IMG/VR virus record: IMGVR_UViG_3300025254_000001
Strand: one strand, 5' to 3'
Origin: a virus
Length of the DNA stretch: 64,000 bases
Below are positions 1-64,000 of this stretch, piece by piece. Positions within the stretch are counted from its first letter, which is position 1, and each line of letters starts with the position of its first letter. The translations under genes were made by a program, and so were the position numbers. Below the pieces are notes generated by a model. That model did not search any database. It saw nothing but the letters and a program-made list of their open reading frames with translations, and had not been told where the DNA came from.

Positions 1-22
1 AGACAGTGAAAGCAAATTGATC

Positions 23-499
23 ATGTCCGGCCCTCCACCCAAGCCCACCGCCCTGAAGGTGATCGCGGGCAACCCTGGCAAGAAGGCGCTCCCCAAGGGC
101 GAGCCCAAGCCGAAAGTCGAAATGCCGGCGATGCCGCGGCACCTGTCGACCGAGGCGCGCATCGAATGGGAACGTCTCGGGCCTGTGCTGGTGCGCCTGA
201 AGCTGCTCACGCGGCTCGATCGCGCGGCGTTCGCGGCCTACTGCCAGGCTTGGGCGCGCCACGTCGAGGCCGAGGAGCAGATCGCCAAGGCGTCGGCACT
301 GGCCTTCACCGGCAACGGCTACCCGATCGTCAACCCCTGGCACACGATCAGCAAGCAGGCCGTCGACCAGATGAGCAAGTTCCTGGGCGAGTTCGGCCTG
401 ACGCCGGCGGCGCGCACGCGCATCAATGCGCCGCACGTTCCTGACCTGGAACCCGGCAATGAAGAAGACCAGCCCGGCAACGTCCCGTTCGCGTTCTAA
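23..499 (+). CDS. terS: Terminase small subunit (P27-family-like)
   Basis: 158 aa, directly upstream of and overlapping the large terminase. The N-terminal PPKPTALKVIAGNPGKK... and LDRAAFAAYCQAW motifs look like P27-type small terminases. ATG at 23; the ORF track opens at TTG 17. Confidence 0.7.
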   Translation: MSGPPPKPTALKVIAGNPGKKALPKGEPKPKVEMPAMPRHLSTEARIEWERLGPVLVRLKLLTRLDRAAFAAYCQAWARHVEAEEQIAKASALAFTGNGYPIVNPWHTISKQAVDQMSKFLGEFGLTPAARTRINAPHVPDLEPGNEEDQPGNVPFAF

Positions 500-2063
500 G
501 AAGCGCAGCCCTGGCGGGTTCTGGTTCGATGAGGCGGCGGCCGACCGCGCCGTCAAGTTCTTCGAGACGTGCCTCACCCACACCAAGGGCGAACTCGCCG
601 GCAAGCCGCTGATCCTCGACGCCTGGGAGCGCGACCAGGTGGTCCGGCCGCTGTTCGGGTGGAAGCGCAAGGACGGCACGCGCAAGTACCGCAAGGCCTT
701 CGTCTTCGTGCCGCGCAAGAACGGCAAGTCGACGCTGGCCGCCGGCATCGCGCTGTATCTGCTGCACGCCGATCGCGAGATGGGCGCCGAGGTCTACAGC
801 GCAGCGGCCGACCGCGAGCAGGCGGCCATCGTCTTCGACGTGGCCAGGCAGATGGTCCAGCAGTCGCCGCCGCTGCGCGCGCGCAGTGAGGTCTACCGGC
901 GCTCGATGGTTCACCTGGAATCGGCGTCGAGCTACAAGGTGCTCTCGGCCGACGCGTTCACCAAGCACGGCCTGAACGCCAGCGGCGTGGTGGTCGACGA
1001 GGTGCACACGCAGCGCAACCGCGAATTGATCGACGTCCTGACGACGTCGGTCGGCTCGCGCCGCCAGCCCGTCGAGGTCTACATCACGACGGCCGGCTAT
1101 GACCGCCACACGATCTGCTGGGAGCTGTGGGACTACGCGGTGCGCGTGTCCAAGGGGATCATTCAGGACGACGCGTTTCTGCCGGTGCTGTTCTGCGCCG
1201 ACCCGGACGACGACTGGATGGATGAGGCGGTGTGGGCCAAGGCGAACCCTGGCCTGGGCCACTCGATCAAGCTCGACTACCTCCGCGCCGAGTGCAAGAA
1301 GGCGCAGGAGATCGCCGCCTACGAAAACACCTTCAAGCGGCTGCACCTGAACATTTGGACGTCGCAGGAAAACCGCTGGCTGCGCATCGAGCAGACCTGG
1401 GACCCGTGCAACGCCAAGGTGCCGCCGCTGGAGATGCTGCGCGGGCGGCGCGCCTGGCTGGGCGTCGACCTGTCCACCACCACGGACATCAGCGCGGTGG
1501 TGGCGCTGGTGGAGGACCCGGACGACCCGGGCGAGTTCGACATCGTGCCGCTGTTCTTTGTGCCCGGAGAGCGCATCTTGCTGCGCGCGCGGCGCGACCG
1601 CGTGCCCTATGACCTGTGGCGCGATCAGGGCTTCCTGACGGCCACCGAGGGCGACGTCGTCGATTACGACGTCGTGCGCGAGCGCATCCGCGAGCTGGGC
1701 GAACTTCTGGACATCCAGGAGATCGCCATCGACCGCTGGAACTCCACGGGCCTGCAGACGCAGCTTCAGGGCGACGGCTTCACCGTCGTGCAGTTCGGCC
1801 AGGGCTTCGCTTCGATGACCGCACCGACCAAGGAGCTGGAGCGGCTACTGCTGCTCAAGGCGCTGCGTCATGGCGGGCACCCGGTGCTGCGCTGGATGGC
1901 CGACAACGTGGCGATCAGCCAGGACGCGGCCGGAAACATCAAGCCCGACAAGGCCAAGAGCACCGAGCGCATCGACGGGATCGTGGCGCTCGTGATGGCC
2001 ATCGGCCGCGCGACGAGCCATGAGGTCGTCGCCGAGAAGAAGTACCAGGCGTTCTTTCTCTAG
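426..2063 (+). CDS. terL: Terminase large subunit
   Basis: 545 aa with P-loop-like PRKNGKST and Walker B-like VVVDEVH, plus a C-terminal nuclease-type region. Start uncertain (ATG 426 or 459). Confidence 0.9.
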   Translation: MRRTFLTWNPAMKKTSPATSRSRSKKRSPGGFWFDEAAADRAVKFFETCLTHTKGELAGKPLILDAWERDQVVRPLFGWKRKDGTRKYRKAFVFVPRKNGKSTLAAGIALYLLHADREMGAEVYSAAADREQAAIVFDVARQMVQQSPPLRARSEVYRRSMVHLESASSYKVLSADAFTKHGLNASGVVVDEVHTQRNRELIDVLTTSVGSRRQPVEVYITTAGYDRHTICWELWDYAVRVSKGIIQDDAFLPVLFCADPDDDWMDEAVWAKANPGLGHSIKLDYLRAECKKAQEIAAYENTFKRLHLNIWTSQENRWLRIEQTWDPCNAKVPPLEMLRGRRAWLGVDLSTTTDISAVVALVEDPDDPGEFDIVPLFFVPGERILLRARRDRVPYDLWRDQGFLTATEGDVVDYDVVRERIRELGELLDIQEIAIDRWNSTGLQTQLQGDGFTVVQFGQGFASMTAPTKELERLLLLKALRHGGHPVLRWMADNVAISQDAAGNIKPDKAKSTERIDGIVALVMAIGRATSHEVVAEKKYQAFFL

Positions 2064-2085
2064 ACCGCCAGAACCGGAAAACCCA

Positions 2086-2108
2086 AGGCCCGCAACCGCG
2101 GGCCTTTT
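2086..2108 (+). terminator. Intrinsic terminator between terL and the capsid gene
   Basis: GGCCCGC-AACC-GCGGGCC hairpin followed by TTTTT. Confidence 0.6.
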
Positions 2109-2122
2109 TCATTGGAGCGCTC

Positions 2123-4126
2123 ATGAAACGCGCCTATTCGACCCTCGAAATCAAGGCCATTGGCGACGCCGGCGGCAAGCGCACGTTCACCGGCATCGCC
2201 TCGACGCCGTCGACCGACCTGATGGACGACGTCGTGATCCCGACCGGCGCGAAGTTCAAGCTGCCCGTGCCGCTGCTGTGGGGCCATGACTCGGACGACC
2301 CGATCGGCTGGGTGACCGCCGCGCGCATCTCTGCCAAGGGCATCGAGGTGGACTGCGAGGTCTACGACGAGCCCACGCCCGGCGCGCTCAAGGACTGCCT
2401 GGACACCTACTGGCAAATGCTCAAGGCCAAGCTCGTGCGCGGCCTGTCCATCGGCTTCAGCGCGATCGAGACCGCCCGCATCGAGGGCACCTACGGCCTG
2501 AAGTACCTGTCCTGGAACTGGCTCGAATTGTCCTGCGTGACGATCCCCGCCAACCAGGAGGCATCGATCACCGCCATCAAAGCGATCGACCAGGAGCAAC
2601 GACGCGCCGCGTCTGGCGCTGCTCGGGTCGTTCGCCTCAACCGGCCCGTCACGCGGGCCACCAATACACCGCCCGGCGTCTCGGGAATTCATCAATTCTC
2701 GAAAGGAAACGCCGTGAAGATCAGTGAACAAATCGCAGCCTTTGCTGCCAAGCGCGTCACCGCGGAAGAACGCATGGACGCCATCATGGCCAAGAGCGGG
2801 GACGAAGGTACCTCGCTCGACGAGCATGAAAGCGAGGAGTACGACGGCCTCGTCTCCGAAGTCAAGCGCATCGACGAGCACATCGAGCGTCTGAAGACGC
2901 ACGAGGCCCGCGTCGTCGCGCGCGCCACGCCGGTGACGGACCGGACCGTCGGCGGTGCCGGTGGGCAGGAGCAAGGCGGCGTCGAGCTGCGCGGTGGCGT
3001 CATCAGCGTCCGGCCGAACGTGGAGAAAGGCATCGCCTTCGCCCGCTACGCCATCGCGCTGGGCCGCGCCAAGGGCAACATCATGCACGCGGCCGAAATC
3101 GCCAAGCAGTGGAACGACACCACGCCCGAAGTCGCGATGTTCATCAAGCAGATCGTGCAGTACGGCTCGGTCGATGCCCTGATGAAGACCGCGGTGGCCG
3201 CCGGCACCACGTCGGACTCGGCCTGGGCCGGCCCGCTGGTCTACGCGCAGAACATGGTGAGCGAGTTCATCGAGTTCCTGCGCCCGCAGACCATCATCGG
3301 CCGGCTGCCCCAGCTGCGCCGCGTGCCGTTCAACATCCGCATCCCGCGCCAGACCGCTGGCACGTCCGGCACGTTCGTCGGCGAGGGTCTGCCCACTCCG
3401 GTGCAGAAGGCGTCGTTCGACGCGCTGACGCTCACCTGGGCCAAGGCGTCGACCATCGCGGTGCTGACCCAGGAGCTGGTGACGATGAGCAACCCGGCCG
3501 CCGACGCGCTGGTGCGCGCCGACCTGGCCGCGGGCATCGCCGCCTACCTGGACAAGCGCTTCATCGACCCGAGCTACGCGGGCGTGGCCAACGTCTCGCC
3601 GGCCTCGGTCTCGAACGGCGTGGTCTCGCGCCAGGCCAGCGGCGCGACCCTGGCGGCTCTGGACCAGGACGTCGCCTACGTCCTGCAGCAGGTCGCTGCG
3701 GCCGACGTGCCGCTGTCCTCGGCGATCTGGCTGATGTCGCCGAGCGAGGCGATCTCGCTGGGCGCGATCCGCACCGCCTACGGCGATCCGGCGTTCCCGA
3801 ACCTGGGCGTGGATGGTGGCACGTTCAAGGGCCTGCCCGTCATCACGTCCAACAGCGTGGTGTCGAGCGGCTCGCCGGGCGAGCAGCAGATTTTCCTGCT
3901 GGTGCAAGACCAGATCCTGCTGGCCGACGACGGCCAGATGCTTCTGGACATGAGCACCGAGGCGTCCGTGCAGATGAACGATGCGCCGAGCGCTGGCGCG
4001 CAATCGCTGGTTTCGCTCTGGCAGAACGGCATGGTCGGCCTGAAGTGCGACCGCTGGATCAACTGGGCCAAGCGCCGTTCGTCGGCCGTCCAGTACATCG
4101 AGGCCGCGCAGCGCTACGGCTCGTGA
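2123..4126 (+). CDS. Prohead protease / delta-like coiled coil / HK97-fold major capsid protein fusion
   Basis: 667 aa. The N-terminus (MKRAYSTLEIKA...FTGIASTPSTDLMDDVV...LLWGHD) resembles HK97 prohead protease. The middle is charged coiled coil. The C-terminal ~400 aa resemble HK97-family MCP (FIEFLRPQT...TWAKASTIAVLTQELV). SD TGGAG upstream. Confidence 0.8.
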   Translation: MKRAYSTLEIKAIGDAGGKRTFTGIASTPSTDLMDDVVIPTGAKFKLPVPLLWGHDSDDPIGWVTAARISAKGIEVDCEVYDEPTPGALKDCLDTYWQMLKAKLVRGLSIGFSAIETARIEGTYGLKYLSWNWLELSCVTIPANQEASITAIKAIDQEQRRAASGAARVVRLNRPVTRATNTPPGVSGIHQFSKGNAVKISEQIAAFAAKRVTAEERMDAIMAKSGDEGTSLDEHESEEYDGLVSEVKRIDEHIERLKTHEARVVARATPVTDRTVGGAGGQEQGGVELRGGVISVRPNVEKGIAFARYAIALGRAKGNIMHAAEIAKQWNDTTPEVAMFIKQIVQYGSVDALMKTAVAAGTTSDSAWAGPLVYAQNMVSEFIEFLRPQTIIGRLPQLRRVPFNIRIPRQTAGTSGTFVGEGLPTPVQKASFDALTLTWAKASTIAVLTQELVTMSNPAADALVRADLAAGIAAYLDKRFIDPSYAGVANVSPASVSNGVVSRQASGATLAALDQDVAYVLQQVAAADVPLSSAIWLMSPSEAISLGAIRTAYGDPAFPNLGVDGGTFKGLPVITSNSVVSSGSPGEQQIFLLVQDQILLADDGQMLLDMSTEASVQMNDAPSAGAQSLVSLWQNGMVGLKCDRWINWAKRRSSAVQYIEAAQRYGS

Positions 4127-4145
4127 TCGCCTGACGAGCCCCACG

Positions 4146-4188
4146 AGGCCGGCGCGTAGCTCAGGGGCGCGCCGGCCCTTCCTTTTTC
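4146..4188 (+). terminator. Intrinsic terminator after the capsid gene
   Basis: 10-bp GC stem GGCCGGCGCG/CGCGCCGGCC with an 11-nt loop, then CTTCCTTTTTCT. Confidence 0.6.
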
Positions 4189-4203
4189 TGGAGGCCCTCT
4201 TTC

Positions 4204-4623
4204 ATGATGAACAGCTACCAGACTCGACGCCTCATTGCGCTGCGCAACCTTCGCCACGAGGGCCAGAACGCGGCGCCTGGCGACGAGGTCTTCGCGACCC
4301 CCGTCGACGCCGAATACCTCGTGCGCATGGGAGATGCTCGCCATGCAACGGGCGAGCACATCGCTGCCAAGGCGCCCGCGCCCGCCGCCCAGGCGCCCGC
4401 CGCGCCCGCCCGCCGGCGTGGCCGCCCGACCAACGCCGAGCTTGCGGCGCGCGCAGCATCTGCGCCCGCGCCGGCGAGCGAGCCCGCCGCCGATCCCATC
4501 GAGATCGCGGCAGCGGACCCGGACCCGGCGCCCGCCGGCCATGCCGACACGGACATGACGACGGACAACACGAGTGCCCTGGTGCGCGCGTCTGACGTCG
4601 CCGACAGCGCATCGGGGGACTAG
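4204..4623 (+). CDS. Hypothetical Ala/Pro-rich protein with AT-hook-like RRRGRPT motif
   Basis: 139-aa ORF between the capsid and portal genes. Its stop abuts the portal GTG start. Confidence 0.5.
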   Translation: MMNSYQTRRLIALRNLRHEGQNAAPGDEVFATPVDAEYLVRMGDARHATGEHIAAKAPAPAAQAPAAPARRRGRPTNAELAARAASAPAPASEPAADPIEIAAADPDPAPAGHADTDMTTDNTSALVRASDVADSASGD

Positions 4624-6234
4624 GTGCGACTCCTCGGCTTCGACATCAGCCTGCGCCGAAAGAGCGCGGCCCCGGCCGGCCTGGTGCCGCTGGGCTCCGC
4701 GGTCTGGGGCTGGCTCCGAGAGCCGTTCGCGGGTGCCTGGCAGCGCAGCGTGCAGCAGGACGGGCATGAGGCGCTGCTGGCGTTCGCCGCGGTCTTCGCG
4801 TGCGTCTCGCGCATCGCCTCGGACATCGCCAAGCTGCGCGTGCGCCTCGTCCAGCAGGACGGCGCCATCTGGGATGAAGTCACCGCGCAGTCGCCATTCT
4901 GGGGACCACTGCGCAAGCCCAATAGCTACCAGACGCGAATCCAGTTCCTGACGTCGTGGGTGATCTCGAAGCTGCTCTACGGAAACACCTTCGTGCTCAA
5001 GGTGCGCAACGACGCGCGAGGCCTGGTCACCGAGATGCACGTGCTGCATCCGCGCCTGGTCACGCCGCTGGTGGCCGAGGATGGCTCGGTCTACTACCGC
5101 CTGGGCGCCGACATGCTCGCGGAGAAGCCACTCGGCGACACGGTGCCGGCCAGCGAGATCATTCACGACCGCGGCATGACGCTGTTCCACCCGCTGGTGG
5201 GGGTCTCGCCGATCTACGCCTGCGGCGCCGCGGCCACGCAGGGCAACCGCATCCAGAGCAACAGCGCGCGGTTCTTCGAGAACATGAGCCGGCCGTCCGG
5301 CATGCTGACCGCGCCGGCCAGCATCACCGACGAGACGGCTGCGCGCCTGAAGCGCGAATGGGAAGAGAACTTCTCGGCCCAGAACATCGGACGCGTCGCG
5401 GTGCTCGGCGATGGGCTCAAGTACGAGACCATGACCATCGACGCGGTCGACGCGCAGCTGATCGAGCAGCTGCGGTGGACCGGCGAGGACGTCGCGCGCG
5501 CGTTCGGCGTGCCCGGCTACAAGATCGGCGTGGGCCCCATGCCCCTGAACAACAACGTCGAGGCGCTGGAGCAGCAGTATTACACCGGCACCCTGCAGAC
5601 CCTCATCGAGAGCATCGAGGTGCTGCTCGATGAGGGCCTGGAAATGCCCACCGGCATGGGCAGCGAGTTCGATCTCGATGGCCTGCTGCGCATGGACACC
5701 GCCACCATGTACGACTCGCTCGGCAAGGTGGTGGGCGCCGGGATCATGGCGCCCAACGAGGCGCGCGCGCGCGTGAACCTGGCCGGCGTGGCCGGCGGCG
5801 ATACGCCGTACATGCAGCAGCAGAATTGGTCGCTCGCGCAGCTCGATCGCCGCGACATCGTGGCCGACAAGCCGGGCGTCGCCTCGCCGCCGGCGCCGGC
5901 GCCCATGCCCGCCGGCACGCCGGCCGCCGCGCCGCCGCCGCCCGAGCCGAGCAAGGCGCTGGTCGAGAGCGTCGAAAAGACCGTCTCGCAGCTCGGTGAG
6001 CTGACGCAATCTGTCCAGGCTTCGGCCGACCGCTCGGCGCTCGCCGAGGCCTCGGTCAAGTCGATGCTGGAGTCCGCGCTCGCGGACATTCCCGCGGCCG
6101 TCAAGTCGGCCGTGGCCGAGCGCGCGGCCGAATTCGCAGGCCAGCGTGACGAAGACGAGGACGACGGCACCTCGGAGCTTTGCAAGCGCGGCCTGCATGC
6201 GGGCTTCAAGGAGATGCTTTATGCGCCCCGCTGA
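4624..6234 (+). CDS. Portal protein (HK97 family-like)
   Basis: 536 aa with portal-like motifs (LLYGNTFVLK, VSPIYACG, ARFFENMSRPSGML, EDVARAFGVPGYKIG). GTG start immediately after the upstream stop. Confidence 0.85.
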   Translation: MRLLGFDISLRRKSAAPAGLVPLGSAVWGWLREPFAGAWQRSVQQDGHEALLAFAAVFACVSRIASDIAKLRVRLVQQDGAIWDEVTAQSPFWGPLRKPNSYQTRIQFLTSWVISKLLYGNTFVLKVRNDARGLVTEMHVLHPRLVTPLVAEDGSVYYRLGADMLAEKPLGDTVPASEIIHDRGMTLFHPLVGVSPIYACGAAATQGNRIQSNSARFFENMSRPSGMLTAPASITDETAARLKREWEENFSAQNIGRVAVLGDGLKYETMTIDAVDAQLIEQLRWTGEDVARAFGVPGYKIGVGPMPLNNNVEALEQQYYTGTLQTLIESIEVLLDEGLEMPTGMGSEFDLDGLLRMDTATMYDSLGKVVGAGIMAPNEARARVNLAGVAGGDTPYMQQQNWSLAQLDRRDIVADKPGVASPPAPAPMPAGTPAAAPPPPEPSKALVESVEKTVSQLGELTQSVQASADRSALAEASVKSMLESALADIPAAVKSAVAERAAEFAGQRDEDEDDGTSELCKRGLHAGFKEMLYAPR

Positions 6235-7438
6235 CATTGCCGACCTGCTGAAGGCGCTCGCGATCGACGTGCGCGACTTCGTCGGGTCGTCCAGCGACGT
6301 GCTCGCCAAGCGCATCGACGCCTTGGACCAGCGGCTCGGCGAGCTGCCGGCGCCGATGGATTCCGACGCCGTCGCCAAGCTGGTGGACGCCCAGGTCACC
6401 CGCGCCCTCGGCGACTTCGTCGTGCAGGGCCTGGAGCAGGTCATCGAGCGCCTTGCCGCGGTCGAGGCGCGCGCGCCGGTTGACGGCCAGAAGGGAGACA
6501 AGGGCGATCCGGGTGAGCCGGGCGCCGCCGGCGCCGATGGCCAGGACGGACGCGATGCCGACCCCGCGGTGATCGTCGAAGAGGTCCAGCGCGCGGTCGC
6601 GGCGCTGCCCAAGCCCGCGGACGGCAAGGATGCCGACGCTGATGAGATCGCCGGGCGCGTGCTCGCCGAGGTGGTCAAGCAGATCCCGGAGCCGGTCGAC
6701 GGCAAGGATGGCCGCGACGGCGTGGACGGCAAGGATGGCGTGAGCGTCGACCTGGCCGAGATCCAGCGCATGGTGGACGCCGCGGTCGCCGCGCGCCTGG
6801 CCGAAGCGCTGGCCGCGCTGCCGGTGCCCAGGAATGGCCTGGACGGCAAGGACGGGCGCGACGGCAAGGACGGCCGTGATGGGCTCGATGGCGCCGATGG
6901 ACGCGATGCGCTGCAGCTGGAGGTGCTCGACGCGCTCGACGTCGAAAAGCGCTACCCGCGTGGCACCTTCGCGTCCTGGCGCGGCGGCCTCATCCGTTCG
7001 TTCCGGGCGACCGATCCGCTCAAGGACGCGCCCGAGCTGGAAAAGGCCGGCTGGGCGGTCGTCCTCGACGGCTTCGCCGGCCTCGACTCGACCGAGGGGA
7101 GTGACATGCGGAATTTCGGGCTGTGCTTCATCCGCACGACGGGCAAGGAGCAGACGCTGTCGTTCTTCTCGGCGGCGATGATCTGGCGCGGCATCTGGAC
7201 GGCCGAGCGCGACTACGAGCGCGGCGACGCGGTCACCTACGACGGCAGCATCTGGCACTGCGAGCGCCCCACCAGGTCGCGGCCGGGCACGCCGGCGAGC
7301 GCTGACGACTGGAAGCTCAGCGCCAAGCGGGGCCGCGATGGCAAGGACGGCCTCAAGGGCGAGAAGGGCGACCGTGGCGCCGAAGGCCGGCCTGGTCGCG
7401 ACCTCACGCAGCTCGGGTTCGACGGCAAGAAGACATGA
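6221..7438 (+). CDS. Collagen-like (Gly-X-Y) repeat protein with C-terminal CBM5/12-like motif
   Basis: Several GXY runs (GDKGDPGEPGAAGADGQDGRD; GKDGRDGVDGKDG; GLDGKDGRDGKDGRDGLDGADGRD; GRDGKDGLKGEKGDRGAEGRPGRD). Also a GDAVTYDGSIWHC...DDWKL motif. Strong SD AAGGAG 7 nt upstream of ATG 6221. Confidence 0.75.
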   Translation: MRPADIADLLKALAIDVRDFVGSSSDVLAKRIDALDQRLGELPAPMDSDAVAKLVDAQVTRALGDFVVQGLEQVIERLAAVEARAPVDGQKGDKGDPGEPGAAGADGQDGRDADPAVIVEEVQRAVAALPKPADGKDADADEIAGRVLAEVVKQIPEPVDGKDGRDGVDGKDGVSVDLAEIQRMVDAAVAARLAEALAALPVPRNGLDGKDGRDGKDGRDGLDGADGRDALQLEVLDALDVEKRYPRGTFASWRGGLIRSFRATDPLKDAPELEKAGWAVVLDGFAGLDSTEGSDMRNFGLCFIRTTGKEQTLSFFSAAMIWRGIWTAERDYERGDAVTYDGSIWHCERPTRSRPGTPASADDWKLSAKRGRDGKDGLKGEKGDRGAEGRPGRDLTQLGFDGKKT

Positions 7439-8049
7439 CAGCTGCCTTCACGATCGCGCGCCTGTGGCCGGAAGAGACCGTCGCGGTGCTGGCCAGCGGG
7501 CCGAGCATGTCGGCCGACGTCGCCCGCCAGGTGTTCGACGCGATGGTCCCGGCGATCGTCATCAACAACACCTTCCGGCTGGCGCCCTGGGCCGGCATGC
7601 TCTACGCGGCCGATGGCGCCTGGTGGCGCGCGAACCCTGACGCGCTCGCCTTCCGCGGCCTCAAGGTCACGGTCGACGACGTCGCCGGCACGCGCAAGCT
7701 GCGCATCAGCGGTCCCGGCGGGTTCGACCCGCACCCGGGCGCGGTGCGCTCGGGCGGGCACAGCGGCTACCAGGCGGTGCACATCGCGATCCATGGCGGC
7801 GCGCGCCGCATCCTGCTGTGCGGCTTCGACATGCACGGCACGCACTGGCACGGGCCGCACGTCGAGCCCCTGCGCAACACCGCAGCCGGCACCTATGGGC
7901 GCTGGGTCGAGCGCTTCGCCGAGCTACAGGAGCCGGCCCGGGAGCGCGACATCGAGATCCTGAATTGCACGCCGGGCAGCGCGCTCAAGTGCTTCCCGAT
8001 GGTCGACCTGGCCGACGCGCTGGCCGAGCGAACATGCGCCGCGCGCTGA
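7435..8049 (+). CDS. Putative glycosyltransferase-like protein (DUF115/sialyltransferase-like GPS motif)
   Basis: 204 aa. LASGPSMS...VINN...YAADGAWW...SGGHSGYQAVHIAI..LLCGFDM pattern. ATGA overlap with the collagen-like gene stop. The family call is tentative. Confidence 0.4.
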   Translation: MTAAFTIARLWPEETVAVLASGPSMSADVARQVFDAMVPAIVINNTFRLAPWAGMLYAADGAWWRANPDALAFRGLKVTVDDVAGTRKLRISGPGGFDPHPGAVRSGGHSGYQAVHIAIHGGARRILLCGFDMHGTHWHGPHVEPLRNTAAGTYGRWVERFAELQEPARERDIEILNCTPGSALKCFPMVDLADALAERTCAAR

Positions 8050-8795
8050 ACTTGCTGCGTGAGTCGCTCCACTACCGGCGAGGGGCATTCGACGCTGGCC
8101 TGCAGGCGAACGGGTTTCGCCTGACGCACCATCTTCCCGACCCCGAGCCGGGCGACCTGCTGCTGATCTGGAATCGGCACGGCGGCGACCACGAGACCGC
8201 GCTGCGCTTCGAGGCGGCCGGCGCTCGAGTTCTGGTGGCCGAGAACGGCTACCTGGGCAAGAGCTGGCTCGGCGGCAAGTGGTTCGCGCTCGCCTGGAAC
8301 CACCACAACGGCGCGGGCACCTGGCCTGATGGCGGCCCGCAGCGTTGGCAGGCCCTCGGCGTGGAGCTGGCCCCCTGGAAGCTCGATGGCGACGTGAACC
8401 TGGTCTTCGAGCAGCGCGGCATTGGCGAGCCGGGTGTCGCGTCGCCGCGGGGCTGGGCGGGCCGGGTCGCGACGCGCGTGCATGGCCGCATCCGCTGGCA
8501 CCCGGGCGCCGCGGCGCCGGCGGTCAAGCTCGAAGATGAGCTGGCCGACGTCTGGCAATGTTTCACGTGGAATAGTGGAGCAGCGCTGCTCGCGCTGATG
8601 CGCGGCGTGCCGGTGTTCTACGACTGCCCGACCTGGATTGGCGCGGGCGCCGCGCTGCCGCTGTCCGAATTCGGCAAGCAGGAACCGCGGCGCGACGACG
8701 CGGCGCGCTTGGCAATGTTTTGCCGAATGGCCTGGGCGCAATGGACGCTCGACGAGATCCGCAGCGGCGAGGCGCTCTACCGGCTGCTGCGATGA
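8034..8795 (+). CDS. Putative capsule-type (KpsS/KpsC-like) glycosyltransferase
   Basis: 253 aa with an ENGYLGKSW-type motif reminiscent of Capsule_synth proteins. Overlaps the upstream gene by 16 nt. Confidence 0.4.
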   Translation: MRRALNLLRESLHYRRGAFDAGLQANGFRLTHHLPDPEPGDLLLIWNRHGGDHETALRFEAAGARVLVAENGYLGKSWLGGKWFALAWNHHNGAGTWPDGGPQRWQALGVELAPWKLDGDVNLVFEQRGIGEPGVASPRGWAGRVATRVHGRIRWHPGAAAPAVKLEDELADVWQCFTWNSGAALLALMRGVPVFYDCPTWIGAGAALPLSEFGKQEPRRDDAARLAMFCRMAWAQWTLDEIRSGEALYRLLR

Positions 8796-9643
8796 ATCCC
8801 TCGCGTCTTCTCTTCACCGGACGGGGAACCTCCGGCAGCTGGTCCATTCGCGGCGAGCAGCTCGGCCACGCGCTGGGCGCGAACGTGATCCCGGATGCGC
8901 GCCACCTTGGGCGCTTCGACCTGGCGGTGCTGGTCAAACGCGCGACGCCTGACCTGCTGACCTGCCTGCGGCTAGCCAAGATGCCCATCGTCTGGGACAT
9001 CGTCGACAGCTGGCCGCAGCCGCTGGGCAACACCTGGGACAAGTCGGCCTGCCTGGCGTGGCTGCGCCTGCAGGTCAAGCACATCCGGCCGGTCGCCCTG
9101 GTCGCGGCCACCGAGGCGATGGGCCTGGACTGCCAGGAGTTCGGGCTTCCCGTGCTGGTGCTGCCTCACCACGCCCGGCCTGGCCAGCGCGTGAATCCGA
9201 TCCGCGAGCGTGTGCGAGCCGTGGGCTATCAGGGCGGCGTGCAGTACCTGGGCTCGTGGGCCGCGGGGCTCGAAGCGACGTGCCGCGCGCGCGGCTGGCG
9301 CTTCGTGGTCAACCCGGTCGAGCTGGCCGAGCTGGACATCGTGGTGGCCGTGCGCGAGCCGATCGGCTACGCCCCGCGGACCTGGAAGTCGGGCGTGAAG
9401 GCGGCCAATGCCCAGGGCAGCGGAACGCCCTGCGTGCTGAACCGCGAGATGGGCTACATCGAGACCGCGTGCGGCGCCGAGCGCTGGGCGGACACGCCCG
9501 CCGAGATGGACGCCGCGTTCGACTCGCTCATCGAGCACGACACCCGCCTGCGCATTGCCGGCCAGCTTCAGCTGGCGGCGCCGCGCCTGGACGACATCGC
9601 GAGGGCCTACTCGGCGTGGCTAAACGGACTGTCGAGATCCTGA
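8792..9643 (+). CDS. Putative GT-B-like glycosyltransferase
   Basis: 283 aa. ATGA overlap with the upstream stop. The C-terminal region looks like a sugar-nucleotide-binding domain (KAANAQGSGTPCV). Confidence 0.4.
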   Translation: MNPSRLLFTGRGTSGSWSIRGEQLGHALGANVIPDARHLGRFDLAVLVKRATPDLLTCLRLAKMPIVWDIVDSWPQPLGNTWDKSACLAWLRLQVKHIRPVALVAATEAMGLDCQEFGLPVLVLPHHARPGQRVNPIRERVRAVGYQGGVQYLGSWAAGLEATCRARGWRFVVNPVELAELDIVVAVREPIGYAPRTWKSGVKAANAQGSGTPCVLNREMGYIETACGAERWADTPAEMDAAFDSLIEHDTRLRIAGQLQLAAPRLDDIARAYSAWLNGLSRS

Positions 9644-9675
9644 GCGTCAAGCCGCCGTCGCCGGCGGCCGTGCCG

Positions 9676-10413
9676 ATGCTCGACGCGCTCAGGAAGGCGG
9701 CGGTCCAGTGCGGCGACGCGGTGCGGCTGACCAGCCGCTACGAGGGTCGAAGCGACTGGCTCGTGCTGTACGGCGTGGGCTACGGAGCGCACGACGACGC
9801 GCGTCGTCGGCAGGTGCTCCGCGGCGGCCATGCAGCGCTGCTCGATCTGGGCTACTTCGGCAAGGCCAAGGATGGGCTCGGCTACACGCGGGTCTCGGTC
9901 GACCGGGACCACCCGCAGCACCTGCTCGATCGCGCGCCGGCCGACGCGGCGCGCTGGGCGCGCCATGACCTGGCGCTGCGCGATGAGGCGGACCCGGCCG
10001 GCCCCATCGTGCTCGTGGGCCTCGGGCGCAAGTCGCGCGAGTACCTCAAGGCCAGCGATTGGGAGGGCCGCAAGCTGGCCGAGCTGCAGGAGCGGTTTCC
10101 TGGGCGGCGGATTCTCCATCGCCCCAAGCCGAAGCAGGAGTTCGTGAGGCTGAGCTGCGATCGCGACGTCACGACGCCGATCGCGCAGCTGTTGCACGGC
10201 GCCTCGCTGGTGGTCTGCAGGCACTCGAACGTGGCGATCGACGCCGCGGTGGCGGGCGTGCCCATCGAGGTCGAGGACGGCGCAGCGCAGTGGCTCGCGG
10301 CGCGCGAGTTCACGCGCGCCAACCGGCTGGACTTCCTGCAGCGCGTCTCGTGGTTTCAGTGGCAGCCGGGCGAAGCGCCGGAGGCCTGGCAATTCATCAA
10401 GGGGCTCGGATGA
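9676..10413 (+). CDS. Putative glycosyltransferase-like protein
   Basis: About 245 aa. The C-terminal LLHGASLVVCRHSNVAIDAAVAGVPIEV resembles a GT-B C-terminal motif. Start uncertain (GTG 9670 or ATG 9676). Confidence 0.35.
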   Translation: MLDALRKAAVQCGDAVRLTSRYEGRSDWLVLYGVGYGAHDDARRRQVLRGGHAALLDLGYFGKAKDGLGYTRVSVDRDHPQHLLDRAPADAARWARHDLALRDEADPAGPIVLVGLGRKSREYLKASDWEGRKLAELQERFPGRRILHRPKPKQEFVRLSCDRDVTTPIAQLLHGASLVVCRHSNVAIDAAVAGVPIEVEDGAAQWLAAREFTRANRLDFLQRVSWFQWQPGEAPEAWQFIKGLG

Positions 10414-10928
10414 GGCTGAAGTTGAACGTCTGCTGCGGCGGGCGCGTGCTGGCGGGTTGGACGAACATCGACATCGTCGCGAGCGAGGGCGCGCTGGCGC
10501 CCGACATCCTGTGCGACGCGCTGAAGGTGCCCCTGCCCGACGCGTGCGCCGTGGAGATCATGTGCATCCATGGGTTCGAGCACTTCCACCGGTGGGATTG
10601 CGATGCGCTGCTCGAAGAGTGGAAGCGCATGCTCCTGCCTGGCGGCCTGCTAGTGCTGGAGCTGCCCAACCTGGCCAAGTGCTGCGAGAACATCCTCAGC
10701 GGCTTCACGGGCGCGGGCAAGCACCCCGACCAGGCGGGAATGTGGGGCCTGTACGGCGATCCGCGCATGCGCGACCCGTTCATGTGCCACCGCTGGGGCT
10801 GGACGCCTGATTCGCTGCGTGCGATCTTGGCCGAACACGGGTTCGAGAAGATCCGCGAGGAGCCCACGCAGCACCATCCGGCCGGGCGCCTGCACCGCGA
10901 CATGCGCATGGTGGCGCGCCTGCCCTGA
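10410..10928 (+). CDS. Class I SAM-dependent methyltransferase
   Basis: 172 aa. LNVCCGGRVLAGWTNID...LLPGGLLVLELP motifs. ATGA overlap with the upstream stop. Confidence 0.7.
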   Translation: MRLKLNVCCGGRVLAGWTNIDIVASEGALAPDILCDALKVPLPDACAVEIMCIHGFEHFHRWDCDALLEEWKRMLLPGGLLVLELPNLAKCCENILSGFTGAGKHPDQAGMWGLYGDPRMRDPFMCHRWGWTPDSLRAILAEHGFEKIREEPTQHHPAGRLHRDMRMVARLP

Positions 10929-10936
10929 GCGCTCGC

Positions 10937-11608
10937 ATGCTGCACGTCTTTTTCGGCCACGACGAGCGCGCGGAGGCCGGAACCACCGCGTTCATGCACT
11001 CGGTGATCGCGCGCGCGACGCAGCCGCTTGCGTTGACGCCGATCACGCGTCTGGCCACGGCCGGCGTCAAGCAGGGCAGCAACGCGTTCACGTTCCGGCG
11101 CTTCCTGGTGCCGTGGATGCTCGACTACCGCGGCTGGGCGGTGTTCGTCGATGGCGCCGACATGCTGTGCCGTGCCGACATCAGCGAGCTGTTCGACCTG
11201 GTCTATCACAACGATGCGGTGCGGGTGGTCAAGCACGCGTACCGCACGCGGCACCCGCGCAAGTACCTCGGCACGCCGATGGAGTGCGACAACCCGGACT
11301 ATGAGCGCAAGCAGTGGGCCAGCGTGATGCTGATCAATTGCTCGCACTACGCCTGGCGCCACGTGACGCCGGAGTTCGTGGCCGAGTCGAATGCGCTGGA
11401 CCTGCTGCAGCTGCGGTTCATCCCGGCCGAGCGCATCGGGTCGTTGCCCAAGGAGTGGAACTGGCTCTGCGATGAGGACGGCGAGAACGTCGACGCGAAG
11501 CTGCTGCATTTCACCGCGGGCATCCCGGCGTTCCCCGAGCACGCGCGCGCGCCGATGGCCGAGGAGTGGCGCGCGGCGCTGCGCGCCTCGTCCACCGCAA
11601 CAGGCTGA
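10937..11608 (+). CDS. Glycosyltransferase family 8-like protein
   Basis: 223 aa with GT8-like layout (HVFFGHDE..., VFVDGADMLCRADISELF, LLHFTAGIP). Confidence 0.55.
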   Translation: MLHVFFGHDERAEAGTTAFMHSVIARATQPLALTPITRLATAGVKQGSNAFTFRRFLVPWMLDYRGWAVFVDGADMLCRADISELFDLVYHNDAVRVVKHAYRTRHPRKYLGTPMECDNPDYERKQWASVMLINCSHYAWRHVTPEFVAESNALDLLQLRFIPAERIGSLPKEWNWLCDEDGENVDAKLLHFTAGIPAFPEHARAPMAEEWRAALRASSTATG

Positions 11609-11613
11609 AAGCC

Positions 11614-12294
11614 ATGAGCAACCCCAAGATCATCACCTACCCGACCACCGAGCCGATCACGCTCGAAGAGGCGCACCTGCACCTGCGGCTCGATGTCTAC
11701 GACAGCCCGCCGGTGCACCCCGACGATCCGCTGATCCTGGGACAGATCACGGCCGCGCGCGAATGGGTCGAGAAGTTCACCGGCCGCTGCATCGTCCCGT
11801 GCGTGCTGGAGCTGGCGCTCGATGACTTCCCGCACCACCAGCGCAGCAGGCATCGCTTCACGGGCTGGCTCGCCCATGCGTACCACCTGGTCGACGGGGG
11901 CTGCGCGATGCCGATCCGGCTTCCGGGCGGCCCGGTCGTCGCGCTGGAGAGCGTCACCTACGTGGACGCCGCGGGCGTCGAGCAGACCTTGACCGACGTC
12001 CAGTTCGACACCCACGAGGAGCCGGCGCGCGTGCTGCCCGCGGTGGGCGCGACCTGGCCGGTGGCGCAGCAGCAGATGGCGGCCGTGCGCGTGCGCTACG
12101 CCGCCGGCTACAGCGCGCCCGGCGACTCGCCCAACCCGGCCCCGCTGCCCGTGCCGATCAAGATGGCGATGCTGCTGGTGCTCGGGCACCTGTACGAAAA
12201 CCGCGAGAACACGACCGACGTCGCGCTGACCGAGGTGCCGCTGGGCGCCGTCGCGCTCTTGCGGCCCTACCGGCTCGAATCGGCGATGGCCTGA
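11614..12294 (+). CDS. Head-tail connector (gp6-like) protein
   Basis: 226 aa. The N-terminal ITLEEAHLHLRLD motif is typical of gp6-like connector / DNA-packaging proteins. It is the last gene of the head block. Confidence 0.65.
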   Translation: MSNPKIITYPTTEPITLEEAHLHLRLDVYDSPPVHPDDPLILGQITAAREWVEKFTGRCIVPCVLELALDDFPHHQRSRHRFTGWLAHAYHLVDGGCAMPIRLPGGPVVALESVTYVDAAGVEQTLTDVQFDTHEEPARVLPAVGATWPVAQQQMAAVRVRYAAGYSAPGDSPNPAPLPVPIKMAMLLVLGHLYENRENTTDVALTEVPLGAVALLRPYRLESAMA

Positions 12295-12325
12295 CGCCCG
12301 CCGGCGGTCCATCAGCAACCTCTAC

Positions 12326-12500
12326 GCGCCGGCCGCGGCGGTAGGCAAGGGCAATCGATCGGGTTTTCCGATCCTCGCGGCCTGGCGGTAGGCGGCGACT
12401 AGGCAATTCGTCTGGCCTATGCGCGGGCCAGGCACCGTAGGCGGTGCCAATCGGTTGATTTCAGCTAAGTCCGCGGGTTGGCGGTAGGCGGAATCTGTCG
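12326..12500. repeat. Four iteron-like direct repeats, core GGCGGTAGGC
   Basis: Cores at 12337, 12384, 12433 (CACCGTAGGC) and 12480, spaced 47/49/47 bp. Most are followed by CAATCG/CAATTCG. Confidence 0.65.
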
Positions 12501-12605
12501 ATGAATTGCAGCTATAAACGCCGACCTGAATTAGACCGGAGTAATCGGCTCCGGCGGCCAGGGCGCAAAAATAATATCTATCCTCGGCGGCTCGAATTAG
12601 TTCAC

Positions 12606-12804
12606 GCCAAAAATATCGGCGCGCGGATTTAATAGACCTCAGCTTTTGCACAATATTTAAGCGGTGCACTTCTAAGCTATTGATTTAATTGAGAAAAACG
12701 TCTTCGATAGCTGAGTTTTCGCGAGGTGGGTAAGGGGGTTGTGGGGCCAAAGCGAAAAATCGCTTGGCGGGCCTTTACGCGCGTTTTAGCGGGGTGTGAT
12801 TTCG
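12606..12804 (+). repeat. AT-rich non-coding element, copy A (paralog of 56172-56348)
   Basis: Aligns with copy B: GCCAAAAAT..CGGC..TTAA..CTAAGCTnTTGATTT..TCGAnAGC..AGGTGG.AAGGGGTT.T.GGGCC..CGAAAAATCGC..TTTACGC. Indels break any common reading frame. Confidence 0.7.
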
Positions 12805-12907
12805 CACAGTAGTTCGCCGGCGCGCGTCGTGCAATTAATTGAAATCTTGAGCGGAGAGACTTGACAATGGCCGGAATTCGTTGGCGGTTTGCGCGAGTGG
12901 GGTCGGC

Positions 12908-13270
12908 GTGAGGGCCGGCCAGCTCAACGCCCGCCTGGTGGTCGAGCGCCCCGGGGTGTCGCGCGACGACATGGGCTCCGAGCTGATCACGTGGGTGAAG
13001 GTCGCCACCGTCTGGGCGCACATCGCGCCGATCGTTCCCGCGCGCGGGCGCGAGCCGCTGCTGGCCGACCAGCTCCAGGGCCAGGCCGACACCCGGATCA
13101 CGATCCGCTGGTCCGATCAGATCGACGGCATGTCGGCCAAGTGGCGCCTGCGCTTTGCCACGCTCAAGAACCCGATCATCTACAACATCGCGACGCCGCC
13201 CGCGCAGCTCGACATGGGCCAGCGCACGGTCGTCATCATTTGCAAATCCGGCGTCAATGAGGGGCAGTGA
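12908..13270 (+). CDS. Head-tail adaptor (head-closure) protein
   Basis: About 120 aa. AGQLNARLVVERP...WVKVATVWAHI...RITIRW pattern is typical of SPP1 gp16/HK97-like adaptors. GTG 12908 preferred over TTG 12881. Confidence 0.7.
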   Translation: MRAGQLNARLVVERPGVSRDDMGSELITWVKVATVWAHIAPIVPARGREPLLADQLQGQADTRITIRWSDQIDGMSAKWRLRFATLKNPIIYNIATPPAQLDMGQRTVVIICKSGVNEGQ

Positions 13271-13740
13271 TGGCCACCACGCGCAGCGTGCAGGTCTCGG
13301 GCCTGCGTGAACTCGGCGAGTCGCTCAAGAAGCTGGGCACGGATATGCAGTCGCGCGTTGCGCGTCGTTGCACCAATGCAGGCGCCCAGGTCGTCAAGAA
13401 GGCGGCGATTGCGGCGGTCAACGACCCGCGCGCCAAGAAGCCCTACCGGGTCGGGGATGAGCTGGTCTTCCCGGGCAACATCAGCCGCAACATCATCGTC
13501 AAGCGCATCCCGCCGGGGCAGACCGACCTAACGTCTGAGCACATCGTCGCGGTGCGTGGCAAGGCGGCGCATGGCTTCGCGTCTCACATCGCGGCCTGGC
13601 AGGAATTTGGCACCGTGAACATGCCGGCCAAGCCGTTCATGACGCCCGCCTTCGATGCGAGTCAGGGCGACGCGCTCCAGGCGATGACCGACTCGCTGCG
13701 CGAGGACATCGCGGACGGCGTGAAGAAGGCGGGGGCCTGA
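13267..13740 (+). CDS. HK97 gp10-family neck protein
   Basis: 157 aa, positioned after the adaptor. Start overlaps the upstream stop. Confidence 0.65.
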   Translation: MMATTRSVQVSGLRELGESLKKLGTDMQSRVARRCTNAGAQVVKKAAIAAVNDPRAKKPYRVGDELVFPGNISRNIIVKRIPPGQTDLTSEHIVAVRGKAAHGFASHIAAWQEFGTVNMPAKPFMTPAFDASQGDALQAMTDSLREDIADGVKKAGA

Positions 13741-13744
13741 CCTG

Positions 13745-16066
13745 ATGACCGCGCCGCTCATCCTCTATACGGACTGCATCGACGGTCCGACTACGGGGGG
13801 CGAGGGCGGCAAGGGCTGCTACCTCGGCGTCTTCGGCACGGGCTTCGGCACCTTCGCGGATTGGGGCGTCTCCAACCACCTGACTATCGACGGCGTCGAG
13901 GTCGACAACTACCGCTGCCTGGACGCCGCGGTCGGCGTGGCCCTCCATGGCCCGCAGATCCAGCGCCTGGAGGTGCAGGTGGGCGCGCTGGGCGCGCCCG
14001 CGCCCGGCACGCCGCTGGCGATCGACATGACCGTGGGCGGCGTCAGCCCGTCGAACCCGACGTCGGGCGGTTTCCTGCTCGACCCCGTCGATGGCGAGGT
14101 GCTGTCGTTCACGCGTTCGCTCGTGGGGATCGTCTTCGTGGACCCGGCCACGGGCAGCAACTCCAACCCGGGCACGATCGCCTCACCGCTGGCCAACCTG
14201 CAGTCGGCGGACGCAGCCGCAGGGGCGATCCGCGCGGCGTCGGCATCGAACGCCACCGATGGCAGCCCGCCGCAGCACGTCATCCTGCGCGGCGGCTTGC
14301 ACCCGCAGCTCGGCTCCTCATCGACGCCGACTCGCAACTACGGCAGCTTCGCCAACCTGTTTCGCAATAGCGGCGCGCGCCCGCTGGGCGGCGCGAACCA
14401 GGGCAACCTGGTGATCAAGAGCTACCCGGGCCCGGCCGGCGCCAACGCGCCCGAGCTGGCGCGCTTTGAGCCCACCAGCGGCAACCACGCCGGCGCGGGC
14501 ATCCTCGGCAACGATTCCGCACGCGGCTCGCACGCGGGCTCGCCCGAGACCAACCCCTACGATGGCGATCCTGGTTGGGGCCGCGACTGGGTGCTCTCCT
14601 CGGTCAAGATCGCGAGCGCGCCGGACGCGCCGCGCGATGGCGCGCCGGTCAACTTCGATTCCGACGCGGACCGCTGCCGCCTGGTCAACTGCGACCTGGC
14701 CTGGCCCAGCACGCTGGGCACCTCGGGCGGCAACAACGGCGCCAAGGGCGGCGGCTTCACCGGCAACGGGTTCAAGCTGCGGGTCTATGGCCTGTATGTG
14801 CACAACGTCACCAATGGCGACGATGCGAACCAGAACCATGGTGGCTACATCGACGGCTCGAACGTCTGCGCCAAGAACCCGATCGTCGCCTACTGCCGCT
14901 TCGAGGACTGCAGCGGCGGCAACAGCTTCCAGACCTTCGACTCGCAGGCGTCGGACGTCATCACCGACCTGCGCTTCCACCACAACTCGGCGTTGCGCTG
15001 CAACAAGCACAACGTCAACGTCTCGCAGAACACCGAGAGCGGCGAGGTCCACGACAACATCCTGGTCGACGCCGGCGAGGCCAACATCCACGTCGAGGGC
15101 GGCCAGATTGCGGTCGCGGCCGGGGTCAAGTTCTTCAACAACACCTGCGTCGACTGGGGCCGGGTCATCGCTGGCCGGCCGTGCTTCTGGAACGATGGCG
15201 GCACCGGCTCGGGTTCGGTCGATTGGCGCAACAACATCGCGATGCGCCGCGCGGGCGCCGCTGGCACCGGGCCCTTCGTCATCTTCGACATGGACGGCAC
15301 GAACGCGTCCACGCACAACCTCTACTTCGACGCCACGGGCGTGCTGACCGGCGTTCCCGGTGGCGACACCGGCAGCGTCTATGGCGACCCGTTCTTCAGC
15401 GACCCGGCCGCCAACGACTTTTCGATTCAAGCCACCAGCCCGCAGAGCCCTGTGATCGACGCCGGCGCTTCGACGCTGACGGCGCGCACGCTCGCCTACC
15501 TGTTCAACGCGGTCGTGGCCCCGCCCGACGTCGGAGCCTACGAATTCGCGTCCGGCGCGCCCACGCCGTCGCCTTCACCGCCGCCCCCTTCACCGTCACC
15601 GCCGCCATCTCCTTCGCCGCCCCCGTCGCCCACGCCGTCGCCGGCACCCACTCCCGCACCGTCGCCACCTCCGGCGCCCACCCCGATGCCCTCCCTTTCG
15701 GTTCCGCAAGCCATCTTCGCGGCGCTCCGATCGCTGGTCGACGATCGCGTCTACCCGAACACGTTCCCGCAGGGAGACCCGCTGCCTGTGTGGCCCGCGG
15801 TGCGCTACACGATCGTGTCCACCAACCCGGCGCCAACCGTGTGCGGCAGTGACGGCGAGGACATCGATGACGTGACGGTGTTCATCGACGCCGTGGCGGT
15901 GACCTATCCCGCGATGCGGGCGCTGAAGGCGCAGGTGATCGCGGCGCTGGAAGACACCGATCCACCGTGCGTGCGCCAGAGCGGCGGCACCGAGACCTTC
16001 GACGGCGAGACGCGCACGAATCGCGCGATCTTGACCTACCTGTTCCAGCAGTCCTCGGCGCCGTAG
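13745..16066 (+). CDS. Fusion protein: IPT-like domain, right-handed beta-helix, Pro/Ser/Thr linker, DUF3168-like tail-terminator domain
   Basis: 773 aa. Beta-helix-type repeats (NHGGYIDGSN..., RFHHNSALRCNKHNVNV..., HDNILVDAGEANIHVEGG). Linker PSPSPPPPSPSPPPSPSPPPSPTPSPAPTPAPSPPPAPTP. The C-terminal ~125 aa (IFAALRSLVDDRVYPNTFPQ...VFIDAVA) look like DUF3168. Confidence 0.7.
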   Translation: MTAPLILYTDCIDGPTTGGEGGKGCYLGVFGTGFGTFADWGVSNHLTIDGVEVDNYRCLDAAVGVALHGPQIQRLEVQVGALGAPAPGTPLAIDMTVGGVSPSNPTSGGFLLDPVDGEVLSFTRSLVGIVFVDPATGSNSNPGTIASPLANLQSADAAAGAIRAASASNATDGSPPQHVILRGGLHPQLGSSSTPTRNYGSFANLFRNSGARPLGGANQGNLVIKSYPGPAGANAPELARFEPTSGNHAGAGILGNDSARGSHAGSPETNPYDGDPGWGRDWVLSSVKIASAPDAPRDGAPVNFDSDADRCRLVNCDLAWPSTLGTSGGNNGAKGGGFTGNGFKLRVYGLYVHNVTNGDDANQNHGGYIDGSNVCAKNPIVAYCRFEDCSGGNSFQTFDSQASDVITDLRFHHNSALRCNKHNVNVSQNTESGEVHDNILVDAGEANIHVEGGQIAVAAGVKFFNNTCVDWGRVIAGRPCFWNDGGTGSGSVDWRNNIAMRRAGAAGTGPFVIFDMDGTNASTHNLYFDATGVLTGVPGGDTGSVYGDPFFSDPAANDFSIQATSPQSPVIDAGASTLTARTLAYLFNAVVAPPDVGAYEFASGAPTPSPSPPPPSPSPPPSPSPPPSPTPSPAPTPAPSPPPAPTPMPSLSVPQAIFAALRSLVDDRVYPNTFPQGDPLPVWPAVRYTIVSTNPAPTVCGSDGEDIDDVTVFIDAVAVTYPAMRALKAQVIAALEDTDPPCVRQSGGTETFDGETRTNRAILTYLFQQSSAP

Positions 16067-16092
16067 TCGACCCTGCACCACCCGTACCCTCC

Positions 16093-16147
16093 GCCGGCTT
16101 CTTCGCAGTTGCCGGCTCTTTATGCCCGCCTCGTGCGGGCTTTTTTT
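16093..16147 (+). terminator. Tandem intrinsic terminators upstream of the major tail gene
   Basis: GCCGGC...GCCGGC hairpin, then GCCCGC-CTCGT-GCGGGC followed by TTTTTTT. Confidence 0.6.
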
Positions 16148-16171
16148 CGTCCCTTCGAAAGGAGCCCCGAA

Positions 16172-16834
16172 ATGAGCGGCGGCAAGCGATTCAAGTTCCA
16201 AGGCAGCACCATCGCGGTGTCCATCGGCTTCGATGCGGTCTCGCCGTCCAAGGCGATCACCGGCATCAGCAAGGCCAACCCTGCGGTCGTCACCAGCGCG
16301 GGCCACGGCTTCGTCGATGGCGACGTCGTGCTGATCACCGGCGTGGCCGGCATGACCGAGGTCAACGCGGGGGTCTACATCGTGGACGCCTTGTCTTCGA
16401 GCACCTTCGCGCTCGTCGACACCGATTCCACCGCGTGGGGCACCTACACCAGCGGCGGCCACGCGGACGAGGCGCAGTTCTCGAACTGGTGCGAACTCAC
16501 CGGCTACAACCACCAGGGCGGCACCAAGACCGAGAACGACGCGTCGAGCCTGTGCTCGACCGCCAAGGAATACGAGCTGGGCCTGGCCGACTTCGGCACG
16601 ACGCAGTTCGACTTCCACTACGCGCCGCAGACGTCCATCCAGCTCGCGATGGCCGCCTACAACATCAGCGGCGACCCGATCGCATGCAAGGTGACGCTGC
16701 CCAAGTCGGGCGGCGTGCGCACGCAGATCGGCTTCATCACCCAGATGTCCGAGACGGCTTCGGTCAACGGGCTGTGGACGGCCACGATGACCATCCGCAA
16801 CACCGGCAAGCCGTTCGACCAGGCGGGTGCCTGA
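16172..16834 (+). CDS. Major tail (tube) protein
   Basis: 220 aa with SD AAAGGAG upstream. It sits before the chaperone and tape-measure genes and is Thr/Gly-rich like a tube protein. Confidence 0.7.
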   Translation: MSGGKRFKFQGSTIAVSIGFDAVSPSKAITGISKANPAVVTSAGHGFVDGDVVLITGVAGMTEVNAGVYIVDALSSSTFALVDTDSTAWGTYTSGGHADEAQFSNWCELTGYNHQGGTKTENDASSLCSTAKEYELGLADFGTTQFDFHYAPQTSIQLAMAAYNISGDPIACKVTLPKSGGVRTQIGFITQMSETASVNGLWTATMTIRNTGKPFDQAGA

Positions 16835-17163
16835 TGAACCGCGAGGACCTGATCGCGGCGATGCAGGCGACTGCGTCTCCCAAGCCGGTGGCGGTGGAAG
16901 TGCCGGCTTGGGGCACCGTCTACATCAAGCCGCCGACCGTCGAGGAGGTCGATGCGGCTTCCGAGAACGTCGACCCGGACGACGGGAAGAAGCGCCGCCT
17001 GGCGCGGGCCGCCGCGCGCGTGATCTGCGACGAGCAGGGCAACCGGGTCTTCGACCCGGCCTCGGCGCCCGACGTCGAACTCCTCGCGGTGCAGCCATGG
17101 GCAATGCTGCAGCTGGTGCTGGCCGCCGCGGACGGCCGAAAGGCTGGCGACTCGGGAAACTGA
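16834..17163 (+). CDS. Tail assembly chaperone (G-like)
   Basis: 109 aa, immediately upstream of the tape measure. Ends in the slippery site G GGA AAC TGA. Confidence 0.75.
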   Translation: MNREDLIAAMQATASPKPVAVEVPAWGTVYIKPPTVEEVDAASENVDPDDGKKRRLARAAARVICDEQGNRVFDPASAPDVELLAVQPWAMLQLVLAAADGRKAGDSGN

Positions 17164-17480
17164 GTCCGCGCCGCGAATTCCTGTTCGACCTGGCGCTCGC
17201 GCTCGGTCAGCCAGCGGGCGCGTTGGCCCGCGTGCTGCCCGAGTCCGAATTCCGGGACTGGCAGCGATACGCGGCGCGGCGCATGTTGCCCGCGCGCCGG
17301 GTCGAGCTGTACCTCGCCCAGATCGCGCTGCTGATCGACACGAGGCTTGGCAGCGCCAAGGACGTGACGCTCTCGGACTACCTGTTCGACCCGGTCGAGC
17401 CCGATGACGACGACGAACCCACTGCGGATGAAGAGGCGGCCTTCTTCGCCTTCAACCCGCGCAAGCCAAAGGAAACCTGA
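16834..17480 (+). CDS. Tail assembly chaperone -1 frameshift product (G-T-like)
   Basis: The -1 frame stays open from the slippery site to 17480, the tape-measure start. The extension ends in an acidic tail (DPVEPDDDDEPTADEE). Confidence 0.65.
17154..17160 (+). promoter_or_regulatory. -1 programmed ribosomal frameshift heptamer GGGAAAC
   Basis: X XXY YYZ pattern is in the correct zero frame (tcG GGA AAC tga). Confidence 0.7.
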
Positions 17481-20400
17481 TGGGCGCGAACGTAGGCGCG
17501 TTGACCGTAGCGCTCGGACTGGACGCCGCGCAATACACCGAAGGCCTGACCAAGGCCGACGTGCAGGCGCAGCAGTTCGCGCAGCAGCAGACGCGCACCC
17601 AGGCCTCGATCGATAGGACCGTCGCGTCGCTGGCCAAGCAGGCCTCGCAGATCGGCCTGACGACGCGCGAGATCAAGCTGCAGGCGCTCGCGGCCAAGGG
17701 CGCCAGCGACGCGCAGCTCGCCTCGGCCGACGCGTCGCTCAAGGCGCTTGAGGCCGCCGCCGAGGCGCAGAAGAAGAACTCCCATGAGGCCGAGCAGGCC
17801 GGCAGCATTCTGGACCTGTTCGCCGGCAAGACCGCGCGTGCCCGGTCGGAGCTGATCGTTCTTTCGCATGAGCTGTCGCAGGGCAATTTCAAGCGGGCCT
17901 TCGGCTCGTTCCAAGTGCTCGCTGAGTCGGCCGGCGCGACGGGCGCGATCTTCAGCGCGACGTCCGCGATCATCCTGGCCAGCGCCGCGGCGATCGGCAC
18001 GCTGGTCTTCGCCGCGATCAAGGGCGCTGAAGAGAGCCACGCGCTGGCGCGCGCCATCGAAGAGACCGGCAACGCCGCGGGCCTGACCGAGGGCAAGTTC
18101 AACGACTTGGCAACCGCGCAGGCCAAGCAGACGAACACCACGATCGGTGCGACGCGCGAGATCCTGCAGTCGCTGGCGGCCAGTGGTCGCTTCACCGGCC
18201 AGGCGCTGACCGCCGCGGGCACCGCCGCCGCCTTGTTTTCCAAGGCCACCGGCTCTTCCGCCGAGGAGGCCAGCAAGGAATTCGTTGGCCTGGCCGACGA
18301 CATCGTCAATGGCGCCGATCGGATGAATCGGCAGTACCACTTCCTCGACGCGTCGCAGCTGCTGTACATCACGCGGTTGCACGAGCAGGGCGACGAGCAG
18401 AAGGCCTTCGTCGTCGTGGCTGACGCCTTGACCGAACGGCTCAAGGGCGTGTCGACCAACCTGGGAACGCTCGAAACGGCCTGGCAGAAGATCAAGAACG
18501 CGGCCAGCGGCGCCTGGGACTCGATGCTCAACATCGGGCGCACCGAGACGGTGGAGCAAAAGCTCGCCGGCGTGGAAAGTCAGCTCGATGCCGCGCGCAA
18601 GGGTTCGAGCTTCGTCGGCACGCAGCCCTCCAGCACGCGTCCGCCCTCGATCTATGACGTGCAGGCGCCGCCGGCGGGCCGCGCGCCCTCGATCTATGAC
18701 GTCCAGCAGCCGACCGCCGCGCAGCAGGCGTCGATCTACAACACCGGCGGTGCCGTCGCCGAGCTGCAGGCGCGCCAGGCCAGCCTGCAGGATGAGCTGA
18801 AGCTGCAGAACCGCATCGCCGAGTCGCAGGCCGACAAGGTCCGCCACGACGAGGCCGAAATCGCGGTCATGCACCTGAAGGAGGCGAGCCTCACCAAGCA
18901 GGAGAAGCTGACGCGCGACCTGGCCAACGCGAACGCTACCTTCGACCGCGCTGGCCGCGCGCAGGACGACCCCGAGCGCCTGAAGGTGCTGGCCGACATT
19001 CGCGAGAAGGCCTTCCCGGCGCACGATCAGAAGTCGACGCTGGACCTGGACGTCGCCAGGATCAAGGCCGCCGCGCAGGCCGAACAGGAAATCTACAAGA
19101 CGTCCGATCAGGTCTTCAGCGCGCTGCGCGCGGCGGGCTTGATCGACGAGCAGCACTACTACGAGGAAAAGCTCTTCCTGCTCCAGGCCAATGCGGCGGT
19201 GGAAGAGAAGGCGCTGAGCGACGAGATCGCGCGCCGCAAGCAGCAGGTGTTCACCGGCGCCGACGCCGCGAACAAGTCCAACGAGAACGCCAAGGCGATC
19301 ACCGAGGCCGAGGCCAAGCTGGCCAAGGTGCGCAAGGATGCCGCTGCGCAGGAGACCGTGCTCGCCATCGAGAGCGAGGCCGCGCAGCGCCGCCGCGCCG
19401 CCGGCTACCTGGCCGAGGAACTGGCCGCCCAGCAGTCGCTCGATGCGACCAAGCGCGCGCACGCCGAGGAGATCGCGCTCGTGGGCGTCGGTGGCGAGGA
19501 TCGCGTCCGCGCGCAAGCCATCTCGCAGATCACCGACAAGTACCAGGCCGAGATCGACCGCGCCAACGCCGACATCGCCGCCAAGCGCGTGGCCGCCGGC
19601 GGCGCCGCGACCGCCGAGGACGAAGAGGCCTATGCCAAGCGCATCGCGCTGCTGCAGAAGTTCGAGGCTGCGTCGCTGTCCGAGTGGGACGCGTACTACG
19701 CCAAGCTCAAGAAGACCGAGGAAGACGCGAGCAAGGGCTGGCAAAAGGGCCTGGCCGACTACCAGACCAACGTCGGCACCATGGCCGACCGCGTCAGCAA
19801 GGCGGTCGGCGACACGTTCAAGGGCCTGGAGGACGCGCTCGTGACGTTCGTCACGACCGGCAAGACCAGCTTCAAGAGCCTGGCGGACTCCATCGTCGCG
19901 AGCATGGTGCGCATCGCCGTGCAAGAGGAGATCACCAAGCCGCTCGCTGGCTTCCTGCAGGGCGGCTCGGCGGCGACGGCCAACAACCCGAACAGCAGCG
20001 GCCTGCTCCAGAGCTTCCTGAACCTGTTCAGCTCCACCAAGGGCACCACCACCACCGGAGGCGCCGGCGACACGGCCATGGGCAGCGCCGCCGGCGTGCT
20101 CGGTGCCGTCGATTCGCAGGCGGCCAACGCGGCGGCGGCCTCCGAGACCCAGCTCGCGACGTCGTCCACGGCGGCGGCGGCAACCATGACGACGTCGGCA
20201 GCCTCTACCGAGGCGGCGCTGGCCTCGTTGTCGGCGGCGGCGACGTCTGCGGCCTCGGCGCTGGCCACTGTGGCCGCCAACGCGACGGGCTCTTCGGGCG
20301 GTGGCGCCGGTGGCGCGGGCGGCCTCTTGGGGCTGTTCGGCGCGGGGTCCGGCAGCGGCGCGGGCGCGGGCGCGAGTGCCGGCGCGGGCGTCGTCGACAA

Positions 20401-20707
20401 CGGCAGCATCAACCTGTTCGCGGATGCGGCGCCTGGCCTGGCCATCGGCGGCCAGGCGCTGCCCGGCAAGCTGTACCCGGTCAACGAGCGCGGGCCCGAA
20501 GTGCTCGACGTCGGCGGCAAGCAGTACCTCATGACCGGCAGCTCGCGCGCGAACGTGAGCCCACTGTCGACGTCGTCGCAGTCGGCCACGCAGCGGCCGA
20601 TCCAGATCATCCAGAACTTCCCGGCCGGCACCAGCAAGGCCACCGCCGATCAAGCCGCGGCGCTGGCTGGCGCGGCGGTGCGCAAGGCTTACGCGAGGGT
20701 TCGCTGA
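17480..20707 (+). CDS. Tape measure protein
   Basis: 1075 aa, Ala-rich and coiled-coil, with a Gly-rich C-terminal region. Canonical position. Confidence 0.9.
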   Translation: MGANVGALTVALGLDAAQYTEGLTKADVQAQQFAQQQTRTQASIDRTVASLAKQASQIGLTTREIKLQALAAKGASDAQLASADASLKALEAAAEAQKKNSHEAEQAGSILDLFAGKTARARSELIVLSHELSQGNFKRAFGSFQVLAESAGATGAIFSATSAIILASAAAIGTLVFAAIKGAEESHALARAIEETGNAAGLTEGKFNDLATAQAKQTNTTIGATREILQSLAASGRFTGQALTAAGTAAALFSKATGSSAEEASKEFVGLADDIVNGADRMNRQYHFLDASQLLYITRLHEQGDEQKAFVVVADALTERLKGVSTNLGTLETAWQKIKNAASGAWDSMLNIGRTETVEQKLAGVESQLDAARKGSSFVGTQPSSTRPPSIYDVQAPPAGRAPSIYDVQQPTAAQQASIYNTGGAVAELQARQASLQDELKLQNRIAESQADKVRHDEAEIAVMHLKEASLTKQEKLTRDLANANATFDRAGRAQDDPERLKVLADIREKAFPAHDQKSTLDLDVARIKAAAQAEQEIYKTSDQVFSALRAAGLIDEQHYYEEKLFLLQANAAVEEKALSDEIARRKQQVFTGADAANKSNENAKAITEAEAKLAKVRKDAAAQETVLAIESEAAQRRRAAGYLAEELAAQQSLDATKRAHAEEIALVGVGGEDRVRAQAISQITDKYQAEIDRANADIAAKRVAAGGAATAEDEEAYAKRIALLQKFEAASLSEWDAYYAKLKKTEEDASKGWQKGLADYQTNVGTMADRVSKAVGDTFKGLEDALVTFVTTGKTSFKSLADSIVASMVRIAVQEEITKPLAGFLQGGSAATANNPNSSGLLQSFLNLFSSTKGTTTTGGAGDTAMGSAAGVLGAVDSQAANAAAASETQLATSSTAAAATMTTSAASTEAALASLSAAATSAASALATVAANATGSSGGGAGGAGGLLGLFGAGSGSGAGAGASAGAGVVDNGSINLFADAAPGLAIGGQALPGKLYPVNERGPEVLDVGGKQYLMTGSSRANVSPLSTSSQSATQRPIQIIQNFPAGTSKATADQAAALAGAAVRKAYARVR

Positions 20708-20708
20708 C

Positions 20709-21341
20709 ATGGAATTCGTCGACATTGAGTTCCCGCGTCGCATCGCGTTCCATGCGCGGGCCGAGGCCCAGTGGCTGACCGAGCTGACCGCCGTGCTCTC
20801 GGGCTTCGAGGCGACCAACCAGAACTGGGCCCAGACGCGGCACGCCTATGACGCTGGGCTCGCCATCCGCTCGGCCGCGGACTACCTGCAGGTCAAGACG
20901 CACTTTCATGCGATGCGCGGGCGCGCGAAGTCGTTCCCGTTCTTGGACCCGATCGACCATACGGTGACGCAGGCCGCCGGCGTGCTGACCGCGGACGGCT
21001 CGAACTGGCAGATGTTCTACCGCTACGGCTCGGGCGGCAGCGCCTATGACCGCAAGATCACGCGGCCCCGCACCGGCACCATCGCCGTCTTTCGCACGCG
21101 CTCCAGCGTGACGACCAACATCACGGGCTCGGCCACGATCACCTACACGACCGGCGTCGTTGCGATCAGCGGGCACGTCGCCGGCGACACCTACGCCTGG
21201 TCCGGCGAGTTCTTCGTGCCGTGTCGGTACGACATCGATCGCCTGCCCGGCGTGATCGTCGATAAGCACGTGGGCGGCCTGGCCGGCACCGACCTGCTGG
21301 TGGACTGCGATTCCGTGCCGCTGGTGGAGGTGCGCGAATGA
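20709..21341 (+). CDS. Distal tail protein, DUF2460-like (RcGTA g12-like)
   Basis: 210 aa. MEFVDIEFPRRIAF... start is typical of the DUF2460/TIGR02217 family. Confidence 0.7.
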   Translation: MEFVDIEFPRRIAFHARAEAQWLTELTAVLSGFEATNQNWAQTRHAYDAGLAIRSAADYLQVKTHFHAMRGRAKSFPFLDPIDHTVTQAAGVLTADGSNWQMFYRYGSGGSAYDRKITRPRTGTIAVFRTRSSVTTNITGSATITYTTGVVAISGHVAGDTYAWSGEFFVPCRYDIDRLPGVIVDKHVGGLAGTDLLVDCDSVPLVEVRE

Positions 21342-22216
21342 AGACGGTCTCCAGCGCGCTCGCCACGCACCTGGCGGGCAGCGCGCACACGATGGCCACG
21401 TGCTGGCTGGTGACGCGCACCGACTCGCAGGTCTTCGGCTTCACGAGCCACGACCTGCCGCTGGTGATTGGGGGCGTCACCTATGAGGCGTCGCTGGGCA
21501 TCGATCGCAGCGCGGTGGAGACGAACGCCGGTGTCGTGGTCGGAAACGCCTCGGCGCTGGGCTTTCTCAACAGCGATTCGATCACCGAGGAGGATCTGCT
21601 CGCCGGCGTCTGGGATCACGCCGAGATGCGGATCTTCGAAGTCAACTGGGCCGACCTCACGATGGGCGACCTCAAGCAGCTGCGCGGGTGGCTCGGCCAG
21701 GTCACCGTCGAAGGAACGGGCTTCAAGGTCGAACTGCGCGGCATCGCCGACCCGCTGAACAAGAGCATCGGCGAGATCATCGGGCCGTCGTGCACCGCAG
21801 CGCTCGGCGACGCTCGCTGCACGGTGGACCTCACCGACTTCACCACGACGGGCACCGTCACGGCGGCCACCAGCAACCGCGTGTTCGACACCGACCTGTC
21901 TGGCTCCACGGTTCGGCTGACGCCCAGCAGCACCGGCGCGCCTGACGACAACTACTTCGCGGGCGGCCTGCTGACCTGGTCGACGGGCCTGAATGCGACG
22001 CGGCGCATGGAGGTGAAGTACAGCACGGTCGGCGGCACGGTGACGCTGCAGCTGCCCATGGCCGCCGCGGTGACGAACGGCGACACGTTCAGCATCGTCG
22101 CGGGCTGCTCGAAGGCGTTCGAGACCTGCCGCGACCGGTTCAACAACGCCGTCAACTTCCGGGGCTTCAAGGATCTGCCGGGCCTCGACAAGATTCTGAG
22201 GTTCGGTGGCCAATGA
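21338..22216 (+). CDS. DUF2163 / BR0599-like tail protein (RcGTA g13-like)
   Basis: 292 aa. ATCWLVTRTD...FGFTSHD...GVTYEA and C-terminal NFRGFKDLPG motifs. Confidence 0.7.
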   Translation: MKTVSSALATHLAGSAHTMATCWLVTRTDSQVFGFTSHDLPLVIGGVTYEASLGIDRSAVETNAGVVVGNASALGFLNSDSITEEDLLAGVWDHAEMRIFEVNWADLTMGDLKQLRGWLGQVTVEGTGFKVELRGIADPLNKSIGEIIGPSCTAALGDARCTVDLTDFTTTGTVTAATSNRVFDTDLSGSTVRLTPSSTGAPDDNYFAGGLLTWSTGLNATRRMEVKYSTVGGTVTLQLPMAAAVTNGDTFSIVAGCSKAFETCRDRFNNAVNFRGFKDLPGLDKILRFGGQ

Positions 22217-22668
22217 GCACGCTGACCCTCGTCCGCGGCGCCGACGTCGAGCGCGCCGCGCGCCAATTCCTGGGCGTGAGGTGGCGCCACCAGGGCCGCA
22301 CCGCGCAGGGCCTGGACTGCGCCGGCCTGGTGATCCGCGTCGCGCATGACCTTGGCCTGACGGCGTTCGACACCCGCGACTACGGCCGCATCCCCATTGA
22401 CGGCCAGATGCGCGCCGTGATGCAGGAGCAGTGCATCGAGCTGCCGCCCGACACCGAGCCGCGCGCCGGCCATGTCGCGCTGCTGCGCTTCGCGCGCGAG
22501 CCCCAGCATGTGGCCATCGTCGCGACCCATCCGCTGGGCGGCTTGTCGCTGCTGCACGCGCTGACCTTCGAGCGCAAGGTCGTTGAGCACCGTCTCGACC
22601 GTACCTGGCGCAACCGCTTCGTCGCGCTCTATGCGCTGCCTGGCGTCACCTACCCCGAGCAGGCCTGA
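22213..22668 (+). CDS. NlpC/P60-family peptidase (RcGTA g14-like)
   Basis: 151 aa with the catalytic-Cys motif GLDCAGLV and a downstream His. Confidence 0.7.
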   Translation: MSTLTLVRGADVERAARQFLGVRWRHQGRTAQGLDCAGLVIRVAHDLGLTAFDTRDYGRIPIDGQMRAVMQEQCIELPPDTEPRAGHVALLRFAREPQHVAIVATHPLGGLSLLHALTFERKVVEHRLDRTWRNRFVALYALPGVTYPEQA

Positions 22669-22670
22669 GC

Positions 22671-25600
22671 ATGTCGGTGCAACTCGCGTTCACGGTCGTC
22701 GGCTATGCGGTCGGCACCTATTTCGGCTACCCGCAGCTCGGTGCGCTCGTGGGCTCGCTCGTGGGTGCCGAGGTGGCGCAATCGGAGCTTCCCGACTCGA
22801 CGACCTCCGGCCCGCGGCTGACCGACCTCAAGACCCAGACCAGCACCTACGGCGCCGACATTCCGTACCTGTTCGGCTCGAACCGCGTCGCCGGCAACAT
22901 CATCTGGGCGGCTGATCTCATCGAGGTTGAGACGGACACCACCACGTCGGCCGGCGGCAAGGGCAGCGGCCCGACGCAGACCTCGGTCACCTACGCCTAC
23001 TACGGCACCTTCGCCGCGCTGCTGTGCTTCGGCCCGGCGCGCGGCATTCGGCGCATCTGGGGCGATCAGGTGCTGATCTATGACGGCGGCGTCGACCCGC
23101 CGGTGGGCAGCGTGGACTACGCCTTCTACCAGGGCACTGAGACCCAGCTGCCCGACCCGACGATGGAGGCCGCGCTCGGCGTCGGCAACGTGCCGGGCTA
23201 CCGCGGCTACTGCTACGTGGTCTTCAATCGGCTGCCGCTCGACAAGTTCGGCAATCGAATCCCGAATATCACCGTCGAGCTGACGGCTGATGGCGAGTTC
23301 TTCGGTGCCGGAACCGCGCTCGGCCCGAACCCCTATGTTGCCCCCGGCGTCGGGGTCGTCGACTACGGCCACCTCATCATGGGCGGGGCGCAGCGCAGCG
23401 ATGGCCAGGTCGTCATGATGACCTACCCGAACGCGACCAGCCCGAGCCACGCGCCGGGCATCGAACTGAAGGTGATCGACGAGGTGAGTGGGCTGGCGAC
23501 GCTCACCGTCGATGTGACCGTCGAGGGAAGCTACGAGACGGTCAACCAGAACCTGATGTGCTACGTCCCGCCCAGCGACGAAATCTGGGTCAGCGGGACG
23601 GGCGCCAAGGTCTACCGATATAACGCGCAGACGTTCGCGCCCACCGGGACGATCACGCTGTTCGCCGGCGCCGCCAAGCTGGCCTATGAGCCGACCACGC
23701 GCCGCGTCTACTTCCGGCCCAACGCCTCGTGGATCTGCGCGGGCGGCGAGTTCGTCGTGCTTGGCGCGGGCATCTTCAACATCGACGTGCTGCGCCTGCG
23801 GTTTCCAACCGCCAGCCCGTTCTACGTGACTGATTGCGGCTCGATCGGCCTGGACGGGACGATCAACTATGAGTCGATGTCGGCCATCATCGCGACGGTG
23901 CCGCTGGTCTTCCTGACCGATGGTGCTGCGCAGAGCCACCGCGCCTGCTTTGATCCGACGCGCCGCCGCTATGTCGCCGTCGACAGCCGGATCTGGACCA
24001 TCACCGATTCCCTGACGCCGGTCATCGCGGTGCACGCCTACCCGGCGTCGGTGAGCGCCGGCGGTATCGAGTGGATCGCCTACGACGCCGCGACCGACAG
24101 CATCATCATGATGGGCGAGGTCGTCGGCATCGTCACTGTCACGATTCTCGACGCAGAGACGTTCGCGGTGCTCTATCAGGCGGGCGTGACGGGCGACGGC
24201 AGTCTGGGCATCAACTTCGCGTTCCCGCAGGTGGCCGGCAGCCTCCTGGTGCTGGGCTCCTACCAGACCTGGCGCCTGGACTATTTCGCCACGACGGTTG
24301 GGGCCACGGTCGCCCGGCTCTGCACGGTCTCGGGCATGGACTCCAGCGAGTTCAACGTCTCGGAGCTGACGCAGTTGCTGCGCGGCTACCTGATGTCCGC
24401 CATGAGCCCGGCGCGCGGCGCGATCGAGCAGCTGGCGACGGCCTACCTGTTCGAGGGCACCGAGCAGGACGACGTCCTCTATTTCCGGCGCCGGGGCGGC
24501 GCGACGGTCGACACCATCACTGCCGATGAATGCGGCGCCGGCGTCGACAAGTCCGACCCGTTTCCGATCAGCCGGGACCGCGCGCAGGAGGCCGATCTGC
24601 CCGCGCGCCTGTTCGTCGCCGCACCGGACCCGTTCACCGACTACCAGCCTGGCTCGCAGTACGCCGAGCGCCGCGCCGTCGCCGCCGGCGATGACGAGCA
24701 GGTGCAGCTCGCCACCGTGCTGACGGCCACCGAGGCGCGCCGCCTGGCGGACGCCCTGATCTTCGACCGCTGGGCGGGCCGCAACACCAGGAAATGGACG
24801 ACGGCGCGCAAGCACACGCGCCTGGTGCCCACCGACACCGTCTTGCTCGATGGTGAGCGCGTGCGCGTCACGCGTCGCAGCGACGATGGGCCGGTCATCC
24901 ACTGGGAGGGCGTCACCGATGACGCCGACGTCGTCAACCAGCTGGTGACCGGCGTCCAGGGCAGCTTCCCGGGCCAGACCGTTCCGATTCAGGTGCCCTC
25001 GGAGATGCTGCTGGTCGACACCGCGTTGCTGCGCGATGCCGACAACTCGCCCGGGGCTTACGTCAGCGTCTACGGCCTGGCGCCGTTCTATCGCGGCACG
25101 CAGGTCTTCGCGAGCGATGACGGCGGCTCCACCTGGGTTCGCCAGGCGACGATGCCCAAGCCAGGCACGTCGGTCGGCGTCGCGACCAACGCGCTGGGGT
25201 CGTTCGCCGGCGGCTTCGTCTTCGACGAGGACAACTCGATCAACGTCGGGATGCTGAACGGCGCACCCAGCAGCGTGACGCGCGCCGAGGTGCTCGCGGA
25301 CTCCAATGGCGCCGCGGTGCGCTCCGGCAGCACGTGGGAAATCATCCACTACCGCACCGCGACGCTGGAGATGGACGGCACCTACACGCTGCGCGGGCTG
25401 CTGCGCGGCCAGCGCGGCACGGGGTACGCGATCGATGGCCACGCCGCGGGCGACGCGGTGGTGCTGCTGGACGTCACCTCGGTGCGCACGATCAACATCG
25501 AATCCGGCCAGATCGGCGTCACGCGCGCCTACCGCCCGGTCTCGATCGGGGACTCGATCTCGGACACCACGGAGCAGGACCTGGCGATCTCGGCCGAACG

Positions 25601-25946
25601 TCTGAAGCCCTGGAACCCGGTCGACCTGCGCGCCGCGCGCAACGCCAGCAACGACATCACGTTCAGCTGGAAGCGGCGCACCCGCCTGAGCACCCGCTTC
25701 GTCGGCTCGGGCGGCATCAACGTGCCGCTCGGCGAGGCCACGGAAGCCTATGAGGTCGAGGTCTACACGGACGGGACCTACACGACCCTCGTGCGAACGA
25801 TCAGCGGGCTCAGCAGCGCGTCGGCGGCCTATAGCGCGGCCGATCAGACGACGGACGGATTCACCCCGGGCAACCCCATCCCGGTTCGGGTATTTCAGCT
25901 CTCGGCCGTGGTCGGCCGTGGCCATCCACTTGAGGCGCAAGCATGA
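22671..25946 (+). CDS. Host-specificity / central tail fibre protein (RcGTA g15-like)
   Basis: 1091 aa with a hydrophobic Gly-rich N-terminus. Size and position match lambda J / GTA g15-like proteins. Confidence 0.8.
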   Translation: MSVQLAFTVVGYAVGTYFGYPQLGALVGSLVGAEVAQSELPDSTTSGPRLTDLKTQTSTYGADIPYLFGSNRVAGNIIWAADLIEVETDTTTSAGGKGSGPTQTSVTYAYYGTFAALLCFGPARGIRRIWGDQVLIYDGGVDPPVGSVDYAFYQGTETQLPDPTMEAALGVGNVPGYRGYCYVVFNRLPLDKFGNRIPNITVELTADGEFFGAGTALGPNPYVAPGVGVVDYGHLIMGGAQRSDGQVVMMTYPNATSPSHAPGIELKVIDEVSGLATLTVDVTVEGSYETVNQNLMCYVPPSDEIWVSGTGAKVYRYNAQTFAPTGTITLFAGAAKLAYEPTTRRVYFRPNASWICAGGEFVVLGAGIFNIDVLRLRFPTASPFYVTDCGSIGLDGTINYESMSAIIATVPLVFLTDGAAQSHRACFDPTRRRYVAVDSRIWTITDSLTPVIAVHAYPASVSAGGIEWIAYDAATDSIIMMGEVVGIVTVTILDAETFAVLYQAGVTGDGSLGINFAFPQVAGSLLVLGSYQTWRLDYFATTVGATVARLCTVSGMDSSEFNVSELTQLLRGYLMSAMSPARGAIEQLATAYLFEGTEQDDVLYFRRRGGATVDTITADECGAGVDKSDPFPISRDRAQEADLPARLFVAAPDPFTDYQPGSQYAERRAVAAGDDEQVQLATVLTATEARRLADALIFDRWAGRNTRKWTTARKHTRLVPTDTVLLDGERVRVTRRSDDGPVIHWEGVTDDADVVNQLVTGVQGSFPGQTVPIQVPSEMLLVDTALLRDADNSPGAYVSVYGLAPFYRGTQVFASDDGGSTWVRQATMPKPGTSVGVATNALGSFAGGFVFDEDNSINVGMLNGAPSSVTRAEVLADSNGAAVRSGSTWEIIHYRTATLEMDGTYTLRGLLRGQRGTGYAIDGHAAGDAVVLLDVTSVRTINIESGQIGVTRAYRPVSIGDSISDTTEQDLAISAERLKPWNPVDLRAARNASNDITFSWKRRTRLSTRFVGSGGINVPLGEATEAYEVEVYTDGTYTTLVRTISGLSSASAAYSAADQTTDGFTPGNPIPVRVFQLSAVVGRGHPLEAQA

Positions 25947-27391
25947 GCTATCAGCAAGTCGCGGACGGGCAGGTCCACCCGGAAGTGCCGATCAACGAGA
26001 ACATGGCCGCGCTCGGGCAGGCGTTCGTCTTCTCGCACGATGTCACTGCCGACTCGGGCCTGGTGGTGGGGATCAATGGTGGGAATTTCGACGTCGCCAC
26101 GGTGGCCGATACGACCATCACCGCCACGGACAACACGACGAACTATGTCGTCGCCCATCGCACCACCCATGCCGTCACCACCGCGACGGCGACCACGAAC
26201 TGGAACAACACCGGGACGTATGGACGCGTCGGGCGTGCCGTGTTCGCCTCGGGCGTCCTGACCTGGCACGACGAGCGCTATAGCGCGGGCGGGATCTTCG
26301 ACCATGCCGCGACGCTGGGCGGCGGCACTGTCACGAGCGTGGCCGCCACGGTCCCGAGCTGGCTCTCTGTCAGCGGTTCCCCGATCACCAGCAGCGGCAC
26401 GCTCGCCATCACGGCCGCGACGGGACAGGCCGCGAACCAGGTGCTCGCCACGCCGGACGGCTCGACCGGCGCCGCGTCGTTGCGCGCCCTGGTCGCAGCC
26501 GACGTGCCCACCCTCAACCAGAACACGACGGGTTCTGCCGCGACGCTCACGACGTCGCGCAACATCGATGGGCAGGCGTTTAACGGCTCGGCGAACATCA
26601 CGGTCATCGCCCCGGGCACGCACGCGGCCAGCAGCAAGTCGACGCCGGTCGACGCCGATGAGATGCCGCTCGCGGATTCGGCGGCGTCCTTCGTGCTGAA
26701 GAAGCTCACGTGGTTGAACCTCAAGGCCACGCTCAAGACCTACTTCGACACCCTCTATGGCTCTGGCTCGGGTTCGGTGACCAGCGTCGCCGCGACCGTG
26801 CCGAGCTGGCTGTCGGTGAGCGGGTCGCCCATCACGACGTCCGGCACCCTCGCGATCACCGCGGCCAGCGGGCAAACCGCCAATCAGTTCCTCGCCACTC
26901 CCAACGGCTCGACTGGCGCGGTGGGCCTGCGAGCGATCGTGGCGGCCGACGTCCCGACGCTGAACCAGAACACCACGGGCTCGGCGGCCACGCTCACCAC
27001 CGCACGCACGATCGGCGGAACGTCGTTCGATGGCAGCGCCAACATCACGCAGCCGTTCGACGTCCAAGGCTTCTATCCGGGCGTCCCTACGGCATCGGCC
27101 AAGGTCTTGCGGGTGCCGATCGCGCGCGCCGTGACGTTCGCTGCAAATTTCGCCGGATCGTATTTCTCGGCATCGGCCAACGCGACGGGCTCGACGGTGT
27201 TCGATGTCCAGCAGAACGGATCGTCCATCGGATCGATCACCATCGCTGCCGGCACCACGACCGCGACGTTCACCACCACCAGCGGCACGAGCAAGACGTT
27301 CGCGGCTGGCGACGTGTTGATGATCGTCTGCCCCGGCACCCCGGACGCCACGCTGGCCGACCCGGGATTCGTCTTGGCGGGGACGCGTTAA
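25943..27391 (+). CDS. Tail fibre protein with internal tandem duplication
   Basis: 482 aa. A ~90-aa module (VTSVAATVPSWLSVSGSPIT..LNQNTTGSAATLTT.R.I.G..F.GSANIT) occurs twice. Confidence 0.7.
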   Translation: MSYQQVADGQVHPEVPINENMAALGQAFVFSHDVTADSGLVVGINGGNFDVATVADTTITATDNTTNYVVAHRTTHAVTTATATTNWNNTGTYGRVGRAVFASGVLTWHDERYSAGGIFDHAATLGGGTVTSVAATVPSWLSVSGSPITSSGTLAITAATGQAANQVLATPDGSTGAASLRALVAADVPTLNQNTTGSAATLTTSRNIDGQAFNGSANITVIAPGTHAASSKSTPVDADEMPLADSAASFVLKKLTWLNLKATLKTYFDTLYGSGSGSVTSVAATVPSWLSVSGSPITTSGTLAITAASGQTANQFLATPNGSTGAVGLRAIVAADVPTLNQNTTGSAATLTTARTIGGTSFDGSANITQPFDVQGFYPGVPTASAKVLRVPIARAVTFAANFAGSYFSASANATGSTVFDVQQNGSSIGSITIAAGTTTATFTTTSGTSKTFAAGDVLMIVCPGTPDATLADPGFVLAGTR

Positions 27392-28741
27392 ATGTCGATC
27401 ACCCTGCGGGGCAGCGGGACGACTGGCCCTAACAGCCACGCCACCAGCACGTCGATCTCGCTGCCCACCGGCGTCACGACCGGCGACGTCTCGTTCATCA
27501 TCTTCGTTCAGGCCAACAACAGCCCGCTGTCTGGAATGCAGACCCTCACGCCGCCGAGCGGCTGGACGGTCTTGCATAGCAGCGGCGGCGTGGCGGTGGT
27601 GTGGCGAGCCTTCCAGAGTGGGGACGCGACCACCGGGATTACCTGCTCGTCGACCGTCACCGATTGGTGGGAGTCGGCCTGCGTGGCCTACACCGGGCTG
27701 GATACCACCAACCCCATCGACGCCTTCAACTTCTCCAACCAGGTGTCGTTCCAGTCCACGTTCGGGGGCAACAACAACACGGTGGTGTGTCCGTCGATCA
27801 ATCCGAACTATGCGGGCAGCCTCCTGCTGTGCTTCATGGCGGGCGGTGGGTCTTCGAGCGGCACCTTGGCGATTCCGTCCGGGATGACCTCGCGGGCCTC
27901 CGTGGTCTCGGGTCCGATGTGCACGATTTCGGATCTGGCGTTGACCGATGGCACGCCGACCGGCGTCAAGACGGGGTCCACCACCACCAATACGGGGGCG
28001 CTGCACTTCGGGATGCAGGTGGCGCTCAAGGCCTCGGGGGCGGCGGGCACCACGTTGGCGGCGGCCGTGCCGGTGGTCTGTGGCCGGACGAACATCGAGT
28101 CCAACCTGGCCACTCAGACCATCCAGCTCGATTGGATGAACGTCCAGGACAAGGACCTGGTCGTCGTCTGGTACGTGAACGGCGACTCCTCGCACCCCAG
28201 CTACACCATGAGCCCGCCCGCGGGGTGGACCACCCACCTCGGGGCTGCTTCTGGTCAGCTGTTCAGCCGCCTCTGGTCGACCGGGGATTCGAAGACGCCG
28301 TCGTTCACGCAGACCGGCAGCGCGTACCAGAACTATTGCGCAGTGGTCATTCGAAAGACCGGCTCCAGCGCCAACGGTGTCGTGGTGGACCAGGTCTCGG
28401 CCAATGTGACCAGCGGTTCCTCCCCGCAGACCGGCACCACGCCGTCTTTGACGCCCGCTCAGACCCATGAGCTGTTGCTCGTCATGATCGGGGCGAATGT
28501 GACCAGCGCGATGACCTGGTCCTCTGTCACCGGCGGGTTGGACGTCATCGAAGACGTTGCGGTCAACGGCCCGGGATCTCGCTTTAGCTGGCTGCAGACG
28601 CCCGCCAGCCCTACGGGCTCCTTCAGCGCCACGGCCACCATCACGGGAACCATTCCGCTGTCGGCCGTCACGATGCTGGTCAAGATCGGATCGGCCGGCG
28701 GCGGCGCGGTCGTTCGTCCATCGGTCTTCGCCTGCACCTGA
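27392..28741 (+). CDS. Hypothetical virion protein with two-fold internal repeat (receptor-binding candidate)
   Basis: 449 aa. Two ~220-aa halves share PPSGWT/PPAGWT and flanking patterns. It follows the tail fibre directly. Confidence 0.45.
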   Translation: MSITLRGSGTTGPNSHATSTSISLPTGVTTGDVSFIIFVQANNSPLSGMQTLTPPSGWTVLHSSGGVAVVWRAFQSGDATTGITCSSTVTDWWESACVAYTGLDTTNPIDAFNFSNQVSFQSTFGGNNNTVVCPSINPNYAGSLLLCFMAGGGSSSGTLAIPSGMTSRASVVSGPMCTISDLALTDGTPTGVKTGSTTTNTGALHFGMQVALKASGAAGTTLAAAVPVVCGRTNIESNLATQTIQLDWMNVQDKDLVVVWYVNGDSSHPSYTMSPPAGWTTHLGAASGQLFSRLWSTGDSKTPSFTQTGSAYQNYCAVVIRKTGSSANGVVVDQVSANVTSGSSPQTGTTPSLTPAQTHELLLVMIGANVTSAMTWSSVTGGLDVIEDVAVNGPGSRFSWLQTPASPTGSFSATATITGTIPLSAVTMLVKIGSAGGGAVVRPSVFACT

Positions 28742-28802
28742 CGCGCGCGTTATCAAAACGCCGACGTAGCCCGTCCGTAGCCCCTGACTGCGCGGAGGCG
28801 CC

Positions 28803-29201
28803 ATGGCCACCATCATCACCACTCAAGACATCATCGGATGGACAGCTGTGGTCACCGCCACGGTCTCCACCGTTGGGGGCGTCGCGCTCTTGCGGCGCCG
28901 TTTGAGCCGGGATCGAACGGAGATGACCAAGGACCGCGCCGAGAGCGCGTTCATCACGCAGCTGCTCAAGGAACGCGACGCCGCGGTCACCCTCGCGCGC
29001 GACGCCTGGCGCGACCGCCAGACCGATGTCGAATCGATCGCGCGCCTGCAGGCCCAGAACGCCTACCAGCAGTCCGAGATCGAACGGCTCAAGTCCGAGT
29101 TCGGGTCCCTGAAGCGATTGATCGCGCGCCTCTATCCCGAGACGCGCGTGTTCCTGGAGTCGGACTTCCAACGGCTCCCGCCCGATGACGACAAACACTG
29201 A
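28803..29201 (+). CDS. Membrane-anchored coiled-coil protein (lysis-associated, i-spanin-like?)
   Basis: 132 aa with one N-terminal TM segment, then coiled coil. It precedes the holin-like gene and endolysin. Confidence 0.4.
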   Translation: MATIITTQDIIGWTAVVTATVSTVGGVALLRRRLSRDRTEMTKDRAESAFITQLLKERDAAVTLARDAWRDRQTDVESIARLQAQNAYQQSEIERLKSEFGSLKRLIARLYPETRVFLESDFQRLPPDDDKH

Positions 29202-29213
29202 CCGGAGGATGCC

Positions 29214-29705
29214 ATGCTGATGACACTACTTTCCATGGTCGGGGGCGGGATCTTCCGCCTGCTGCCCGAGCTGATCGCGCTGTTCAAGGGCAAGCAGGAC
29301 AACGACCATGAATACCGCATGACCCAGCTGCAGCTGGACATCGACAAGGCGCGCGCGAGCCAGCAGATCGACCTCGCGCATGCGCAGGCCGAGATCGCGG
29401 CCAACGCGGCCGACATGGCGGGGATGGTAGAGGCGCTCAAGGCGCAGGGCACGGCGACCGGAATTACCTGGGTCGACGCGCTCAGCTCCACAGTGCGGCC
29501 GGTGCTGACCTATTGGTGGTGCCTGGTGCTCTACACCGCGTCCAAGACGATCACGGTCATCGTCGCGTGGCAGGCCAAGACCAGCCTGGCCGACATGGCA
29601 CCGATCGTCGTCACGCAGTTCGACGAGGCCGTCATCGGCAGCATCTTCGCCTTCTGGTTCGTGGACCGCGCGCTGCGCAAGCAGAACACGCCGCCGAAGG
29701 CTTGA
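29214..29705 (+). CDS. Holin-like membrane protein
   Basis: 163 aa with hydrophobic N-terminal and C-terminal segments, directly upstream of the endolysin. Confidence 0.5.
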   Translation: MLMTLLSMVGGGIFRLLPELIALFKGKQDNDHEYRMTQLQLDIDKARASQQIDLAHAQAEIAANAADMAGMVEALKAQGTATGITWVDALSSTVRPVLTYWWCLVLYTASKTITVIVAWQAKTSLADMAPIVVTQFDEAVIGSIFAFWFVDRALRKQNTPPKA

Positions 29706-29709
29706 GGCG

Positions 29710-30159
29710 ATGACCGACGACCGCGCCGCCGCCGTCACCGAGCAGCTCGCCGAGCAGTTCGAGGGCTTCCGCGCGCGGCCGTACCTGTGCCCCGCCGGCG
29801 TGGCGACGATCGGCCTGGGCGCGACCAGCTACCTGGATGGCCGGCGCGTGACGATGAGCGATCCACCGATCAGCCGCGAGGCCGGCCAGCAGCTCATGCA
29901 TCGGCAGGTGACGCAGGTCTACCAGCCCGGCACGCGGGCGCTGTGCCCGCGCCTGTCGGGTGACCCACTCGGCGCGATCACCGACTTTGCATTCAATCTT
30001 GGCCTCACGCGCTTGAAAGGATCGACGCTGCGCCGAAGAGTGAATGCGGGCGACATGGCGGGCGCCGCGGTTGAGTTGATGAAGTGGATACGAGGTGGAG
30101 GCCGCGTGCTACCGGGCCTGGTGCTTCGTCGTCGAGCTGAAGCTGGTTTTCTGACCTGA
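29710..30159 (+). CDS. Endolysin, GH24 lysozyme-like
   Basis: 149 aa. EGFRARPYLCPAGVATIGLGAT motif is typical of T4/lambda-type lysozymes. Confidence 0.8.
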   Translation: MTDDRAAAVTEQLAEQFEGFRARPYLCPAGVATIGLGATSYLDGRRVTMSDPPISREAGQQLMHRQVTQVYQPGTRALCPRLSGDPLGAITDFAFNLGLTRLKGSTLRRRVNAGDMAGAAVELMKWIRGGGRVLPGLVLRRRAEAGFLT

Positions 30160-30168
30160 GAGAGTTGA

Positions 30169-30543
30169 ATGAACACGATGACGATTGATCGCCCGAACGT
30201 GTCGCCCGTCAAGGTTGCCGGCATCGTGCCGCTGGTGTCGGAGGCGGCGCTGCCGCTGGGCTATGTGCTGACCGTGCGACGTGCGACGTCGCGCGGGTAC
30301 GAGTTCATCGCCTGCCCCTGGGTGCGTGAGGCCGCGTGCGCCGAGGATCTTGTCGAGGAGATCCGGGCGGCGTGCGGCGGCTATTTCGCGAGCAGCCTGC
30401 CCGAGCAGAACTCGCACGGCCGGCGCACGTGGACCATCCAGCTCGAAGGCGGTCAGCGCGTGGTGCTGGGCGTGATGCCCTGCCTGCCTGCGCCGCAGAT
30501 GCAATTTCCGCGGCTGTTCACGGACTGGGCGCCGCTCGATTGA
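30169..30543 (+). CDS. Hypothetical protein
   Basis: 124-aa ORF between the endolysin and the GH5 gene. No lipobox or TM segment seen. Confidence 0.4.
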   Translation: MNTMTIDRPNVSPVKVAGIVPLVSEAALPLGYVLTVRRATSRGYEFIACPWVREAACAEDLVEEIRAACGGYFASSLPEQNSHGRRTWTIQLEGGQRVVLGVMPCLPAPQMQFPRLFTDWAPLD

Positions 30544-30552
30544 GGAGCAACC

Positions 30553-31563
30553 ATGAAGCGCGTTCTCTGCCTCTTGCTGTCGTTCCTGGTGCTGGGCGCG
30601 AGCGCCGCGCCATTCGCCACGCGCGACAACGTCCTGCTCGATCCGTCCGGCTCACCGTTCATCGTGCGTGGCTTCAACCGCACGCACTACGACAACTGGG
30701 GCACGCCGGCCGACGCGCAGCGCATCGGGGCGAACACGGTTCGCATCGTCTACAACTTCACGAAGCCGGAAGCCAGCAACCTCGCGCTGGCGCAGTCCTA
30801 CGTCGCCGCTGGCATCGTCCCCATTCCGGGCAACTGGACGGGCACCTGCAAGGCTGACCCGGCCATCCTCTCGGCGATCGTCGACACCTGGGTGGCGCAG
30901 GCCGCCACCTGGACGCAGCTGAACCACTCCGGCATGGTCAACATCGCCAATGAATGGGGACCGTCGTCCTGGGTGCAGCAGCTGGTCAAGCCATGGGCGC
31001 GCCTGCCCGTCTACACCTGGCGTGATGCCTACGTCGCCGCGGTGCCGCGGATGCGCGCCGCCGGCTACTTGGGAACGCTGGTGATCGATGCGCCCGCGTG
31101 CGGCCAGGACGCCAATGCGGTGGTCAGGGACGGGGCCGCCATCATTGCCGCCGACCCGCTGAAAAACATCCTGTTCGACCTGCACGTCTATGGTGGCTGG
31201 CACCTGGCCACGCCGACCACGCCGACCCTGTCGTGGCAGCAGGATTATGAGAAGGCGATGCTGGCGCTCAAGGCCAGCGGCCTGCCCATCATCCTGGGTG
31301 AGTTCGGGCCGGGCCGCGGCATCGGGCCGTCGCCGACCATGGTCTCGCCCACGAGGATCATCAGGGACGCCGAGGCCAATGGCTGGGGCTGGATGGCCTG
31401 GTCGGTCGACGACAACAACCTGGCGAACTGCACGGCCGACGACAACTGGTTTTCGATGACCCGCAAGTGCGGGACGTACAGCGGCGCCGCCAGCGACTTG
31501 ACCATCTTCGGCTCGCAGATCGTGCCGCTGCTGCAGGTGCTGGCCAAGCCCGCCAGCATGTAG
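30553..31563 (+). CDS. Secreted glycoside hydrolase family 5 (mannanase/cellulase-like)
   Basis: 336 aa. Signal peptide MKRVLCLLLSFLVLGASAAP. GH5 signatures NIANEWGP (acid/base Glu), HVYGGW and ILGEFGP (nucleophile Glu). Confidence 0.7.
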   Translation: MKRVLCLLLSFLVLGASAAPFATRDNVLLDPSGSPFIVRGFNRTHYDNWGTPADAQRIGANTVRIVYNFTKPEASNLALAQSYVAAGIVPIPGNWTGTCKADPAILSAIVDTWVAQAATWTQLNHSGMVNIANEWGPSSWVQQLVKPWARLPVYTWRDAYVAAVPRMRAAGYLGTLVIDAPACGQDANAVVRDGAAIIAADPLKNILFDLHVYGGWHLATPTTPTLSWQQDYEKAMLALKASGLPIILGEFGPGRGIGPSPTMVSPTRIIRDAEANGWGWMAWSVDDNNLANCTADDNWFSMTRKCGTYSGAASDLTIFGSQIVPLLQVLAKPASM

Positions 31564-31567
31564 GGGG

Positions 31568-31819
31568 CTAGTCCTCGCCGCGCGCGATCTGCCACACCGC
31601 GCGGCCACCGGTCGGCTCCATCTCATCCCAGGTCGCGCGATAGAAGCACTGGCCGGTGGCGGGCGTATCGAGGCGCTCGCCGACCGGCTGGACGTAGCCC
31701 TGCGCGCCCCATTGCCGGGGCTCGGTGACGACAAGGAAGCAGCCTGCGAAGGCCTTGGCCCGGACGTTCTCGGGGTCGAGCTGCATGATGTCGCCCGGTT
31801 CCAGGTCGGCCTTGTTCAT
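31568..31819 (-). CDS. Hypothetical protein
   Basis: 83 aa, last gene of the leftward accessory operon. ATG overlaps the upstream stop. Confidence 0.5.
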   Translation of the reverse strand: MNKADLEPGDIMQLDPENVRAKAFAGCFLVVTEPRQWGAQGYVQPVGERLDTPATGQCFYRATWDEMEPTGGRAVWQIARGED

Positions 31820-32472
31820 GCGAACTGCTGGTCAAGAGCGCGCCGCAGCTCGCGCTGCGCTTGCTCAAGGTGGTGCATGGCCTGGTAGCCCTCCTGCTTG
31901 GCCATGTCCAGCAGGATCGGCAGCCCGCCGGCGATGGACTCCTCGATCTCCTCGCGCGTCGCGCCGCGGCCCTCGGCGAACCACTGCATGGACTCGGCCG
32001 CGCCGATCCGAAAGACGACGCCGCCGTTCGAGCGGTGCGGGCGATAGGTCTTGGTGACCCACACCAGGCACACCCCGGGGTTGCGATCGATCATGACGCC
32101 GCCGGGCGCCTTCTTCTCCTCGGGCATCCCCGCCTCGCGCCGCCTCGCGTGCGGGCGCGACAGGAAGGGGCAGGCCGTCGCCGCGTACCGCGCGCACTCC
32201 AGGTGCGACGGGGGCTCGGCCGAGATCCGGTTGAGCGCGCACATGGGGCCAAGGACGAACGCCTTGAAGACGCCCAGCGCGCCGCCGCAGAGCCAGCAGC
32301 GCGATTCCTTAATGCACGCCTGTAGCGAGCGCGGCTCGACGATGCGGTGGTCGGGCTCGCCGTTGACGATCGCCACGAAGAACGGCACCGGGAAGCCGCG
32401 CTTGTCGATGGGTAGCCCGCGCATCTTCGGGGGCAGGGCGGGCAGGCCCGGCCGCAGCATAGGTTCGGTCAT
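31816..32472 (-). CDS. Hypothetical Cys-containing protein
   Basis: 218 aa. SD GGGAGAG upstream of ATG 32472. CWLCGG...HLECARYAATACPFL motif. Confidence 0.55.
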   Translation of the reverse strand: MTEPMLRPGLPALPPKMRGLPIDKRGFPVPFFVAIVNGEPDHRIVEPRSLQACIKESRCWLCGGALGVFKAFVLGPMCALNRISAEPPSHLECARYAATACPFLSRPHARRREAGMPEEKKAPGGVMIDRNPGVCLVWVTKTYRPHRSNGGVVFRIGAAESMQWFAEGRGATREEIEESIAGGLPILLDMAKQEGYQAMHHLEQAQRELRRALDQQFA

Positions 32473-32500
32473 GGACGTCTCTCCCGTGTCCTGGTGGTGG

Positions 32501-32830
32501 TCAGCGGTGCTCGTTCCAGTACCACATCGCTTCAAGCGCCGCCTGGCGCCGAGTCAGCTCTGGCGGGTCCGGCGGTAGCGTGCCGCCGCAGCATTGGCAT
32601 TGGCCGCGCAGATGGTTGAGGCCGCCGATGACCGTCCGCAGGTGGCATTCGTAGTGCAGCGGGCGCTCGCGCGTCACCGGCGGATCAATGCTCACGTGCG
32701 GCACCAGCAGGCCACCCTCTCCCCAGAGGATCGGCTCGCCGCATCGGTCGCAGTCCTGCCCCACTGGTGTGGGCACGTGCGGCATGTCGGACTCGTAGGG
32801 CGCACCGTAGGCCGGACCAAACCATCTCAT
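32501..32830 (-). CDS. Hypothetical zinc-ribbon-like protein
   Basis: 109 aa. SD AGGAGA. CDRCGEP...CQCCGG cysteine pairs. 4-nt overlap with the upstream stop. Confidence 0.55.
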   Translation of the reverse strand: MRWFGPAYGAPYESDMPHVPTPVGQDCDRCGEPILWGEGGLLVPHVSIDPPVTRERPLHYECHLRTVIGGLNHLRGQCQCCGGTLPPDPPELTRRQAALEAMWYWNEHR

Positions 32831-33129
32831 GGCGAATCTCCTGGAGGTGAGGGCTGTTCGAGGCGGGCGATCCGGGCGCGAAGCTCGGCATCCTGCGCTC
32901 GCCATTTGACCCAGCGGGTTTCGGCGATGTAGATCATCACCACCATCATCGTTCCCGTGAACGCGGCGCTGACCCAACGATCTTGGGCCAGGTTCAAGGT
33001 GGTCGAGATCAGCAGCAGGAGGGCGGACGCGCGCTGCAGCCAGGCGGCCTTGTGCATGCGCTTGTGCGTCACGTCCATTTCCCGAAGCATCTGCGCCGGC
33101 GTTGGCGGTTTCGGCGCCTCGTCGCTCAT
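32827..33129 (-). CDS. Small membrane protein
   Basis: 100 aa with two hydrophobic segments. Overlaps the upstream stop. Confidence 0.5.
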   Translation of the reverse strand: MSDEAPKPPTPAQMLREMDVTHKRMHKAAWLQRASALLLLISTTLNLAQDRWVSAAFTGTMMVVMIYIAETRWVKWRAQDAELRARIARLEQPSPPGDSP

Positions 33130-33518
33130 TGCTTGTGCTCGCGCTTGAGCCCGGTGTGCGTGGCGCCGGTGGCCTCGTCGAATCGCTTCGAGACGTCCAG
33201 CAGGTACATCGCGGCCGATCCGGTCATGACGGCCATTGCCGAGAGCGCACCGAGGGAGGACTCCTGATCCTGCCGCTGCGCCTGCGCGTCGCCGCCGTAG
33301 TCCGCCTTCTTGGACCGCAGGCGAATCACCTGGCCGTCCGGCAGGTCCTCCAGGAGTAGGTTCGACCAGGGCGCCTTCACGTGCAGGATCACCTCGGACT
33401 GCCCGTGCTGGCCGGCCAGCACGACGTGGCCGATCAGGTTGTGGCGCTTCATGACGTCGATGACCTCGGCGCGTGCGCGCAGCAGCTTCTCGCGCTCGTC
33501 TGCTTCCCGGATGTTCAT
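33126..33518 (-). CDS. Hypothetical protein
   Basis: 130 aa, translationally coupled in the operon. Confidence 0.5.
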   Translation of the reverse strand: MNIREADEREKLLRARAEVIDVMKRHNLIGHVVLAGQHGQSEVILHVKAPWSNLLLEDLPDGQVIRLRSKKADYGGDAQAQRQDQESSLGALSAMAVMTGSAAMYLLDVSKRFDEATGATHTGLKREHKQ

Positions 33519-33781
33519 GCGTCGGTTCCCTTCGTGGTTGTCGGATCGGTGTTCTCGCTGCCTAGGTCGACCTTGAAGAGATGGCGCGAGGGCACCATGA
33601 ATGGAGGCATCTCAGCCGCTAGCCGCTCGGCGTCGAGCTTGTTGTCAGGCGTGATCGTCAGCACGTATGCCTCGATCGGAATCCCGGCCGACGTGTATCC
33701 GACCCAGATGCGCACCGGCACCTTGACGCCGTTGATGGGCGCGTCGTACAGCTCGGGCGTGGGTTCGAGTGTGATGTTCAT
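33515..33781 (-). CDS. Hypothetical protein
   Basis: 88 aa, coupled in the operon. Confidence 0.5.
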   Translation of the reverse strand: MNITLEPTPELYDAPINGVKVPVRIWVGYTSAGIPIEAYVLTITPDNKLDAERLAAEMPPFMVPSRHLFKVDLGSENTDPTTTKGTDA

Positions 33782-33785
33782 GGTT

Positions 33786-34049
33786 TCAGGCGCTCTTGTC
33801 TCTGGTCAGCAGCTCCCAGTCCGATTCACCGGGCTTCGGCGGAACCAGCAGGGCGACGTCGGGGTTGGCCGCCATCATCGCGGCGGCAGTGGCGGCCATT
33901 TCGTCCATGAATGCGCGCAGCGCTTCGACCGTCGGATACTTCGCCACAAGCGCGGACAGGATCGCGTCACGCGGCACGTAGGGGCCAACGGTGCGGCTAT
34001 TGGCCAGCATGTCGGCGACCTCATCGAAATAGGGGTCGGGGCTGTTCAC
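33786..34049 (-). CDS. Hypothetical protein
   Basis: 87 aa, coupled in the operon. Confidence 0.5.
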   Translation of the reverse strand: MNSPDPYFDEVADMLANSRTVGPYVPRDAILSALVAKYPTVEALRAFMDEMAATAAAMMAANPDVALLVPPKPGESDWELLTRDKSA

Positions 34050-34273
34050 GCGTAGATCCTCTTGAAGTTGGCCCCGCGCAGGTATTTCTTCGCGGTGGCG
34101 TCGTAGACGGCATTGCCTGGGGCCCGTTGCAGGTAGTCCTGAATGTCTCGCGACGCCTGGGGCATTGAGATCCCGAAGTAGTCCACCAGCGCGCCGCGGT
34201 TGAGCGTGCCGTACTCGTGCAGCAGGAAGTCGATCATCCGCTGGCGCTGCTCCTGGGCGTAGGTCATCGTCAT
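34046..34273 (-). CDS. Small winged-HTH-like DNA-binding protein
   Basis: 75 aa. GALVDYFGISMPQASRDIQDY resembles a DeoR/HTH_11-type helix-turn-helix. Confidence 0.5.
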   Translation of the reverse strand: MTMTYAQEQRQRMIDFLLHEYGTLNRGALVDYFGISMPQASRDIQDYLQRAPGNAVYDATAKKYLRGANFKRIYA

Positions 34274-34635
34274 GTGCTGCTCGCGATCCGTTCGAGTTCG
34301 GCCTTGACCTGCTCGCGCACGATGGCGGCCTCGGCGCGCGCGATGGCGAGGATGAACTTGTGGCCGGCCTCGGCCTGCTCCCACGTGGTGTAGCGCTGCA
34401 TCATGCCGTCGAGTGGCCCATGGAACACGAGGGTCTCGAACCAGAGCGGCGGCCCGCCCCGCCAATGCTGGTGATTGAGGCCGAGAAACACCGTGCTCAC
34501 GCGCATGCCGCCCTCGTCGTCGTCGCCCACGTGCCGCTCGTTCAGGCTGCTGGTCGCTTCGAGCCAGCGCGCCCAGGTCATGAGGTTGCACTCTTTGACC
34601 TGGTGCCCGACGAGGATCGCGTGCCGGGGCTTCAC
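34270..34635 (-). CDS. Hypothetical protein
   Basis: GTG 34635 gives a GTGA overlap with the upstream stop. Alternative start at ATG 34581. Confidence 0.45.
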   Translation of the reverse strand: MKPRHAILVGHQVKECNLMTWARWLEATSSLNERHVGDDDEGGMRVSTVFLGLNHQHWRGGPPLWFETLVFHGPLDGMMQRYTTWEQAEAGHKFILAIARAEAAIVREQVKAELERIASST

Positions 34636-34868
34636 GGCCGCACGCCTGCTGACCCGCGCGCCGCCACGGCGCGCCGCACCGATCCGCGAAGGTGGCTCTC
34701 GAAGGGCGACGCCGGCGCCGAGTCGATGAGCCCGAGCACTTCCGACACCTGCACGCAGCTGTCGCACAGCTCGCACTTCAGCGCCGCCGCGTCGTTGGCG
34801 AACGTGCCACTGGCGTCGATGGTCTTTTGCATTTCGGCGAGATAGGCCCGCACCATGAAGTTGTCCAT
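34632..34868 (-). CDS. Hypothetical protein
   Basis: 78 aa from ATG 34868. Confidence 0.4.
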   Translation of the reverse strand: MDNFMVRAYLAEMQKTIDASGTFANDAAALKCELCDSCVQVSEVLGLIDSAPASPFESHLRGSVRRAVAARGSAGVRP

Positions 34869-34870
34869 GG

Positions 34871-35122
34871 TCAGGCCACCCATTGCTCGCGCGTGAGCGG
34901 GCCGATGAACAGGCATGCTGGAGAGAACCCGGTCGGGTCTAGGGCTCGATCGAGATCCAGGCTGGGCACATGCACGCAGTACACCTTGCCGTCGAACGAC
35001 CGCAGCGGAACTTCCTCCAGTGGATGCTGGGGATCGAACGCGATGTAGTAGCCCGGCCAGGCGAGTACCTGATCGATGGGCACCGTGTGTTGAGCCGGGA
35101 ACCGGCTAGACGCGACCAGCAT
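34871..35122 (-). CDS. Hypothetical protein
   Basis: 83-aa ORF in the operon series. Confidence 0.45.
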   Translation of the reverse strand: MLVASSRFPAQHTVPIDQVLAWPGYYIAFDPQHPLEEVPLRSFDGKVYCVHVPSLDLDRALDPTGFSPACLFIGPLTREQWVA

Positions 35123-35133
35123 GGGCGCTCCCT

Positions 35134-35370
35134 TCAGTGCGTCTCGTCCGTGGACGGCAGCGGCATCGCCGGCGGCAGCGGCGCGCCGTTGGCCACGGTC
35201 AGCTCGCGGTGGATGTCAGCCAGCGTCGGGCCGTACATGAGCATGACGCGGTCGCTGCCGCCCATGGGGCCGAGGTCGACGAAGATCGGCTTGCCGGCCG
35301 TCAGGCGCCGCACGTTCTCGGCGTCGATCCCCAGCACAAACGATCCGTTGCTCAGGCGTGCTCGCAGCAT
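35134..35370 (-). CDS. Hypothetical protein
   Basis: 78-aa ORF in the operon series. Confidence 0.45.
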   Translation of the reverse strand: MLRARLSNGSFVLGIDAENVRRLTAGKPIFVDLGPMGGSDRVMLMYGPTLADIHRELTVANGAPLPPAMPLPSTDETH

Positions 35371-35385
35371 GTTGTCTCCTGGTTC

Positions 35386-35634
35386 TCAGTGGCGTGATGG
35401 TGCAGGTTCAGCGGCCTCGCGCAGCACGGCGTCGAGCTTGTCGCGAAGATAGGTGAGGTAGCCGGCGTCCAGGCTGCCGCAGCGCACGAGGTCGGCCACG
35501 GCGTGCTGTTGTTCGTCACGGGACAGGCCGCCGGCGGCGTGGCCGAGGGCCAGCAGCAGGTCGGCCAACTCCCGCCTGGCCTCGCGCAGGTCGATCTCGG
35601 GCAGCGCCGCTGTCGATTCGACGATCTTGGTCAC
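35386..35634 (-). CDS. Hypothetical protein
   Basis: 82 aa from GTG 35634, with a GTGA overlap with the upstream stop. Confidence 0.4.
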   Translation of the reverse strand: MTKIVESTAALPEIDLREARRELADLLLALGHAAGGLSRDEQQHAVADLVRCGSLDAGYLTYLRDKLDAVLREAAEPAPSRH

Positions 35635-35873
35635 AGCCAGGTCTCCACGATGTGCGGCTCGTCGCCGGGCGACCTGGGAAGGCAGGAAAGCCCTCGGCGG
35701 TAGAACTCGGATCGCACGGCGTCGAGCGTGGACGCCGTGATGACGTCCGGGGTCGCGCGCGGGCCGTCCGGGTGAACCTCCCAGCGGCGCGCGACGATTG
35801 AATCGGGCATGTCGAGCGGGCGGTCGTACACCGTCCACATCGACAGCAGTTGCGTTCGGTCGATCACACCCAT
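35631..35873 (-). CDS. Hypothetical protein
   Basis: 80 aa. SD TGGAG upstream of ATG 35873. Confidence 0.5.
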   Translation of the reverse strand: MGVIDRTQLLSMWTVYDRPLDMPDSIVARRWEVHPDGPRATPDVITASTLDAVRSEFYRRGLSCLPRSPGDEPHIVETWL

Positions 35874-36100
35874 ACGAACTCCAGGCGCACCCAGTTGACC
35901 GCGCTCGGGTCCATCAGCGCGCGCGCATGCGCCATGGCCAGGTCGCGACACTTCTCGAATATGGCCGGCCCGGAGAGGTCGGTGCGATCTGCCTCGCGGT
36001 CCTGCGATCCGTAGTCGATTTGCAGCGTGTATTCGGGCATCGGCTCATCAGGGATGAGCCCTGCAGTCACGGTGAAAAATGCTCTGGCGGTGGCTGGCAT
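35864..36100 (-). CDS. Hypothetical protein
   Basis: 78-aa ORF. Confidence 0.45.
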   Translation of the reverse strand: MPATARAFFTVTAGLIPDEPMPEYTLQIDYGSQDREADRTDLSGPAIFEKCRDLAMAHARALMDPSAVNWVRLEFVWV

Positions 36101-36115
36101 TTCTTGTTCCTCTTC

Positions 36116-36382
36116 TTATTGCTTCTGGCGCAGCTCGATGATCGCCGGCAGGTTGGCGACGAGATCGCGATACACGCCGTCGTCGTCCTGCAGCAGCGGC
36201 ATCGAGCCGGCGAACATGCCGCCGCCCTCGACGTGCAGGGCGCCGTCAAAGCCCAGCACCAGGCTGCGGCCGTTGGTCGAGGCGAGCATCACCATCGCGT
36301 CGATCGTCTGGCCGCAGTAGGTCAGGCGCACGAACTGACCGCGGATGAGCTTAGAAGGGGCAGTCACAGGCAGGGCATCCAT
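36116..36382 (-). CDS. Hypothetical protein
   Basis: 88 aa from ATG 36382. Overlaps the upstream gene by 32 nt. Confidence 0.4.
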   Translation of the reverse strand: MDALPVTAPSKLIRGQFVRLTYCGQTIDAMVMLASTNGRSLVLGFDGALHVEGGGMFAGSMPLLQDDDGVYRDLVANLPAIIELRQKQ

Positions 36383-36620
36383 CGTGGTGGAAGTGAAGGG
36401 GCTCGCCGTGCGGGCAGCAGATGGAGCCGCAGACCGCGCATTCGTCGGTTTCGCACTGAGCGAGCAACGCGTCAACCACGTCGGCGGGCTGCTTCGCCTC
36501 GACCGCGACCTGAATGGCCGCGTGCAGCGCGCACGTCCCCACCGGCGGCATGCGCGAGCCGATCAGGAATTCCGCGATCAGGTCGGCCCCGCTCGGGCGG
36601 TGGTTCGGCGAGTCGTTCAT
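36351..36620 (-). CDS. Cys/His-rich small protein
   Basis: 89 aa. CAVCGSICCPHGEPLHFHHDGCPACDC cluster. Confidence 0.5.
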   Translation of the reverse strand: MNDSPNHRPSGADLIAEFLIGSRMPPVGTCALHAAIQVAVEAKQPADVVDALLAQCETDECAVCGSICCPHGEPLHFHHDGCPACDCPF

Positions 36621-36913
36621 GCTTGGTTGCCTTTCGATGCGACTGCAAGCGCCAGTTGAAGCTCGCGAATCTGGTCAATGAACCCAAGGTTCTCGTGCAG
36701 CACGTTGGCGCCGTCCTGCACGGTCTGGTTCAGCTCCAGGCACAGGAAATCGATCAGCCCGAGAAGGCGGTTCACGCGGGCGATGACAGCGACGGACGTC
36801 GCTGCGTCGACCTGCGCCGCGCGCAGCACGATTGCGATCTCGTCCGCTTTCTTGGTCGCCTCAGCGCGCACCTGGTCGATGTCTTCCATGCCGGTCATTC
36901 GTTGGTCATGCAT
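36617..36913 (-). CDS. Hypothetical coiled-coil protein
   Basis: 98 aa from ATG 36913. Confidence 0.4.
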   Translation of the reverse strand: MHDQRMTGMEDIDQVRAEATKKADEIAIVLRAAQVDAATSVAVIARVNRLLGLIDFLCLELNQTVQDGANVLHENLGFIDQIRELQLALAVASKGNQA

Positions 36914-37175
36914 CACGTCCCCCCATGACTTTTCGGGAGACCTGCTGCAGCAGTTCGAGCTGCCACTGCAGGGCCTTCGGCAGTGCCGCGCGTTCATCGA
37001 CGCGCAGCGCCCGCACCGTCAAATCGGTGTTGAAAATAAGGGGCAACGCGCAGTAGGCGCATATCGAAATGTCGCCACCCTCGGGCGCCCGTTCGTTAAG
37101 CGGGTCGCTCACGCCATCAAGCGACTTGAGGCAGGCCGGGCAGCGCGCGTCAGGGTTGACCTGGTCAGTTCGCAT
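36906..37175 (-). CDS. Zinc-ribbon-like small protein
   Basis: 89 aa. CPAC...CAYC cysteine pairs. Confidence 0.45.
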   Translation of the reverse strand: MRTDQVNPDARCPACLKSLDGVSDPLNERAPEGGDISICAYCALPLIFNTDLTVRALRVDERAALPKALQWQLELLQQVSRKVMGGRDA

Positions 37176-37359
37176 CGCCGCCGTCCCATCGAATGCACGA
37201 CTCCGCAACGATCATCGTTGCCTTGCCCTCGAACCGACAATCGATCGGCGTGCCGTCCATGACCTCGGCTTCCGGGTCAGCGTCGATCCATTCGAATGCG
37301 CAATGCATGCAGCAGCGCATGAGGCCGCCGGACAGCACGCCCAGGTCTTTGCGTTTCAT
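37165..37359 (-). CDS. Cys-rich small protein
   Basis: 64 aa. ATGA overlap with the upstream stop. RCCMHC motif. Confidence 0.4.
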   Translation of the reverse strand: MKRKDLGVLSGGLMRCCMHCAFEWIDADPEAEVMDGTPIDCRFEGKATMIVAESCIRWDGGDAN

Positions 37360-37592
37360 TGCGGCCTCGGGAACGTGGTGAAGGTCAGATCGCAGTGGGG
37401 GCACCGGCAAACCTCAACCGGGTTCGCGGTAGGCGCCATGCCCAGGAATTCGGCGTCGGGATGGCTCCAGCGGTAGCGATCCTTGTCGGCCTCGGCCATC
37501 GGCGCGTCGGCCGTGCAGGTGCGGCGCTGCAGGTGCCCGTACATCCCCTCGTTGAGGATTCGCATGAGGGTGTCGAGATCCGGCTCACTCAT
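37356..37592 (-). CDS. Cys-containing small protein
   Basis: 78 aa. C-terminal CRCPHC motif. Confidence 0.4.
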   Translation of the reverse strand: MSEPDLDTLMRILNEGMYGHLQRRTCTADAPMAEADKDRYRWSHPDAEFLGMAPTANPVEVCRCPHCDLTFTTFPRPQ

Positions 37593-37851
37593 GGTCCGCA
37601 CCTGTTTCCAGAAGGCCGTCTAGAACGCCGTCGCGACGCCGCTGCGCCTTCATGCGCAGCACGATGCGCCAGCGGCGCGCCTCGGGCGTGCGATGCATGG
37701 TTTCCAGGCCCTTGAGCAGCCGGCGGCCGTCGAACATATTGAACGGCCGCGTCTTGGTGGGCGCCGGCGCGCCGCGGCGCCGCAGGCTCCACCTCATCTC
37801 AATGAGGCGTTCGCGCACGTCGCATTCCTTGAAGGGGCGGGACCGGATCAT
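37585..37851 (-). CDS. Basic small protein
   Basis: 88 aa, Arg-rich. Start overlaps the upstream stop. Confidence 0.4.
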   Translation of the reverse strand: MIRSRPFKECDVRERLIEMRWSLRRRGAPAPTKTRPFNMFDGRRLLKGLETMHRTPEARRWRIVLRMKAQRRRDGVLDGLLETGADHE

Positions 37852-38921
37852 TGGGCCTCCGGGCTGCGCAGGCGCGCGGCGCAGTGCATCGCGCCCGCCG
37901 CCATGGCCTCGTGGATCGCCTTGCCGAAGTCGGTCGCGAGCGGCCCCTCGGCGACGCCGCCGAACTCGGCCGCGACCTCGTCGCAGATGGCGGCGGCCTG
38001 CAGGAAGATCGCCTCGGCCGGGAGCGCCGCGGGCGTGGGCGCGAGGTGCTTTCGCCAGACCGTCGCCGCCGCGTAAAGGTCGCTCTGCTCCTGCGATCCG
38101 ATCGGCGTGGCGTCGGCCATGGCGTCCAGGCGATCCGCGAGCGTGGCGCTCGCCGACGCTCGCTCGGCCTGGGGCACTGGATTCACCGGGCAGGGAGCCA
38201 TCGCCACCATGGCGCGGTAGACCTCCCCGAACGCCAGCTGCGGGTCCTTGCCGCCGCGGAGCCTGTCGTCAACGATGTGGCGCGTCTCGGCCAGCTCGGC
38301 GGCGTCGACCATTTCATCGGTCGGCTCGATCGGCACCAGCTTCCAGGCCGCGGGATTTCCATGCCCGGGCACGGGAGGAATCGACGCCCACATGCCGTGC
38401 TTGCACCCGGCCAGCCAGCCTTTCCGCCATTGATCGGTGATTCGATCGGCGTGCGCCGCGGCGAGGACTTCTCGCACCTGATCGTCGGTGTAGAGGGGGA
38501 TGATCTCGTCCGGCGGCTCGTCGTCCCACTCGGTGGGCAACGGGTCGTCGGCGTCGTGGTATTGCGTCCAGCTCCCTTCGCCGTCAGGGCTGGTCCACGA
38601 CACGCGATGCATGAACGGAGCGGGCAGCTGGCCGCGGCCGAGGGCGGCGCCGATGCCGGCCGCGCACTCGCTGTCGTCGCCATCCTTTAGGGCGGCCTGG
38701 AGCCACTCCTTGGTGATGTTGAGTTGCAGCGGCTTGCGAGCCTTGGGCGCCTCGGCGAGCATGGCGCGATACCCATCGGCGGCGCGCTGCAGCTCGTCGA
38801 TATAGTCCAACGCGACGCCCAGGTCATGGTGCGTGTTGCGCCAGGCCGGGTTTTCGGCCTTGGGCTTCGCGCTCGCGTGGGCGCGGCGGATCTGCTCGAT
38901 GCGGATGGGAGTCGTGCTCAT
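37848..38921 (-). CDS. Hypothetical protein (357 aa)
   Basis: ATG 38921 has a 4-nt overlap with the GNAT gene stop. The longer ORF-track version is probably an N-terminal over-extension. Confidence 0.5.
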   Translation of the reverse strand: MSTTPIRIEQIRRAHASAKPKAENPAWRNTHHDLGVALDYIDELQRAADGYRAMLAEAPKARKPLQLNITKEWLQAALKDGDDSECAAGIGAALGRGQLPAPFMHRVSWTSPDGEGSWTQYHDADDPLPTEWDDEPPDEIIPLYTDDQVREVLAAAHADRITDQWRKGWLAGCKHGMWASIPPVPGHGNPAAWKLVPIEPTDEMVDAAELAETRHIVDDRLRGGKDPQLAFGEVYRAMVAMAPCPVNPVPQAERASASATLADRLDAMADATPIGSQEQSDLYAAATVWRKHLAPTPAALPAEAIFLQAAAICDEVAAEFGGVAEGPLATDFGKAIHEAMAAGAMHCAARLRSPEAQ

Positions 38922-39334
38922 GATGCGTGCGCCTGGTCGACCATTTCGGACACCAGCCTGTAGAACGATGGCGATGAGGTCGTCAATGTCGTTTCGGTCC
39001 AGCCCGAGCGCACCAGGTGCTTGGCCAGGCCGTGATCCATGACGCTCTCGATGTAGAGGTAGTCTGGCGGTTCGATCGCCACCTGGGCGACCTCCGCGGC
39101 CGTCTGTAGGAACCGCTTCAGGTGGCCCTTGCCACGCTGCCCCTCGTCGACCACGACGTTGGCGATCACCAGGCACAGGCCCACCAGGCCCTCGCGCAGA
39201 TAGCGATCGTTGAAGCGCACGTAGGCCGTCATGTGCTCGCAGTGCAGCCACTCACGGTGCACGCGGTGCGTGGCGGCCCTGGCCAGGAAGCCCGCGAGCG
39301 CGACGGCGGATTGATCCTGCTGGATGTGGTTCAT
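38918..39334 (-). CDS. GNAT-like N-acetyltransferase
   Basis: 138 aa. VVVDEGQRGKGHLKRFL resembles the acetyl-CoA-binding Q/RxxGxG/A motif. Confidence 0.5.
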   Translation of the reverse strand: MNHIQQDQSAVALAGFLARAATHRVHREWLHCEHMTAYVRFNDRYLREGLVGLCLVIANVVVDEGQRGKGHLKRFLQTAAEVAQVAIEPPDYLYIESVMDHGLAKHLVRSGWTETTLTTSSPSFYRLVSEMVDQAHAS

Positions 39335-39681
39335 GAAGACCTCGATGGCGTTGCCAGCGGCGCGACCTTCTCTTGCAGTCGCCGGACCTGAGCGCGCAGC
39401 CGCTTTTCCTGTTTCTTCAGCTCGGTCAGGCGCTCGTCAATGGCGCGCACCTCGCGCTGCACGTGAGCGTAGCTCTCCCAGGCCCGCTGCAGCGTGCGCG
39501 CGCTGCGCTGCATGAAGTCGAAGGCGTCGAGCGTCGCATCGCACTTGCGGCAGTGGATCGTGCGCTCGTGCTCGTCCAGGATCACCGAGTCGTGGCTGCA
39601 GAACCCGGTCGGGCGCGGCGCGATGCCGATGGGGTTCTCCGGCAGCGGCTCGGCGGTTGGCAGGGTGCGGACGTCGCTCAT
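39331..39681 (-). CDS. Zinc-ribbon plus coiled-coil protein
   Basis: 116 aa. CSHD...HCRKCD, then a heptad-like C-terminus. Confidence 0.45.
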   Translation of the reverse strand: MSDVRTLPTAEPLPENPIGIAPRPTGFCSHDSVILDEHERTIHCRKCDATLDAFDFMQRSARTLQRAWESYAHVQREVRAIDERLTELKKQEKRLRAQVRRLQEKVAPLATPSRSS

Positions 39682-39947
39682 TGCCGAGACTCCTCGCGAT
39701 CGTGGGCTTCCTGTTTCCGCAGCGCCAACGCAAGGATCTCCAACAGCCTCGGATAGTCCTCGGCCAACATGGCGAGCGGGCCGGAGCCTGGGACGCCGTC
39801 AACGCTGAAGGAGAGCTTGCCGGCCTCTTGCATCGCGATCACGATGACCATGCACTTCAGCTGGTTGGCCGCCTGCTCGGTGATCGCGTCCACGAGCCGA
39901 ACCCAGTCCGGGTCGGCGGGAAGCTGGTTCATCGGGCTGCGCATCAT
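39678..39947 (-). CDS. Hypothetical protein
   Basis: 89 aa, coupled in the operon. Confidence 0.4.
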   Translation of the reverse strand: MMRSPMNQLPADPDWVRLVDAITEQAANQLKCMVIVIAMQEAGKLSFSVDGVPGSGPLAMLAEDYPRLLEILALALRKQEAHDREESRQ

Positions 39948-40312
39948 GAGGACACCCGTTGGAGGTGTTCGAGGAATTCGAGTGGAAGCTGACAGTTAGC
40001 CGGCGCGCCCGCGAACATCGGCGCGATGTCGGGCGGCGTGTAGCCGGCCAGGCCGCAGCCGATCGCGGTGACGCGAAAGGTCAGCTCCGGGTGCGCCTGG
40101 GCGAAGACCAGGAACGTGTCGACGTGCCGGCGGATCGCATCGAGCGGCAGCGTGCGCAGCAGCCGGTCCTTGGTCGGGATGCCGTAGGACGAGCCCTGGT
40201 GCCCCTCGGCCTGGCCGTAGCGCGCGCCGTGGTGCATCACGGCATCCTTGGCCGCGCCGCGCCCGTGGCGCCCGGCCAGGTTGCTCCCGAAGACAAAGAC
40301 GCGACGATCCAT
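39944..40312 (-). CDS. Conserved phage protein with FVFGSNLAGRHGRGAA motif (Rossmann/LOG-like fold suspected)
   Basis: 122 aa from ATG 40312. The motif recurs in many phage and bacterial hypotheticals. The fold assignment is a guess. Confidence 0.5.
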   Translation of the reverse strand: MDRRVFVFGSNLAGRHGRGAAKDAVMHHGARYGQAEGHQGSSYGIPTKDRLLRTLPLDAIRRHVDTFLVFAQAHPELTFRVTAIGCGLAGYTPPDIAPMFAGAPANCQLPLEFLEHLQRVSS

Positions 40313-40620
40313 CAGCGAGTCCCCCGAGACAGCGCGCGGATCGCGCGCACGTGGAGCGGCAAGGCCGCCGGCCTGTAGTTCTCCGGCTCCTGCAGCATCT
40401 GCCCGAAACCCAGCACGCCCCAGAAGCGCCGGTCTGCCGGGTTGAAGACGTTCATCTCGGTGCCGCAGCGCGGGCACTTGATGTTCTGCATGACGCCGCC
40501 GCGCGGTCCGGCCAGGTAGCCGGTGCTGTGGCAGCAGGGCCAGCGTCCCCAGCGATACCAGCAGTATTTCTCGTCGGGCGTCAGCTCGCGCCCGCCGGTG
40601 ATGGGGACGGGCTCGCTCAT
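40312..40620 (-). CDS. Zinc-ribbon-like small protein
   Basis: 102 aa. CPRCGTEM motif. 4-nt overlap with the upstream stop. Confidence 0.45.
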   Translation of the reverse strand: MSEPVPITGGRELTPDEKYCWYRWGRWPCCHSTGYLAGPRGGVMQNIKCPRCGTEMNVFNPADRRFWGVLGFGQMLQEPENYRPAALPLHVRAIRALSRGTR

Positions 40621-41288
40621 CTGGCTGCCTCCAGCAGCATCTTGGCCATCGTTCCCCCGCCGTAGGCCGTCGTGGCGGCCGAGTCGATGATCTCGGCCTC
40701 GACGCTGAAGACGATGGCCACCTCGCCGCCCGGATGCTTGTCCGCATCGCACAGGTCGGGATCGCTCTTGACGTGGTATTTGCGGCAGGCCACCGGCCGG
40801 TGCTCGTAGACCTGGCAGGCGCGGTCCTCGCCCAGAAACACGCAGCGCCGATCCTCGACGGGCAGCGCGGCCCACGCCTGGAAGTCGGTCGCCGCTGCCT
40901 GACGTTCGAGGCGCGCCTCGTCGACCACCACGCCGGCCTCGCGCGCCGCGGTGCGCAGCAGCACCGCCTCCTGCGCGAAGACGTCCACGCGCAGGTGGCA
41001 GCAGGAAGCGCAGCCCTTGCGGCACGTCACCTCGGGCCCGTGTGGCGAGGTGGCCAGCATGTGCTGGACGCGCTCGTCGACCACCTGGTGCACGGTGAAG
41101 GCGACGCTCATCGGATCGTTAAATCGCACGCCGTCCCATTGCTGCCACCAATGCGAGAAGCAGTCCCGCGCGAGGGCGCGCTCCTTCGGCGACATGGCCG
41201 CGGTCGCGCCCTTGAGCGTCATGCTGATGTAGCTCAGTGGCGGGCTTTTCGCGGCTCGCGCGAGCCTGCGGCGCTCAGTGCGGTCCAT
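40617..41288 (-). CDS. YkgJ-family (UPF0153) cysteine-cluster protein
   Basis: About 223 aa. CRKGCASCCHLRV and a later RCVFL...ACQVYEHRPVACR. Start uncertain (41288 or 41300). Confidence 0.55.
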   Translation of the reverse strand: MDRTERRRLARAAKSPPLSYISMTLKGATAAMSPKERALARDCFSHWWQQWDGVRFNDPMSVAFTVHQVVDERVQHMLATSPHGPEVTCRKGCASCCHLRVDVFAQEAVLLRTAAREAGVVVDEARLERQAAATDFQAWAALPVEDRRCVFLGEDRACQVYEHRPVACRKYHVKSDPDLCDADKHPGGEVAIVFSVEAEIIDSAATTAYGGGTMAKMLLEAAR

Positions 41289-41868
41289 GGGTCGGATCAT
41301 CCTGGTGCATGGTCATTCGGCCAACCGTCGGGCCCTTGTGAAGCGGCTTGAACTCCGCGCGCCGCTCAGAGCCCTGGCCCGTGATCGGGCAGATGCCCAT
41401 GAAGCTCCGGTCCTTCGTATGCACGGCGATGACCAGCGCCTCGGTGCGGTCGGGATGCTCGCTCAGGTCGTCGCACTCGCAGCCCAGCTGCCGCTCGGCT
41501 TCGCGCAGGTCGGCGGGAATGCGGCCCTTGCGCTGCACGACCCAAATCTCGGACACGTGGACGATCGCGTCCGGCACGAACGGAGCCGATGGCGAAATCT
41601 TGTCGCCCTTCAGCAGCTCGGAGATCAACAGCATGAGGAAGTCCTTCGTGGTGGAGGACTGCTGCAGCATGTTGACGACTTCGGGCTCGATGAACCCGAG
41701 GTGCGCGAGCTTGCCGGGCTCGGCGTCGTCCATCTTGACGAGCGCGAGCTGCGAATGGCACTCGCGCCCTTCGTTGACGATGCCGATTGAGGCTGCTGCG
41801 AAGTGCTGATAGAGCGACGCGATGTCGTCCTCAACCAGCTCGCGCGTGCGAGTGCGGTTGTTGGTCAC
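41275..41868 (-). CDS. Hypothetical protein
   Basis: 197 aa. GTG start with SD GGGAGA. Confidence 0.5.
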   Translation of the reverse strand: MTNNRTRTRELVEDDIASLYQHFAAASIGIVNEGRECHSQLALVKMDDAEPGKLAHLGFIEPEVVNMLQQSSTTKDFLMLLISELLKGDKISPSAPFVPDAIVHVSEIWVVQRKGRIPADLREAERQLGCECDDLSEHPDRTEALVIAVHTKDRSFMGICPITGQGSERRAEFKPLHKGPTVGRMTMHQDDPTHGPH

Positions 41869-41930
41869 CGTCTTTCTCCCTTGGGTGCGCGCCGCCCCTT
41901 CTTTTCGGGGGCGGGCTGGTTGCGCTCGCT

Positions 41931-43097
41931 TTAGATCGGCGTGGCGCCGTTCATGTGCGCGCCGTTGACGGCGAGCTGCGCGAGCTTTTCGCGCAGAGAC
42001 GTCATGCCGCCGTGGCTTTCGACGTAGTGGTGCGTTCGCGCTTTGATGATGTCGGTGTGGCTGTGCGATAGGAAATCGACGAACGCAACTGTGGTGTCCG
42101 CCTTGTCCACCATCGAGCGCAGCTGGTCCTTCGACTCGTGGGCGCCGCAGAACCGCAGGTCCAGCTTGGCGCCGAAGTCGGCTTCGATCAGCGGCACCTG
42201 GCCACCTTTGAGGCCGACAACCAGCACCGATGGAGGTTTGGGCGGGCGGGACTCACGAACGAAAGGGACGTGGGGCATCCTGGTCTCCTCGGAGACGCCC
42301 TGGGGCGCGTGGGCCGGCTGCGCGCCGCCCAGCTTGACCGCCTCCAGGCCGCGTAGGACGCCCTCGGAGACGATGCCGGCGATCTCGTTGACCAATTGTG
42401 AGCGCAGGTTGAGCCACATGCTGCTGTTGAAGATCGAGGCGACGGGGCCGGCGATCGGGCTGGGCGCCAGGGCGGCGACCGGGGCAGCGATGGGCGCCTG
42501 GTCGGGCTCGGCTGCAGGAATTGCAGGTTCAGCAGCAGGGGCGGCGGCGGCAGCGGCGGCTTCCGCCTGGGCCTTGATGATCGCCTCGTCGCGTTCGCGT
42601 TGCGCCACTACTCGGGCCTGCTGCAGTGCGTCGGGATACCAGTCCTTGACCATCGTCATGGCGGCGATGTCGCGCTGCCGGTTCGCCGGCAGCACGAGCT
42701 TCTGCGCCTTGAGCAGCGCGTCGCGCGGGCCACTCGCTTCGAGGCTCACCAGCAGCTGGCCCGCCTTGTTGGCGATGGCCGCCTTCTCGTCGCGAGTCCA
42801 GTAGATGTGTTTCGGGGTTTTGGGCGCGTTTTCCGAGGTCGGAGCTGGTTCGGTACCTTGGGGCTCCTGATCGGCCGTTCCTGGGGCTTCTAGCGCCTCC
42901 AGCGGCCCCTTCAGGATGGGCCCGAGCCATGGCGCCTTGGCGATCGTGTCGATGTCGCGGCGGCGGGCCTTGGGCAGCACGCGCTGGGCGGCGGCGATGA
43001 TGCCAGTCAGGCTCTTGATCTTGCCTGCCTGTCGCACTTTGATCGCCTGGTTGGTAATCGCTTGCCGTTCTTCGGCTGTCCAATACACGTGCGCCAT
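41931..43097 (-). CDS. First gene of the accessory operon: repeat-containing N-terminus plus DUF2325-like C-terminal domain
   Basis: 388 aa. N-terminal duplicated HVYWTAEERQAI/HIYWTRDEKAAI motif. The C-terminal VLVVGLKGGQ...VAFVDFLSHSHTDIIK resembles DUF2325. SD GGGAG 9 nt upstream of ATG 43097. Confidence 0.55.
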   Translation of the reverse strand: MAHVYWTAEERQAITNQAIKVRQAGKIKSLTGIIAAAQRVLPKARRRDIDTIAKAPWLGPILKGPLEALEAPGTADQEPQGTEPAPTSENAPKTPKHIYWTRDEKAAIANKAGQLLVSLEASGPRDALLKAQKLVLPANRQRDIAAMTMVKDWYPDALQQARVVAQRERDEAIIKAQAEAAAAAAAPAAEPAIPAAEPDQAPIAAPVAALAPSPIAGPVASIFNSSMWLNLRSQLVNEIAGIVSEGVLRGLEAVKLGGAQPAHAPQGVSEETRMPHVPFVRESRPPKPPSVLVVGLKGGQVPLIEADFGAKLDLRFCGAHESKDQLRSMVDKADTTVAFVDFLSHSHTDIIKARTHHYVESHGGMTSLREKLAQLAVNGAHMNGATPI

Positions 43098-43425
43098 CGT
43101 TCTCATCTCCCGGGTTGGTTAATTGTCGGTCATAACCCGACGTGGGAATGTATTGCCATAGTCTGCTAAGTATCAGCAGAAGCCGCAAGGCGCGAAGGGT
43201 AATAGATTGCCAGGGACAAACCCGCAGGCGCGGGCCGTGCGGGCCTTGGCGGGGGTGGTGTGGATCGAGTGGGAGGCGTGCGCGGCGCGCAATGCTTTGT
43301 CGCTCGCGGCGCGCCGAACGTGAGCTTCAAGCCGACTTGCGGCTTAGGGGTAAGCGATAACGACGCGTTCGCGCTCGCCGCGCCGGCGGGCGTCCAGATG
43401 ATGGGGTGGAGCCCCGGCCCGATTT

Positions 43426-43449
43426 TCCAGGGAATTTTCCAGGGAATTT
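43426..43449 (+). repeat. Arm-type integrase-binding candidates (P arm): 2 x TTCCAGGGAATT
   Basis: Perfect tandem 12-mers about 95 bp left of the core. Confidence 0.5.
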
Positions 43450-43541
43450 TTCGAGCAATCGACAGGCATCGGCAGGAACGCCGTTTTCACTCTCATAGGT
43501 GGGGTGCCTGTGGATGCCTGCTGATAACCGTCCCGATTGGT

Positions 43542-43564
43542 TTCGAGTCCCATTAGCCACCCCA
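43542..43564 (+). other. attP core candidate: 3' end of tRNA-His (TTCGAGTCCCATTAGCCACCCCA)
   Basis: Matches the T-loop, T-stem, acceptor 3' strand and CCA of proteobacterial tRNA-His as I recall it. The upstream sequence lacks D and anticodon arms, so it is a fragment and not a gene. Confidence 0.6.
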
Positions 43565-43570
43565 CCTCTA

Positions 43571-43594
43571 CGCCCGGTAAAGCCGGGCGTTTTT
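43571..43594 (+). terminator. Hairpin plus T-run after the tRNA-His fragment
   Basis: CGCCCGG-TAAAG-CCGGGCG followed by TTTTT. It would terminate the reconstituted tRNA gene after integration. Confidence 0.5.
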
Positions 43595-44805
43595 CATGGT
43601 CTGGGGAATTCCTGGGGAATTTTCGGGTCGGCGCCCGCTGCCTGGGCTGCCTGGGCCGCGCCCAGCGTGCGTTCGAGCTTGGCCATCTCGACCTGGTCGC
43701 CCGCGCCAGGAATCCACTTGGCGTAGGTGCTGAGAAACACCTCGACGCTGTGGCCCATCTGGCCGGCGCAGAACGCCGGGGTCATGCCCGCCATCAGCAT
43801 CATCGTCGCGTAGGTGTGGCGGGTGTTGTAGGGCTCGCGGTAGCGGATGCCCAGGCGCTTGAGGGTCGGCTTCCAGAACGACCGGCCGTAGGGGCGCACG
43901 CCCTCCCAACGCACGCCGTAGCGCGGATCGTGGAACACGTGCCCGCCGGCCAGGGAGGTGTGGGCCCGCTGGCGCGTCAGCGCGGCCAGCGCTCGGCTGT
44001 TGAGGTGCAGCCGGCGCGCCGTGTCGGTCTTGGTCCGGTCGACCTCCTCGCCCTGGACGACGCCTTCGACGATCGAGACGTAGCCTGAGCGCAGGTCGAC
44101 GTTGGGCCAGCGCAGGCCGAACGCCTCGCTGGTGCGCAGGCCCATGTAGAACTTCGCCTCGGTGAAGTTGACCACCTGGGCGTCGTAGTGCGCGGCCATG
44201 TCGGCGATGATCAGATCCGCCTCGGCCTGCGTGAAGGGGTCGATCTCCGGCCGCTGCCACTTGGCGCGCGGGATGTTCTCGGCCGGGTTGTCCGTCAGCA
44301 GCTTGTCCAGCACCGCGAGCGCGAGCGCCTCGCGCAGCACGCTCACGTAGTTGTTGACGGTCTTGCCCGACAGGCGGCGCTTGGTGGCCAGGGCGAGCAA
44401 GAGGTCGCTGGTCTTGAGGCTGCGCAGCGCTCGCTCGCCGAGCGGCATCTTGGCGCCTTCGGGCTGGGCGTTCGACCAGAACGTGACGGCCGACTTGTAG
44501 CTGTTGTGTGTACTGGTGGCGATGCGCTGGGCGGCCAGCCAATTCTTCAGCTGGGTAGAGAGGGTGGTCTGCGCGGCGCCGGCGCCGCTGGCCGGGAAGA
44601 ATTCGGCCATGCTGAACCGGTCGTGCGCGATGGCATCGCGAATGTCGTCGGCCAGGCGCGCCGCGTACTTGATGTTGGCTGGCGTGGGCGCCATCGGCGC
44701 GCCGTCGACCATCAGCGTGCGCTTGATGGGCGTGCCGTCGAGGATGAATGTCAACCGGAGCGAGTTCTCGCGAATCTCGACGCCCTTGGTCTTGGCCTTG
44801 GTCAT
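43594..44805 (-). CDS. int: Tyrosine integrase
   Basis: 403 aa. RHTYATMMLMAG and LSTYAKWI catalytic-region motifs, with an N-terminal arm-binding-type domain. Confidence 0.9.
   Translation of the reverse strand: MTKAKTKGVEIRENSLRLTFILDGTPIKRTLMVDGAPMAPTPANIKYAARLADDIRDAIAHDRFSMAEFFPASGAGAAQTTLSTQLKNWLAAQRIATSTHNSYKSAVTFWSNAQPEGAKMPLGERALRSLKTSDLLLALATKRRLSGKTVNNYVSVLREALALAVLDKLLTDNPAENIPRAKWQRPEIDPFTQAEADLIIADMAAHYDAQVVNFTEAKFYMGLRTSEAFGLRWPNVDLRSGYVSIVEGVVQGEEVDRTKTDTARRLHLNSRALAALTRQRAHTSLAGGHVFHDPRYGVRWEGVRPYGRSFWKPTLKRLGIRYREPYNTRHTYATMMLMAGMTPAFCAGQMGHSVEVFLSTYAKWIPGAGDQVEMAKLERTLGAAQAAQAAGADPKIPQEFPRP
43601..43622 (+). repeat. Arm-type integrase-binding candidates (P' arm): CTGGGGAATTC, CTGGGGAATTT
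   Basis: Tandem 11-mers related to the P-arm repeats and in the same orientation. They lie within the int 3' end. Confidence 0.5.
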
Positions 44806-45011
44806 GGCGGATCTCCTTCACTGATCGGAACCTTGGCGCGCTCCAGCACCTTGCGGAACCATTTGGCGCCCCCGAGGGCGTGGAACTTCTCTCTCTGCTC
44901 GGGGGTGGCGCGGATCGGGATGATGACCGACTCGACGCCTTCGGCGATCGGCTTGCGGCCTTGCCCGCGGCCGGCGCCGCCGCGCTTGCTCTTGGGTTTC
45001 GCTTCCGTCAT
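44802..45011 (-). CDS. Small basic DNA-binding protein (RHH-like), paralog of 57569-57775
   Basis: 69 aa. GRGQGRKP, then IPIRATPEQREKFHALGGAKWFRKVLERAK. 4-nt overlap with the int start. Confidence 0.55.
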   Translation of the reverse strand: MTEAKPKSKRGGAGRGQGRKPIAEGVESVIIPIRATPEQREKFHALGGAKWFRKVLERAKVPISEGDPP

Positions 45012-45145
45012 GCCGGGGAGATGGTGAGCGCGACCAGCAGCAGGTGGAACACCGGCTTGATGGCGTCGCTGAAGGCCAAGGTGATGAGCGTGATGCCAAC
45101 CAGGGCGGCGGCCACGCGGGCGGCGAGGTGGACGAGCGGCTTCAT
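45008..45145 (-). CDS. Small hydrophobic membrane peptide
   Basis: 45 aa from ATG 45145 with SD GGGAG. Almost entirely hydrophobic. Confidence 0.4.
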   Translation of the reverse strand: MKPLVHLAARVAAALVGITLITLAFSDAIKPVFHLLLVALTISPA

Positions 45146-45180
45146 GTGGACTCCCGTGCGTTGCTTGATTGCGTAATACA

Positions 45181-45189
45181 AGTATACCA
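45181..45189 (-). promoter_or_regulatory. Extended -10 candidate (TGGTATACT on the minus strand)
   Basis: Lies in an AT-rich gap about 36 nt upstream of ATG 45145. Confidence 0.3.
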
Positions 45190-45286
45190 CAATATGTCGC
45201 ACGAAATCAAAGATCGACGCCGAAAGTGTAGTCCAGCGCCGGAGCCGTCTCGCATCGTCAAATGCGAATTGCGAGTCGTATTTGGC

Positions 45287-45502
45287 TCAATGCCGCCCGC
45301 CTTCGATCCACGCCTGGTAGCCGCGCATGCTGATGTAGAGCCGGCCGTCCGGCGCACGGCGCCACTCGCGGCCCTCCACCCAGACGCCCTCGGAAATCTT
45401 GCAGCGGATCGCCTTCTCGGTGAGGCCGGTAGCCGCCGCCGCCGCCTTGATCGTGACGTAGGTCGCCAGCTGCACCGGCGTGTCGTTGCTCTGCGGGCTC
45501 AT
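45287..45502 (-). CDS. xis: Excisionase-like DNA-binding protein
   Basis: 71 aa. YVTIKAAAAATGLTEKAIRCKI..GVWVEGREWRRAPDGRLYI resembles excisionase/AlpA-type winged helix. Positioned near int. Confidence 0.6.
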   Translation of the reverse strand: MSPQSNDTPVQLATYVTIKAAAAATGLTEKAIRCKISEGVWVEGREWRRAPDGRLYISMRGYQAWIEGGRH

Positions 45503-45972
45503 GGCGTCAGCTCCAGGGCCGGCAGCAGCTTGCCCTCGGCCACGTGTTCCAGCACGGTGCGCCCGCTGGGCAGCAGGATCTGCCCGAGGAACGCGCCCTC
45601 GAAGGTCAGGATGCCCGTCTCCACCGCGGTGATCTGGCCCTTGATCCAGTCGCGCAGGATCGAATAGACCGCCACGCTGGCGATCTCCATCGCCTTGCGC
45701 TCGGCGGCCAGGCGCTTGTCCTTGGACCGGCCCGCGGCGATGTCGGTGTTGTAGATGGTGGGCGGGTGCTCGCGCAGGTAGGCCGCCGCGTAGCCGCGGA
45801 TCGACGCCTTGACGCTCACGGGCCGGCCGCGGTATTCGAACTGCACGAGGATCTCTTGGGCCACGTCGTCGGACATGCTGCCGAACTTCGTGCAGCCGAA
45901 GGCGCGCAGCAGCTTCTGAATCTCGCCGAGGGCGCGCTCGCCGCTGGTGGCTTTCTCGTAGGGCAGGGGCAT
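45499..45972 (-). CDS. Hypothetical protein
   Basis: 157 aa. Strong SD GAGGAGA upstream of ATG 45972. Confidence 0.55.
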   Translation of the reverse strand: MPLPYEKATSGERALGEIQKLLRAFGCTKFGSMSDDVAQEILVQFEYRGRPVSVKASIRGYAAAYLREHPPTIYNTDIAAGRSKDKRLAAERKAMEIASVAVYSILRDWIKGQITAVETGILTFEGAFLGQILLPSGRTVLEHVAEGKLLPALELTP

Positions 45973-45985
45973 GATGCCGATCTCC

Positions 45986-46279
45986 TCATGGGGTCGCGGG
46001 CTGCGCGTGCATGACCCGCTCATGGTCCGCCAGGCCGGCGCGCTTGACCAGGCGCCCGCACTTCTCGCAGCGCACCTTGCGGCCTGGCAGGCCCTGCGTC
46101 TCGCGCTCGCCGCAGTCCTGGAAGAACTGGCCAACGCGTTGGATGTCGCGGCCGGCCTGCCTTCGCGCGCGCGCGCAGATCCCGCAGACCAGCGGTACGC
46201 CGAACTCGTCGCCGCCGATGTAGACGCCGCAGCCCTCGCAGTACGTGCCATCGAGCATCCCCTCGGCGATCTCACCCAT
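45986..46279 (-). CDS. Double zinc-ribbon small protein
   Basis: 97 aa. CEGCG...CGIC and CEKCG motifs. Confidence 0.5.
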   Translation of the reverse strand: MGEIAEGMLDGTYCEGCGVYIGGDEFGVPLVCGICARARRQAGRDIQRVGQFFQDCGERETQGLPGRKVRCEKCGRLVKRAGLADHERVMHAQPATP

Positions 46280-46913
46280 GCTGATCGAGGAACGCCTGCG
46301 TGGCGTCCTTCGCCTCGGGCTTGCCGGCGGCACCGCCCACCTCGCGGAAGTCGGGATCGAAGCTGGCGTCGACCACGTCCTCGTCGCCGAACGGCAGCGA
46401 CGTCTCCGAGGGGCCGCTCAGCGTCGCCATGACCTCGCGCTTGAGCATATGCGCGAGGCGGTCGATGACCGGCACGTGCTGGGGCGGCACGCACTGCACC
46501 CGGAAGACCAGGTGGACCGTGCCGCCTTCGAGCGGCTCGATCTTGAGGTTGTTGATCCGGCAGTCGCGCAGCACGATGTCCGACTCGCCGCCGATGCCGT
46601 AGGCCAGCGTGAGCGTGCGTCCGCTCAATTCCTCCACCCAGCGCAGCGCGTCGAGCTGCGGCCAGCGCAGGTTCGGCAGGTCGGGCGGCTCGCCGAGGGC
46701 CAGCTCGCCCTGGTCCTTCGCCGGCTGGTTCTCCAGCTTGCAGAACAGCATCCGGCGCAGCTGCGGATGGAACAGGTCCAGCACCGCGTTGCCGCAGTCC
46801 ATCGAGAACTTGAGGTCGATGGCGGTGACCAGGTCGTCGCCGTGCTGCTCGCTGCGGGTGTTGAGGTGTTCGAGCACGACCGGCGTCGGCTCGGGGAGGG
46901 AAAAGCGGTTCAC
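46272..46913 (-). CDS. Hypothetical protein
   Basis: 213 aa. GTG start with SD AAGGAG. Confidence 0.55.
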   Translation of the reverse strand: MNRFSLPEPTPVVLEHLNTRSEQHGDDLVTAIDLKFSMDCGNAVLDLFHPQLRRMLFCKLENQPAKDQGELALGEPPDLPNLRWPQLDALRWVEELSGRTLTLAYGIGGESDIVLRDCRINNLKIEPLEGGTVHLVFRVQCVPPQHVPVIDRLAHMLKREVMATLSGPSETSLPFGDEDVVDASFDPDFREVGGAAGKPEAKDATQAFLDQHG

Positions 46914-47055
46914 GTCGTGTGCTCCTTGTTGAATAAAAAGCGGGCGCCCGATTGCTCGGGGGTTTGAGGCCGGAGTTGCTAGGAGGGTTGCCGGCCTCGG
47001 TCGCCCTTGGAAAGCGCGGCCCCGCTAGGAGGCGGCCGCGGTTCGCTCGTGCGCT

Positions 47056-47391
47056 CTAGTCAAAGTCCTGATCGAAGCAGACGACCACGTCGCCGACGAT
47101 CTGGTGCGTCGTGCCCGGCTTGCAGTTCGCGTGGTACAGCGCGGTCGCCTTCGGGTTATCCGGCTTGAGCGCGCGAGTGGGGCGTAGCTCGTGGTGACCG
47201 TCGCTGTGCACAATCGTCTCGGTCTCATAGCCCGAGTCATCCAGCACCATGACCTGCAGCGGATACCCGAGGTGACGCAGAGAGACGGTGTCGAGCGTCC
47301 GCGCGCCGATCAGCGCGTGGATCTCGGCCATGGTCGGCGACTTGTCCAGCCGCACCTCGGTGCCGTCGCAGCGGATGATGCGGGCCGTCAT
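47056..47391 (-). CDS. Hypothetical protein
   Basis: 111 aa. Strong SD GAGGAGGTGGA. Overlaps the ParB-like gene stop. Confidence 0.55.
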   Translation of the reverse strand: MTARIIRCDGTEVRLDKSPTMAEIHALIGARTLDTVSLRHLGYPLQVMVLDDSGYETETIVHSDGHHELRPTRALKPDNPKATALYHANCKPGTTHQIVGDVVVCFDQDFD

Positions 47392-48245
47392 TCCACCTCC
47401 TCGCGGAGCTTGAGGTGGTGTCGGCATCCCTTGTTCATTGCCTCGACCATGCCAAGTCCCCACACGCGGGCACCGCCGCGCGCATAGAAGGCAGCGGCAC
47501 GTCCCGATGCATCGAGCAGCCCCTGATATTTGACGCGCAGCACGCGCTCTCGCCATCGGCGCTCGGTCAGGCTTTCGTCGTCTGGCAGGTGCGTCTCGAT
47601 ATAGAACAGGCCCTCGAAGATGCGCTCATGCAGACGGTTTTCTTCGCACACCTCGATGATGAGAGGCCACACCCTGGCGACCGCCTCGCGATTGGACTCG
47701 ATCGCGCGGAGCAGGGAGGTCAGACATGCGACGGTGGTCGGACTCGCGGCTCCGCTCGCGGTCCGGCCGGAACTTTCGATGAGCGAGTTGGCGTAGACGA
47801 TGATCTCCTTCCTGCACGCGAGGTCGGGCCGCCATTTCTCCATCGTCGTCGGCATCCGGCGGTTGGAGTTCACGTCACTGAATCCTTGCGCCTCCTCCAT
47901 GTTGCTCTGGGTCTCGAACACGAGGCAGGGAAGCTGCTGGATGTCTTCGCGCTTGCACGCCGCGAGGACGCGGTGCTGTCCGTCAATCACGTAAAACCTG
48001 TTCGTCCCGATGCGCTGGGCCACCAGAATCACGCCACACGCGATCCATGACCAATCGCGAGCTAGGCGCAGGACCCGGTCGTTCCTCGCATCACGCTGGT
48101 AGGTCGCGTCGACCTCCAGCATGTTCTTGTCGAGATGACAAAGGCGTCCCGGCTTGCCGCGGGTCTTCCATTTGTATAGGTCGATCTTCGACAGGCCCCG
48201 CGCGGAAAATTCGCCCGTCGCCCGCTGTTCGTCTCTGATGTTCAT
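47388..48245 (-). CDS. ParB N-terminal-domain (ParB/Srx-like) protein
   Basis: 285 aa with a VIDGQHRVLA motif. ATGA overlap with the recT stop. Confidence 0.65.
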   Translation of the reverse strand: MNIRDEQRATGEFSARGLSKIDLYKWKTRGKPGRLCHLDKNMLEVDATYQRDARNDRVLRLARDWSWIACGVILVAQRIGTNRFYVIDGQHRVLAACKREDIQQLPCLVFETQSNMEEAQGFSDVNSNRRMPTTMEKWRPDLACRKEIIVYANSLIESSGRTASGAASPTTVACLTSLLRAIESNREAVARVWPLIIEVCEENRLHERIFEGLFYIETHLPDDESLTERRWRERVLRVKYQGLLDASGRAAAFYARGGARVWGLGMVEAMNKGCRHHLKLREEVE

Positions 48246-49384
48246 GCTTCGTCGCTCCACTTGCCGCGATAGACGGTGATGAGGTCATCGAACCGAGCCG
48301 GCCCGAGCACGCTGCGCGCCTCATCGAGCACGATGCTCGCGGCCTCTGCGCCCGGCGCTTGTTGCACGGCCTCGATGTATTGCTCGAAGGTGCGCGGCTC
48401 CATCGGCGGCTCGTCGCGCGGCCGGCCGTCGTCGTCATACTCTTCGGGCCGCGGCGCCGCGGCGCCGCCGGCGGGCGTGGCCTTGCGCGGTCGACCGCGT
48501 TGCGGCGCGGGCGCGGCCTGTGGCGTCGGGGGAGCCGCCGGCGGATCGATCTCGCCGGTGTCCGCGTCGACGTAGGGCGGTGGCACGAATGCGTTGTCGA
48601 TAGCCTCGTGCACGCTGAGCACCTGCTGGCCGCGCGTGGCCGAGTCGTCGAGCGCCAGCGCCATCGCGAGGTCGGTAGACTTCGGCAGGTATTTGCAGAT
48701 CCGGCGCAGCGCGGTCTTGCGCGCCATCTCGCCCCAGTCGGAATCCCAAGGCGTGGTCTTGCCGTAGCGCCTGGCGGTCTGCACGTTCTGGCTGCGGTTC
48801 TTGATGCGCTCGATGTCTTCCAGCGTCATCAGCTCGGCGTGCGAGCCGCCGCCCTTCAGGCGCGCGACCGCGTAGACCAGGCGCACTGGGCCCGGGTCGC
48901 CGTTTAGCCACGGCTTGTGGCGGATGCCCGGCTCGGTGCCCCACTGGACGTCGAAGTCGTCGCGCTCGTAGACCAGGTGGGCCGAGATCGAGTCGACCAG
49001 GCCGGAGCGCCGCACGAGTTCGAGCAGGCCCTGGTAGCCCAGCTGCAGCGTGCACACGTAGCCCTCGTCGCGCTGGCGATAGGGGATGAGGTAGCACTCG
49101 CCCAGGATGCCGGGGCGCAGCCCGAGCTGCGACGCCTGGATCACGCAGGCGAAGACGGACGCCGGCTGGCACTCGGCCAGGCGCGGGTTGATGCGAAAGC
49201 AGGTCAGCGCGACCCGCGTGATGTTGTCGGCGTTCAGGTGCCGGGGCAAGGCGCGCGCGATCTCGCCCTTGTAGGCCTCCAGCATCGCCGGGAAATTGTC
49301 CGGGCGCGGCTGGCGCAGCGAGCCGGCGGATTGACCGGCGGCGACGTCGCGCAGCGTGGTGGTCGGACGTGGGGTGGTGTTCAT
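48242..49384 (-). CDS. recT: RecT-family single-strand annealing protein
   Basis: 380 aa. CFRINPRLAEC...QLGLRPGILGECYLIPY pattern. Paired with the exonuclease gene. Confidence 0.8.
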   Translation of the reverse strand: MNTTPRPTTTLRDVAAGQSAGSLRQPRPDNFPAMLEAYKGEIARALPRHLNADNITRVALTCFRINPRLAECQPASVFACVIQASQLGLRPGILGECYLIPYRQRDEGYVCTLQLGYQGLLELVRRSGLVDSISAHLVYERDDFDVQWGTEPGIRHKPWLNGDPGPVRLVYAVARLKGGGSHAELMTLEDIERIKNRSQNVQTARRYGKTTPWDSDWGEMARKTALRRICKYLPKSTDLAMALALDDSATRGQQVLSVHEAIDNAFVPPPYVDADTGEIDPPAAPPTPQAAPAPQRGRPRKATPAGGAAAPRPEEYDDDGRPRDEPPMEPRTFEQYIEAVQQAPGAEAASIVLDEARSVLGPARFDDLITVYRGKWSDEA

Positions 49385-49575
49385 TCGTGGATTTCCTCTC
49401 GTGCTTTCAACATGGCGTCAGCCATCAGGTAGGCGGCGCTCGCGTACCGCTTGCGTGCGCTGTCGTATTCCTCGCAGCTCGTGGCGTCAGCTGCGATGAA
49501 CGCCGCCACCGCCGCCGTCGCGATCTGGTCTCGCAGGACGGTGAGGTAGGTGCTGGCGCGGTGGTGCTCATCCAT
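49381..49575 (-). CDS. Hypothetical small protein
   Basis: 64 aa from ATG 49575 with SD GAGAGG. Confidence 0.4.
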   Translation of the reverse strand: MDEHHRASTYLTVLRDQIATAAVAAFIAADATSCEEYDSARKRYASAAYLMADAMLKAREEIHE

Positions 49576-49585
49576 GACCGGCCTC

Positions 49586-50518
49586 TCAGTCGGACATGGC
49601 CCAGGCGGGCAGGTCGATGAGCTGCACCTCCTGGCTGTAGCTGGGCCAGGTGCCGCGCAGCAGGCACTCGGCGTAGGTGTCCAGGTTGCGGCGGTAGTCC
49701 GTCTTGCCCTGCGCGCGGCTGCGGTCATCGAGCATCAGCGCGCTGGCCGCATAGGGGTACTCGGACTCGACCGCGACGAACACGAAGCCCATCACGGCGT
49801 CGCCGCTGGCGGCCTGGTAGCCGTCGCTGTAGAACGCGTCCTGCACGTGGTAGCGCTTGCGCGCGACCTGCCGGCGGAACTCGTGGGCGCTCGCGTCCGC
49901 GTAGGTCTTGACGTCCAGCAGCACGACCGCGCGCGGGCCGTAGCGCGCCACCCAGTCGGGCCGGCACCGGCACAGCACGCCGGTCTGCGGGTCCACCCAC
50001 ATGGCCGACACCTCGGGCATCCCGCGCGTGAGCGCGTCGTGGATGTCGTGCAGCCGATGCACGCTGTCGGCCTGGCGCATGGCCACCTCGTACTGGTGGC
50101 CGGTGATGACGGTCTTGCCCTGGTTCAGGCTGTTGAAGTCGCGCCACCAGGCCATCGCGTTGACGCTGTCGGGGCTCGGCTTCGCTGCGTTCCACTGCGC
50201 CTCGGTGGGCCGGCGCGGCGCGTTCGAGGGGATCACGACGTAGCGTTGGCCGAACACGTGCGGCTCCAGGATCGCGCAATGAGCCAGCGTGCCCTCAAGC
50301 TGCCCGGCGCGATCCTTGGGCGTCGGCCGAAGCGGATCGCGGTGCAGCGCGTAGTAGTGCGCCGGGCTGCGGTTGATGTTGTCCAGGCCGGTCTTCGAGA
50401 TCCCCACCATCGCGTGGTAGGCCTCGATCTCGACGTCGTGGCGAATGCCCGGAAAACCTTCGGGCAAGGGCTCCGCTAGCCCGGTCTCGCCGACCGGGCG
50501 CTCAATGATCTCGTTCAT
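49586..50518 (-). CDS. PD-(D/E)XK exonuclease (RecE/YqaJ-like partner of RecT)
   Basis: 310 aa. GTLAHCAILEP, LLDVKTYAD and QDAFYSDGY motifs. Confidence 0.7.
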   Translation of the reverse strand: MNEIIERPVGETGLAEPLPEGFPGIRHDVEIEAYHAMVGISKTGLDNINRSPAHYYALHRDPLRPTPKDRAGQLEGTLAHCAILEPHVFGQRYVVIPSNAPRRPTEAQWNAAKPSPDSVNAMAWWRDFNSLNQGKTVITGHQYEVAMRQADSVHRLHDIHDALTRGMPEVSAMWVDPQTGVLCRCRPDWVARYGPRAVVLLDVKTYADASAHEFRRQVARKRYHVQDAFYSDGYQAASGDAVMGFVFVAVESEYPYAASALMLDDRSRAQGKTDYRRNLDTYAECLLRGTWPSYSQEVQLIDLPAWAMSD

Positions 50519-50533
50519 GACCCGCTTCCTGCG

Positions 50534-50857
50534 CTAGCCCAGCGCGCCGGAGTCTCGCGACTCGACGACATGAGCGAAGAAGATCCACGCCTGCTGCGCG
50601 GTGCCGTAGGAAACGGGATGGCCCTTCAGGACGACACGCTTGTTGCCGACGAAGCACTCGTAGCGATGCGTCGGCGAGCGGCGCACGCTAGCGGTCGGGA
50701 CCGCCGCCAGCACCAGCTGCTTGAAGTTCGGGTCCTTCTGTCGAAAGCGCGCGGTGAAGCGGCCTGCTTCGACGTGTTCGAAATGGGCGAGGGCCTTGGC
50801 GATGTCGTTGACTGCATCGCTGTTCAGGCCGTCCGAGCAGATGGCGAACGTCTCCAT
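50534..50857 (-). CDS. Hypothetical protein, first gene of the leftward early operon
   Basis: 107-aa ORF next to the immunity region. Confidence 0.45.
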   Translation of the reverse strand: METFAICSDGLNSDAVNDIAKALAHFEHVEAGRFTARFRQKDPNFKQLVLAAVPTASVRRSPTHRYECFVGNKRVVLKGHPVSYGTAQQAWIFFAHVVESRDSGALG

Positions 50858-50920
50858 TTTTTGCCGTACTCCCGTTTGATTTTTGACAGCGCGATGAATC
50901 GGGCTGATGGATCAAACGTA

Positions 50921-50932
50921 GCAACGGATTGC
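50921..50932. promoter_or_regulatory. Operator-like site GCAACGGATTGC (near-palindrome)
   Basis: Shares the AACGGATT core with sites at 51427 and 51510 (inverted). Lies upstream of the leftward operon. Confidence 0.45.
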
Positions 50933-51041
50933 GCGCCGTCAAGCAAATTTTTGCCTGAAGGGGCATTCGGAAACGGCCATTTGCGCGTTGGTGTAGACGC
51001 GCGAGCGCGCGGGAAAACCCGCGCTGGGAGAGCGCCGGGGA

Positions 51042-51386
51042 CTAGGCGTCCAGGTCGTCTATCTCGGTCTGCTCGCGGTCTAGGAACGCGCGTTCCACCG
51101 CCTTGTGGAACCGCATGCGGGCCACGCTGTCATGCAGCAGCTCCCAGGGTTCGACCTCTAAGGCGACCGCCAGCTTGTGCAGGTTGGACAGCGTCCCAGA
51201 GGGACAGCTCATGCTCGTGCCGCTGTGGGTGACGCGGTTCGAGGGCCGCAGGAAGTTGCCCACCGTTCGAGGCGAGACGCCGCTGGCGCGAGCGAGCGCG
51301 CTCTCGGACATTGACTGCGCGCGCATCTGGCACTCCAGGTTCGCGGCGATGGATCGAAGGAATTGCGAGACGTTTCGATTGGTCAT
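51042..51386 (-). CDS. CI-like repressor (XRE-family HTH)
   Basis: 114 aa from ATG 51386. MSESALARASGVSPRTVGNFL helix-turn-helix. Divergent from the rightward operon. Confidence 0.65.
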   Translation of the reverse strand: MTNRNVSQFLRSIAANLECQMRAQSMSESALARASGVSPRTVGNFLRPSNRVTHSGTSMSCPSGTLSNLHKLAVALEVEPWELLHDSVARMRFHKAVERAFLDREQTEIDDLDA

Positions 51387-51426
51387 GACGCGTGCCCTCA
51401 AGGGTCCCCCATTCTTAGGGGGTCTA

Positions 51427-51438
51427 GTAACGGATTCC
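51427..51438. promoter_or_regulatory. Operator-like site GTAACGGATTCC
   Basis: Lies in the divergent promoter region. A related TCTAGGGATTCC is at 51484-51495. Confidence 0.4.
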
Positions 51439-51497
51439 CATACCCCCCATTTTGTACGCAGAACCATGACGACGCCAGGGAGTTCTAGGGATTCCTC

Positions 51498-51525
51498 TTG
51501 ACGCGCGGTAATCCGTTGCTACGTT
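51498..51525 (+). promoter_or_regulatory. Rightward early promoter candidate (TTGACG, 16-nt spacer, TACGTT)
   Basis: The spacer contains the inverted operator core AATCCGTTGC (51510-51519). Confidence 0.45.
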
Positions 51526-51533
51526 GCAGAGGG

Positions 51534-51818
51534 GTGAACACCTTCGCACCCCTCGCCGATCTGCCGCTGGATGAAGACGTCCGGCGCCTGCTTGAGGCCC
51601 ATCGCGGCCAGTGGAAAACCATCGCCCATGCCTCGGGCGTGAGCTACTCCTGGCTCTCCAAATTCTCGCGTCGCACGATCTCGAACCCGGGATTCGCGAC
51701 CCTGCAGCGCCTGCGCTTCTGCCTCCTGCAGGCGCCGCTGCCGCCGCGGTTGCCGCCCGTGCCGCCGCCCGCCGCCCGCCTGCCTGCCAACCTGCCCGCC
51801 GTCGCGAGTGCGAAATGA
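51534..51818 (+). CDS. Cro/CII-like HTH protein
   Basis: About 94 aa. WKTIAHASGVSYSWLSKFSRR helix-turn-helix. Start uncertain: GTG 51534 would be near-leaderless; TTG 51498 is the alternative. Confidence 0.5.
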   Translation: MNTFAPLADLPLDEDVRRLLEAHRGQWKTIAHASGVSYSWLSKFSRRTISNPGFATLQRLRFCLLQAPLPPRLPPVPPPAARLPANLPAVASAK

Positions 51819-52737
51819 TCGCGTCGACCTCTCCGGGGGTGACGGCGTGATCGTCGACCCCGACTTCCTCGACCACTGGCGCACTGGCATGGTGGTCGAC
51901 GCGTTGGCCGACCCGATGGCACCGCTGTACATCCTTCGCCTCTGGGCCCATTGCCAGGAGCGCAGGTCGGACACGTTCGTGATGCCGGCGCGCGGCGTCA
52001 AGTCGCAATGCAAGTGCCCGGCCGATGCCGACGTCTTCGAGGCCGCGCTCATCGAGGCCGGCTTCCTGAAGCGCGATGGCGCCACGATCACCGTGCTCGG
52101 CTGGTCTGAGAAGAACGCGTCGCTGCTCGCCGCATGGAAGAACGGCATCAAGGGTGGCCGTCCCAAAAAGAACCCAGATGAAACCCCTGGGAAACCCACC
52201 GGTAACCCAGCCCGAACCCAGCCCGAACCCATGGGCAACCCAGACGAAACCGATAAGAGAAGAGAAGAGAAGAACTCTCCTTCACTACGTTCAGGAGAGG
52301 ACCCGGCGCGCAAGCGCGCTACCCCTGCGCCCGTCGAGATCGTGCCGGCCTCGGTGCTCGTGGCGGCTGGATTCGATGCCAAGACCGCCTCGGACTTCAT
52401 CGCGCACAAGGCTGCGCACAAGGCGCCGCTGACGCCGCGGGCGTGGGCCGACCACCAGCGCGAGGCGCTCAAGGCCGGCTGGACGCCGGTGCAGGCGGCC
52501 GAGAAGGTCATGGCCAAGTCCTGGAAGGGCTTCGAGGCGAAGTACGTCCGTGACGAGCACCCGCCGACGCGCCACGGCCCGCTGATCGAGACCTTCCGCC
52601 AGCGCGACGAGCGCGACGCCGCTGAGAAGGTGGCCTTCCTCACCGGCCGCCTGCCGGGCAATGGCGCGGCCCGCCCGGCGCAAGCCGACTTCATCGACGC
52701 CGAGGTGACCGATGTCACTCCCCGACAGCTGGGTTGA
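51808..52737 (+). CDS. Replication-organiser protein with DnaT-like C-terminal domain
   Basis: About 300 aa. The C-terminal LVAAGFDAKTASDFIAHKAAHKAPLTPRAWADHQREALKAGWT resembles phage DnaT/O-type domains. Start uncertain. Confidence 0.45.
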   Translation: MRNDRVDLSGGDGVIVDPDFLDHWRTGMVVDALADPMAPLYILRLWAHCQERRSDTFVMPARGVKSQCKCPADADVFEAALIEAGFLKRDGATITVLGWSEKNASLLAAWKNGIKGGRPKKNPDETPGKPTGNPARTQPEPMGNPDETDKRREEKNSPSLRSGEDPARKRATPAPVEIVPASVLVAAGFDAKTASDFIAHKAAHKAPLTPRAWADHQREALKAGWTPVQAAEKVMAKSWKGFEAKYVRDEHPPTRHGPLIETFRQRDERDAAEKVAFLTGRLPGNGAARPAQADFIDAEVTDVTPRQLG

Positions 52738-53185
52738 TCGGATCTTCCTGCGCCTGGCCACCACCTACGGCCAGGCGTTCCTTCGCCAGTACGACGGCAT
52801 CGACCTGGCCGAGGTCAAGGCCAACTGGGCGCGCGAGCTGTCGGTGTTCCAGCAGGCGCCCGACGCCATCGCCTACGGCCTGGATCACCTCCCGCCCGAT
52901 CGCGCGCCGACCGTGCTGCAGTTCCGCGACGCGTGCCGCCGGCCGGTCGAACACACGGCCAGCGCGCCACGCCTGCCGGCGCCTGCGCCCGATCCGAAGG
53001 TCGTCCGCGCGATCCGCGAGGCCTGGCGGCCGGTGGGCTCCGGCGGCCCGCGCGCGTGGGCCGATCGGCTGCGCGAGCGCGAGGAGCGCGGCGAGAACCT
53101 GACGCTGTTCCAGCGCGCGGCCTGGCGCGCGGCGCTGGCCACCGAGCTGCAGGCCGAACAGCACGAGCCCGAGGAGGCGCTCTGA
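52712..53185 (+). CDS. Hypothetical protein (replication module position)
   Basis: 157-aa ORF. Confidence 0.5.
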   Translation: MSLPDSWVDRIFLRLATTYGQAFLRQYDGIDLAEVKANWARELSVFQQAPDAIAYGLDHLPPDRAPTVLQFRDACRRPVEHTASAPRLPAPAPDPKVVRAIREAWRPVGSGGPRAWADRLREREERGENLTLFQRAAWRAALATELQAEQHEPEEAL

Positions 53186-53811
53186 TGGAACTTGTCCTCT
53201 ACAACGCGATGTGCCGCACGATCGCCGAATGCCATGCGGTCGACGAAGCCCTCGACATCAAGGACAAAGCGCGCGCGCTGGAGGTCTATGCCATGCAGGT
53301 GCGCAACGTCGAGGCCGAGCGCAAGGCGTGCGATGTGCGCCTTCGGGCTGAGCGGCGCGTCGGCGAGCTGCTGAAGGAGCTTTCGCGCTCAGAGACGGCA
53401 GGCGGTGGCGACGTGAAATCGGCTCCCAAGCGTGCGGAGCCGATCCACCCTTCACCCTATGCCCAGGCGCTTGCGGACACCGGCATCAGCACGCAGAGCG
53501 CGAGCCGCTACCAGCGCCTTGCCGACGTGCCGCAAGCCGAGTTCGAGGAAGCGCTCCGCGCGCCAGAGGTGAAACCGAGCACGACGCGAATCATTGCCCA
53601 GGCCCGCGATCCGGTGCCTCGGATGAGTGAGGACGCCCTGTGGCTGTGGGGTCGCGCACGCGATTTCGAGCGCGGCGGCTTCGCGCAGATGGACGCGCAG
53701 CTGCTGCTGCAGGGAATGACGGACGCGATGCAGGCCGACATGCGCCGCATCGCGCCGGCGATGGCCGATTTCTTCAATGCACTTGCCGAGGTTCCCCATG
53801 AGCTTGCGTGA
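53185..53811 (+). CDS. Conserved phage hypothetical protein
   Basis: 208 aa. SD GAGGAGG. 1-nt TGATG overlap with the upstream gene. Confidence 0.55.
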   Translation: MELVLYNAMCRTIAECHAVDEALDIKDKARALEVYAMQVRNVEAERKACDVRLRAERRVGELLKELSRSETAGGGDVKSAPKRAEPIHPSPYAQALADTGISTQSASRYQRLADVPQAEFEEALRAPEVKPSTTRIIAQARDPVPRMSEDALWLWGRARDFERGGFAQMDAQLLLQGMTDAMQADMRRIAPAMADFFNALAEVPHELA

Positions 53812-54250
53812 AAAGATCCTCCAGCAGATGGCGCGCGCGGTCGACGAAATGCGCGGCGCGATTCGCATCTCGCCGACCACGGTGGCGATGCATGTGTTCG
53901 AGTTCTATTCCCGCAACCCGGGCTTTGATGAACACCTGGCCTACGCCTCGATCGAGCACCTGAAGCAGCTTGCCCGCAGCCTGCTCGCTCGCCAGCATGA
54001 GCCCGAGCAGCGCGCTCGCGTCATGCTCGATGAGCAAGGCGACTTCTTCGGCGAGCTGCTGCAGGATCGCTACCCGATCAAAGTGCCGCGTGGTGAAGAG
54101 CCGCAGTACCAGCTGCGCCAGTTCATGTCCAACGACGACGTGCAGTGGAACGTGATCCGCATGCGCAAGGTCGGTGCATCGCTTCTGCGCCACGCCGACG
54201 CACTGGAAGCCTGGGATCAATCGCGCGGTGGCCATGAGGTGCCGGCGTGA
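53798..54250 (+). CDS. Hypothetical protein
   Basis: 150 aa from ATG 53798. Confidence 0.45.
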   Translation: MSLREKILQQMARAVDEMRGAIRISPTTVAMHVFEFYSRNPGFDEHLAYASIEHLKQLARSLLARQHEPEQRARVMLDEQGDFFGELLQDRYPIKVPRGEEPQYQLRQFMSNDDVQWNVIRMRKVGASLLRHADALEAWDQSRGGHEVPA

Positions 54251-54801
54251 TTTCCTTCGTCATCCTCGGCGAGCCCGCCAGCAAGGCCAACAGCCGCGAG
54301 TTGGCCACGATCGGCCCGAAGGACGCGCGCCGCACGATCCTGCGCAAGTCGGACAAGGCCTTGACCTTCGAGGACGACGCGCGCCGGCAGATCCCGCCCG
54401 CCGCCCGCCAGCGCCTGGTCGGTCCGGTGAGCGTGACGCTGCGGATCTTCTACGCCAGCGAGCGGCCCGACCTGGACGAGTCGATCGTCCTGGACGTCCT
54501 GCAAGACCGCTGGGTGCGCACGCAGGTCCAGCCCGAGCGCCACTCGATCGACGCCGAGGGTCGGCACACCATGACTTCGGCCGTCACCGGACGCGTGCTG
54601 GTGCAAGCCGGCGTCTACCGCAACGACCGCCAGGTGCGCGAGAAGCACGTGTTCCATGGCATCGATCGCGCCAACCCGCGCACCGAGGTCGTCATCGAGC
54701 CGCTGCAGCCGCAGCAGGTGTCGTTCCTTGAGGACGACGGGGTCAGGTCGGTCGCGCGCCCCTTGAAGTCGCGGCCCAACACCGAGAAAGCAACCGCATG
54801 A
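54247..54801 (+). CDS. rusA: RusA-like Holliday junction resolvase
   Basis: 184 aa. GEPASKANSRE and RPDLDESIVLDVLQ patterns. GTGA overlap with the upstream stop. Confidence 0.5.
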   Translation: MISFVILGEPASKANSRELATIGPKDARRTILRKSDKALTFEDDARRQIPPAARQRLVGPVSVTLRIFYASERPDLDESIVLDVLQDRWVRTQVQPERHSIDAEGRHTMTSAVTGRVLVQAGVYRNDRQVREKHVFHGIDRANPRTEVVIEPLQPQQVSFLEDDGVRSVARPLKSRPNTEKATA

Positions 54802-55085
54802 GCTACTCCTTCAAAGTCCGTGGCGTCGACAAGGGCCACACCAAGGATCACGTCGCCGCCGAGCTGCTGCGCGTGGTCGCCACCCAGCCGATGCACCACC
54901 GCGACAGCCAGCTCGCGCTGGCCGCCGCGACCGCCTTCATCGACCTGATCCATGACGACGCCACCAAGGACATCGGCGTCACCGTCAGCGGCTCGCTGGG
55001 ATGGAACGGCTCGTCGCCCGACGAGCAGATCACGACCGGCAACGTCAGCGTGTCGGTCTACCTCGTGGACAAGGACGCTGCCTGA
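54798..55085 (+). CDS. Hypothetical protein
   Basis: 95 aa. ATGA overlap with the upstream stop. Confidence 0.5.
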   Translation: MSYSFKVRGVDKGHTKDHVAAELLRVVATQPMHHRDSQLALAAATAFIDLIHDDATKDIGVTVSGSLGWNGSSPDEQITTGNVSVSVYLVDKDAA

Positions 55086-55088
55086 GCC

Positions 55089-55349
55089 ATGGAGACCTGC
55101 CCGGATTGCGTGGCCGCCAGCAAGCGGCTCTGGGGCCAGTACAGGGCCGACTGCGTGGTGTGCTCTGCACGGCACATCGCGCGCGGCCCGGTCTGCGCCG
55201 AGGCCGCCAAAGCCGGCCGGATCACCTCGCCCTACCGGCGCCAGCTGGAAGACGTCGTGGGCCAGCGGCACTGGTTCGCGCTGCATGGCGTGGTCACCGC
55301 CTGGCTCAACGGCCACGCCCACGATGTGGTGCCGACCTGGCCGTACTGA
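55089..55349 (+). CDS. Hypothetical Cys-containing protein
   Basis: 86 aa. N-terminal CPDCVA...CVVC motif. Confidence 0.5.
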   Translation: METCPDCVAASKRLWGQYRADCVVCSARHIARGPVCAEAAKAGRITSPYRRQLEDVVGQRHWFALHGVVTAWLNGHAHDVVPTWPY

Positions 55350-55351
55350 GG

Positions 55352-55555
55352 ATGGGCGTCGCGATGGTCGCCGTCTCGATGAATCCCCGCGTTGAGCTGG
55401 TCAGCTGCCGTGACGGCTGCGGGCTCCAAGCCACCGCCGAACAAGCCGAACACCAGGGCTGGACGCTGCTGGCCGTGCAAGGTCGGTGGCGCTGCCCAGC
55501 CTGCGCGCTCGCTCTCAGGCGAGCGAGCGAACCCGCCCCGCAACCAGCATCGTGA
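55352..55555 (+). CDS. Small zinc-ribbon-like protein
   Basis: About 67 aa. CRDGCG...CPAC motif. Start uncertain (55352 or 55364). Confidence 0.4.
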   Translation: MGVAMVAVSMNPRVELVSCRDGCGLQATAEQAEHQGWTLLAVQGRWRCPACALALRRASEPAPQPAS

Positions 55556-55568
55556 AGGAGGACTGAAC

Positions 55569-55958
55569 GTGCAGCACGCCATCAACAACGACGACGTCAT
55601 CCTCAACGACTTGCTCGGCCGCTGGCACCGCTGGGCCTGCGATTACCGGACCGCGGTGGGCTACCCCTCCGCTGCCGCATACCTGGCGCAGTACCGGACC
55701 AGCCGCCAGTACGACGACGTCAACGGCGCCCTGGACGGCGACGTCGAGAACTGCATCATGAGCGGCGTGGACGGCTGCCTGAATTCCGTGCCCCAGCCCT
55801 ACCGCAACGCGCTGCACCTGAACGCGCGCAACCTGGTCACCGGCCTGACGGTCTGGCGCTCGCCGCGCCTGCCGGTCGACGACATGGAGCGCGCGCAAAT
55901 GGTGGCCGAGGCCCGCGCGATGCTGATCAAGCGCCTGCGCGTCCGGGAAATGCTGTGA
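55569..55958 (+). CDS. Putative late-gene regulator, Q-like antiterminator (QuuD/phage-82-type pattern)
   Basis: 129 aa. GTG start with strong SD GAAGGAGGA. LLGRWHRWA...YPSAAAYL echoes LERWGAWA...SSIAAGF of Q-type antiterminators. It is the last gene of the early-right operon and is followed by a terminator. Confidence 0.45.
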   Translation: MQHAINNDDVILNDLLGRWHRWACDYRTAVGYPSAAAYLAQYRTSRQYDDVNGALDGDVENCIMSGVDGCLNSVPQPYRNALHLNARNLVTGLTVWRSPRLPVDDMERAQMVAEARAMLIKRLRVREML

Positions 55959-56043
55959 TCGAGCAGCCGGTCGAGTCGTAATTCCCAGCCCGGCGCTTGA
56001 CACGCAGGACCGCGCCGAATTACATTTTCGCCCGAGGCCACCA

Positions 56044-56078
56044 GCCGCGACCACGTCCGACGTGAACGCGGCTTTTTT
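56044..56078 (+). terminator. Intrinsic terminator ending the early-right operon
   Basis: Long imperfect hairpin GCCGCGACCACGTC-C-GACGTGAACGCGGC followed by TTTTTT. Confidence 0.65.
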
Positions 56079-56096
56079 GTGCCCAATTAACCCGTG

Positions 56097-56117
56097 ATTC
56101 GTGGCACAGAAAACGAG
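56097..56117 (-). promoter_or_regulatory. Degenerate copy of the island promoter motif (ATTCGTGGCACAGAAAACGAG)
   Basis: Together with the following ~30 nt it aligns with 56964-57012. The -10 equivalent is weak (ACGAAT). Confidence 0.3.
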
Positions 56118-56171
56118 CCTGCGGGATTAATTTCACCTATGACGCAGCGCCTGGCCGGCCATGCGGGAATT

Positions 56172-56348
56172 GCCCAAAAATGCGGCATTGCCCAATTAAG
56201 TGGCAGGGCATTCCTAAGCTGTTGATTTGGTGGAAGAAAACCCCCTCGACAGCGCTCTTATCGCAAGGGTGGCAAGGGGTTAGTAGGGCCGATCCCGAAA
56301 ATCGCGGTACGCAGGGTTTACGCCCCGATGCGAGGAAGTGTCGATTTT
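56172..56348 (+). repeat. AT-rich non-coding element, copy B (paralog of 12606-12804)
   Basis: Aligns with copy A over about 180 nt. It lies between the + terminator (56044-56078) and the - terminator (56393-56421). Confidence 0.7.
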
Positions 56349-56392
56349 CTATGGGCTGGGCCGTCGTTGCGTTGTCGGCTCGCCGGCAGCTC

Positions 56393-56421
56393 GGCGAAAA
56401 GGAAACCCGCCGCAGCGGGTT
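56393..56421 (-). terminator. Intrinsic terminator (minus strand)
   Basis: AACCCGC-CGCA-GCGGGTT hairpin. The minus strand continues TCCTTTTCG. Confidence 0.55.
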
Positions 56422-56436
56422 GTGCCTGATGGCCTG

Positions 56437-56592
56437 TCAGACCCTCTTGAAAATCCCGGTGCTCTTGACGATGAGCTTCATCTGGTAGCGCAGGGTGGTG
56501 ACTGCCTTGACGTTGCCGATCAGCGGTGCGACTGCGGCGCGGTAGTTGGCGATCTCTTCGGGCGTAGCCGGGCGGGTCGTGCGGGTGGTCAT
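56437..56592 (-). CDS. Small hypothetical protein (51 aa; below the ORF-track length cut-off)
   Basis: My translation: MTTRTTRPATPEEIANYRAAVAPLIGNVKAVTTLRYQMKLIVKSTGIFKRV. SD GAAGGAG upstream. Confidence 0.5.
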   Translation of the reverse strand: MTTRTTRPATPEEIANYRAAVAPLIGNVKAVTTLRYQMKLIVKSTGIFKRV

Positions 56593-56673
56593 TGCGTGGG
56601 CTCCTTCACAGCCAAAGGGAACTGCTCCCCGTGGCTCGACCCCGCCGCAACGGGGTGAAGTGAGCTGGATGGC

Positions 56674-56937
56674 CTATCGTGGGACGTCGCGGGTGACGAC
56701 CCGGTGCTTGCCCAAGCCGGTGTCGATCACCGACTCGAACCTGCACTCAGCCACGCGGGTGCCGGCGGGCGTGTAGCGGTTGATGATCTTGAGCAGGCGG
56801 CACTCAACGATCTGGCCGGCTACGAACTCGTTCTTGGTGAGCCAGACCTTGAACCGAAGGCCGATCGCGCCCTTGGCCATCGGCTCGGCTCGTGCGGCCA
56901 GCTTCGCGTTCTGCTCGTCCTGGGTCATCGCGTACAT
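56674..56937 (-). CDS. Hypothetical protein
   Basis: 87 aa. SD AAGGAGAG. Island promoter motif about 27 nt upstream. Confidence 0.55.
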   Translation of the reverse strand: MYAMTQDEQNAKLAARAEPMAKGAIGLRFKVWLTKNEFVAGQIVECRLLKIINRYTPAGTRVAECRFESVIDTGLGKHRVVTRDVPR

Positions 56938-56963
56938 GCTGCTCTCCTTGCTGCTGATGCTTT

Positions 56964-56985
56964 ATTGTGGCACAGGAAAAGAGCC
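56964..56985 (-). promoter_or_regulatory. Island promoter motif copy (minus strand CTTTTCCTGTGCCACAAT)
   Basis: TGn-extended -10-like CACAAT upstream of gene 56674-56937. Confidence 0.5.
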
Positions 56986-57568
56986 TGCGGCGCTAAATGC
57001 ACCTATGGGCGGACTGCAGCCATCCCAGTTCCTTGATCGGTGCTGGTGGATCGAGGCTCTAGAGGGCCGGACGCGTTTAGAAGCCCGTAGCCGAACTCGA
57101 ATCGGTGGCTGTGGGTAAGGGTTGGGAGGTCGACGATCGCCGTCTACGCGCCCGATACGCGCGTTGGTTTGGCGCCATAGACCGACCTGCCTGGCCTGCT
57201 GGCCGACCTGCACGCCGCGCCCGCCAGCCCACTCGCTCCGGTCCGGTCGCCCAGCCCAGCCCGTCCAGCTCGGCGTCGCCTATCGCTGCTGCTGCACCAT
57301 CTGTGGCCTGGCCATCGCCGCTGCCCGCCCATCCACCCTGCCTATCGGTGGGGGGCCTGCCGCACACCCTGGTCATCCCCACGCTAGAGCGGCGTCGAGG
57401 TGTTGCGCACGTGGCCGAGGGTTGGCGAGGGGGTGGTTTGCAATTGCCCCAGCAAGGCCCATAGGTGGTCCTGCAGTGGGGTCGGTGAGGCGGGCAGGTA
57501 GTCCAGGGGTTGCCTGGGCCTGCCGAGGTCCCGCAGGGCCCATCCCGGGCCTCGGCGGGGCATTGACG

Positions 57569-57775
57569 TCAGAGCCGCTTGGCCTTCTTGTCGATCAGCT
57601 CGCGCAGCCAGTCGGCACCGCCGAGCTGCTCGAACGCCTCGCGTTGCGCGCGGTTGCAGCGCACCCGGATCATGTCGTCCCGGTCGCTGGACTTCGAGCC
57701 CTTGGGCCGGCCGATCTTCTTCGGCTCGGCGGCCGGCTCTGCCTCCGGCTTGGCCTTCTTCGGTTCGGCGATCAT
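57569..57775 (-). CDS. Small basic DNA-binding protein (RHH-like), paralog of 44802-45011
   Basis: 68 aa from ATG 57775 with SD GAAGGAG. KKIGRPKGSK, then IRVRCNRAQREAFEQLGGADWLRELIDKKAK. Confidence 0.55.
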   Translation of the reverse strand: MIAEPKKAKPEAEPAAEPKKIGRPKGSKSSDRDDMIRVRCNRAQREAFEQLGGADWLRELIDKKAKRL

Positions 57776-57824
57776 GGCGCGCGCTCCTTCTGCTGTTGCG
57801 CCTGTGGATGCAGGCTCGATAGAT

Positions 57825-57844
57825 AACTGTAGCACAAGATAAAC
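57825..57844 (-). promoter_or_regulatory. Island promoter motif copy (minus strand TCTTGTGCTACAGTT)
   Basis: TGCTACAGT extended -10-like sequence upstream of the RHH-like gene. Confidence 0.45.
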
Positions 57845-57876
57845 AGACCGATTTCCGCGGGCTAAGCATTGATGCG

Positions 57877-58320
57877 ATGCACGGGGTCCTCCCCGAGAGT
57901 CCTGCTCGTTGCAGGAAGCCCGCTCCACTCCTTCGTCCGATGCCCTGGTCCGCGCCCACCGTCTGCTGTCGGGCTGGTTGCCGAGAGCTGGTCAAGGTGC
58001 CCGGCTACTGCGACGCGCACCGGGCCGAGAACTACCGCGAGTACAACGCCAAGCGCGCTGGCCGCAACCTGCAGACCGACAGGTGGTATCACACGGCGCG
58101 CTGGCAGCGCCTGCGCAAATCGGTCCTGGACGCCGAGCCGCTGTGCCGCATGTGCACCGCTGCTGGCCGGGTGACGCTGGCCGTGCTGGTCGACCACATC
58201 AAGCCGGTCAAGTTCGAGGGCGAGTTCTGGGACCGTGGCAACCTCCAGCCGCTGTGCAACCACTGCCACGAGATCAAGAGCCAGGCCGAGGGATCGCGGT
58301 CGCGGCCGGTTGCGCGTTGA
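57877..58320 (+). CDS. HNH endonuclease
   Basis: CRAGC...YCDAH and LVDHIKPV...NLQPLCNHCHEIK motifs. Start uncertain (ATG 57877 or 57940). Confidence 0.75.
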   Translation: MHGVLPESPARCRKPAPLLRPMPWSAPTVCCRAGCRELVKVPGYCDAHRAENYREYNAKRAGRNLQTDRWYHTARWQRLRKSVLDAEPLCRMCTAAGRVTLAVLVDHIKPVKFEGEFWDRGNLQPLCNHCHEIKSQAEGSRSRPVAR

Positions 58321-58627
58321 GCAGGTCGTCCTGCGCCACCGTGGCCTGGGCGATGGCCTGCGCCGCGATGTCGTCGAACGTTTGCCATGCCAGCGGCATG
58401 ACGTCGAAATGCTGCTGGTAGGCCGCGCGGATCTGCTCCAGCGCCTTCAGCAGTCCCGGAGCGCCGGCCGCCAGCGCGAGGTTCGCGCGCTGCTTGGCCA
58501 CGAGCTGCTCGCCGTTGTGGCGGATGGCCATGAGCCAGCGGCCGTCAGGCGTGAGCAGCACGTACTCGTTCGCGTCACCCTGCTCGCGCACGAGCCATGG
58601 GCCATCCGTGTGGGTGATGGTGGTCAT
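58274..58627 (-). CDS. Hypothetical protein
   Basis: 117 aa. Its 3' end overlaps the HNH 3' end convergently by 47 nt. Confidence 0.5.
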   Translation of the reverse strand: MTTITHTDGPWLVREQGDANEYVLLTPDGRWLMAIRHNGEQLVAKQRANLALAAGAPGLLKALEQIRAAYQQHFDVMPLAWQTFDDIAAQAIAQATVAQDDLLNAQPAATAIPRPGS

Positions 58628-58887
58628 TCGTCGTTCTCCTGCGGCTGGGCGCCGGCGGCCATCGCAGCGGCGCGCGTCACACTGAACTGCGCGAGCGAGT
58701 CGCCTTCGTTGCCGATGGGGTAGGCGTTGACCGTCAGGTCGCCGGCCTGGCTGACATCGATTCGCAGCGCGAAGGCTCCGACGTTCACCCAGCCCGCGCG
58801 CTCGTGCTCGACGCTCTCGCCGTCGAGCCGGCCGTCCAGGCGCACGATGTCGCAGTCTTCGACCTCGAAGGTTCCGTTGGTGCTCAT
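58624..58887 (-). CDS. Hypothetical protein
   Basis: 87 aa. ATGA overlap with the upstream stop. Confidence 0.5.
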   Translation of the reverse strand: MSTNGTFEVEDCDIVRLDGRLDGESVEHERAGWVNVGAFALRIDVSQAGDLTVNAYPIGNEGDSLAQFSVTRAAAMAAGAQPQENDE

Positions 58888-59297
58888 GATGCGTCGCTCC
58901 TGTCGATGGGCGCGAACAGCTGGCGCATCATTTCCATGGCCTGGTCGTAGGCCCGATGGAGCTGCACGGGATCGACGCCGGCGCGCACACCGAGGCCATG
59001 CCAGCCCCGGTCGTGCACGTAGTCGCGCAGCGCCGTGATGCCTTCGGGGCAGAAGTGCGATTGGCCGATCGCCTGGATGGCGCGCGTGACGATGTCGAGC
59101 GGGCCGGCCGAGGCGGGCGCGGCGTCGGGCGTGAGATAGCTCTCGTACTCGTACTCGCCGTCGCCGACCTTGTGGCTCTCGTCGCCGTCTTCGCACTCCT
59201 CCTCGGCCAGCTTCATCGCCTGGTCGTCGGTGTCGCAGCCTCCGATCTCGTAGTGGCGTGTGATCTTCTCGACCACGGTGACGCGGTAGCGGCTCAT
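58884..59297 (-). CDS. Hypothetical acidic protein
   Basis: 137 aa. ATGA overlap with the upstream stop. Confidence 0.5.
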   Translation of the reverse strand: MSRYRVTVVEKITRHYEIGGCDTDDQAMKLAEEECEDGDESHKVGDGEYEYESYLTPDAAPASAGPLDIVTRAIQAIGQSHFCPEGITALRDYVHDRGWHGLGVRAGVDPVQLHRAYDQAMEMMRQLFAPIDRSDAS

Positions 59298-59653
59298 GAT
59301 GGGCTCCTCGGTTGGGTGGTGGGCTTGTCGGTCCAAGCCGCGAACAGCCTTGGGCCGTACACCCGGCTGTTGCGCGTGATGCGAAGGCAGGCGTGCCAGG
59401 TCTGGAAGGAGCTGTAGTCGCCCCACCAGTTCGGATGATCGTCTAGGCGCTGGAAGGCGTCGCCGAGCGTGCTGCGCTGCAGCTCTGTCCTGCGCGGCAT
59501 CGACTCGAACAGCGACACCACGGACGCCGCGATGTCGGCTGGCGAGGTGTTGACGTCGACGACGCGGGCGACCTCCTTGAGGCCGTCGACCAGCTGCCTG
59601 CAGAGCTTGTCGAGCGCGCGCCCGCGCAGCTCGTCGGTGCGATAGCGGCTCAC
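59294..59653 (-). CDS. Hypothetical protein
   Basis: 119 aa from GTG 59653, with a GTGA overlap with the DUF488 gene stop. Confidence 0.45.
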   Translation of the reverse strand: MSRYRTDELRGRALDKLCRQLVDGLKEVARVVDVNTSPADIAASVVSLFESMPRRTELQRSTLGDAFQRLDDHPNWWGDYSSFQTWHACLRITRNSRVYGPRLFAAWTDKPTTQPRSPS

Positions 59654-60033
59654 AGCAGCACTCCCTGCCGGGACTCCGGCCTGGCGATCTCGAACTCCGG
59701 CACCTCGATGTGCAGCTCGCGCTCGAACCACGCCGCGACCAGGCGGCGATGGCACCAGTTCGTCTCGGTGAACGGCGGCTTCTCGTAGCACAGCAGCACC
59801 GGCTCGGCGCCGGCGGCCAGCTCCATCAGCTTGTCGTGCACGACCTTCGGATCGAGCAGCGCCAGCTGTTCGGCGTACAGGCGCTCGTACTCCGGGCGCG
59901 TGACGCTGTTGAACCACGCCCCCGGCGCCAGCGGCTTGAAGATGCGAAAGCCTGCCGGCGTCGAGCGCGGCGGGAAACGCGAGATCGACACGCGACCCGG
60001 GCCGGTGTAGGTGAAGAACGAAGCGGTTTTCAT
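59650..60033 (-). CDS. DUF488-family protein
   Basis: 127 aa. GRVSISRFPPR...LAPGAWF...VLLCYEKP...WCHRRLVAAWF pattern. SD AAAGGA. Confidence 0.6.
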   Translation of the reverse strand: MKTASFFTYTGPGRVSISRFPPRSTPAGFRIFKPLAPGAWFNSVTRPEYERLYAEQLALLDPKVVHDKLMELAAGAEPVLLCYEKPPFTETNWCHRRLVAAWFERELHIEVPEFEIARPESRQGVLL

Positions 60034-60064
60034 GGGGACGGTCCTTTCGTTGCCTGGTAATTGA

Positions 60065-60081
60065 TTGTAGCACAGAAAAGT
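60065..60081 (-). promoter_or_regulatory. Island promoter motif copy (minus strand CTTTTCTGTGCTACAAT)
   Basis: TGCTACAAT extended -10, with TTGCCA 18 nt upstream as a -35. About 32 nt upstream of ATG 60033. Confidence 0.55.
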
Positions 60082-60202
60082 AGATGATGGCAAGGGATCA
60101 GGGGCTTGTGAGACACTTCTCGCACCTGGCTGGACCCCTTCACGGTCTGGCTGGGTAGAAGCCCCGGTACCGTTGGCGCGGAACCGGGGCTTCGTCCTTT
60201 GA

Positions 60203-60940
60203 TCACGCGTTGGCCGTCACCAGCACCGTGTACACCCCGGTGCCGGAGGACTTGAAGGCGCCCTCGGGCAGGGCCTCGATGGTCCCGCCGCGGCGCTCGA
60301 TCTCCGCGCGGAACTCGGTGGTGAGGCGGTCGCTGCGGAACGTGACGCCGGCCGACATCACGGCCACCAGGCGACCGCCCGGCTTCAGGAAGCGCAGGGC
60401 GTGGAGCACGTGCTTGACGTCCTGGCGGTTGCTGAACGGCGGGTTCATGACGATCCGGTCGTACACCGGGCGCGGATCGCAGCTCATGAAGTCTGTCTCC
60501 TGCACGTCGTCGAGCCAGCCCAGCGAGCGCAGGTGCGCCGCGTTGGCCGGCATCTTCTCGATCGCGTCCAGGAACGCGATCCCCTTGAACGGCTGCACCA
60601 GCTTGCCGCGCCCGGCGCTGGGTTCGAGCACGCGCATGCCGCCGCCCACGTCGGCCGCCTCGCACACCCGGTCGACGACAGCCGGCGGCGTCTCGAAAAA
60701 CTCGAACTCGTCCTTCGGCACCACGACGCTGCCGGTCAGGATGATCTGCTCCATGCGCTCGGCGGCGTCGCCCTCGAAGACGTGAGCCTTCGCGCGGCTA
60801 TTCCATCGGCCGCCGGCGGCCATCAGCACCTTGTTCACGCGCACGTACAGGTGCCGATCGAGCTGCTGCTCGATCACCAGGTGCGGGCCGTTCATGCGCG
60901 CGCTGCTCAGCGCGGCCAGGACGTTCGTTTCGATTTCCAT
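60203..60940 (-). CDS. DNA N6-adenine methyltransferase-like protein (NPPF motif)
   Basis: 245 aa. VLEPSAGRGKL (SAM motif I) and IVMNPPFS (motif IV). SD AGGAGAG. Confidence 0.7.
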   Translation of the reverse strand: MEIETNVLAALSSARMNGPHLVIEQQLDRHLYVRVNKVLMAAGGRWNSRAKAHVFEGDAAERMEQIILTGSVVVPKDEFEFFETPPAVVDRVCEAADVGGGMRVLEPSAGRGKLVQPFKGIAFLDAIEKMPANAAHLRSLGWLDDVQETDFMSCDPRPVYDRIVMNPPFSNRQDVKHVLHALRFLKPGGRLVAVMSAGVTFRSDRLTTEFRAEIERRGGTIEALPEGAFKSSGTGVYTVLVTANA

Positions 60941-60963
60941 TTCGCTCTCCTACTTCGTTCGGG

Positions 60964-60999
60964 CACAAAAAAGCCCGCGGCTGGTCGTTCACCGCGGGC
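60964..60999 (-). terminator. Intrinsic terminator (minus strand) after the DUF932 gene
   Basis: GCCCGCGG...CCGCGGGC hairpin. The minus strand continues TTTTTTGTG. Confidence 0.6.
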
Positions 61000-61016
61000 G
61001 CTGGTTGTGGTGGGTA

Positions 61017-62039
61017 TCAGCTGACCGTCGAGGCCAGCAGCTTCAGGGCCTTGTTCTTCATCGCCTCGCCGTCGCCGAACCAGGCGGACGACAGGCGCGT
61101 GTCGTCGCCGCCGCGCGTGTGGTCGACATACTCGGTGACGGCGTTGAGCAGGCCGAACGCCGTGCCCTTGGCTTCGGGCAGATCTGAGCCGATCGCGCCG
61201 CCGTCGAACAGCGCCATGATCGACTTGAACGCGCGCGTCTCTTCCACTGACTTGGGCGGCTTGACGACCTGGCCGGGCTTGGCGTCCTTGGGCGGCGTGG
61301 GCAGCGGCAGCAGCGCCTTCAGGAAGGCCGCGCAGAACGTCTCGTTGACCTGCTGGCGCGCGAGCCGACGCGTGGTGGCGAGGAAGCGCTCCCACTGGTC
61401 GAAGACGATGCCCAGATCCAGGCGCACGTCCTCCGCATTGAACTTCGCGTTGTGCGGCACCTTGATGACGCTGCCGACCTCGTCGTGCTCTGAGGCGCCT
61501 TGCGCCCCGTAGCCCGCGGCCATGGTCAGCGTGTTGTGGCAGACCACGCGCACGCTGGTGAACTTGGCCGTCGTGCTCAGGCTGGCGTCGTAGCTGGTGG
61601 CCAGCAGCACGTAGGGCCGGATCTTGTCCGTTTCGAGCAGACACTCACCGTCGTTGACGCGGGCGAGCGCCCAGATGCGCTTGCCGCCATCGAGCGCGCC
61701 GGCCGTCTCCAGCTCGAACCCGTTGTGCTTGATCAGCTCGGCGAAGAAGCCGAGGACTTCGGCCGGCTGGACCACCTGATACCACTTGGACACGATGCCC
61801 AGCGGCGCGTGCGTGTCGCTGCGATAAAGGACGTCGCGCTCTGGGTAGACGATGACCCCGCCGTCCGGCTTCATGTATTGCACGGCCGTGCGCTGGACGC
61901 TATGGCTCAGGCCCGCCTCGATGGCCCAGGTTTCGATGGGCGCGCCGGGCGTGAGCGCCTTGCCCATCTTGTGCCAGGGCGTCTCGCCGACGTAGGCGAT
62001 GGCGGCGCGGCCGGTGGTTGTGTCGATCATGTGTGCCAT
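61017..62039 (-). CDS. DUF932-family (phage/plasmid-like) protein
   Basis: 340 aa. The start MAHMIDTTTGRAAIAYVGETPWHKMG is typical of DUF932/TIGR03299. Confidence 0.7.
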   Translation of the reverse strand: MAHMIDTTTGRAAIAYVGETPWHKMGKALTPGAPIETWAIEAGLSHSVQRTAVQYMKPDGGVIVYPERDVLYRSDTHAPLGIVSKWYQVVQPAEVLGFFAELIKHNGFELETAGALDGGKRIWALARVNDGECLLETDKIRPYVLLATSYDASLSTTAKFTSVRVVCHNTLTMAAGYGAQGASEHDEVGSVIKVPHNAKFNAEDVRLDLGIVFDQWERFLATTRRLARQQVNETFCAAFLKALLPLPTPPKDAKPGQVVKPPKSVEETRAFKSIMALFDGGAIGSDLPEAKGTAFGLLNAVTEYVDHTRGGDDTRLSSAWFGDGEAMKNKALKLLASTVS

Positions 62040-62050
62040 GGTTTCACTCC

Positions 62051-62302
62051 TTACAGTGCTGTGATGGCGAGCCGTTGGCGCGGCTCGTCAGGGATGGCCG
62101 CGGTTGCGGTCGGTTGGGTACTGGGTGAGGTAAGCGCTTCGAGCCAGTCGCGCACGAAGCACTCACCGCGAACGCCGTGCTCGCGCACGTAGCGCACGCG
62201 CTTCTGCGTGATGTTCATGGACGCGGACAGGCCTCGAATCGTCTTGCCGTTCACGCGCATCAAGCGCTTGACCTGCGGGCCTGTGAGAGTCGTCTTGTCC
62301 AT
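62051..62302 (-). CDS. Small HTH protein, probably translated from a leaderless mRNA
   Basis: 83 aa. IRGLSASMNITQKRVRYVRE helix-turn-helix. The ATG lies 6 nt downstream of the TACAAT -10. Confidence 0.55.
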   Translation of the reverse strand: MDKTTLTGPQVKRLMRVNGKTIRGLSASMNITQKRVRYVREHGVRGECFVRDWLEALTSPSTQPTATAAIPDEPRQRLAITAL

Positions 62303-62307
62303 GTCTT

Positions 62308-62325
62308 AATTGTAGCACAGAAAAG
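62308..62325 (-). promoter_or_regulatory. Island promoter motif copy (minus strand CTTTTCTGTGCTACAATT)
   Basis: Identical 17-mer to the copy at 60065-60081. Confidence 0.55.
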
Positions 62326-62449
62326 CCATGGCGGACTATGGCGCGTGAAGGAATTTTCGATGTCCCACTGCTGCTGTCGCTGCTGCTGCCAGTGCTCTCT
62401 CGCCGAAATCTCGGCACTCCTTGCAACCCTTGTTCAAAAGGTAACCACC

Positions 62450-62704
62450 ATGTCCAACACCATTGACGATCTCGTCACCGCAGTCGCGGCCCAAACCGGC
62501 GAGGTCGCCAGCCTGACGGCGTTCATCGCAGGCCTCGAACAGCAGCTGAAGGACGCGCTGGCGAACGTGACGCTGTCGCCCGAAACCCAGGCCAAGGTCG
62601 ACGCGGTCTTCGCGGGCGTGACGGCCAATTCGCAGGCCATCTCGGACGCCATCGCTTCGAACCCTGGCGCCCCGACGCCGCCCGCTCCCGCGCCGGCGCC
62701 CTAG
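62450..62704 (+). CDS. Hypothetical coiled-coil protein with Pro/Ala tail (lone + strand gene in the island)
   Basis: 84 aa. Third-position GC is high from ATG 62450 onward. Divergent from the 62308 promoter. Confidence 0.45.
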   Translation: MSNTIDDLVTAVAAQTGEVASLTAFIAGLEQQLKDALANVTLSPETQAKVDAVFAGVTANSQAISDAIASNPGAPTPPAPAPAP

Positions 62705-63108
62705 TCGATTTCCCAGGCGCCGTCACGCGCGGTCGTCGGCAGCCGCGACGCGGCTTCCTTGATCGCGTTGACGATCGCCTGGGCCAGCGAGTCGGTGTAG
62801 CTGTCGGCCTCGCACGCCTGATAGGCGTAGCAGCTGCAGCCGTTCACGATCGTGCCCGGCGACGGCAGCTCGGTCACCAGCTCGAAGATCCAGGGGCTGC
62901 TGGTCGAATCGGCGTCCGCGCTCTCGCGACCGTAGCGCGCGGCGATGGCCTCGACGTTGGCCTCGTAGAGGATCTCGCCAGCGATTTCGCAGACGATCGG
63001 GTCGTCGAGCGCGAAGCGCTTGCCGTTGTGCGCGGCGATGATGCCGTTCGCGTGGCCCCAGGACACCAGGGTGCTGATGTGGTGGGAGCTGCAGAGGAAC
63101 GCGCTCAT
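62701..63108 (-). CDS. Hypothetical protein
   Basis: 135 aa. Convergent 4-nt overlap with 62450-62704. Confidence 0.5.
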   Translation of the reverse strand: MSAFLCSSHHISTLVSWGHANGIIAAHNGKRFALDDPIVCEIAGEILYEANVEAIAARYGRESADADSTSSPWIFELVTELPSPGTIVNGCSCYAYQACEADSYTDSLAQAIVNAIKEAASRLPTTARDGAWEID

Positions 63109-63335
63109 GATTGGCTCCTCGGGATCAGGTTCATGGCTTCGGCGTAGGCCACCGCGCAGGGCAGCCAGTCGTCGTCGCTGGGGCGCGGGACGCGAGGCGT
63201 GGGCAGAAAACCGTCTTCGACGGCTGTCGTCACGTCGTCATCCCACAGCTCGAAGATCGTCGGTTGCGCGGCGCTGCCCAGGCTGATGTACTGGCGGTCG
63301 CGCTCGAACCACGTGACGCAGCTGAAATCGGTCAT
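63105..63335 (-). CDS. Hypothetical acidic protein
   Basis: 76 aa from ATG 63335 with SD GGGAGAA. Confidence 0.5.
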   Translation of the reverse strand: MTDFSCVTWFERDRQYISLGSAAQPTIFELWDDDVTTAVEDGFLPTPRVPRPSDDDWLPCAVAYAEAMNLIPRSQS

Positions 63336-63349
63336 GGTGGTTCTCCCGT

Positions 63350-63997
63350 TCAGGCGGCGGCGAGGAGGGCGCTTGCACCCTTCCACTCCGCTTCCAGCCC
63401 GTAGTTCTTCGCGCAGGTCGGGCCGAAGCCCACTGCCGTGCTGTGCTCGTCGGTCAGCTTGGTGTTGCAGAAGCAGCAGCGCCCGGTCAGCGCGCCGTGC
63501 TTCTTGGCCACGCCGGCCGGGTCCTTCGAGAACTCCTGCAGCAGCCGGCGAACGGCGCGCACGTCTTCCTCGGTGATCGAGCGGCTCTGCGTCCAGTTGC
63601 CCGCGGCGTCGACCCGGCCGAACCACACGTTGCTGCCGTAGCTGCCGCCGTCCGTCACCTGCACCTGGCCCTCGTGCTTGCTGCGCGGGCCCGCCAGCGA
63701 GAGGTGCACTGGTTGGTGGTCGATCTGGAGAACGATCTTCGGATAGCGCAGCTTCTGCTTGGCGCGCTGGAACAGCGCCATTACGCCGTTGAAGTCGCCC
63801 ACCGTTTCTGTGGCGGGCTGGTCCGCCGCGGGGTTGGTGGCTCGCTGGGTGAGCTTGTCGACCCACAGCCACTGCTTGTCCGACAGGGAGCGGCGGCGCG
63901 AGAAGGACGTGATGAGGTCGACGGCGAACGCCTGGTCGCCGCCGCTCAGGCGGGGAAGGGCATCCGTCAAGGATGCGACGCGGGTGCTTTCGTTCAT
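63350..63997 (-). CDS. Protein with C-terminal DUF6011-like zinc motif
   Basis: 215 aa. GRCCFCNTKLTDEHSTAVGFGPTCAKNYGL motif. The start is 3 nt from the window edge. Confidence 0.55.
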   Translation of the reverse strand: MNESTRVASLTDALPRLSGGDQAFAVDLITSFSRRRSLSDKQWLWVDKLTQRATNPAADQPATETVGDFNGVMALFQRAKQKLRYPKIVLQIDHQPVHLSLAGPRSKHEGQVQVTDGGSYGSNVWFGRVDAAGNWTQSRSITEEDVRAVRRLLQEFSKDPAGVAKKHGALTGRCCFCNTKLTDEHSTAVGFGPTCAKNYGLEAEWKGASALLAAA

Positions 63998-64000
63998 GGC

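What the first reader, a model, noticed from the sequence alone, without database searches (positions are those of the whole stretch)
13745..16066. Beta-helix enzyme-like domain fused via a Pro/Ser/Thr linker to a DUF3168 tail-terminator domain
The slot between the gp10-like neck protein and the major tail protein usually holds a protein of about 130 aa. Here it holds a 773-aa protein. It has an IPT-like start, about 450 aa of right-handed beta-helix-type repeats (as in pectate-lyase or depolymerase folds) and a 40-aa PSPSPPPP... linker. The DUF3168-like domain follows. If the terminator forms the usual hexameric ring, six enzyme-like domains would be displayed as a collar at the head-tail junction, rather than at the tail tip where depolymerases normally sit. 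An in-frame ATG at 15686, just before the DUF3168 part, could also yield a short form, although I see no clear SD there.
Basis: partly seen in the sequence, partly recalled or inferred. Interest (0 to 1): 0.7.

Follow-up and report, generated by a model that had tools for sequence, protein, structure and literature searches.

The report
Tail terminator carrying a beta-helix cargo
In this uncultured long-tailed phage, the small protein that caps the tail and joins it to the head is fused to a large sugar-cutting or sugar-binding domain; related phages carry other cargo domains or none at the same spot, so this is probably a swappable host-sugar-binding collar at the phage neck.

Summary
ORF 13745..16066 (773 aa) consists of:
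- an N-terminal beta-sandwich;
- a right-handed beta-helix of about 400 aa (confident AF2 model; Foldseek matches GH136, GH87, K1 capsule lyase, AlgE4 and tailspikes);
- a 42-aa linker made only of Pro, Ser, Thr and Ala;
- a PF11367 (ex-DUF3168) tail terminator (38 bits against a 24.5 cutoff; fold matches the phiXa, Bxb1, GTA and lambda gpU terminators).

A sequencing artefact is unlikely. A relative with 93% identical flanks (L002) has a plain 130-aa terminator, and the window differs from it by one clean in-frame 1.93-kb segment. A second relative (L010) carries a different cargo, a ConA-like lectin/glucanase fold, joined by a poly-Pro linker at the same junctions. More distant phages have lectin-fold or fibre-repeat cargo on their PF11367 terminators.

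The fused terminator is the only copy in the window and is under purifying selection (dN/dS about 0.11). The internal ATG at 15686 lies where stand-alone terminators start, but it has essentially no Shine-Dalgarno pairing, so a short form is unlikely.

Best reading: six glycan-active domains tethered at the neck, working like lactococcal neck passage structures but fused directly to the terminator. This is a new variant of a known kind. Virion incorporation and enzyme activity are untested.

The parts
13267..13740 (+). Upstream neighbour: Neck1 / tail-completion (HK97 gp10-like) gene, 157 aa
   Evidence: PF04883 E=1.9e-6; phrog_5 E=1.4e-19.
13724..13744 (+). Translation initiation region of the fusion gene. 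It is the same intergenic/SD region that drives the stand-alone terminator in relatives.
   Evidence: Anti-SD duplex energy -8.6 kcal/mol. Colinear with the L002 and L010 sequence upstream of their terminator genes.
13745..16066 (+). Whole fusion ORF, 773 aa: cargo, linker and tail terminator
13745..14140 (+). N-terminal beta-sandwich domain (aa 1 to about 132). It lacks the extra 34-138 N-terminal residues present in three homologues compared (P0002, P0014, P0019).
   Evidence: AF2 strands E5-E132 with pLDDT mostly above 87. Conserved in about 20 homologues. No Pfam TIG hit.
14141..15349 (+). Right-handed parallel beta-helix (aa about 133-535) with a conserved polar cluster: E268, D298, R312, H353, N364-H365-x-x-Y368, Q396, N425
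   Evidence: AF2. Foldseek matches to GH136 6kqs, GH87 5zru/6k0v, K1 lyase 7w1c, AlgE4 2pyg and the Det7/HK620 tailspikes. PDB profile hit 9rx2 'parallel beta-helix repeat protein' E=1.8e-5. Invariant columns.
15350..15559 (+). C-terminal cap of the cargo module (aa 536-605), ending in the family's terminal '(D)VGAYEF' motif. It resembles the 'choice-of-anchor Q' domain.
   Evidence: NF041518 scores 15.3 bits here (below the cutoff of 25) and 29.7 bits in homologue P0002. Stand-alone homologue P0002 ends at this motif. The AF2 model is low-confidence here.
15560..15685 (+). 42-aa linker (aa 606-647) made only of Pro, Ser, Thr and Ala; imperfect 6-24-nt tandem repeats at the DNA level
   Evidence: AF2 pLDDT below 50.
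13748..15676 (+). Segment present in the window but absent from the cargo-free close relative L002 (about 1.93 kb, in frame, 643 codons)
   Evidence: blastn: window 3744-13742 matches L002 1-9997 (93%), and window 15676-18567 matches L002 10003-12896. Junctions read.
15686..15688 (+). In-frame ATG (M648) at the position where stand-alone terminators start; it has no usable SD
   Evidence: Alignment with P0021-P0043. Same Met retained in L010 and P0045. Anti-SD energy -1.7 kcal/mol, against a median of -6.1 for gene starts.
15686..16063 (+). Tail terminator domain (aa 648-773), PF11367; the only copy in the window
   Evidence: PF11367 38.1 bits. 89% and 94% identical to the L002 and L010 terminators. 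Foldseek 9lbn_K TMt 0.80, plus 6tba_4A and 3fzb_A. Profile scan of all six frames finds a single hit. dN/dS 0.11-0.15.
16172..16834 (+). Downstream neighbour: major tail (tube) protein with an E1_FCCH insertion domain
   Evidence: phrog_584 E=4.9e-30; PF16190, PF08813. Start position taken from the 220-aa gene calls in relatives.

Best explanation
This is a genuine in-frame gene fusion. A carbohydrate-active module (beta-sandwich, right-handed beta-helix and cap, about 600 aa) is joined through a 42-residue proline-rich tether to the N-terminus of the phage's only tail terminator. Homologues of this module are found in the structural gene modules of other, podovirus-like phage contigs.

Shown: the domain identities, the clean cassette-like difference from a cargo-free relative, alternative cargos at the same junctions in relatives, purifying selection on the terminator domain, and the absence of a second terminator gene.

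Inferred:
- The terminator part still forms the hexameric ring that caps the tail tube and docks onto the stopper.
- Its N-terminal helix lies at the ring periphery, at the stopper interface, so six cargo domains hang out on tethers of roughly 10-13 nm as a collar or whiskers just below the capsid.
- The cargo binds and possibly cleaves a host surface polysaccharide (capsule, EPS or LPS). This would give accessory, reversible adsorption or matrix clearing about a tail length away from the tail tip.

The terminator N-terminus in this phage lineage acts as a swappable display socket: beta-helix here, a ConA-like lectin fold in L010 and P0045, fibre repeats in P0048.
For: Architecture.

Cassette behaviour:
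- L002/L003 are 93% identical at the nucleotide level up to window 13742 and again from 15676. They encode a plain 130-aa terminator.
- L010, with 82-90% identical flanks, starts with the same 'ATGACCGC' and ends with the same 'P-M-P-[ST]-LSVPQAIF' junction. In between it carries an unrelated 240-aa cargo and its own poly-Pro linker.
- That second cargo folds as a ConA-like lectin/glucanase jelly roll.
- It recurs at 39% identity on a divergent PF11367 terminator (P0045, gene slot between a 169-aa gene and the tail tube gene). It also occurs as a stand-alone gene in a distal-tail region (P0046).
- An exhaustive profile search finds further N-extended terminators. P0048 (913 aa, fibre-like 20-aa repeats) sits directly upstream of the E1_FCCH tube gene in 3 contigs. 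P0095, P0186 and P0196 are also extended.

Functionality:
- All residues invariant in 23 stand-alone terminators are kept.
- dN/dS is 0.11 between the two cargo-bearing genes.
- There is only one terminator in the 64 kb.
- The cargo keeps all 27 residues that are invariant across its 20 homologues.

Geometry: in RcGTA the terminator's N-terminal helix 1 contacts the stopper's insertion loop (PMC7296036). In roseophage R4C the terminator helices lie at the periphery of the ring (PMC10276861).

Functional precedent: lactococcal NPS collars carry CBM or beta-helix domains at the neck and bind host cells (PMC6669499).

Context: the same phage decorates its tube protein (E1_FCCH) and encodes a collagen-CBM5/12 protein.
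Against: - There are no virion data, so incorporation of the full-length protein, its copy number and its oligomeric state are unknown.
- The window's own fusion is seen in one sequence only. Its closest cargo homologue is 45% identical, and none of the cargo-A homologues found is fused to a terminator.
- The T5 terminator uses its N-terminus in subunit contacts (PMC11784142), so bulky N-terminal cargo might interfere with ring formation in some terminators.
- Sequence models of beta-helix families are below threshold. Foldseek E-values are modest (about 6e-5) and spread over hydrolases, lyases and epimerases. The enzyme class, and whether the domain is catalytic at all, is therefore undetermined.
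- A neck position is about 160 nm from the tail tip (inferred from the 1075-aa tape measure protein). That makes a role in local capsule drilling at the infection site unlikely.
Confidence: 0.66

Rival explanations
1. Two products from one gene. The full-length protein and a short 126-aa terminator (made by internal initiation at ATG 15686 or by proteolysis in the linker) are both produced. Rings are then mixed, or built only from the short form, and the cargo is substoichiometric or released as a free enzyme.
For: The Met at the family's usual start position is retained in all three poly-Pro-type fusions: the window, L010 and P0045. Pro/Ser-rich linkers are often protease-sensitive (general knowledge). 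Six 65-kDa domains on one small ring could be sterically demanding.
Against: Anti-SD pairing at 15686 is -1.7 kcal/mol, weaker than at 84% of all ATGs in the region. Annotated gene starts have a median of -6.1, and the fusion's own start has -8.6. The retained Met may simply be a relic of how the fusion arose. P0048 and P0186 have no Met at the junction.
Confidence: 0.2
2. Sequencing or assembly artefact. The real genome has two genes, a beta-helix gene and a normal terminator, and an indel in the repetitive GC-rich linker has merged them.
For: The linker is low-complexity, 80% GC and tandemly repetitive, which is the kind of sequence where indel errors occur. The window's exact protein is not present in the 5.8-billion-protein collection.
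Against: Cargo-linker-terminator ORFs in frame occur in independent assemblies with different cargos and linker lengths: P0044 in 2 contigs, P0045 in 3 contigs and P0048 in 3 contigs from different samples. The terminator part has no SD of its own. The cargo lacks the N-terminal extensions seen in three compared homologues (P0002, P0014, P0019), and it ends exactly where stand-alone homologue P0002 ends. This fits a domain-level fusion.
Confidence: 0.04
3. The cargo is displayed but is not an adsorption aid. It might act as a virion-borne matrix- or receptor-destroying enzyme that keeps particles from being trapped in EPS or cell debris. Alternatively it might be a non-catalytic steric or stability decoration of the neck.
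For: The neck position is far from the tail tip. The structural neighbours are mostly enzymes: GH136, GH87, polysaccharide lyases and an epimerase. A conserved polar cluster lies on consecutive rungs.
Against: The alternative cargos in relatives (a lectin-like jelly roll and fibre repeats) look like binding modules rather than enzymes. Lactococcal NPS modules bind host cells (PMC6669499). Nothing here discriminates binding from cleavage.
Confidence: 0.25
4. Decaying gene in a defective prophage or otherwise non-viable element. The fusion is a dead end with no function.
For: Only one observation of this exact fusion. No cultured relative: there are no hits to the terminator or to the whole region in 50,697 phage records.
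Against: The window has an intact, complete-looking structural and lysis gene set. The terminator domain is under strong purifying selection. The family-invariant residues are kept in both domains. Equivalent fusions persist across diverged phages (39% identity between the cargos of P0044 and P0045).
Confidence: 0.04

Closest known systems
Neck passage structure (NPS, collar-whisker) of lactococcal 936- and P335-group siphophages (PMC6669499)
   Same: Accessory glycan-binding or beta-helix (pectin- or alginate-enzyme-like) modules are displayed in multiple copies at the head-tail junction of a siphophage. The distal module is modular and swappable between related phages. The NPS is non-essential for infection (reported for TP901-1), and the NPS CBM of PhiA.16 showed weak host binding.
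   Different: NPS is a separate protein. Its own BppU-like N-terminal beta-sandwich is proposed to form an 18-mer ring, followed by a trimeric coiled-coil stalk. Here the module is fused covalently, through a poly-Pro tether, to the essential hexameric tail terminator. There is no coiled coil and no sequence similarity. The phage is a high-GC, GTA-like siphophage, probably of a proteobacterial host.
Stand-alone PF11367 (DUF3168 / SPP1 gp17-type) tail terminators, together with structural homologues from other terminator families such as RcGTA g8 and lambda gpU
   Same: The C-terminal 126 aa match in HMM score, fold, gene position and conserved residues. The presumed role is to cap the tube and dock onto the stopper.
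   Different: The usual size is 110-150 aa with a single domain. This one has 647 extra N-terminal residues. Only about 3% of the closest 150 cluster representatives and 1 of 80 IMG/VR loci show any N-terminal extension.
Phage tailspike and depolymerase beta-helix proteins (K1 lyase of phage NTUH-K2044-K1-1, Det7 and HK620 tailspikes) and 'evolved' Dit or major-tail-protein extensions carrying CBMs
   Same: The beta-helix fold matches. The general principle of grafting glycan-active domains onto structural tail proteins is the same.
   Different: Those proteins are anchored through an N-terminal adaptor at the tail tip or baseplate, or sit along the tube. Here the anchor is C-terminal and at the opposite end of the tail. 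Trimerisation is unknown.
T4 fibritin (wac) whiskers and the collar or decoration proteins of myophage necks (Milano, Bas63, phage 812)
   Same: Fibrous or globular decorations emanate from the neck with 6-fold arrangement.
   Different: Those are separate proteins bound to neck components, in myophages, and most are not glycan enzymes.
'Choice-of-anchor Q' beta-helix surface proteins of bacteria (NCBIfam NF041518)
   Same: The homologue family ends in this domain (P0002 scores 29.7 bits). According to background knowledge of this family (not tested here), it typically precedes interchangeable anchoring signals. Here the 'anchor' would be a virion ring protein.
   Different: The window copy scores below the cutoff (15.3 bits). 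The anchor here is a phage structural domain rather than a sorting signal.

Membership tests
PF11367 tail terminator (Tail_completion_gp17, ex-DUF3168) | Pfam HMM score above the gathering threshold | tested here: met
   38.1 bits against 24.5, E=1.9e-9, when aa 645-773 are scanned alone. The full-length scan missed it. phrog_347 'tail terminator' E=1.9e-6.
PF11367 tail terminator (Tail_completion_gp17, ex-DUF3168) | Terminator fold: beta-sheet core with an N-terminal helix and a central helix | tested here: met
   AF2 gives H653-661, strands, H721-735, strands. Foldseek: 9lbn_K TMt 0.80; Bxb1 9d94_Ia; GTA 6tba_4A; gpU 3fzb_A.
PF11367 tail terminator (Tail_completion_gp17, ex-DUF3168) | Gene position between the Neck1/tail-completion gene and the major tail protein gene | tested here: met
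   Same order in relatives.
PF11367 tail terminator (Tail_completion_gp17, ex-DUF3168) | Small single-domain protein of about 110-150 aa | tested here: not met
   773 aa here. 145 of the 150 closest cluster representatives have no N-terminal extension, and most of them are about 105-170 aa long.
PF11367 tail terminator (Tail_completion_gp17, ex-DUF3168) | Forms a hexameric ring that caps the tube and binds the stopper | not testable with these tools
   Inferred from homology, purifying selection and being the sole copy.
Right-handed parallel beta-helix / pectate-lyase-like superfamily | Sequence match to a Pfam family of the clan above threshold | tested here: not met
   DUF5123 scores 14.7 bits against 35.1; Beta_helix scores 6.6 against 25.9. 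The PDB profile hit to 9rx2 'parallel beta-helix repeat protein' has E=1.8e-5 over the last rungs only.
Right-handed parallel beta-helix / pectate-lyase-like superfamily | Three-stranded rung architecture (fold) | tested here: met
   AF2 pLDDT is mostly above 80 over aa 130-530, with regular short strands. Foldseek probability 1.0 to GH136, GH87, AlgE4 and tailspikes, and to BFVD 'Right handed beta helix region' proteins.
Right-handed parallel beta-helix / pectate-lyase-like superfamily | Identifiable catalytic residues of a specific CAZy family | tested here: inconclusive
   A conserved polar cluster is present: E268, D298, R312, H353, NHGxY364-368. No superposition on a known active site was possible, and the top hits span hydrolases, lyases and an epimerase.
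Phage tailspike depolymerase | N-terminal virion-anchor domain, with the gene in the tail-tip or fibre module | tested here: not met
   The protein starts directly with the beta-sandwich. It lacks the 34-138 N-terminal residues of three compared homologues (P0002, P0014, P0019). The gene lies in the neck module.
Phage tailspike depolymerase | Homotrimer | not testable with these tools
   Only monomer prediction was available.
Lactococcal neck passage structure (NPS) | BppU-like N-terminal ring domain and trimeric coiled-coil stalk | tested here: not met
   No long helices are predicted in the AF2 model, and the tether is poly-Pro. No PHROG or Pfam match to NPS or BppU. Features of NPS taken from PMC6669499.
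Lactococcal neck passage structure (NPS) | Distal CBM or beta-helix glycan module displayed at the neck | tested here: inconclusive
   The beta-helix module is present. Its position at the neck is inferred, not observed.
Choice-of-anchor Q domain (NF041518) | HMM score above the NCBIfam cutoff | tested here: not met
   The window scores 15.3 bits against 25. Homologue P0002 scores 29.7 bits.

The most novel reading that the evidence does not exclude
In a clade of uncultured, GTA-like, high-GC siphophages, the N-terminus of the tail terminator may be a hot-swappable display socket. Whole glycan-binding or glycan-cleaving modules of 25-85 kDa (beta-helix enzyme, ConA-like lectin, repeat fibres) would be exchanged between near-identical genomes at fixed junctions. 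This would create a second host-recognition organ at the neck that evolves like a receptor-binding-protein cassette. It would also be a natural six-copy display site that could be used to engineer phages. The Pro/Ser/Thr tether might additionally be a substrate for the glycosyltransferase- and methyltransferase-like genes in the same structural module; that link is pure speculation.
Probability: 0.4. Interest if true: 0.75.

Novelty: new variant of a known kind. Interest (0 to 1): 0.6.

Why it matters
Tail terminators are treated as minimal, invariant assembly parts. The literature held here mentions extra domains only for myophage sheath terminators and a PVC duplication (PMC11784142).

If the essential terminator ring tolerates, and repeatedly acquires, large N-terminal glycan-active cargo, three things follow:
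- The list of virion positions used for host-surface interaction grows to include a covalent neck position in phages that probably infect Gram-negative hosts.
- Neck decoration can arise by simple cassette insertion, without a dedicated collar protein.
- Annotation pipelines need to look for depolymerases and receptor-binding modules outside the tail-tip module.
- Phage engineers would gain a candidate six-copy display site with a natural linker design.

It also gives a clean natural experiment, since three near-isogenic genomes carry no cargo, a beta-helix cargo and a lectin cargo. This would allow a direct test of what neck-borne glycan modules contribute to adsorption.

Tried and rejected
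- Cultured-phage relatives: tblastn of the full protein, megablast of window 1-25000 and tblastn of the terminator domain against 50,697 phage records all gave no match. Only the portal (about 50% identity) and tube protein (about 27-32% identity over the full protein; a 55.7% local match covers only the E1_FCCH insert) have distant hits.
- PDB sequence search with the terminator domain: no hit, even at E<=10. Only fold comparison worked.
- 'IPT-like' N-terminus: no Pfam hit for aa 1-135 at E<=10. I kept the neutral term 'beta-sandwich'.
- More cargo variants: scans of metagenome contigs and genome contigs with the terminator profile returned only L010's own contig again, plus cargo-free loci. 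In IMG/VR, 11 loci with long upstream open frames proved to be start-codon-free out-of-frame read-through, not extensions.
- Second terminator gene in the window: none.
- Structured RNA or recoding signals around the gene: Rfam found nothing in 11500-17500 at E<=0.1.
- Literature: searches combining tail terminator with NPS, depolymerase, fused, neck fibers, collar, whiskers and DUF3168 found no report of a siphophage terminator carrying an N-terminal display domain. This covers only the held open-access library.
- Direction of the event (gain in the window or loss in L002): not resolved. L002's extra 'PTPTPSP' after its Met is colinear with the end of the window's linker, and more distant relatives lack it. 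This hints at cargo loss in L002 but does not prove it.
Full report
**1. Observation**

The window contains an uninterrupted ATG-initiated ORF at 13745..16066 (+) of 773 aa. The surrounding genes follow the canonical HK97/GTA-like siphophage order:
- head-tail adaptor, 11566-12294;
- head closure Hc1, ending at 13270;
- Neck1/HK97-gp10-like, 13267-13740;
- the 773-aa ORF;
- major tail protein with an E1_FCCH insert;
- the G/T chaperones;
- the tape measure protein, 17480-20707;
- DUF2460, BR0599, a 151-aa ORF that is NlpC/P60-like in relatives, and Phage-tail_3/Rcc01698_C distal tail genes.

GC3 in the cargo part (0.92) matches the neighbouring genes, so the frame is coding and not a chance high-GC ORF.

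**2. Domain identities**

Scanned alone, aa 645-773 hit PF11367 (Tail_completion_gp17, formerly DUF3168) at 38.1 bits against a 24.5 cutoff. The full protein hits phrog_347 'tail terminator'.

An AF2 model built on 42 homologues has mean pLDDT 78.7. Confidence is high for aa 1-530 and 650-770 and low for 538-643. The model shows a beta-sandwich (about 1-132), a long run of short strands, a disordered tether, and a helix/sheet/helix/sheet domain.

Foldseek against the PDB splits cleanly into two groups (BFVD agrees):
- right-handed beta-helix carbohydrate enzymes and tailspikes: GH136 6kqs, GH87 5zru/6k0v, Klebsiella K1 capsule lyase 7w1c, AlgE4 2pyg, Det7 6f7d, HK620 2vji;
- tail terminators: phiXa 9lbn_K with TMt 0.80, Bxb1 9d94_Ia, RcGTA 6tba_4A, lambda gpU 3fzb_A.

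By sequence, the Pfam beta-helix models are well below threshold, and no TIG/IPT match exists. Residues 606-647 consist only of P, S, T and A.

**3. The cargo module elsewhere**

About 20 homologues (28-47% identity) cover only aa 1-603. Most are stand-alone proteins of 610-650 aa, and the one aligned to its end (P0002) stops at the same '(D)VGAYEF' motif. The three homologues compared in detail carry 34-138 extra N-terminal residues that the window protein lacks.

Where context is available, they lie in structural modules of other phage types, with SU10- or P22-type portals. Their C-terminal end matches the 'choice-of-anchor Q' domain.

Twenty-seven columns are invariant across the family, including N364-H365-x-x-Y368 and R312. 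E268, D298 and H353 are nearly invariant. This pattern is compatible with an active site or a binding groove, but it cannot be assigned to an enzyme class.

**4. Comparative genomics: a cassette**

The terminator domain has many close stand-alone homologues of 121-152 aa.
- Contigs L002/L003 are 93% identical in nucleotide sequence to window 3744-13742 and 86-92% identical from 15676 onward. They encode a plain 130-aa terminator directly after Neck1. The window differs by one in-frame segment of about 1.93 kb.
- A second relative, L010 (IMG/VR, 59.8 kb, 82-90% identical flanks), begins its gene with the same 'ATGACCGC' and rejoins at the same 'P-M-P-[ST]-LSVPQAIF'. In between it carries an unrelated 240-aa domain and its own 'PPPPSPPPPPPSP' linker.
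- That second cargo is predicted to be a ConA-like lectin/glucanase jelly roll, with neighbours GH16 1,3-1,4-glucanase, CBM40 and the botulinum Hc lectin domain.
- It recurs at 39% identity, again with a poly-Pro linker and a retained Met, on a quite different PF11367 terminator (P0045, found in 3 contigs, in the slot between a 169-aa gene and the tube gene). It also occurs as a stand-alone gene in the distal tail region of another GTA-like phage (P0046).

An exhaustive HMMER search with the terminator profile gave 610 hits. Among the best 150 cluster representatives there were five with N-terminal extensions:
- P0048: 913 aa with fibre-like 20-aa repeats, encoded immediately upstream of an E1_FCCH tube gene in three contigs;
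- P0095: repeats;
- P0186;
- P0196: two tandem terminator domains;
- P0056: doubtful.

In IMG/VR, only 1 of 80 loci (L010) has a start-codon-bounded extension. N-terminal cargo on this terminator family is therefore rare but recurrent. In the window's own lineage there are three states: no cargo, a beta-helix, and a lectin fold.

**5. Is the fusion real and functional?**

- Independent assemblies of different fusions are all in frame.
- The window has no other terminator gene.
- The fused terminator keeps every residue that is invariant among 23 stand-alone relatives.
- dN/dS for the terminator domain is 0.11 between the two cargo-bearing genomes and 0.15 against the cargo-free one, with dS of 0.30-0.38.

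An indel artefact in the repetitive, 80% GC linker cannot be formally excluded for this single sequence, but it is unlikely.

**6. The short-form idea**

M648 (ATG 15686) sits where stand-alone terminators start. It matches P0024 exactly and other relatives to within 1-4 codons. However, the ancestral SD region now precedes the cargo's ATG. Predicted anti-SD pairing is as follows:

| Start site | Anti-SD duplex energy (kcal/mol) |
|---|---|
| Fusion ORF start, 13745 | -8.6 |
| Median of 19 gene starts | -6.1 |
| Internal ATG, 15686 | -1.7 |

The value at 15686 is weaker than at 84% of all ATGs in the region. SD-led internal initiation is therefore improbable. Leaderless-like or coupled initiation, and proteolysis in the linker, remain possible.

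**7. Mechanism (inferred)**

[quoted passage not shown] In roseophage R4C, the terminator's helices lie at the periphery of the ring (PMC10276861). A tether leaving just before that helix would therefore emerge at the outer seam between stopper and terminator.

Forty-two residues in a polyproline-II-like conformation span roughly 10-13 nm (textbook value of about 3 Å per residue). Six beta-helix modules would then form a loose collar under the capsid, about a tail length from the tip. The tail length is roughly 160 nm, estimated from the 1075-aa tape measure protein at about 1.5 Å per residue; this is an inference.

The most likely role is accessory binding to, or trimming of, host capsule, EPS or LPS. 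That could mean reversible capture, movement through a matrix, or release from debris. The same genome also decorates its tube protein (E1_FCCH) and encodes a collagen-repeat/CBM5-12 protein. This fits a virion covered with glycan-binding modules.

**8. Comparison with known systems**

The closest functional analogue is the lactococcal neck passage structure. Its distal modules are CBMs or beta-helix domains, and binding to host cells was shown for one NPS CBM (PhiA.16) (PMC6669499). NPS, however, is a separate protein with a BppU-like ring and a coiled-coil stalk, and neither is present here.

T4 fibritin and the myophage collar proteins are likewise separate proteins. Tailspike depolymerases share the fold but are anchored at their N-terminus, at the tail tip. 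Reviews of terminators mention additional domains only for myophage sheath terminators and a PVC duplication (PMC11784142). I found no report of a siphophage terminator carrying display cargo, within the limits of the held library.

**9. Verdict**

The added finding is that the fusion is one allele of a swappable cargo socket on the terminator. I rate it a new variant of a known kind (virion glycan-module decoration), with moderate-to-high interest. The enzyme class, oligomeric state, stoichiometry in the virion, and the host are all unknown.

Noticed in passing
window 12297-12908: A 612-bp low-GC island (56% against about 68%) lies between the adaptor and Hc1 genes and looks non-coding. There are stops in all + frames, and the minus-strand ORF 12322-12669 has no GC3 bias. 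It contains 3-4 copies of a 'GGCGGTAGGC'-like motif (one imperfect) between 12335 and 12495, and a TTGACA near 12865. It is present in L002 (no gene called there) and absent from L010. No Rfam hit. It might be a regulatory or origin-like element inside the structural operon.
   Followed up: partly
window 6146-11608: A block of accessory genes sits between the portal and adaptor genes. It holds a collagen-repeat + CBM5/12 protein (6146-7438), a weak MptE/Maf-like hit (7435-8049), a SAM methyltransferase (ending at 10928), a weak GT8-like hit (10937-11608) and several unknowns. Similar accessory-gene blocks, with methyltransferase or MptE-like hits, occur in the relatives L002, L004, L006 and L103. 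It could be a virion fibre plus a glycosylation system, and the Pro/Ser/Thr tether of the terminator fusion could be a substrate (speculation).
   Followed up: partly
window 16172-16834: The major tail (tube) protein carries an inserted E1_FCCH domain (PF16190, E=1.6e-11). The same domain is annotated in Vibrio phage proteins. It is shared by relatives, including the phage with the 913-aa fibre-repeat terminator.
   Followed up: no
window 2123-4126 and 4624-6234: The prohead protease (S78) and major capsid protein are fused in one 667-aa ORF, and this ORF lies upstream of the portal gene. This is an unusual order for an HK97-like head module. Relatives L002/L003 show the same arrangement.
   Followed up: no
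window 30553-31563: A GH5 cellulase-family ORF (PF00150, E=2.8e-14) lies just downstream of the phage lysozyme (29710-30159). It is a second candidate polysaccharide-active enzyme in the same genome.
   Followed up: no
L005 10384-11001; L006 9816-10004; L107 2783-5727: The Neck1-terminator-tube interval is a hot spot for extra genes in relatives. L005 has a 205-aa gene after the terminator. L006 has a 62-aa gene before it. L107 has a whole lysis-like set (GH108 endolysin, GTA_holin_3TM) inserted between Neck1 and the terminator.
   Followed up: no
P0196 (427 aa, metagenomic protein): This protein has two tandem PF11367 terminator domains after an N-terminal region of about 170 aa. A duplicated terminator could build a pseudo-hexamer from three chains, or a double ring.
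   Followed up: no
L002 10001-10024, compared with window 15674-15697: The cargo-free relative's terminator starts 4 codons upstream of the window's M648. Its extra 'PTPTPSP' tract is colinear with the end of the window's linker, and more distant relatives lack it. This suggests L002 may have lost a cargo by precise deletion rather than never having had one.
   Followed up: partly

Follow-up and report, generated by a model that had tools for sequence, protein, structure and literature searches.

IHF-centred nucleoprotein sites are known from phages and plasmids, and include the H sites of lambda attP, the I1 site of lambda cosB and replication origins of the pSC101/P1 type. Phage genomes also harbour “morons”, extra transcription units that are inserted between conserved late genes. 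Dispersed, IHF-binding intergenic repeats include the enterobacterial RIP/BIME-1 and the Neisseria Correia elements, and are the subject of a review (PMC3184786). Finally, Frpo/ssi single-strand promoters lie upstream of genes and adopt a long imperfect hairpin, which mimics -35 and -10 promoter sequences (PMC11541004).

Here we describe a non-coding element that occurs twice in a viral DNA sequence of 64,000 nucleotides (termed the window). We compare its copies with each other and with copies from related genomes, discuss whether the element is better understood as a DNA site or as a folded RNA, and outline how it relates to the systems listed above.

Genome organization and accessory region

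The window represents a high-GC (about 68%) temperate siphovirus-type genome, and the same phage is found in many metagenome assemblies as contigs of 61-66 kb. Names such as Ramlibacter and Betaproteobacteria on homologues of its DUF488 protein suggest a Burkholderiales-like host. The landmarks used below are:

426 to 2063: terminase gene
4624 to 6234: portal gene
11566 to 12294: head-tail adaptor gene
43594 to 44805, minus strand: integrase gene

The adaptor gene is followed by a head-closure gene, and tail genes run to about 28.7 kb. A RecT gene is present, a rightward early operon extends from 51498 to 55958, and the region from 56.4 to 64 kb is occupied by small leftward accessory genes, which include genes for DUF488, DUF932, DUF6011 and a methyltransferase-like protein. 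The accessory genes show a recurrent upstream sequence: TTTTCTGTGC[TC]ACA[AG]T is found on the minus strand at 60066-60081, 62311-62326, 56966-56981 and 57828-57840, in each case immediately upstream of leftward genes, and looks like an extended -10 promoter lacking a -35 element. Between two leftward units lies a GC-rich stretch of about 560 nt (57008-57568) with no credible open reading frame (ORF). Repetitive sequences also occur elsewhere in the window. Among the small leftward genes after the tail module, a direct repeat of 273 nt is 73% identical (26330-26602 and 26777-27049), and collagen-like GDGKDG-type nucleotide and peptide repeats (6590-7380) are located inside the gene at 6146-7438.

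A dispersed non-coding element

The two copies of the element in the window have the same orientation:

12582 to 12834, plus strand: copy A, non-coding element with a core at about 12640-12815, delimited by an nhmmer profile match of 227 bits and by alignments
56143 to 56400, plus strand: copy B, non-coding element, delimited by an nhmmer profile match of 175 bits, blastn and a shuffle test

With a word size of 7, blastn produced a co-oriented alignment of 12646-12780 and 56188-56323 (137 columns, 67% identity, E value 2e-12). Smith-Waterman alignment of the two intergenic gaps scores 43, compared with 12 for the reverse-complement control and 11.9±1.4 (maximum 17) for 500 dinucleotide shuffles. 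An nhmmer profile made from several copies stretches the homology to the limits given above. The alignment of about 180 nt that had been proposed in the original prediction is thus right or slightly short, since the profile extends the homology in both copies. The accompanying claim that no ORF is shared also holds: stops occur in all six frames at positions that differ between copies, and none of the six copies now known is coding. By sequence comparison, A and B are genuine copies of a non-coding element of about 200-250 bp, and further examples of it are carried by related phages and genomic islands.

Four further, independent copies (C, D, E and F) were found in related phage and island contigs, bringing the total to six. 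Copy C, located between a 70-aa gene and a DUF488 gene (contig L153), was detected by scanning metagenomes with a degenerate pattern. Because the window itself encodes a DUF488 homologue (59650-60033), DUF488 served as an anchor for copy searches. This approach yielded copies D (L164/L169), E (L176) and F (L174), the last in a context that looks chromosomal; E and F came from two additional DUF488 anchors. About 30 other DUF488 loci, covered with five other anchors, are devoid of the element, and the 72-aa and 87-aa neighbour proteins as anchors returned only loci already found. BLAST searches with both regions and copy C produced no match in 72,556 plasmids and 50,697 phages. Patterns of 15-20 nt gave mostly chance matches in viral contigs, an over-strict DNA pattern gave only two chance matches in genome contigs (L002 and L003), and a literal motif search of the literature retrieved only unrelated primers.

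The six copies fall into three subfamilies (A/C, B/E and D/F), and their cores are 52-83% identical. Across subfamilies the overall identity is only 52-70%, and conservation is strongly block-wise. All copies are intergenic and have a GC content below that of their surroundings (0.49-0.59 versus 0.63-0.68). The element is present twice in the window and as a single copy elsewhere. Two independent assemblies (L006 and L008) break exactly at the right edge of copy A, with contig starts that correspond to a window position of about 12825, a pattern that is expected if a two-copy element confuses assemblers.

The gene neighbourhoods of the copies share certain features. Copies B, C, D and E each have a converging operon of small accessory genes at their right end. 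At the left end of copies C and F there is a divergent gene, and the upstream gene is co-directional for copies A and D. No gene is consistently found downstream of the element on either strand. Five of the six contexts include a DUF488 gene at a distance of no more than 4 kb, and related contexts carry genes for ArdA, RadC, DUF932, ParB-like proteins and orphan methyltransferases. About 700 nt from copy C, a gene for an IS200-like Y1 transposase with a C-terminal HTH (L153, 3207-4115) was noticed; no such gene is present near the other copies.

The conserved block as a putative IHF site

The conservation profile of the element peaks at a nearly invariant block, C[TC]AAGC[TA][AG]TTGATT, which reaches 1.8 of 2 bits. 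This block is the reverse complement of the IHF consensus WATCAANNNNTTR, as established in work on E. coli and lambda. The corresponding features of the window are:

12673 to 12685, minus strand: exact IHF consensus AATCAATAGCTTA of copy A, located where conservation peaks
12691 to 12699, plus strand: A-tract GAGAAAAAC of copy A
56215 to 56227, minus strand: exact IHF consensus AATCAACAGCTTA of copy B, with the A-tract GAAAAC at 56236-56241
12448 to 12460, minus strand: third exact IHF consensus of the window, upstream of copy A within tandem units described below

The reverse complement of the E. coli/lambda consensus WATCAANNNNTTR is matched exactly in six of six copies. The block reads AATCAATAGCTTA in copy A, AATCAACAGCTTA in copies B, C, D and E, and AATCAACTGCTTG in copy F, and its variable columns all coincide with degenerate (N or R) positions of the consensus. 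In all copies an A-tract, GAAA[AG]C or GAAAAAC, is found at a fixed distance of 7-9 nt from TTGATT. An A/T tract 5' of the core at a distance of about one helical turn corresponds to the geometry of an IHF site such as lambda H'. Exact matches to the consensus occur three times in the 64-kb window, compared with 0.10 expected; none of 100 shuffles reached three, and all three matches fall within the two AT-rich regions. The related loci (8-10 kb each) contain no more than two matches, one of them being the site in the element. Conservation also extends to the blocks TGC[AC]C-AA, TT[TA]TCGC[GA], a G-rich run ending in GGCC, and AAAA[TA]CGC.

Several motif families (sigma-54, DnaA, dif, ops and IHF) were compared by eye, and therefore some multiple testing applies to these matches. 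A sigma-54 promoter (GG-N10-GC with TGGCAC/TTGC) was rejected, since the K-G-G-C-A-C N4 AAGC arrangement is spaced one base too close; the sigma-54-type GG is, according to the alignment, not kept in copies A and D. A XerCD/dif-like site showed only a weak resemblance by eye and was likewise discarded, as was a G-quadruplex in the G-rich run, where four GGG runs are not conserved.

The best-conserved part of the element looks like an IHF site rather than an RNA hairpin, and the element is therefore most likely a DNA-level module. A protein-binding DNA site was one of several candidates in the original prediction, and the exact consensus at the conservation peak now makes it the favoured one. 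We tentatively read the element, drawing on six independent copies, as an IHF-bent nucleoprotein DNA site at the borders of accessory cassettes, probably with a regulatory or insulating role, and regard this as a serious possibility.

In the proposed scheme, a portable, AT-rich element of about 200-250 bp would work as double-stranded DNA and not as folded RNA. Its centre would be a bipartite IHF site, in which WATCAANNNNTTR on the minus strand is accompanied by an A/T tract at a distance of 7-9 bp. Binding of host IHF to this centre would sharply bend the DNA, and the bend would bring together the left blocks (TGCAC-AA ... GCAC) with the right blocks (TTTTCGCG, the G-rich run ending in GGCC, and AAAATCGCG). 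A second, putative sequence-specific protein would bind the left and right blocks. The resulting nucleoprotein complex at the cassette border would most probably control or insulate neighbouring transcription units. We infer the binding of IHF, the existence of a partner protein and an output at the level of transcription; neither a partner protein nor a promoter regulated by the element was identified.

Copy A and a possible DNA-processing site

Copy A had been placed inside the late operon, and it is indeed located between the head-tail adaptor gene and the head-closure gene, as part of a discrete insertion:

12295 to 12907, no strand assigned: ORF-less insertion of 613 bp with a GC content of about 52%, from the adaptor stop to the true head-closure GTG start
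12337 to 12527, plus strand: four tandem units of about 47-48 nt, each starting with GG[CT]GGTAGGC, in the left part of the insertion
12839 to 12868, plus strand: sigma-70-like promoter TTGAAA-18-GACAAT at the right end of the insertion, facing the head-closure gene

The true start codon of the head-closure gene is the GTG at 12908. In a sister phage lacking the insertion (L009), the adaptor stop and the head-closure ATG are only 4 nt apart, and the head-closure protein is 91% identical to that of the window. The right part of the insertion is copy A and the left part consists of the tandem units. No plausible or conserved ORF was found in the 613 bp, and no accessory gene lies beside copy A. 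The whole insertion is present in the closest variant of the window (L001) at 91-94% identity; the promoter at 12839-12868, which lies outside the conserved element, is conserved there as well.

The starting sequence of the tandem units is exactly GGCGGTAGGC at 12337, 12384 and 12480, and in each unit it is followed by a CAATCG-like word. The units also carry GGCGGTAG, which matches the RfaH ops consensus over its initial 8 nt, on the non-template strand of the late operon. In the entire window GGCGGTAG was observed 8 times, compared with 1.5 expected.

The layout of this insertion bears on an alternative that we consider unlikely, namely that the element is a cis-acting DNA-processing site, such as a replication origin, a transfer origin, or an attachment or recombination site. 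IHF would then be an architectural cofactor, and the neighbouring repeats would bind a dedicated Rep protein, relaxase or recombinase. Insertion A is arranged like an iteron-type origin, with four tandem units of about 48 nt, two IHF consensus sites and an AT-rich stretch. Moreover, the only perfect DnaA box (TTWTNCACA) of the 64 kb lies within copy A (12644-12652), 20 nt from the IHF consensus. However, the iterons are found only beside copy A, and the DnaA box, which matches at 7-8 of 9 positions in copies C, D and F, is not kept in B/E. As a shared feature of the element the DnaA box was rejected, being perfect in copy A only, and an iteron-type origin is not borne out, given that copy A and its flank are the sole location of tandem units and a perfect box and that no rep gene is adjacent. 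The element is not an essential phage origin, because sister phages lack both copies at these positions.

A transfer origin would fit the direction of the accessory operons at copies B, C, D and E, which are transcribed towards the element and in this respect resemble the “leading region” beside a plasmid oriT. Enriched leading-region genes were reported exclusively on the T-strand (PMC11541004), and leading-region genes are therefore, by our own inference, transcribed towards oriT. The genes for ArdA, RadC, DUF932, ParB-like proteins and orphan methyltransferases in related contexts also fit a DNA-processing site, and so do the CGATAGGCC/CTATCG words, which are repeated beside the core in copies D and F. 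On the other hand, no gene for a Rep protein, a relaxase or an extra recombinase adjoins any copy, no relaxase gene was seen in the window or the loci, and the plasmid and phage collections gave no BLAST match. A DNA-processing site is also disfavoured by the lack of terminal inverted repeats and target duplications, neither of which was found at the junctions of insertion A. The sole end-to-end inverted repeat of the insertion (12286-12306 and 12815-12835) includes the adaptor stop region, which is present in an uninserted relative too, and a MITE/Correia-like element was rejected on these grounds.

The hairpin and the RNA interpretation

The element has also been considered as a structured RNA, since both copies in the window can form a similar inverted repeat:

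12675 to 12712, plus strand: inverted repeat of copy A, 9 pairs and a 20-nt loop, the 5' arm of which overlaps the IHF consensus
56217 to 56254, plus strand: inverted repeat of copy B, 8 pairs and a 20-nt loop

In copy A, AGCTATTGA (12675-12683) pairs with TCGATAGCT (12704-12712) in 9 pairs including one G.U, and in copy B, AGCTGTTGA (56217-56225) pairs with TCGACAGCG (56246-56254). The original prediction gave exact coordinates and the correct loop length of 20 nt for both hairpins; its figure of 9 bp applies to copy A, but copy B has only 8 pairs because the outermost A/G is unpaired. The double change from A-T in copy A to G-C in copy B is real. The caution with which it was presented, a single covarying pair being suggestive only, turned out to be justified.

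According to this reading, the plus strand would give rise to an RNA element, i.e., a cis-acting leader, a processing signal or an sRNA, in which the hairpin of 8-9 bp is functional; we judge it rather improbable. Five sequences (A, A2, B, C and E) preserve the stem; one of its pairs is A-U, G-C or G.U (copy C has G.T there), and one G.U is retained in all five. Short windows around the hairpin fold at z scores of -2.0 to -3.3 in copies A, B and C, the consensus fold of four sequences is more stable on the plus strand (-21.6 kcal/mol) than on the minus strand (-8.8 kcal/mol), and both window copies are oriented with late transcription. The A-U/G-C/G.U series in A, B/E and C is real; it reflects three independent events, and not all copies possess the stem. 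Copies D and F keep the 5' arm (CTAAGCTGTTGATT and CCAAGCAGTTGATT), but their 3' arm is replaced by unrelated sequence, and the hairpin is missing from this entire subfamily. Across the copies, conservation is highest in the 5' arm (1.8 bits) and close to its lowest in the 3' arm (about 1.0 bit), which fits a sequence-specific DNA site and not a stem.

The larger alignment also argues against an RNA. With seven sequences, the plus-strand consensus energy falls to -10.5 kcal/mol with an unfavourable alifold covariation term of +2.4 kcal/mol, and the covariation score of the hairpin together with a second candidate helix (TTTTCG/CGAAAA) was equalled or exceeded in 44 of 500 column shuffles. Whole-element folding does not exceed that of shuffled sequences, the two window copies having z scores of -0.35 and -1.57 (plus strand) and of -1.59 and -0.42 (minus strand). 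Rfam gave no match at gathering thresholds in the whole window, and only chance-level hits for both copies at E values up to 10. Furthermore, C, D, E and F lack an upstream operon in the orientation of the element, which would be needed for its transcription. With the hairpin absent from one of three subfamilies, the 3' arm among the least conserved segments and Rfam silent, the structured RNA put forward in the original prediction is not sustained.

A conserved sigma-70-type promoter or terminator was found neither in nor beside the core on either strand of the six copies; non-consensus promoters in the element are possible. An independent sRNA gene was rejected, since a conserved promoter of its own and a Rho-independent terminator are both missing. 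Two minus-strand signals were also discarded: an intrinsic terminator at the AAAATCGC block is convincing in copy F only, and a promoter TCAACA-17/18-TAATTT over the IHF site is plausible in C, D and F and not in A, B and E, and was not called by the promoter scan.

Relic or gene-free cargo

Rather improbable as well is the notion that the element is a functionless relic, an old intergenic spacer that is co-carried when accessory cassettes recombine between phages and islands, with the IHF-like word being a leftover or a coincidence. In its favour, the core of the window and of L001 is 91.5% identical, close to the 90.9% identity at third codon positions of the flanking genes, and therefore most of the element may drift almost neutrally. 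Sister phages do without the element, its copy number is low, and conserved transcription signals are lacking. A relic does not, however, readily account for the block-wise conservation, nor for a near-invariant 15-nt block that fits a known consensus position by position. Similarly, the gene-free insertion carrying copy A sits in a tightly packed late operon and was kept in at least two diverged lineages.

Still more doubtful is an identity as an ORF-less “moron”, in which a portable DNA site would act in cis and allow another replicon or protein to work on the phage genome. It would be made up of an IHF site and protein-binding repeats, with iterons in copy A, and would have been planted in the late operon and at the edge of an anti-defence-like accessory island. 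A helper or satellite might use it in trans as an origin or as a site of transfer or recombination; alternatively, it might serve as a decoy that titrates a host or rival initiator. Insertion A is discrete and separates genes that adjoin in L009, as in a moron; a gene with its own promoter and terminator was not found in it, the only such signal being the promoter-like site downstream.

Surroundings of copy B

The following signals flank copy B:

55997 to 56026, plus strand: promoter TTGACA-18-TACATT, PR'-like by position, right after a 129-aa gene and the same in sister phages L013 and L209
56043 to 56079, plus strand: hairpin and U6 terminator, left bound of the copy-B gap (-23.5 kcal/mol, z score -3.1)
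56101 to 56141, minus strand: degenerate copy of the promoter region 56967-57007, 83% identical over 41 nt
56404 to 56421, minus strand: terminator of the leftward 87-aa/51-aa unit, right bound of copy B

Both terminators that were predicted to bound copy B are present. The left one had been assigned to the end of the early operon; it follows the promoter at 55997-56026 and therefore looks like a late-promoter/tR'-type terminator instead. Together, the 129-aa gene, the promoter and the terminator resemble the lambda PR'/tR' arrangement. The same order, i.e., 129-aa gene, TTGACA-18-TACATT promoter, and hairpin with U6 about 45 nt downstream, is conserved as a Q/PR'/tR'-like module in the window (55569-56079), L013 (4001-4480) and L209 (8270-8763). 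Neither Pfam nor PHROG gave a match for the 129-aa protein, and the designation “Q-like” is therefore purely positional.

A Q-utilisation or late-promoter module, another of the original candidates, was rejected as an explanation of the element: the promoter (55997-56026) and terminator (56043-56079) exist, but lie outside the repeat. In sister phage L013, the promoter-terminator module leads straight into an HNH gene and the element is absent. In sister phage L176/L209, which carries the orthologous copy E, about 370 nt more separate the module from the element.

The degenerate promoter copy at 56101-56141 points leftwards, away from copy B, and has an intact equivalent in L209. As an observation in its own right, the promoter copy (56100-56141; L209 at about 7845-7900) aims at the 3' end of the 129-aa gene and at the PR'-like promoter and terminator that follow this gene. 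It and its L209 equivalent might be a source of antisense (“anti-Q”-type) RNA.

Significance and comparison with known systems

If IHF and a partner protein assemble on the element, it would represent a reusable non-coding “boundary” part that is exchanged along with accessory, possibly anti-defence, cassettes among temperate phages and genomic islands of Burkholderiales-like bacteria. It would also provide an example of a gene-free insertion maintained in a phage late operon, and would bear on the annotation of phage regulatory DNA and on the wiring of mosaic accessory regions. No current view would be overturned. At present, the main lesson is that one compensatory pair between two copies does not prove a structured RNA.

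Compared with the described systems, the element resembles Frpo/ssi single-strand promoters (PMC11541004) in being non-coding, in its size range of 200-300 nt, and in its association with small accessory or anti-defence-type genes that form arrays. In contrast to these promoters, it lies downstream of the arrays and folds like shuffled sequence; a Frpo-like promoter was rejected for its position and the lack of excess folding.

With the processive antitermination RNAs and sites HK022 put and lambda nut/qut the element shares the presence of two copies in one phage, both oriented with late transcription, one of which (copy B) is close to a promoter-terminator pair after a possible Q gene. Unlike these sites, it has no conserved two-stem structure or significant covariation, the L013 promoter-terminator module lacks it, and copies are also found outside phage operons and antisense to their neighbours. 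The likeness to morons concerns copy A, which is part of a discrete insertion of lower GC content between head-tail genes that abut in a sister phage, and has a promoter-like site at the downstream edge of that insertion. Yet, the 613 bp harbour no ORF and are not flanked by a terminator.

The RIP/BIME-1 and Correia repeats are, like the element, non-coding, dispersed and intergenic, often located between convergent genes, and carry an IHF consensus in their middle. The element differs from them in having neither REP palindromes nor terminal inverted repeats or target duplications; it is longer, has a very low copy number, and resides in accessory regions of phages and islands instead of being spread chromosome-wide. 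A RIP/BIME-type repeat was accordingly rejected, with no GC-rich REP pair around the IHF site and few copies.

A further parallel concerns the IHF-centred sites of phages and plasmids. In contrast to these, the element does not adjoin the integrase gene (43594-44805), the terminase gene or a gene for a replication initiator. Sister phages can dispense with it, it occurs twice in one genome and also in unrelated contexts, and no recombinase core site, cos site or Rep gene was identified at it. It agrees with them in being an AT-rich stretch of about 200-250 bp in a GC-richer genome, with an exact WATCAANNNNTTR core and an A/T tract, flanking words that are conserved or repeated, and tandem repeats beside copy A.

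Follow-up and report, generated by a model that had tools for sequence, protein, structure and literature searches.

A repeated promoter core of the extended -10 type appears to head each of a series of moron-like cassettes of accessory cargo in a temperate lambdoid phage whose capsid/protease gene is of the HK97 type, and these cassettes probably form one regulon under the control of a regulator. They were analysed within a 64,000-nucleotide stretch of viral DNA (termed here the window), near one end of which the island of cassettes lies antisense between a Q-like gene, which has a PR'-like promoter and terminator, and plus-strand genes leading into the terminase genes (an HNH gene, a DAM-like/GNAT gene and a 215-aa gene).

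Cassettes and their boundaries

Five leftward cassettes of accessory genes can be delineated, each with one putative promoter core at its head, four of these heads being within the window and one beyond it. Cassette A (62701-63997) encodes a DUF6011 zinc protein (63350-63997) and proteins of 76 aa (63105-63335) and 135 aa (62701-63108). Cassette B (60203-62302) encodes a helix-turn-helix (HTH) protein (62051-62302), a DUF932 protein (61017-62039) and, beyond a terminator, an NPPF N6-adenine methyltransferase (60203-60940). Cassette C (58274-60033) starts with a DUF488-like gene (59650-60033), followed by genes for proteins of 119, 137, 87 and 117 aa, the last three of which are replaced or absent in sister phages; the 117-aa protein matches PHROG 1273 and bears the Pfam label Phage_P22_Y8K6 in the precomputed annotation of an identical contig (L001). 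Cassette D (57569-57775) encodes a basic protein of 68 aa whose sequence pattern is RHH-like, and cassette E (56437-56937) proteins of 87 aa (56674-56937) and 51 aa (56437-56592). An earlier note on this DNA had described the island as leftward, which holds for cassettes A-E, all on the minus strand, but not for two plus-strand genes: an HNH endonuclease of the packaging-associated type inside the island (57877/57940-58320), convergent with cassette C, and a small gene at 62450-62704 for 84 aa (114 aa if it starts at 62360), convergent with cassette A.

Most of the functional labels in that note were borne out: those of the DUF6011 and DUF932 proteins by family matches (8.5e-13 and 5.4e-55, respectively), that of the orphan methyltransferase by its NPPF motif and by strong PHROG methylase-domain matches (the Pfam matches being weak), and that of the HTH protein by a predicted XRE-type fold, whose structural neighbours in the PDB include C.Kpn2I, C.Esp1396I and Aca1, with fold-search E-values that are not significant. 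The DUF488 label falls below Pfam cut-offs but agrees with a PHROG 2450 match at 2.6e-16, and the RHH-like label has the sequence pattern in its favour but no family match. As for the acidic proteins mentioned there, 5 of 16 island proteins have a pI of 4.0-5.1. The G+C content of the island is not atypical (0.61-0.69 versus 0.68 for the genome).

The terminators and hairpins at cassette ends fold better than do shuffled sequences. On the minus strand these features comprise an intrinsic terminator between the DUF932 and methyltransferase genes (60965-61000; a 9-bp G+C stem, then UUUUUU; z = -2.75); a long hairpin after the methyltransferase gene (60158-60193; CGCCAA loop, 15-bp stem with one mismatch; z = -3.75), after which comes a relic Shine-Dalgarno sequence; a CGCCAA-loop hairpin (62068-62087) that overlaps the 3' tail of the HTH open reading frame, 14 nt upstream of the DUF932 Shine-Dalgarno sequence CTGTAAGGAGT; and an intrinsic terminator ending cassette E (56404-56421; z = -2.27). 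The module consisting of CGCCAA hairpin and Shine-Dalgarno sequence precedes a RadC cassette in the related L019, L005 and L051. Facing the island on the plus strand, directly after the Q-like gene, are a promoter (TTGACA-18-TACATT; 55997-56026) and, behind it, a strong intrinsic terminator (stem at about 56043-56073, the fold being read by eye, with a T run to 56079; z = -2.88). This region (55997-56083), which is conserved in the sister phage L018, resembles lambda PR'/tR', and the promoter is the likely source of a late transcript that would cross the island antisense.

A core repeated at cassette heads

The minus-strand motif noted earlier is real, and the positions given for it were correct to within 1 nt. 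The core TGTGCYACRRT has four matches in the 64 kb, all on the minus strand (starting at 56964, 57826, 60064 and 62309), versus 0.10 expected, and four matches were reached in 0 of 100 shuffles. All four copies are intergenic, with a minus-strand start codon 6 to 50 nt downstream of each. Two, as had been claimed, are identical 17-mers (CTTTTCTGTGCTACAAT): core B (62309-62325, with the -10 hexamer TACAAT at 62314-62309 and the extended -10 TG at 62317-62316) and core C (60064-60080), which heads the DUF488 cassette. Counting a copy with three mismatches (56964-56980), this 17-mer has three matches versus 0.04 expected, and 0 of 100 shuffles gave three. Core D (TTATCTTGTGCTACAGT; 57826-57842), which heads the RHH-like gene, is conserved in L018. 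Core E (TTTTCCTGTGCCACAAT; 56964-56980) contains a 9-mer, TGTGCCACA, that is a perfect palindrome. To the four good copies previously counted in the window a fifth can be added, ATTTACTGTGCTACAAT, read from near-identical metagenome contigs at about 64077-64093, some 80 nt outside the window and upstream of the DUF6011 gene; it stands where the otherwise unheaded cassette A would need a promoter.

The copy described as degenerate (56097-56113, minus strand) is present, as TGTGCCAC-G-AAT with a 1-nt insertion, but is better read as a truncated relic cut by a deletion: the homology of the window with L018 is interrupted within the motif at this point, where L018 carries an intact copy and, after it, about 400 nt of G-rich DNA absent from the window. 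The relic shares a 41-nt repeat (83% identity) with the copy at 56964, and the CATAGGTG..AWT block upstream of core E is common to the relic and to two extra L018 copies.

A probable extended -10 promoter without a -35

The motif probably corresponds to the -22 to -3 core (TTnCT-GTGC-YACAAT-WAAg) of an extended -10, sigma-70-type promoter that lacks a -35 element. This assignment, which upholds the earlier reading of a TGn-extended -10, is well supported in silico, every copy having the same orientation and the same placement at a cassette head. Among 14 independent copies, the TG at -15/-14, the G at -16, the A at -11 and the T at -7 are invariant, whereas no -35 is conserved; core C alone has a -35-like hexamer (TTGCCA, 18-nt spacer). 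By contrast, the early promoter of the phage (TTGACG, 16-nt spacer, TACGTT; read by eye from the sequence) and the PR'-like promoter both have a -35. Information content is 1.2-2.6 bits per position within the core versus about 0.1-0.5 bit in the flanks. Upstream of the HTH gene, the ATG follows the -10 of core B by 7 nt (TACAAT-N6-ATG) and the predicted transcription start is the A of that ATG, at 62302; hence the mRNA of this gene would be leaderless. TACAAT-taagac-ATG is retained in L018, and L019 has an ATG at the same distance. Upstream of the DUF6011 gene, TACAATaaagtc in the window is replaced by TATAATaaagtc in L004, which has a canonical TATAAT at the orthologous position.

In three sister lineages the core has been retained at six or seven cassette heads (7 copies in L018, 7 in L019 and 6 in L051, all on the sense strand) while the flanks have diverged. 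Two further lineages have other, internally uniform promoters: ATATyCGGGATATAAT (7 copies) and CCTTGCWW-N16-TAAAGTTWA (3 copies). Cassette order and content also vary among relatives; for example, a homologue of the 51-aa protein of cassette E is encoded in the first cassette of L051, which indicates that cassettes change places between lineages. In the window, L018, L019 and L051 the HTH gene comes first after a strong promoter; in L004 it is the second gene.

A probable operator within the core

Conservation in the core goes beyond what sigma-70 needs. The positions C-13, C-10, A-5, A-4 and T-20/-21 are invariant or nearly so, though dispensable for sigma-70, and contacts with sigma-70 do not explain the invariant C-13 and C-10. 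About one third of the copies have a C at -12, a poor match to the -10 consensus. Core positions -17 to -9 constitute a 9-bp (pseudo)palindrome, TGTG-N-YACA, to which a dimeric regulator probably binds as well. In L019 and L051 this 9-mer occurs without a -10 as well, at five stand-alone sites located 21, 21, 21, 21 and 32 bp upstream of cores (binomial P of about 1e-6, even on a conservative count of 4), which points to a regulator site fused to a -10, although the upstream 9-mers could instead be remnants of promoter rearrangements. No further TGTG-N-YACA occurs on either strand of the 64 kb beyond the four core copies, and neither the window nor L018 has a second 9-mer, so that the evidence for an operator comes from L019 and L051 only. 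The shared operator or dedicated recognition element previously suggested gains support from these relatives but not from the window itself.

Across the lineages compared, no regulator clearly tracks the promoter flavour: the HTH recognition helices of flavours 1 and 2 are identical except for one K-to-T change, and search matches to the RHH-like gene occur only in the window and L018.

Related systems and alternative explanations

Morons of lambdoid and HK97-like phages have their own promoter and terminator, lie among late-region genes, often on the opposite strand, vary between close relatives and carry accessory functions (PMC3594210). The island is like them in its putatively independent units, its accessory content and its Q-terminase location (that of lambda bor), but differs in having five or six units in a row with a common promoter core and likely a shared operator, and in its G+C content. 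In the promoter-early stem-loop cassettes (PeSLs) of T4-type hyperplastic regions, a repeated sigma-70-like promoter and stem-loops flank small, non-essential ORFs (PMC2839356, PMC4122927); as there, genes have been reshuffled among close relatives and one deletion has its junction within a repeat. The island, however, is in a temperate, siphovirus-like lambdoid phage rather than a T4-type myovirus, its promoter lacks a -35 and does not form one contiguous composite unit with the hairpin, and just one of about four breakpoints is at a repeat. Finally, the anti-defence islands of plasmid leading regions have Frpo promoters, formed by single-strand hairpins of 200-300 nt (PMC11541004). Shared with these are a one-strand gene cluster with an orphan methyltransferase, a repeated promoter before units and, in sister islands, DarA- and ArdC-type domains, ParB and RadC; here, however, the element is a short duplex -10 in a double-stranded DNA phage without oriT or relaxase, and most of the genes lack a known function.

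The gene content had been likened to such leading regions and to anti-defence sets. The orphan N6-methyltransferase fits this comparison but is the only window gene with a known link to anti-restriction, the DarA_C, ArdC-N, RadC, ParB and C5-methylase genes being found in sister islands only; moreover, just 70 of 72,556 plasmids carry the DUF932 subfamily, and the single plasmid context inspected for it was not leading-region-like. The likeness to leading regions and anti-defence sets is thus only partly supported; the cargo is best read as an exchangeable collection of accessory genes of DNA-modification and anti-restriction type. Anti-CRISPR-associated (Aca) proteins and restriction-modification controllers are small autoregulators of the XRE type, with an operator overlying the promoter of their own gene, and the island recalls them through its small XRE-type HTH protein beside accessory genes, its promoter-overlapping palindrome and its putatively leaderless gene. 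Yet the fold likeness of the HTH protein is one common to XRE proteins at large, with E-values that are not significant, at 9 bp the palindrome is short for an HTH dimer, the island has no known Acr and no restriction enzyme, and the putative operator is common to five or more promoters rather than one.

A tentative alternative, possible but on balance doubtful, is that the island serves lysogenic conversion or superinfection defence, with expression from the prophage, rather than being an early counter-defence region, with cassette B as a controller-regulated modification or restriction-like module. The phage is temperate, with an integrase, a CI-like repressor and RecET-like genes; the island promoters lack the AACGGATT/AATCCGTT repeats flanking the CI-like gene, which are taken to be its operators; lambda bor likewise lies between the Q and terminase genes in opposite orientation; and the neighbours of the HTH model include restriction-modification controllers (again with non-significant E-values), whose genes are leaderless, as this one would be. 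Against this, ten island proteins scanned with PADLOC matched no defence family besides methylase models, DUF932 has no nuclease-like structural neighbour, and sister islands have anti-restriction domains (DarA_C, ArdC-N), not defence genes. Early expression of the island is likewise a proposal, and forms part of the mechanism below.

It is unlikely that these are plain constitutive promoters of ordinary morons, read by host RNA polymerase without a dedicated regulator. Their uniformity would then stem from duplication of one promoter module, or from recombination or gene conversion as in T4 PeSLs (and duplication or gene conversion alone could produce uniformity within a genome), and the extra conserved positions from ancestry and host polymerase preferences (a -22 to -18 contact, TRTGn and the discriminator). 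Consistent with this, every conserved position falls within -22 to -3, which the polymerase footprint of an extended -10 promoter covers, all three lineage-specific flavours look like workable sigma-70 promoters, no regulator tracks flavour, cassette order is shuffled between lineages, and one deletion breakpoint is exactly in a copy. But only about a quarter of the window-L018 breakpoints are at a motif, the stand-alone 9-mers stand at helical-phase spacing, and at -12 the alternation of C and T sets the quality of the palindrome against that of the -10. That the motif is instead a single-strand (Frpo/ssi-type) promoter or a recombination site akin to integron attC is very improbable: its position at cassette boundaries and the gene-content likeness (orphan methylase; DarA_C, ParB and RadC in relatives) to the leading regions (PMC11541004) lend this loose support, but 150-nt single strands spanning five copies are no more stably folded than shuffled sequences (z -1.5 to +1.75), which disfavours an Frpo-type promoter, the motif is not within a long stem and folding reconstitutes no -35, no relaxase or oriT was seen, the one integrase found belongs to the lysogeny module, 12 kb distant, and the motif, placed 5' of the genes, looks like a -10.

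Returning to a regulated set of moron-like cassettes, the arrangement is an example of an already known kind rather than a new one. Each cassette would be an independent transcription unit, closed by hairpins or terminators. Host RNA polymerase would initiate at the cassette promoters with no need for phage factors, whether early after infection, in the lysogen or both; these promoters would be shut by a repressor; and Q-modified late transcription would run head-on through them. Given a shared 9-bp site for a dimeric regulator, the five promoters would form one small regulon.

Genomic setting of the island

The window, which has a G+C content of 0.68 and whose map begins at the gene for the small terminase subunit, is a temperate lambdoid phage genome. 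The small and large terminase subunits, a fused HK97-type protease/capsid gene and the tail genes (17-31563, +) are followed by a leftward block (31.5-50.9 kb, -) encoding a tyrosine integrase (43594-44805), RecT and a RecE-like exonuclease, by an immunity region (about 51.0-51.5 kb) with a CI-like HTH gene (51045-51386, -), and by a rightward block (51.5-55.96 kb, +) with an O-like replication gene, a RusA-like gene and a 'Q-like' gene. The last of these owes its label to position only, since its product has no sequence match in the PDB; Pfam and PHROG likewise gave no match. Directly 3' of the Q-like gene lie a promoter of the form TTGACA-18-TACATT (55997-56026, +) and a strong intrinsic terminator (within 55997-56083, +; T run ending about 56079, z = -2.9), both of which are kept in the sister phage L018 and which together have the same layout as lambda PR'/tR'. 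Near-identical metagenome contigs continue beyond position 64000 with a 118-bp gap, a DAM-like/GNAT gene, a 215-aa gene (+) and the small terminase gene; this gene order puts the presumed late promoter on one side of the island and the packaging genes on the other, with the island mostly antisense to late transcription.

Two non-coding stretches stand out in this map. One is a gap between ORFs (12294-12881, about 590 nt) that contains several A+T-rich patches and is unusual inside the plus-strand virion block. The other, a conserved stretch following the terminator (56080-56440), contains the direct repeats CCCAATTAA and ATTGCCCAA, each present twice, and could be a candidate cos or terminase-binding region; the position of cos decides which DNA end enters the cell first. 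A tRNA scan found no tRNA genes.

Close cultured relatives are absent: relative to deposited phages, the large terminase reaches at most 50% identity and the island's DUF932 protein at most 49%. A megablast search of the island against phage and plasmid collections returned no match, and a scan of a genome collection with DUF932 returned a single distant one (40% identity, in a Bacteriovoracales MAG).

Recurrence and placement of the motif

An earlier note had proposed that one promoter motif is repeated through this island, and the counts bear this out, far above chance: the 17-mer has three matches with at most three mismatches against 0.04 expected, and TGTGCYACRRT has four against 0.10 expected in the 64-kb window. 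All are on the minus strand, intergenic, and 6-50 nt 5' of minus-strand start codons; no further TGTG-N-YACA occurs within the 64 kb. These copies lie at 62309-62325, 60064-60080, 57826-57842 and 56964-56980, the first two being identical 17-mers. A fifth good copy, ATTTACTGTGCTACAAT, is found just past the end of the window, 79 nt 5' of the DUF6011 start, which is where the first cassette, otherwise lacking a head, would require one. As for the 'degenerate' copy (56097-56113, -), it is a relic: the match to L018 ends inside it, and at this place L018 itself has an intact copy with about 400 nt behind it that are missing from the window. The same note's description of the island (56437-63997) as one of leftward genes requires correction, in that the plus strand encodes an HNH protein (57877-58320) as well as a further small gene (62450-62704). 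The latter has a possible alternative 5' start (62360-62449) with a good Shine-Dalgarno sequence, which would add a cysteine-rich N-terminus, MSHCCCRCCCQC.

Anatomy of the predicted promoter core

A profile was built from 14 independent copies, taken from the window and three sister lineages and aligned on the hexamer. Positions -16 to -14, -11 to -9, -7 and -5 are invariant; positions -13, -8 and -4 are near-constant, as is T at -20 and -21; position -12 carries either T or C, and A or T predominates at -6. This yields a core block G-T-G-C-Y-A-C-A-A-T-W-A-A whose flanks carry almost no information. The hexamer is YACAAT (TACAGT in one copy), with A-11 and T-7 invariant in 14 of 14 copies, and it is preceded by TRTG at -17 to -14, within which T-15 and G-14 are invariant. 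A conserved -35 is absent (TTGCCA occurs only in the copy at 60064-60080), whereas the early and late phage promoters each have one--the early promoter of the immunity region, as we read it, consisting of TTGACG, a 16-nt spacer and TACGTT. The core is thus well supported, in silico, as a predicted extended -10 (TGn) sigma-70 promoter for which the -35 would be dispensable.

In the copy at 62309-62325 the ATG of an HTH gene follows the hexamer by exactly 7 nt (TACAAT-taagac-ATG), without a Shine-Dalgarno sequence, and an ATG stands at the same distance in L018 and in another sister phage, L019; this spacing, given the putative start, is the signature of a leaderless regulator gene. A subclass of copies with CACAAT hexamers (window 56101-56141 and 56967-57007; L018 15301, 16225 and 17222) has in common the block CATAGGTG(A/C)AWT, located upstream at about -50 to -39; an UP-like function, or the binding of an activator, might there offset the C at -12.

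Several other interpretations of the motif were considered and set aside. That its T-tract is the tail of an upstream terminator fits only the copy at 62309-62325 (with a weak 5-bp stem) and one L018 copy, and is not general. A sigma-54 promoter, TGGCAC-N5-CTGC by our own inspection, fits one upstream site in L019 and neither of the other two, and was treated as coincidence. Methylation-sensitive promoters read by the island methylase are speculation only: the methylase of the sister lineage L005 is more diverged (63%), but its differences are scattered, and nothing ties its target to the motif.

Sister lineages and their promoter flavours

Relatives found through DUF932 homologues have seven core copies in L018 (DUF932 94% identical), seven in L019 (77%) and six in L051 (76%), all on the sense strand at the heads of cassettes and none on the other strand. 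L018 differs from the window in content in parts of the third and fifth cassettes; L019 and L051 differ from it in untranslated regions and in gene content. Only the core is retained throughout. The L004/L005 lineage (about 80%) lacks these cores; instead every cassette head has ATATyCGGGA-TATAAT-AA, in seven copies, and 5' of DUF6011 its hexamer and following bases, TATAATaaagtc, correspond to TACAATaaagtc in the window. L053 (71%) has a third flavour, which includes a -35 (CCTTGCWW-N16-TAAAGTTWA, three copies). That lineages have their own uniform promoter versions at the same cassette heads argues that these sites are promoters.

Cassette content varies among the window and all of these lineages, whereas the DAM-like/GNAT gene, the small terminase gene and what lies between them are conserved. 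The large terminase gene of L019 (3801-6398) encodes 865 aa with LAGLIDADG/Hom_end domains and likely carries an intein or homing-endonuclease insertion.

Cassettes and gene content

Predicted promoters head all five units, and every cassette ends in a predicted terminator or hairpin with better folding than shuffled controls; such structures follow DUF932, the methylase and a 51-aa gene. A strong predicted terminator separates DUF932 from the methylase, which lacks a promoter copy of its own and is therefore presumably expressed by read-through. The cargo within the window comprises DUF6011, DUF932, an orphan NPPF N6-adenine methylase, a DUF488-like protein and several uncharacterised proteins (five of them acidic). 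The methylase matches the methylase domains of giant phage proteins; neither a restriction partner nor another PADLOC family was found. DUF932 (61017-62039, -) has a confident AlphaFold model with pLDDT 88.8 and pTM 0.81, no structural neighbour in the PDB (best TM below 0.2) and, in a viral structure library, only other DUF932 proteins as neighbours; a PDB sequence search gave no match, and the published literature on DUF932, DUF6011 and DUF488 was uninformative on function. The order DUF6011-DUF932-methylase is kept in the window, L018, L019 and L051, and DUF6011-DUF932 in L004/L005 and L053, where a methylase homologue (L005) or an unassigned 264-aa gene (L053) comes next. Equivalent slots in sister islands hold DarA_C (7e-10), ArdC-N (27 bits, above the Pfam cut-off), RadC, ParB and a C5-methylase with DUF4942.

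Other repeated and non-coding elements

A G-C closed hairpin with an invariant CGCCAA hexaloop occurs in the window (62068-62087 and 60158-60193, both -), in the identical contig L001 (7988-8007), and in L018, L019, L004, L005 and L053, that is, with all three promoter flavours. Its stems vary by compensatory changes: 85.7% of cells are paired, compared with 73% in shuffles (0/500 as high), and 11 cells show double changes (0/500 shuffles). It is always on the sense strand, and nearly all copies lie 10-29 nt 5' of a conserved Shine-Dalgarno sequence, CTGTAAGGAGT, which is reduced to a degenerate relic at the copies following the methylase in the window and L018. At the RNA level the hairpin might bind a protein, direct processing or add stability; an Rfam search of 55.5-64 kb with E up to 1 found no match to it or to anything else there. 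A third small repeated hairpin family is represented by those after the 51-aa and 87-aa genes (56406-56422 and 56641-56657, -), which are copies of each other, CCCGCCGCARCGGG. Finally, stretches of 400-580 nt that are G-rich on the sense strand of the island, and hence C-rich on the late-transcript strand, and that contain no convincing ORF are present in the window (56990-57569), L018 (about 17240-17620) and L005 (about 5650-6010); one of them immediately follows a promoter copy. They might encode a non-coding RNA or serve to load Rho during rightward transcription; a tandem-repeat finder returned nothing meaningful for the G-rich gap.

An operator-like 9-mer and its candidate regulators

Positions -17 to -9 of the core read TGTG-N-YACA, which is a perfect palindrome (TGTG-N-CACA) when -12 is C. 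In L019 and L051 this 9-mer is also found where the AAT of the -10 is missing, 21 bp 5' of a core in four cases and 32 bp in one, that is, at two or three helical turns. By a conservative count, four of six non-core 9-mers fall within the 1.6% of sequence that lies at most 40 bp 5' of a core (P = 1e-6). Such placement argues that the 9-mer has a function independent of the -10, most simply as a putative site at which a dimeric regulator would bind and so occlude the -10. The shared operator suggested in the earlier note thus gains support from the relatives, but not from the window itself, where there are no stand-alone 9-mers.

Two island proteins are candidates for the regulator. The 83-aa HTH protein is predicted with confidence to adopt, in residues 1-60, an XRE/Cro-type fold; restriction-modification controllers, Stl, SinR and Aca1 are the closest structures in the PDB, at non-significant E-values, and a PDB sequence search found no match. 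Its gene is the first to follow a promoter copy in the window, L018, L019 and L051 and the second in L004, and between the window-type and L004/L005-type flavours a single residue of the protein's recognition helix changes (K to T). A 9-bp palindrome, however, is short for an HTH dimer and would suit the 68-aa RHH-like protein. Homologues of the latter were sought in L019 and L051 by regular expression and tblastn and none was found, tblastn matches being confined to the window and L018; L004 has a weak look-alike, seen by eye only. Neither protein tracks the motif cleanly, the HTH being present with both of these flavours and the RHH-like gene in only some lineages.

A viable alternative to a regulator-bound element is a module read purely by RNA polymerase and kept uniform by duplication or gene conversion, as in the promoter-early stem-loop (PeSL) cassettes of T4 (PMC2839356).

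Comparison with known systems

The closest known kinds of element are morons (independent accessory transcription units) and PeSL-type cassettes, upon which the present arrangement elaborates rather than introducing a new principle. Like morons, these accessory genes are flanked by their own predicted promoter and terminator, and cassette content changes between close relatives within an otherwise conserved late region. Its promoters lack the AACGGATT repeats, which is compatible with, and not proof of, putative expression from a repressed prophage; AACGGATT/AATCCGTT motifs, distinct from the island 9-mer, recur around the CI-like gene (50900-51530) and are taken here, on our own reading, to be putative CI-type operators. 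With regard to PeSLs, the promoter core recurs five to seven times per genome, and the conserved CGCCAA hairpins, which also recur, are separate from the promoter. One breakpoint between the window and L018 falls exactly inside the relic copy, and three others are not at motifs.

Plasmid leading regions, to which the earlier note had likened the island, are enriched in orphan methylases and darA/ardA-type genes (Samuel et al., PMC11541004). The likeness in gene content is real for the island family and thin for this window: sister islands carry DarA_C, ArdC-N, RadC, ParB and a C5-methylase, whereas the window has the orphan N6-methylase only, and an anti-defence role is no more than plausible for it. 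Assignment to the leading-region class itself fails. A single-strand promoter (Frpo) with a hairpin-rebuilt -35/-10 is not matched, since five 150-nt single strands fold no better than shuffles (z between -1.5 and +1.75), with the motif outside any long stem; nor is there adjacency to oriT or a relaxase, the island being flanked by Q-like and terminase genes in a phage genome. A further plasmid parallel was discarded because the DUF932 neighbourhood in pGRT1 did not resemble a leading region.

Proposed mechanism and significance

Host RNA polymerase would fire the five promoters without phage activators and, as these lack putative CI operators, they could be active from the onset of infection, in the lysogen, or at both stages. 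Through the 9-mer a regulator would set their level or shut them off. Q-modified transcription from the PR'-like promoter would later have to traverse the cassettes head-on for about 10 kb before reaching the HNH, DAM-like/GNAT and terminase genes, and would silence the island through collision and antisense RNA.

A fuller version of the regulator-bound reading, which we offer tentatively and consider rather unlikely as a whole, is that the 20-nt element (-22 to -3) is a fused promoter/operator of a lineage-specific regulon: a putative small regulator would bind TGTG-N-YACA over every -10 and thereby time a swappable arsenal of DNA-modification and anti-restriction genes lying antisense in the late-operon leader, as the phage counterpart of plasmid leading-region islands, with sister lineages having swapped flavour and regulator together.

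Should the element function in the proposed manner, it would constitute a compact, recognisable "expression socket" for accessory genes in uncultured high-G+C temperate phages, and any gene behind the motif or its lineage equivalents would be a candidate early or accessory gene. Because the sister sockets hold DarA_C, ArdC-N, RadC, ParB and three kinds of methylase, the small acidic proteins and the DUF6011-DUF932-methylase trio become candidates for counter-restriction. The three uniform flavours within otherwise collinear islands provide a test case for distinguishing gene conversion from regulator co-evolution.
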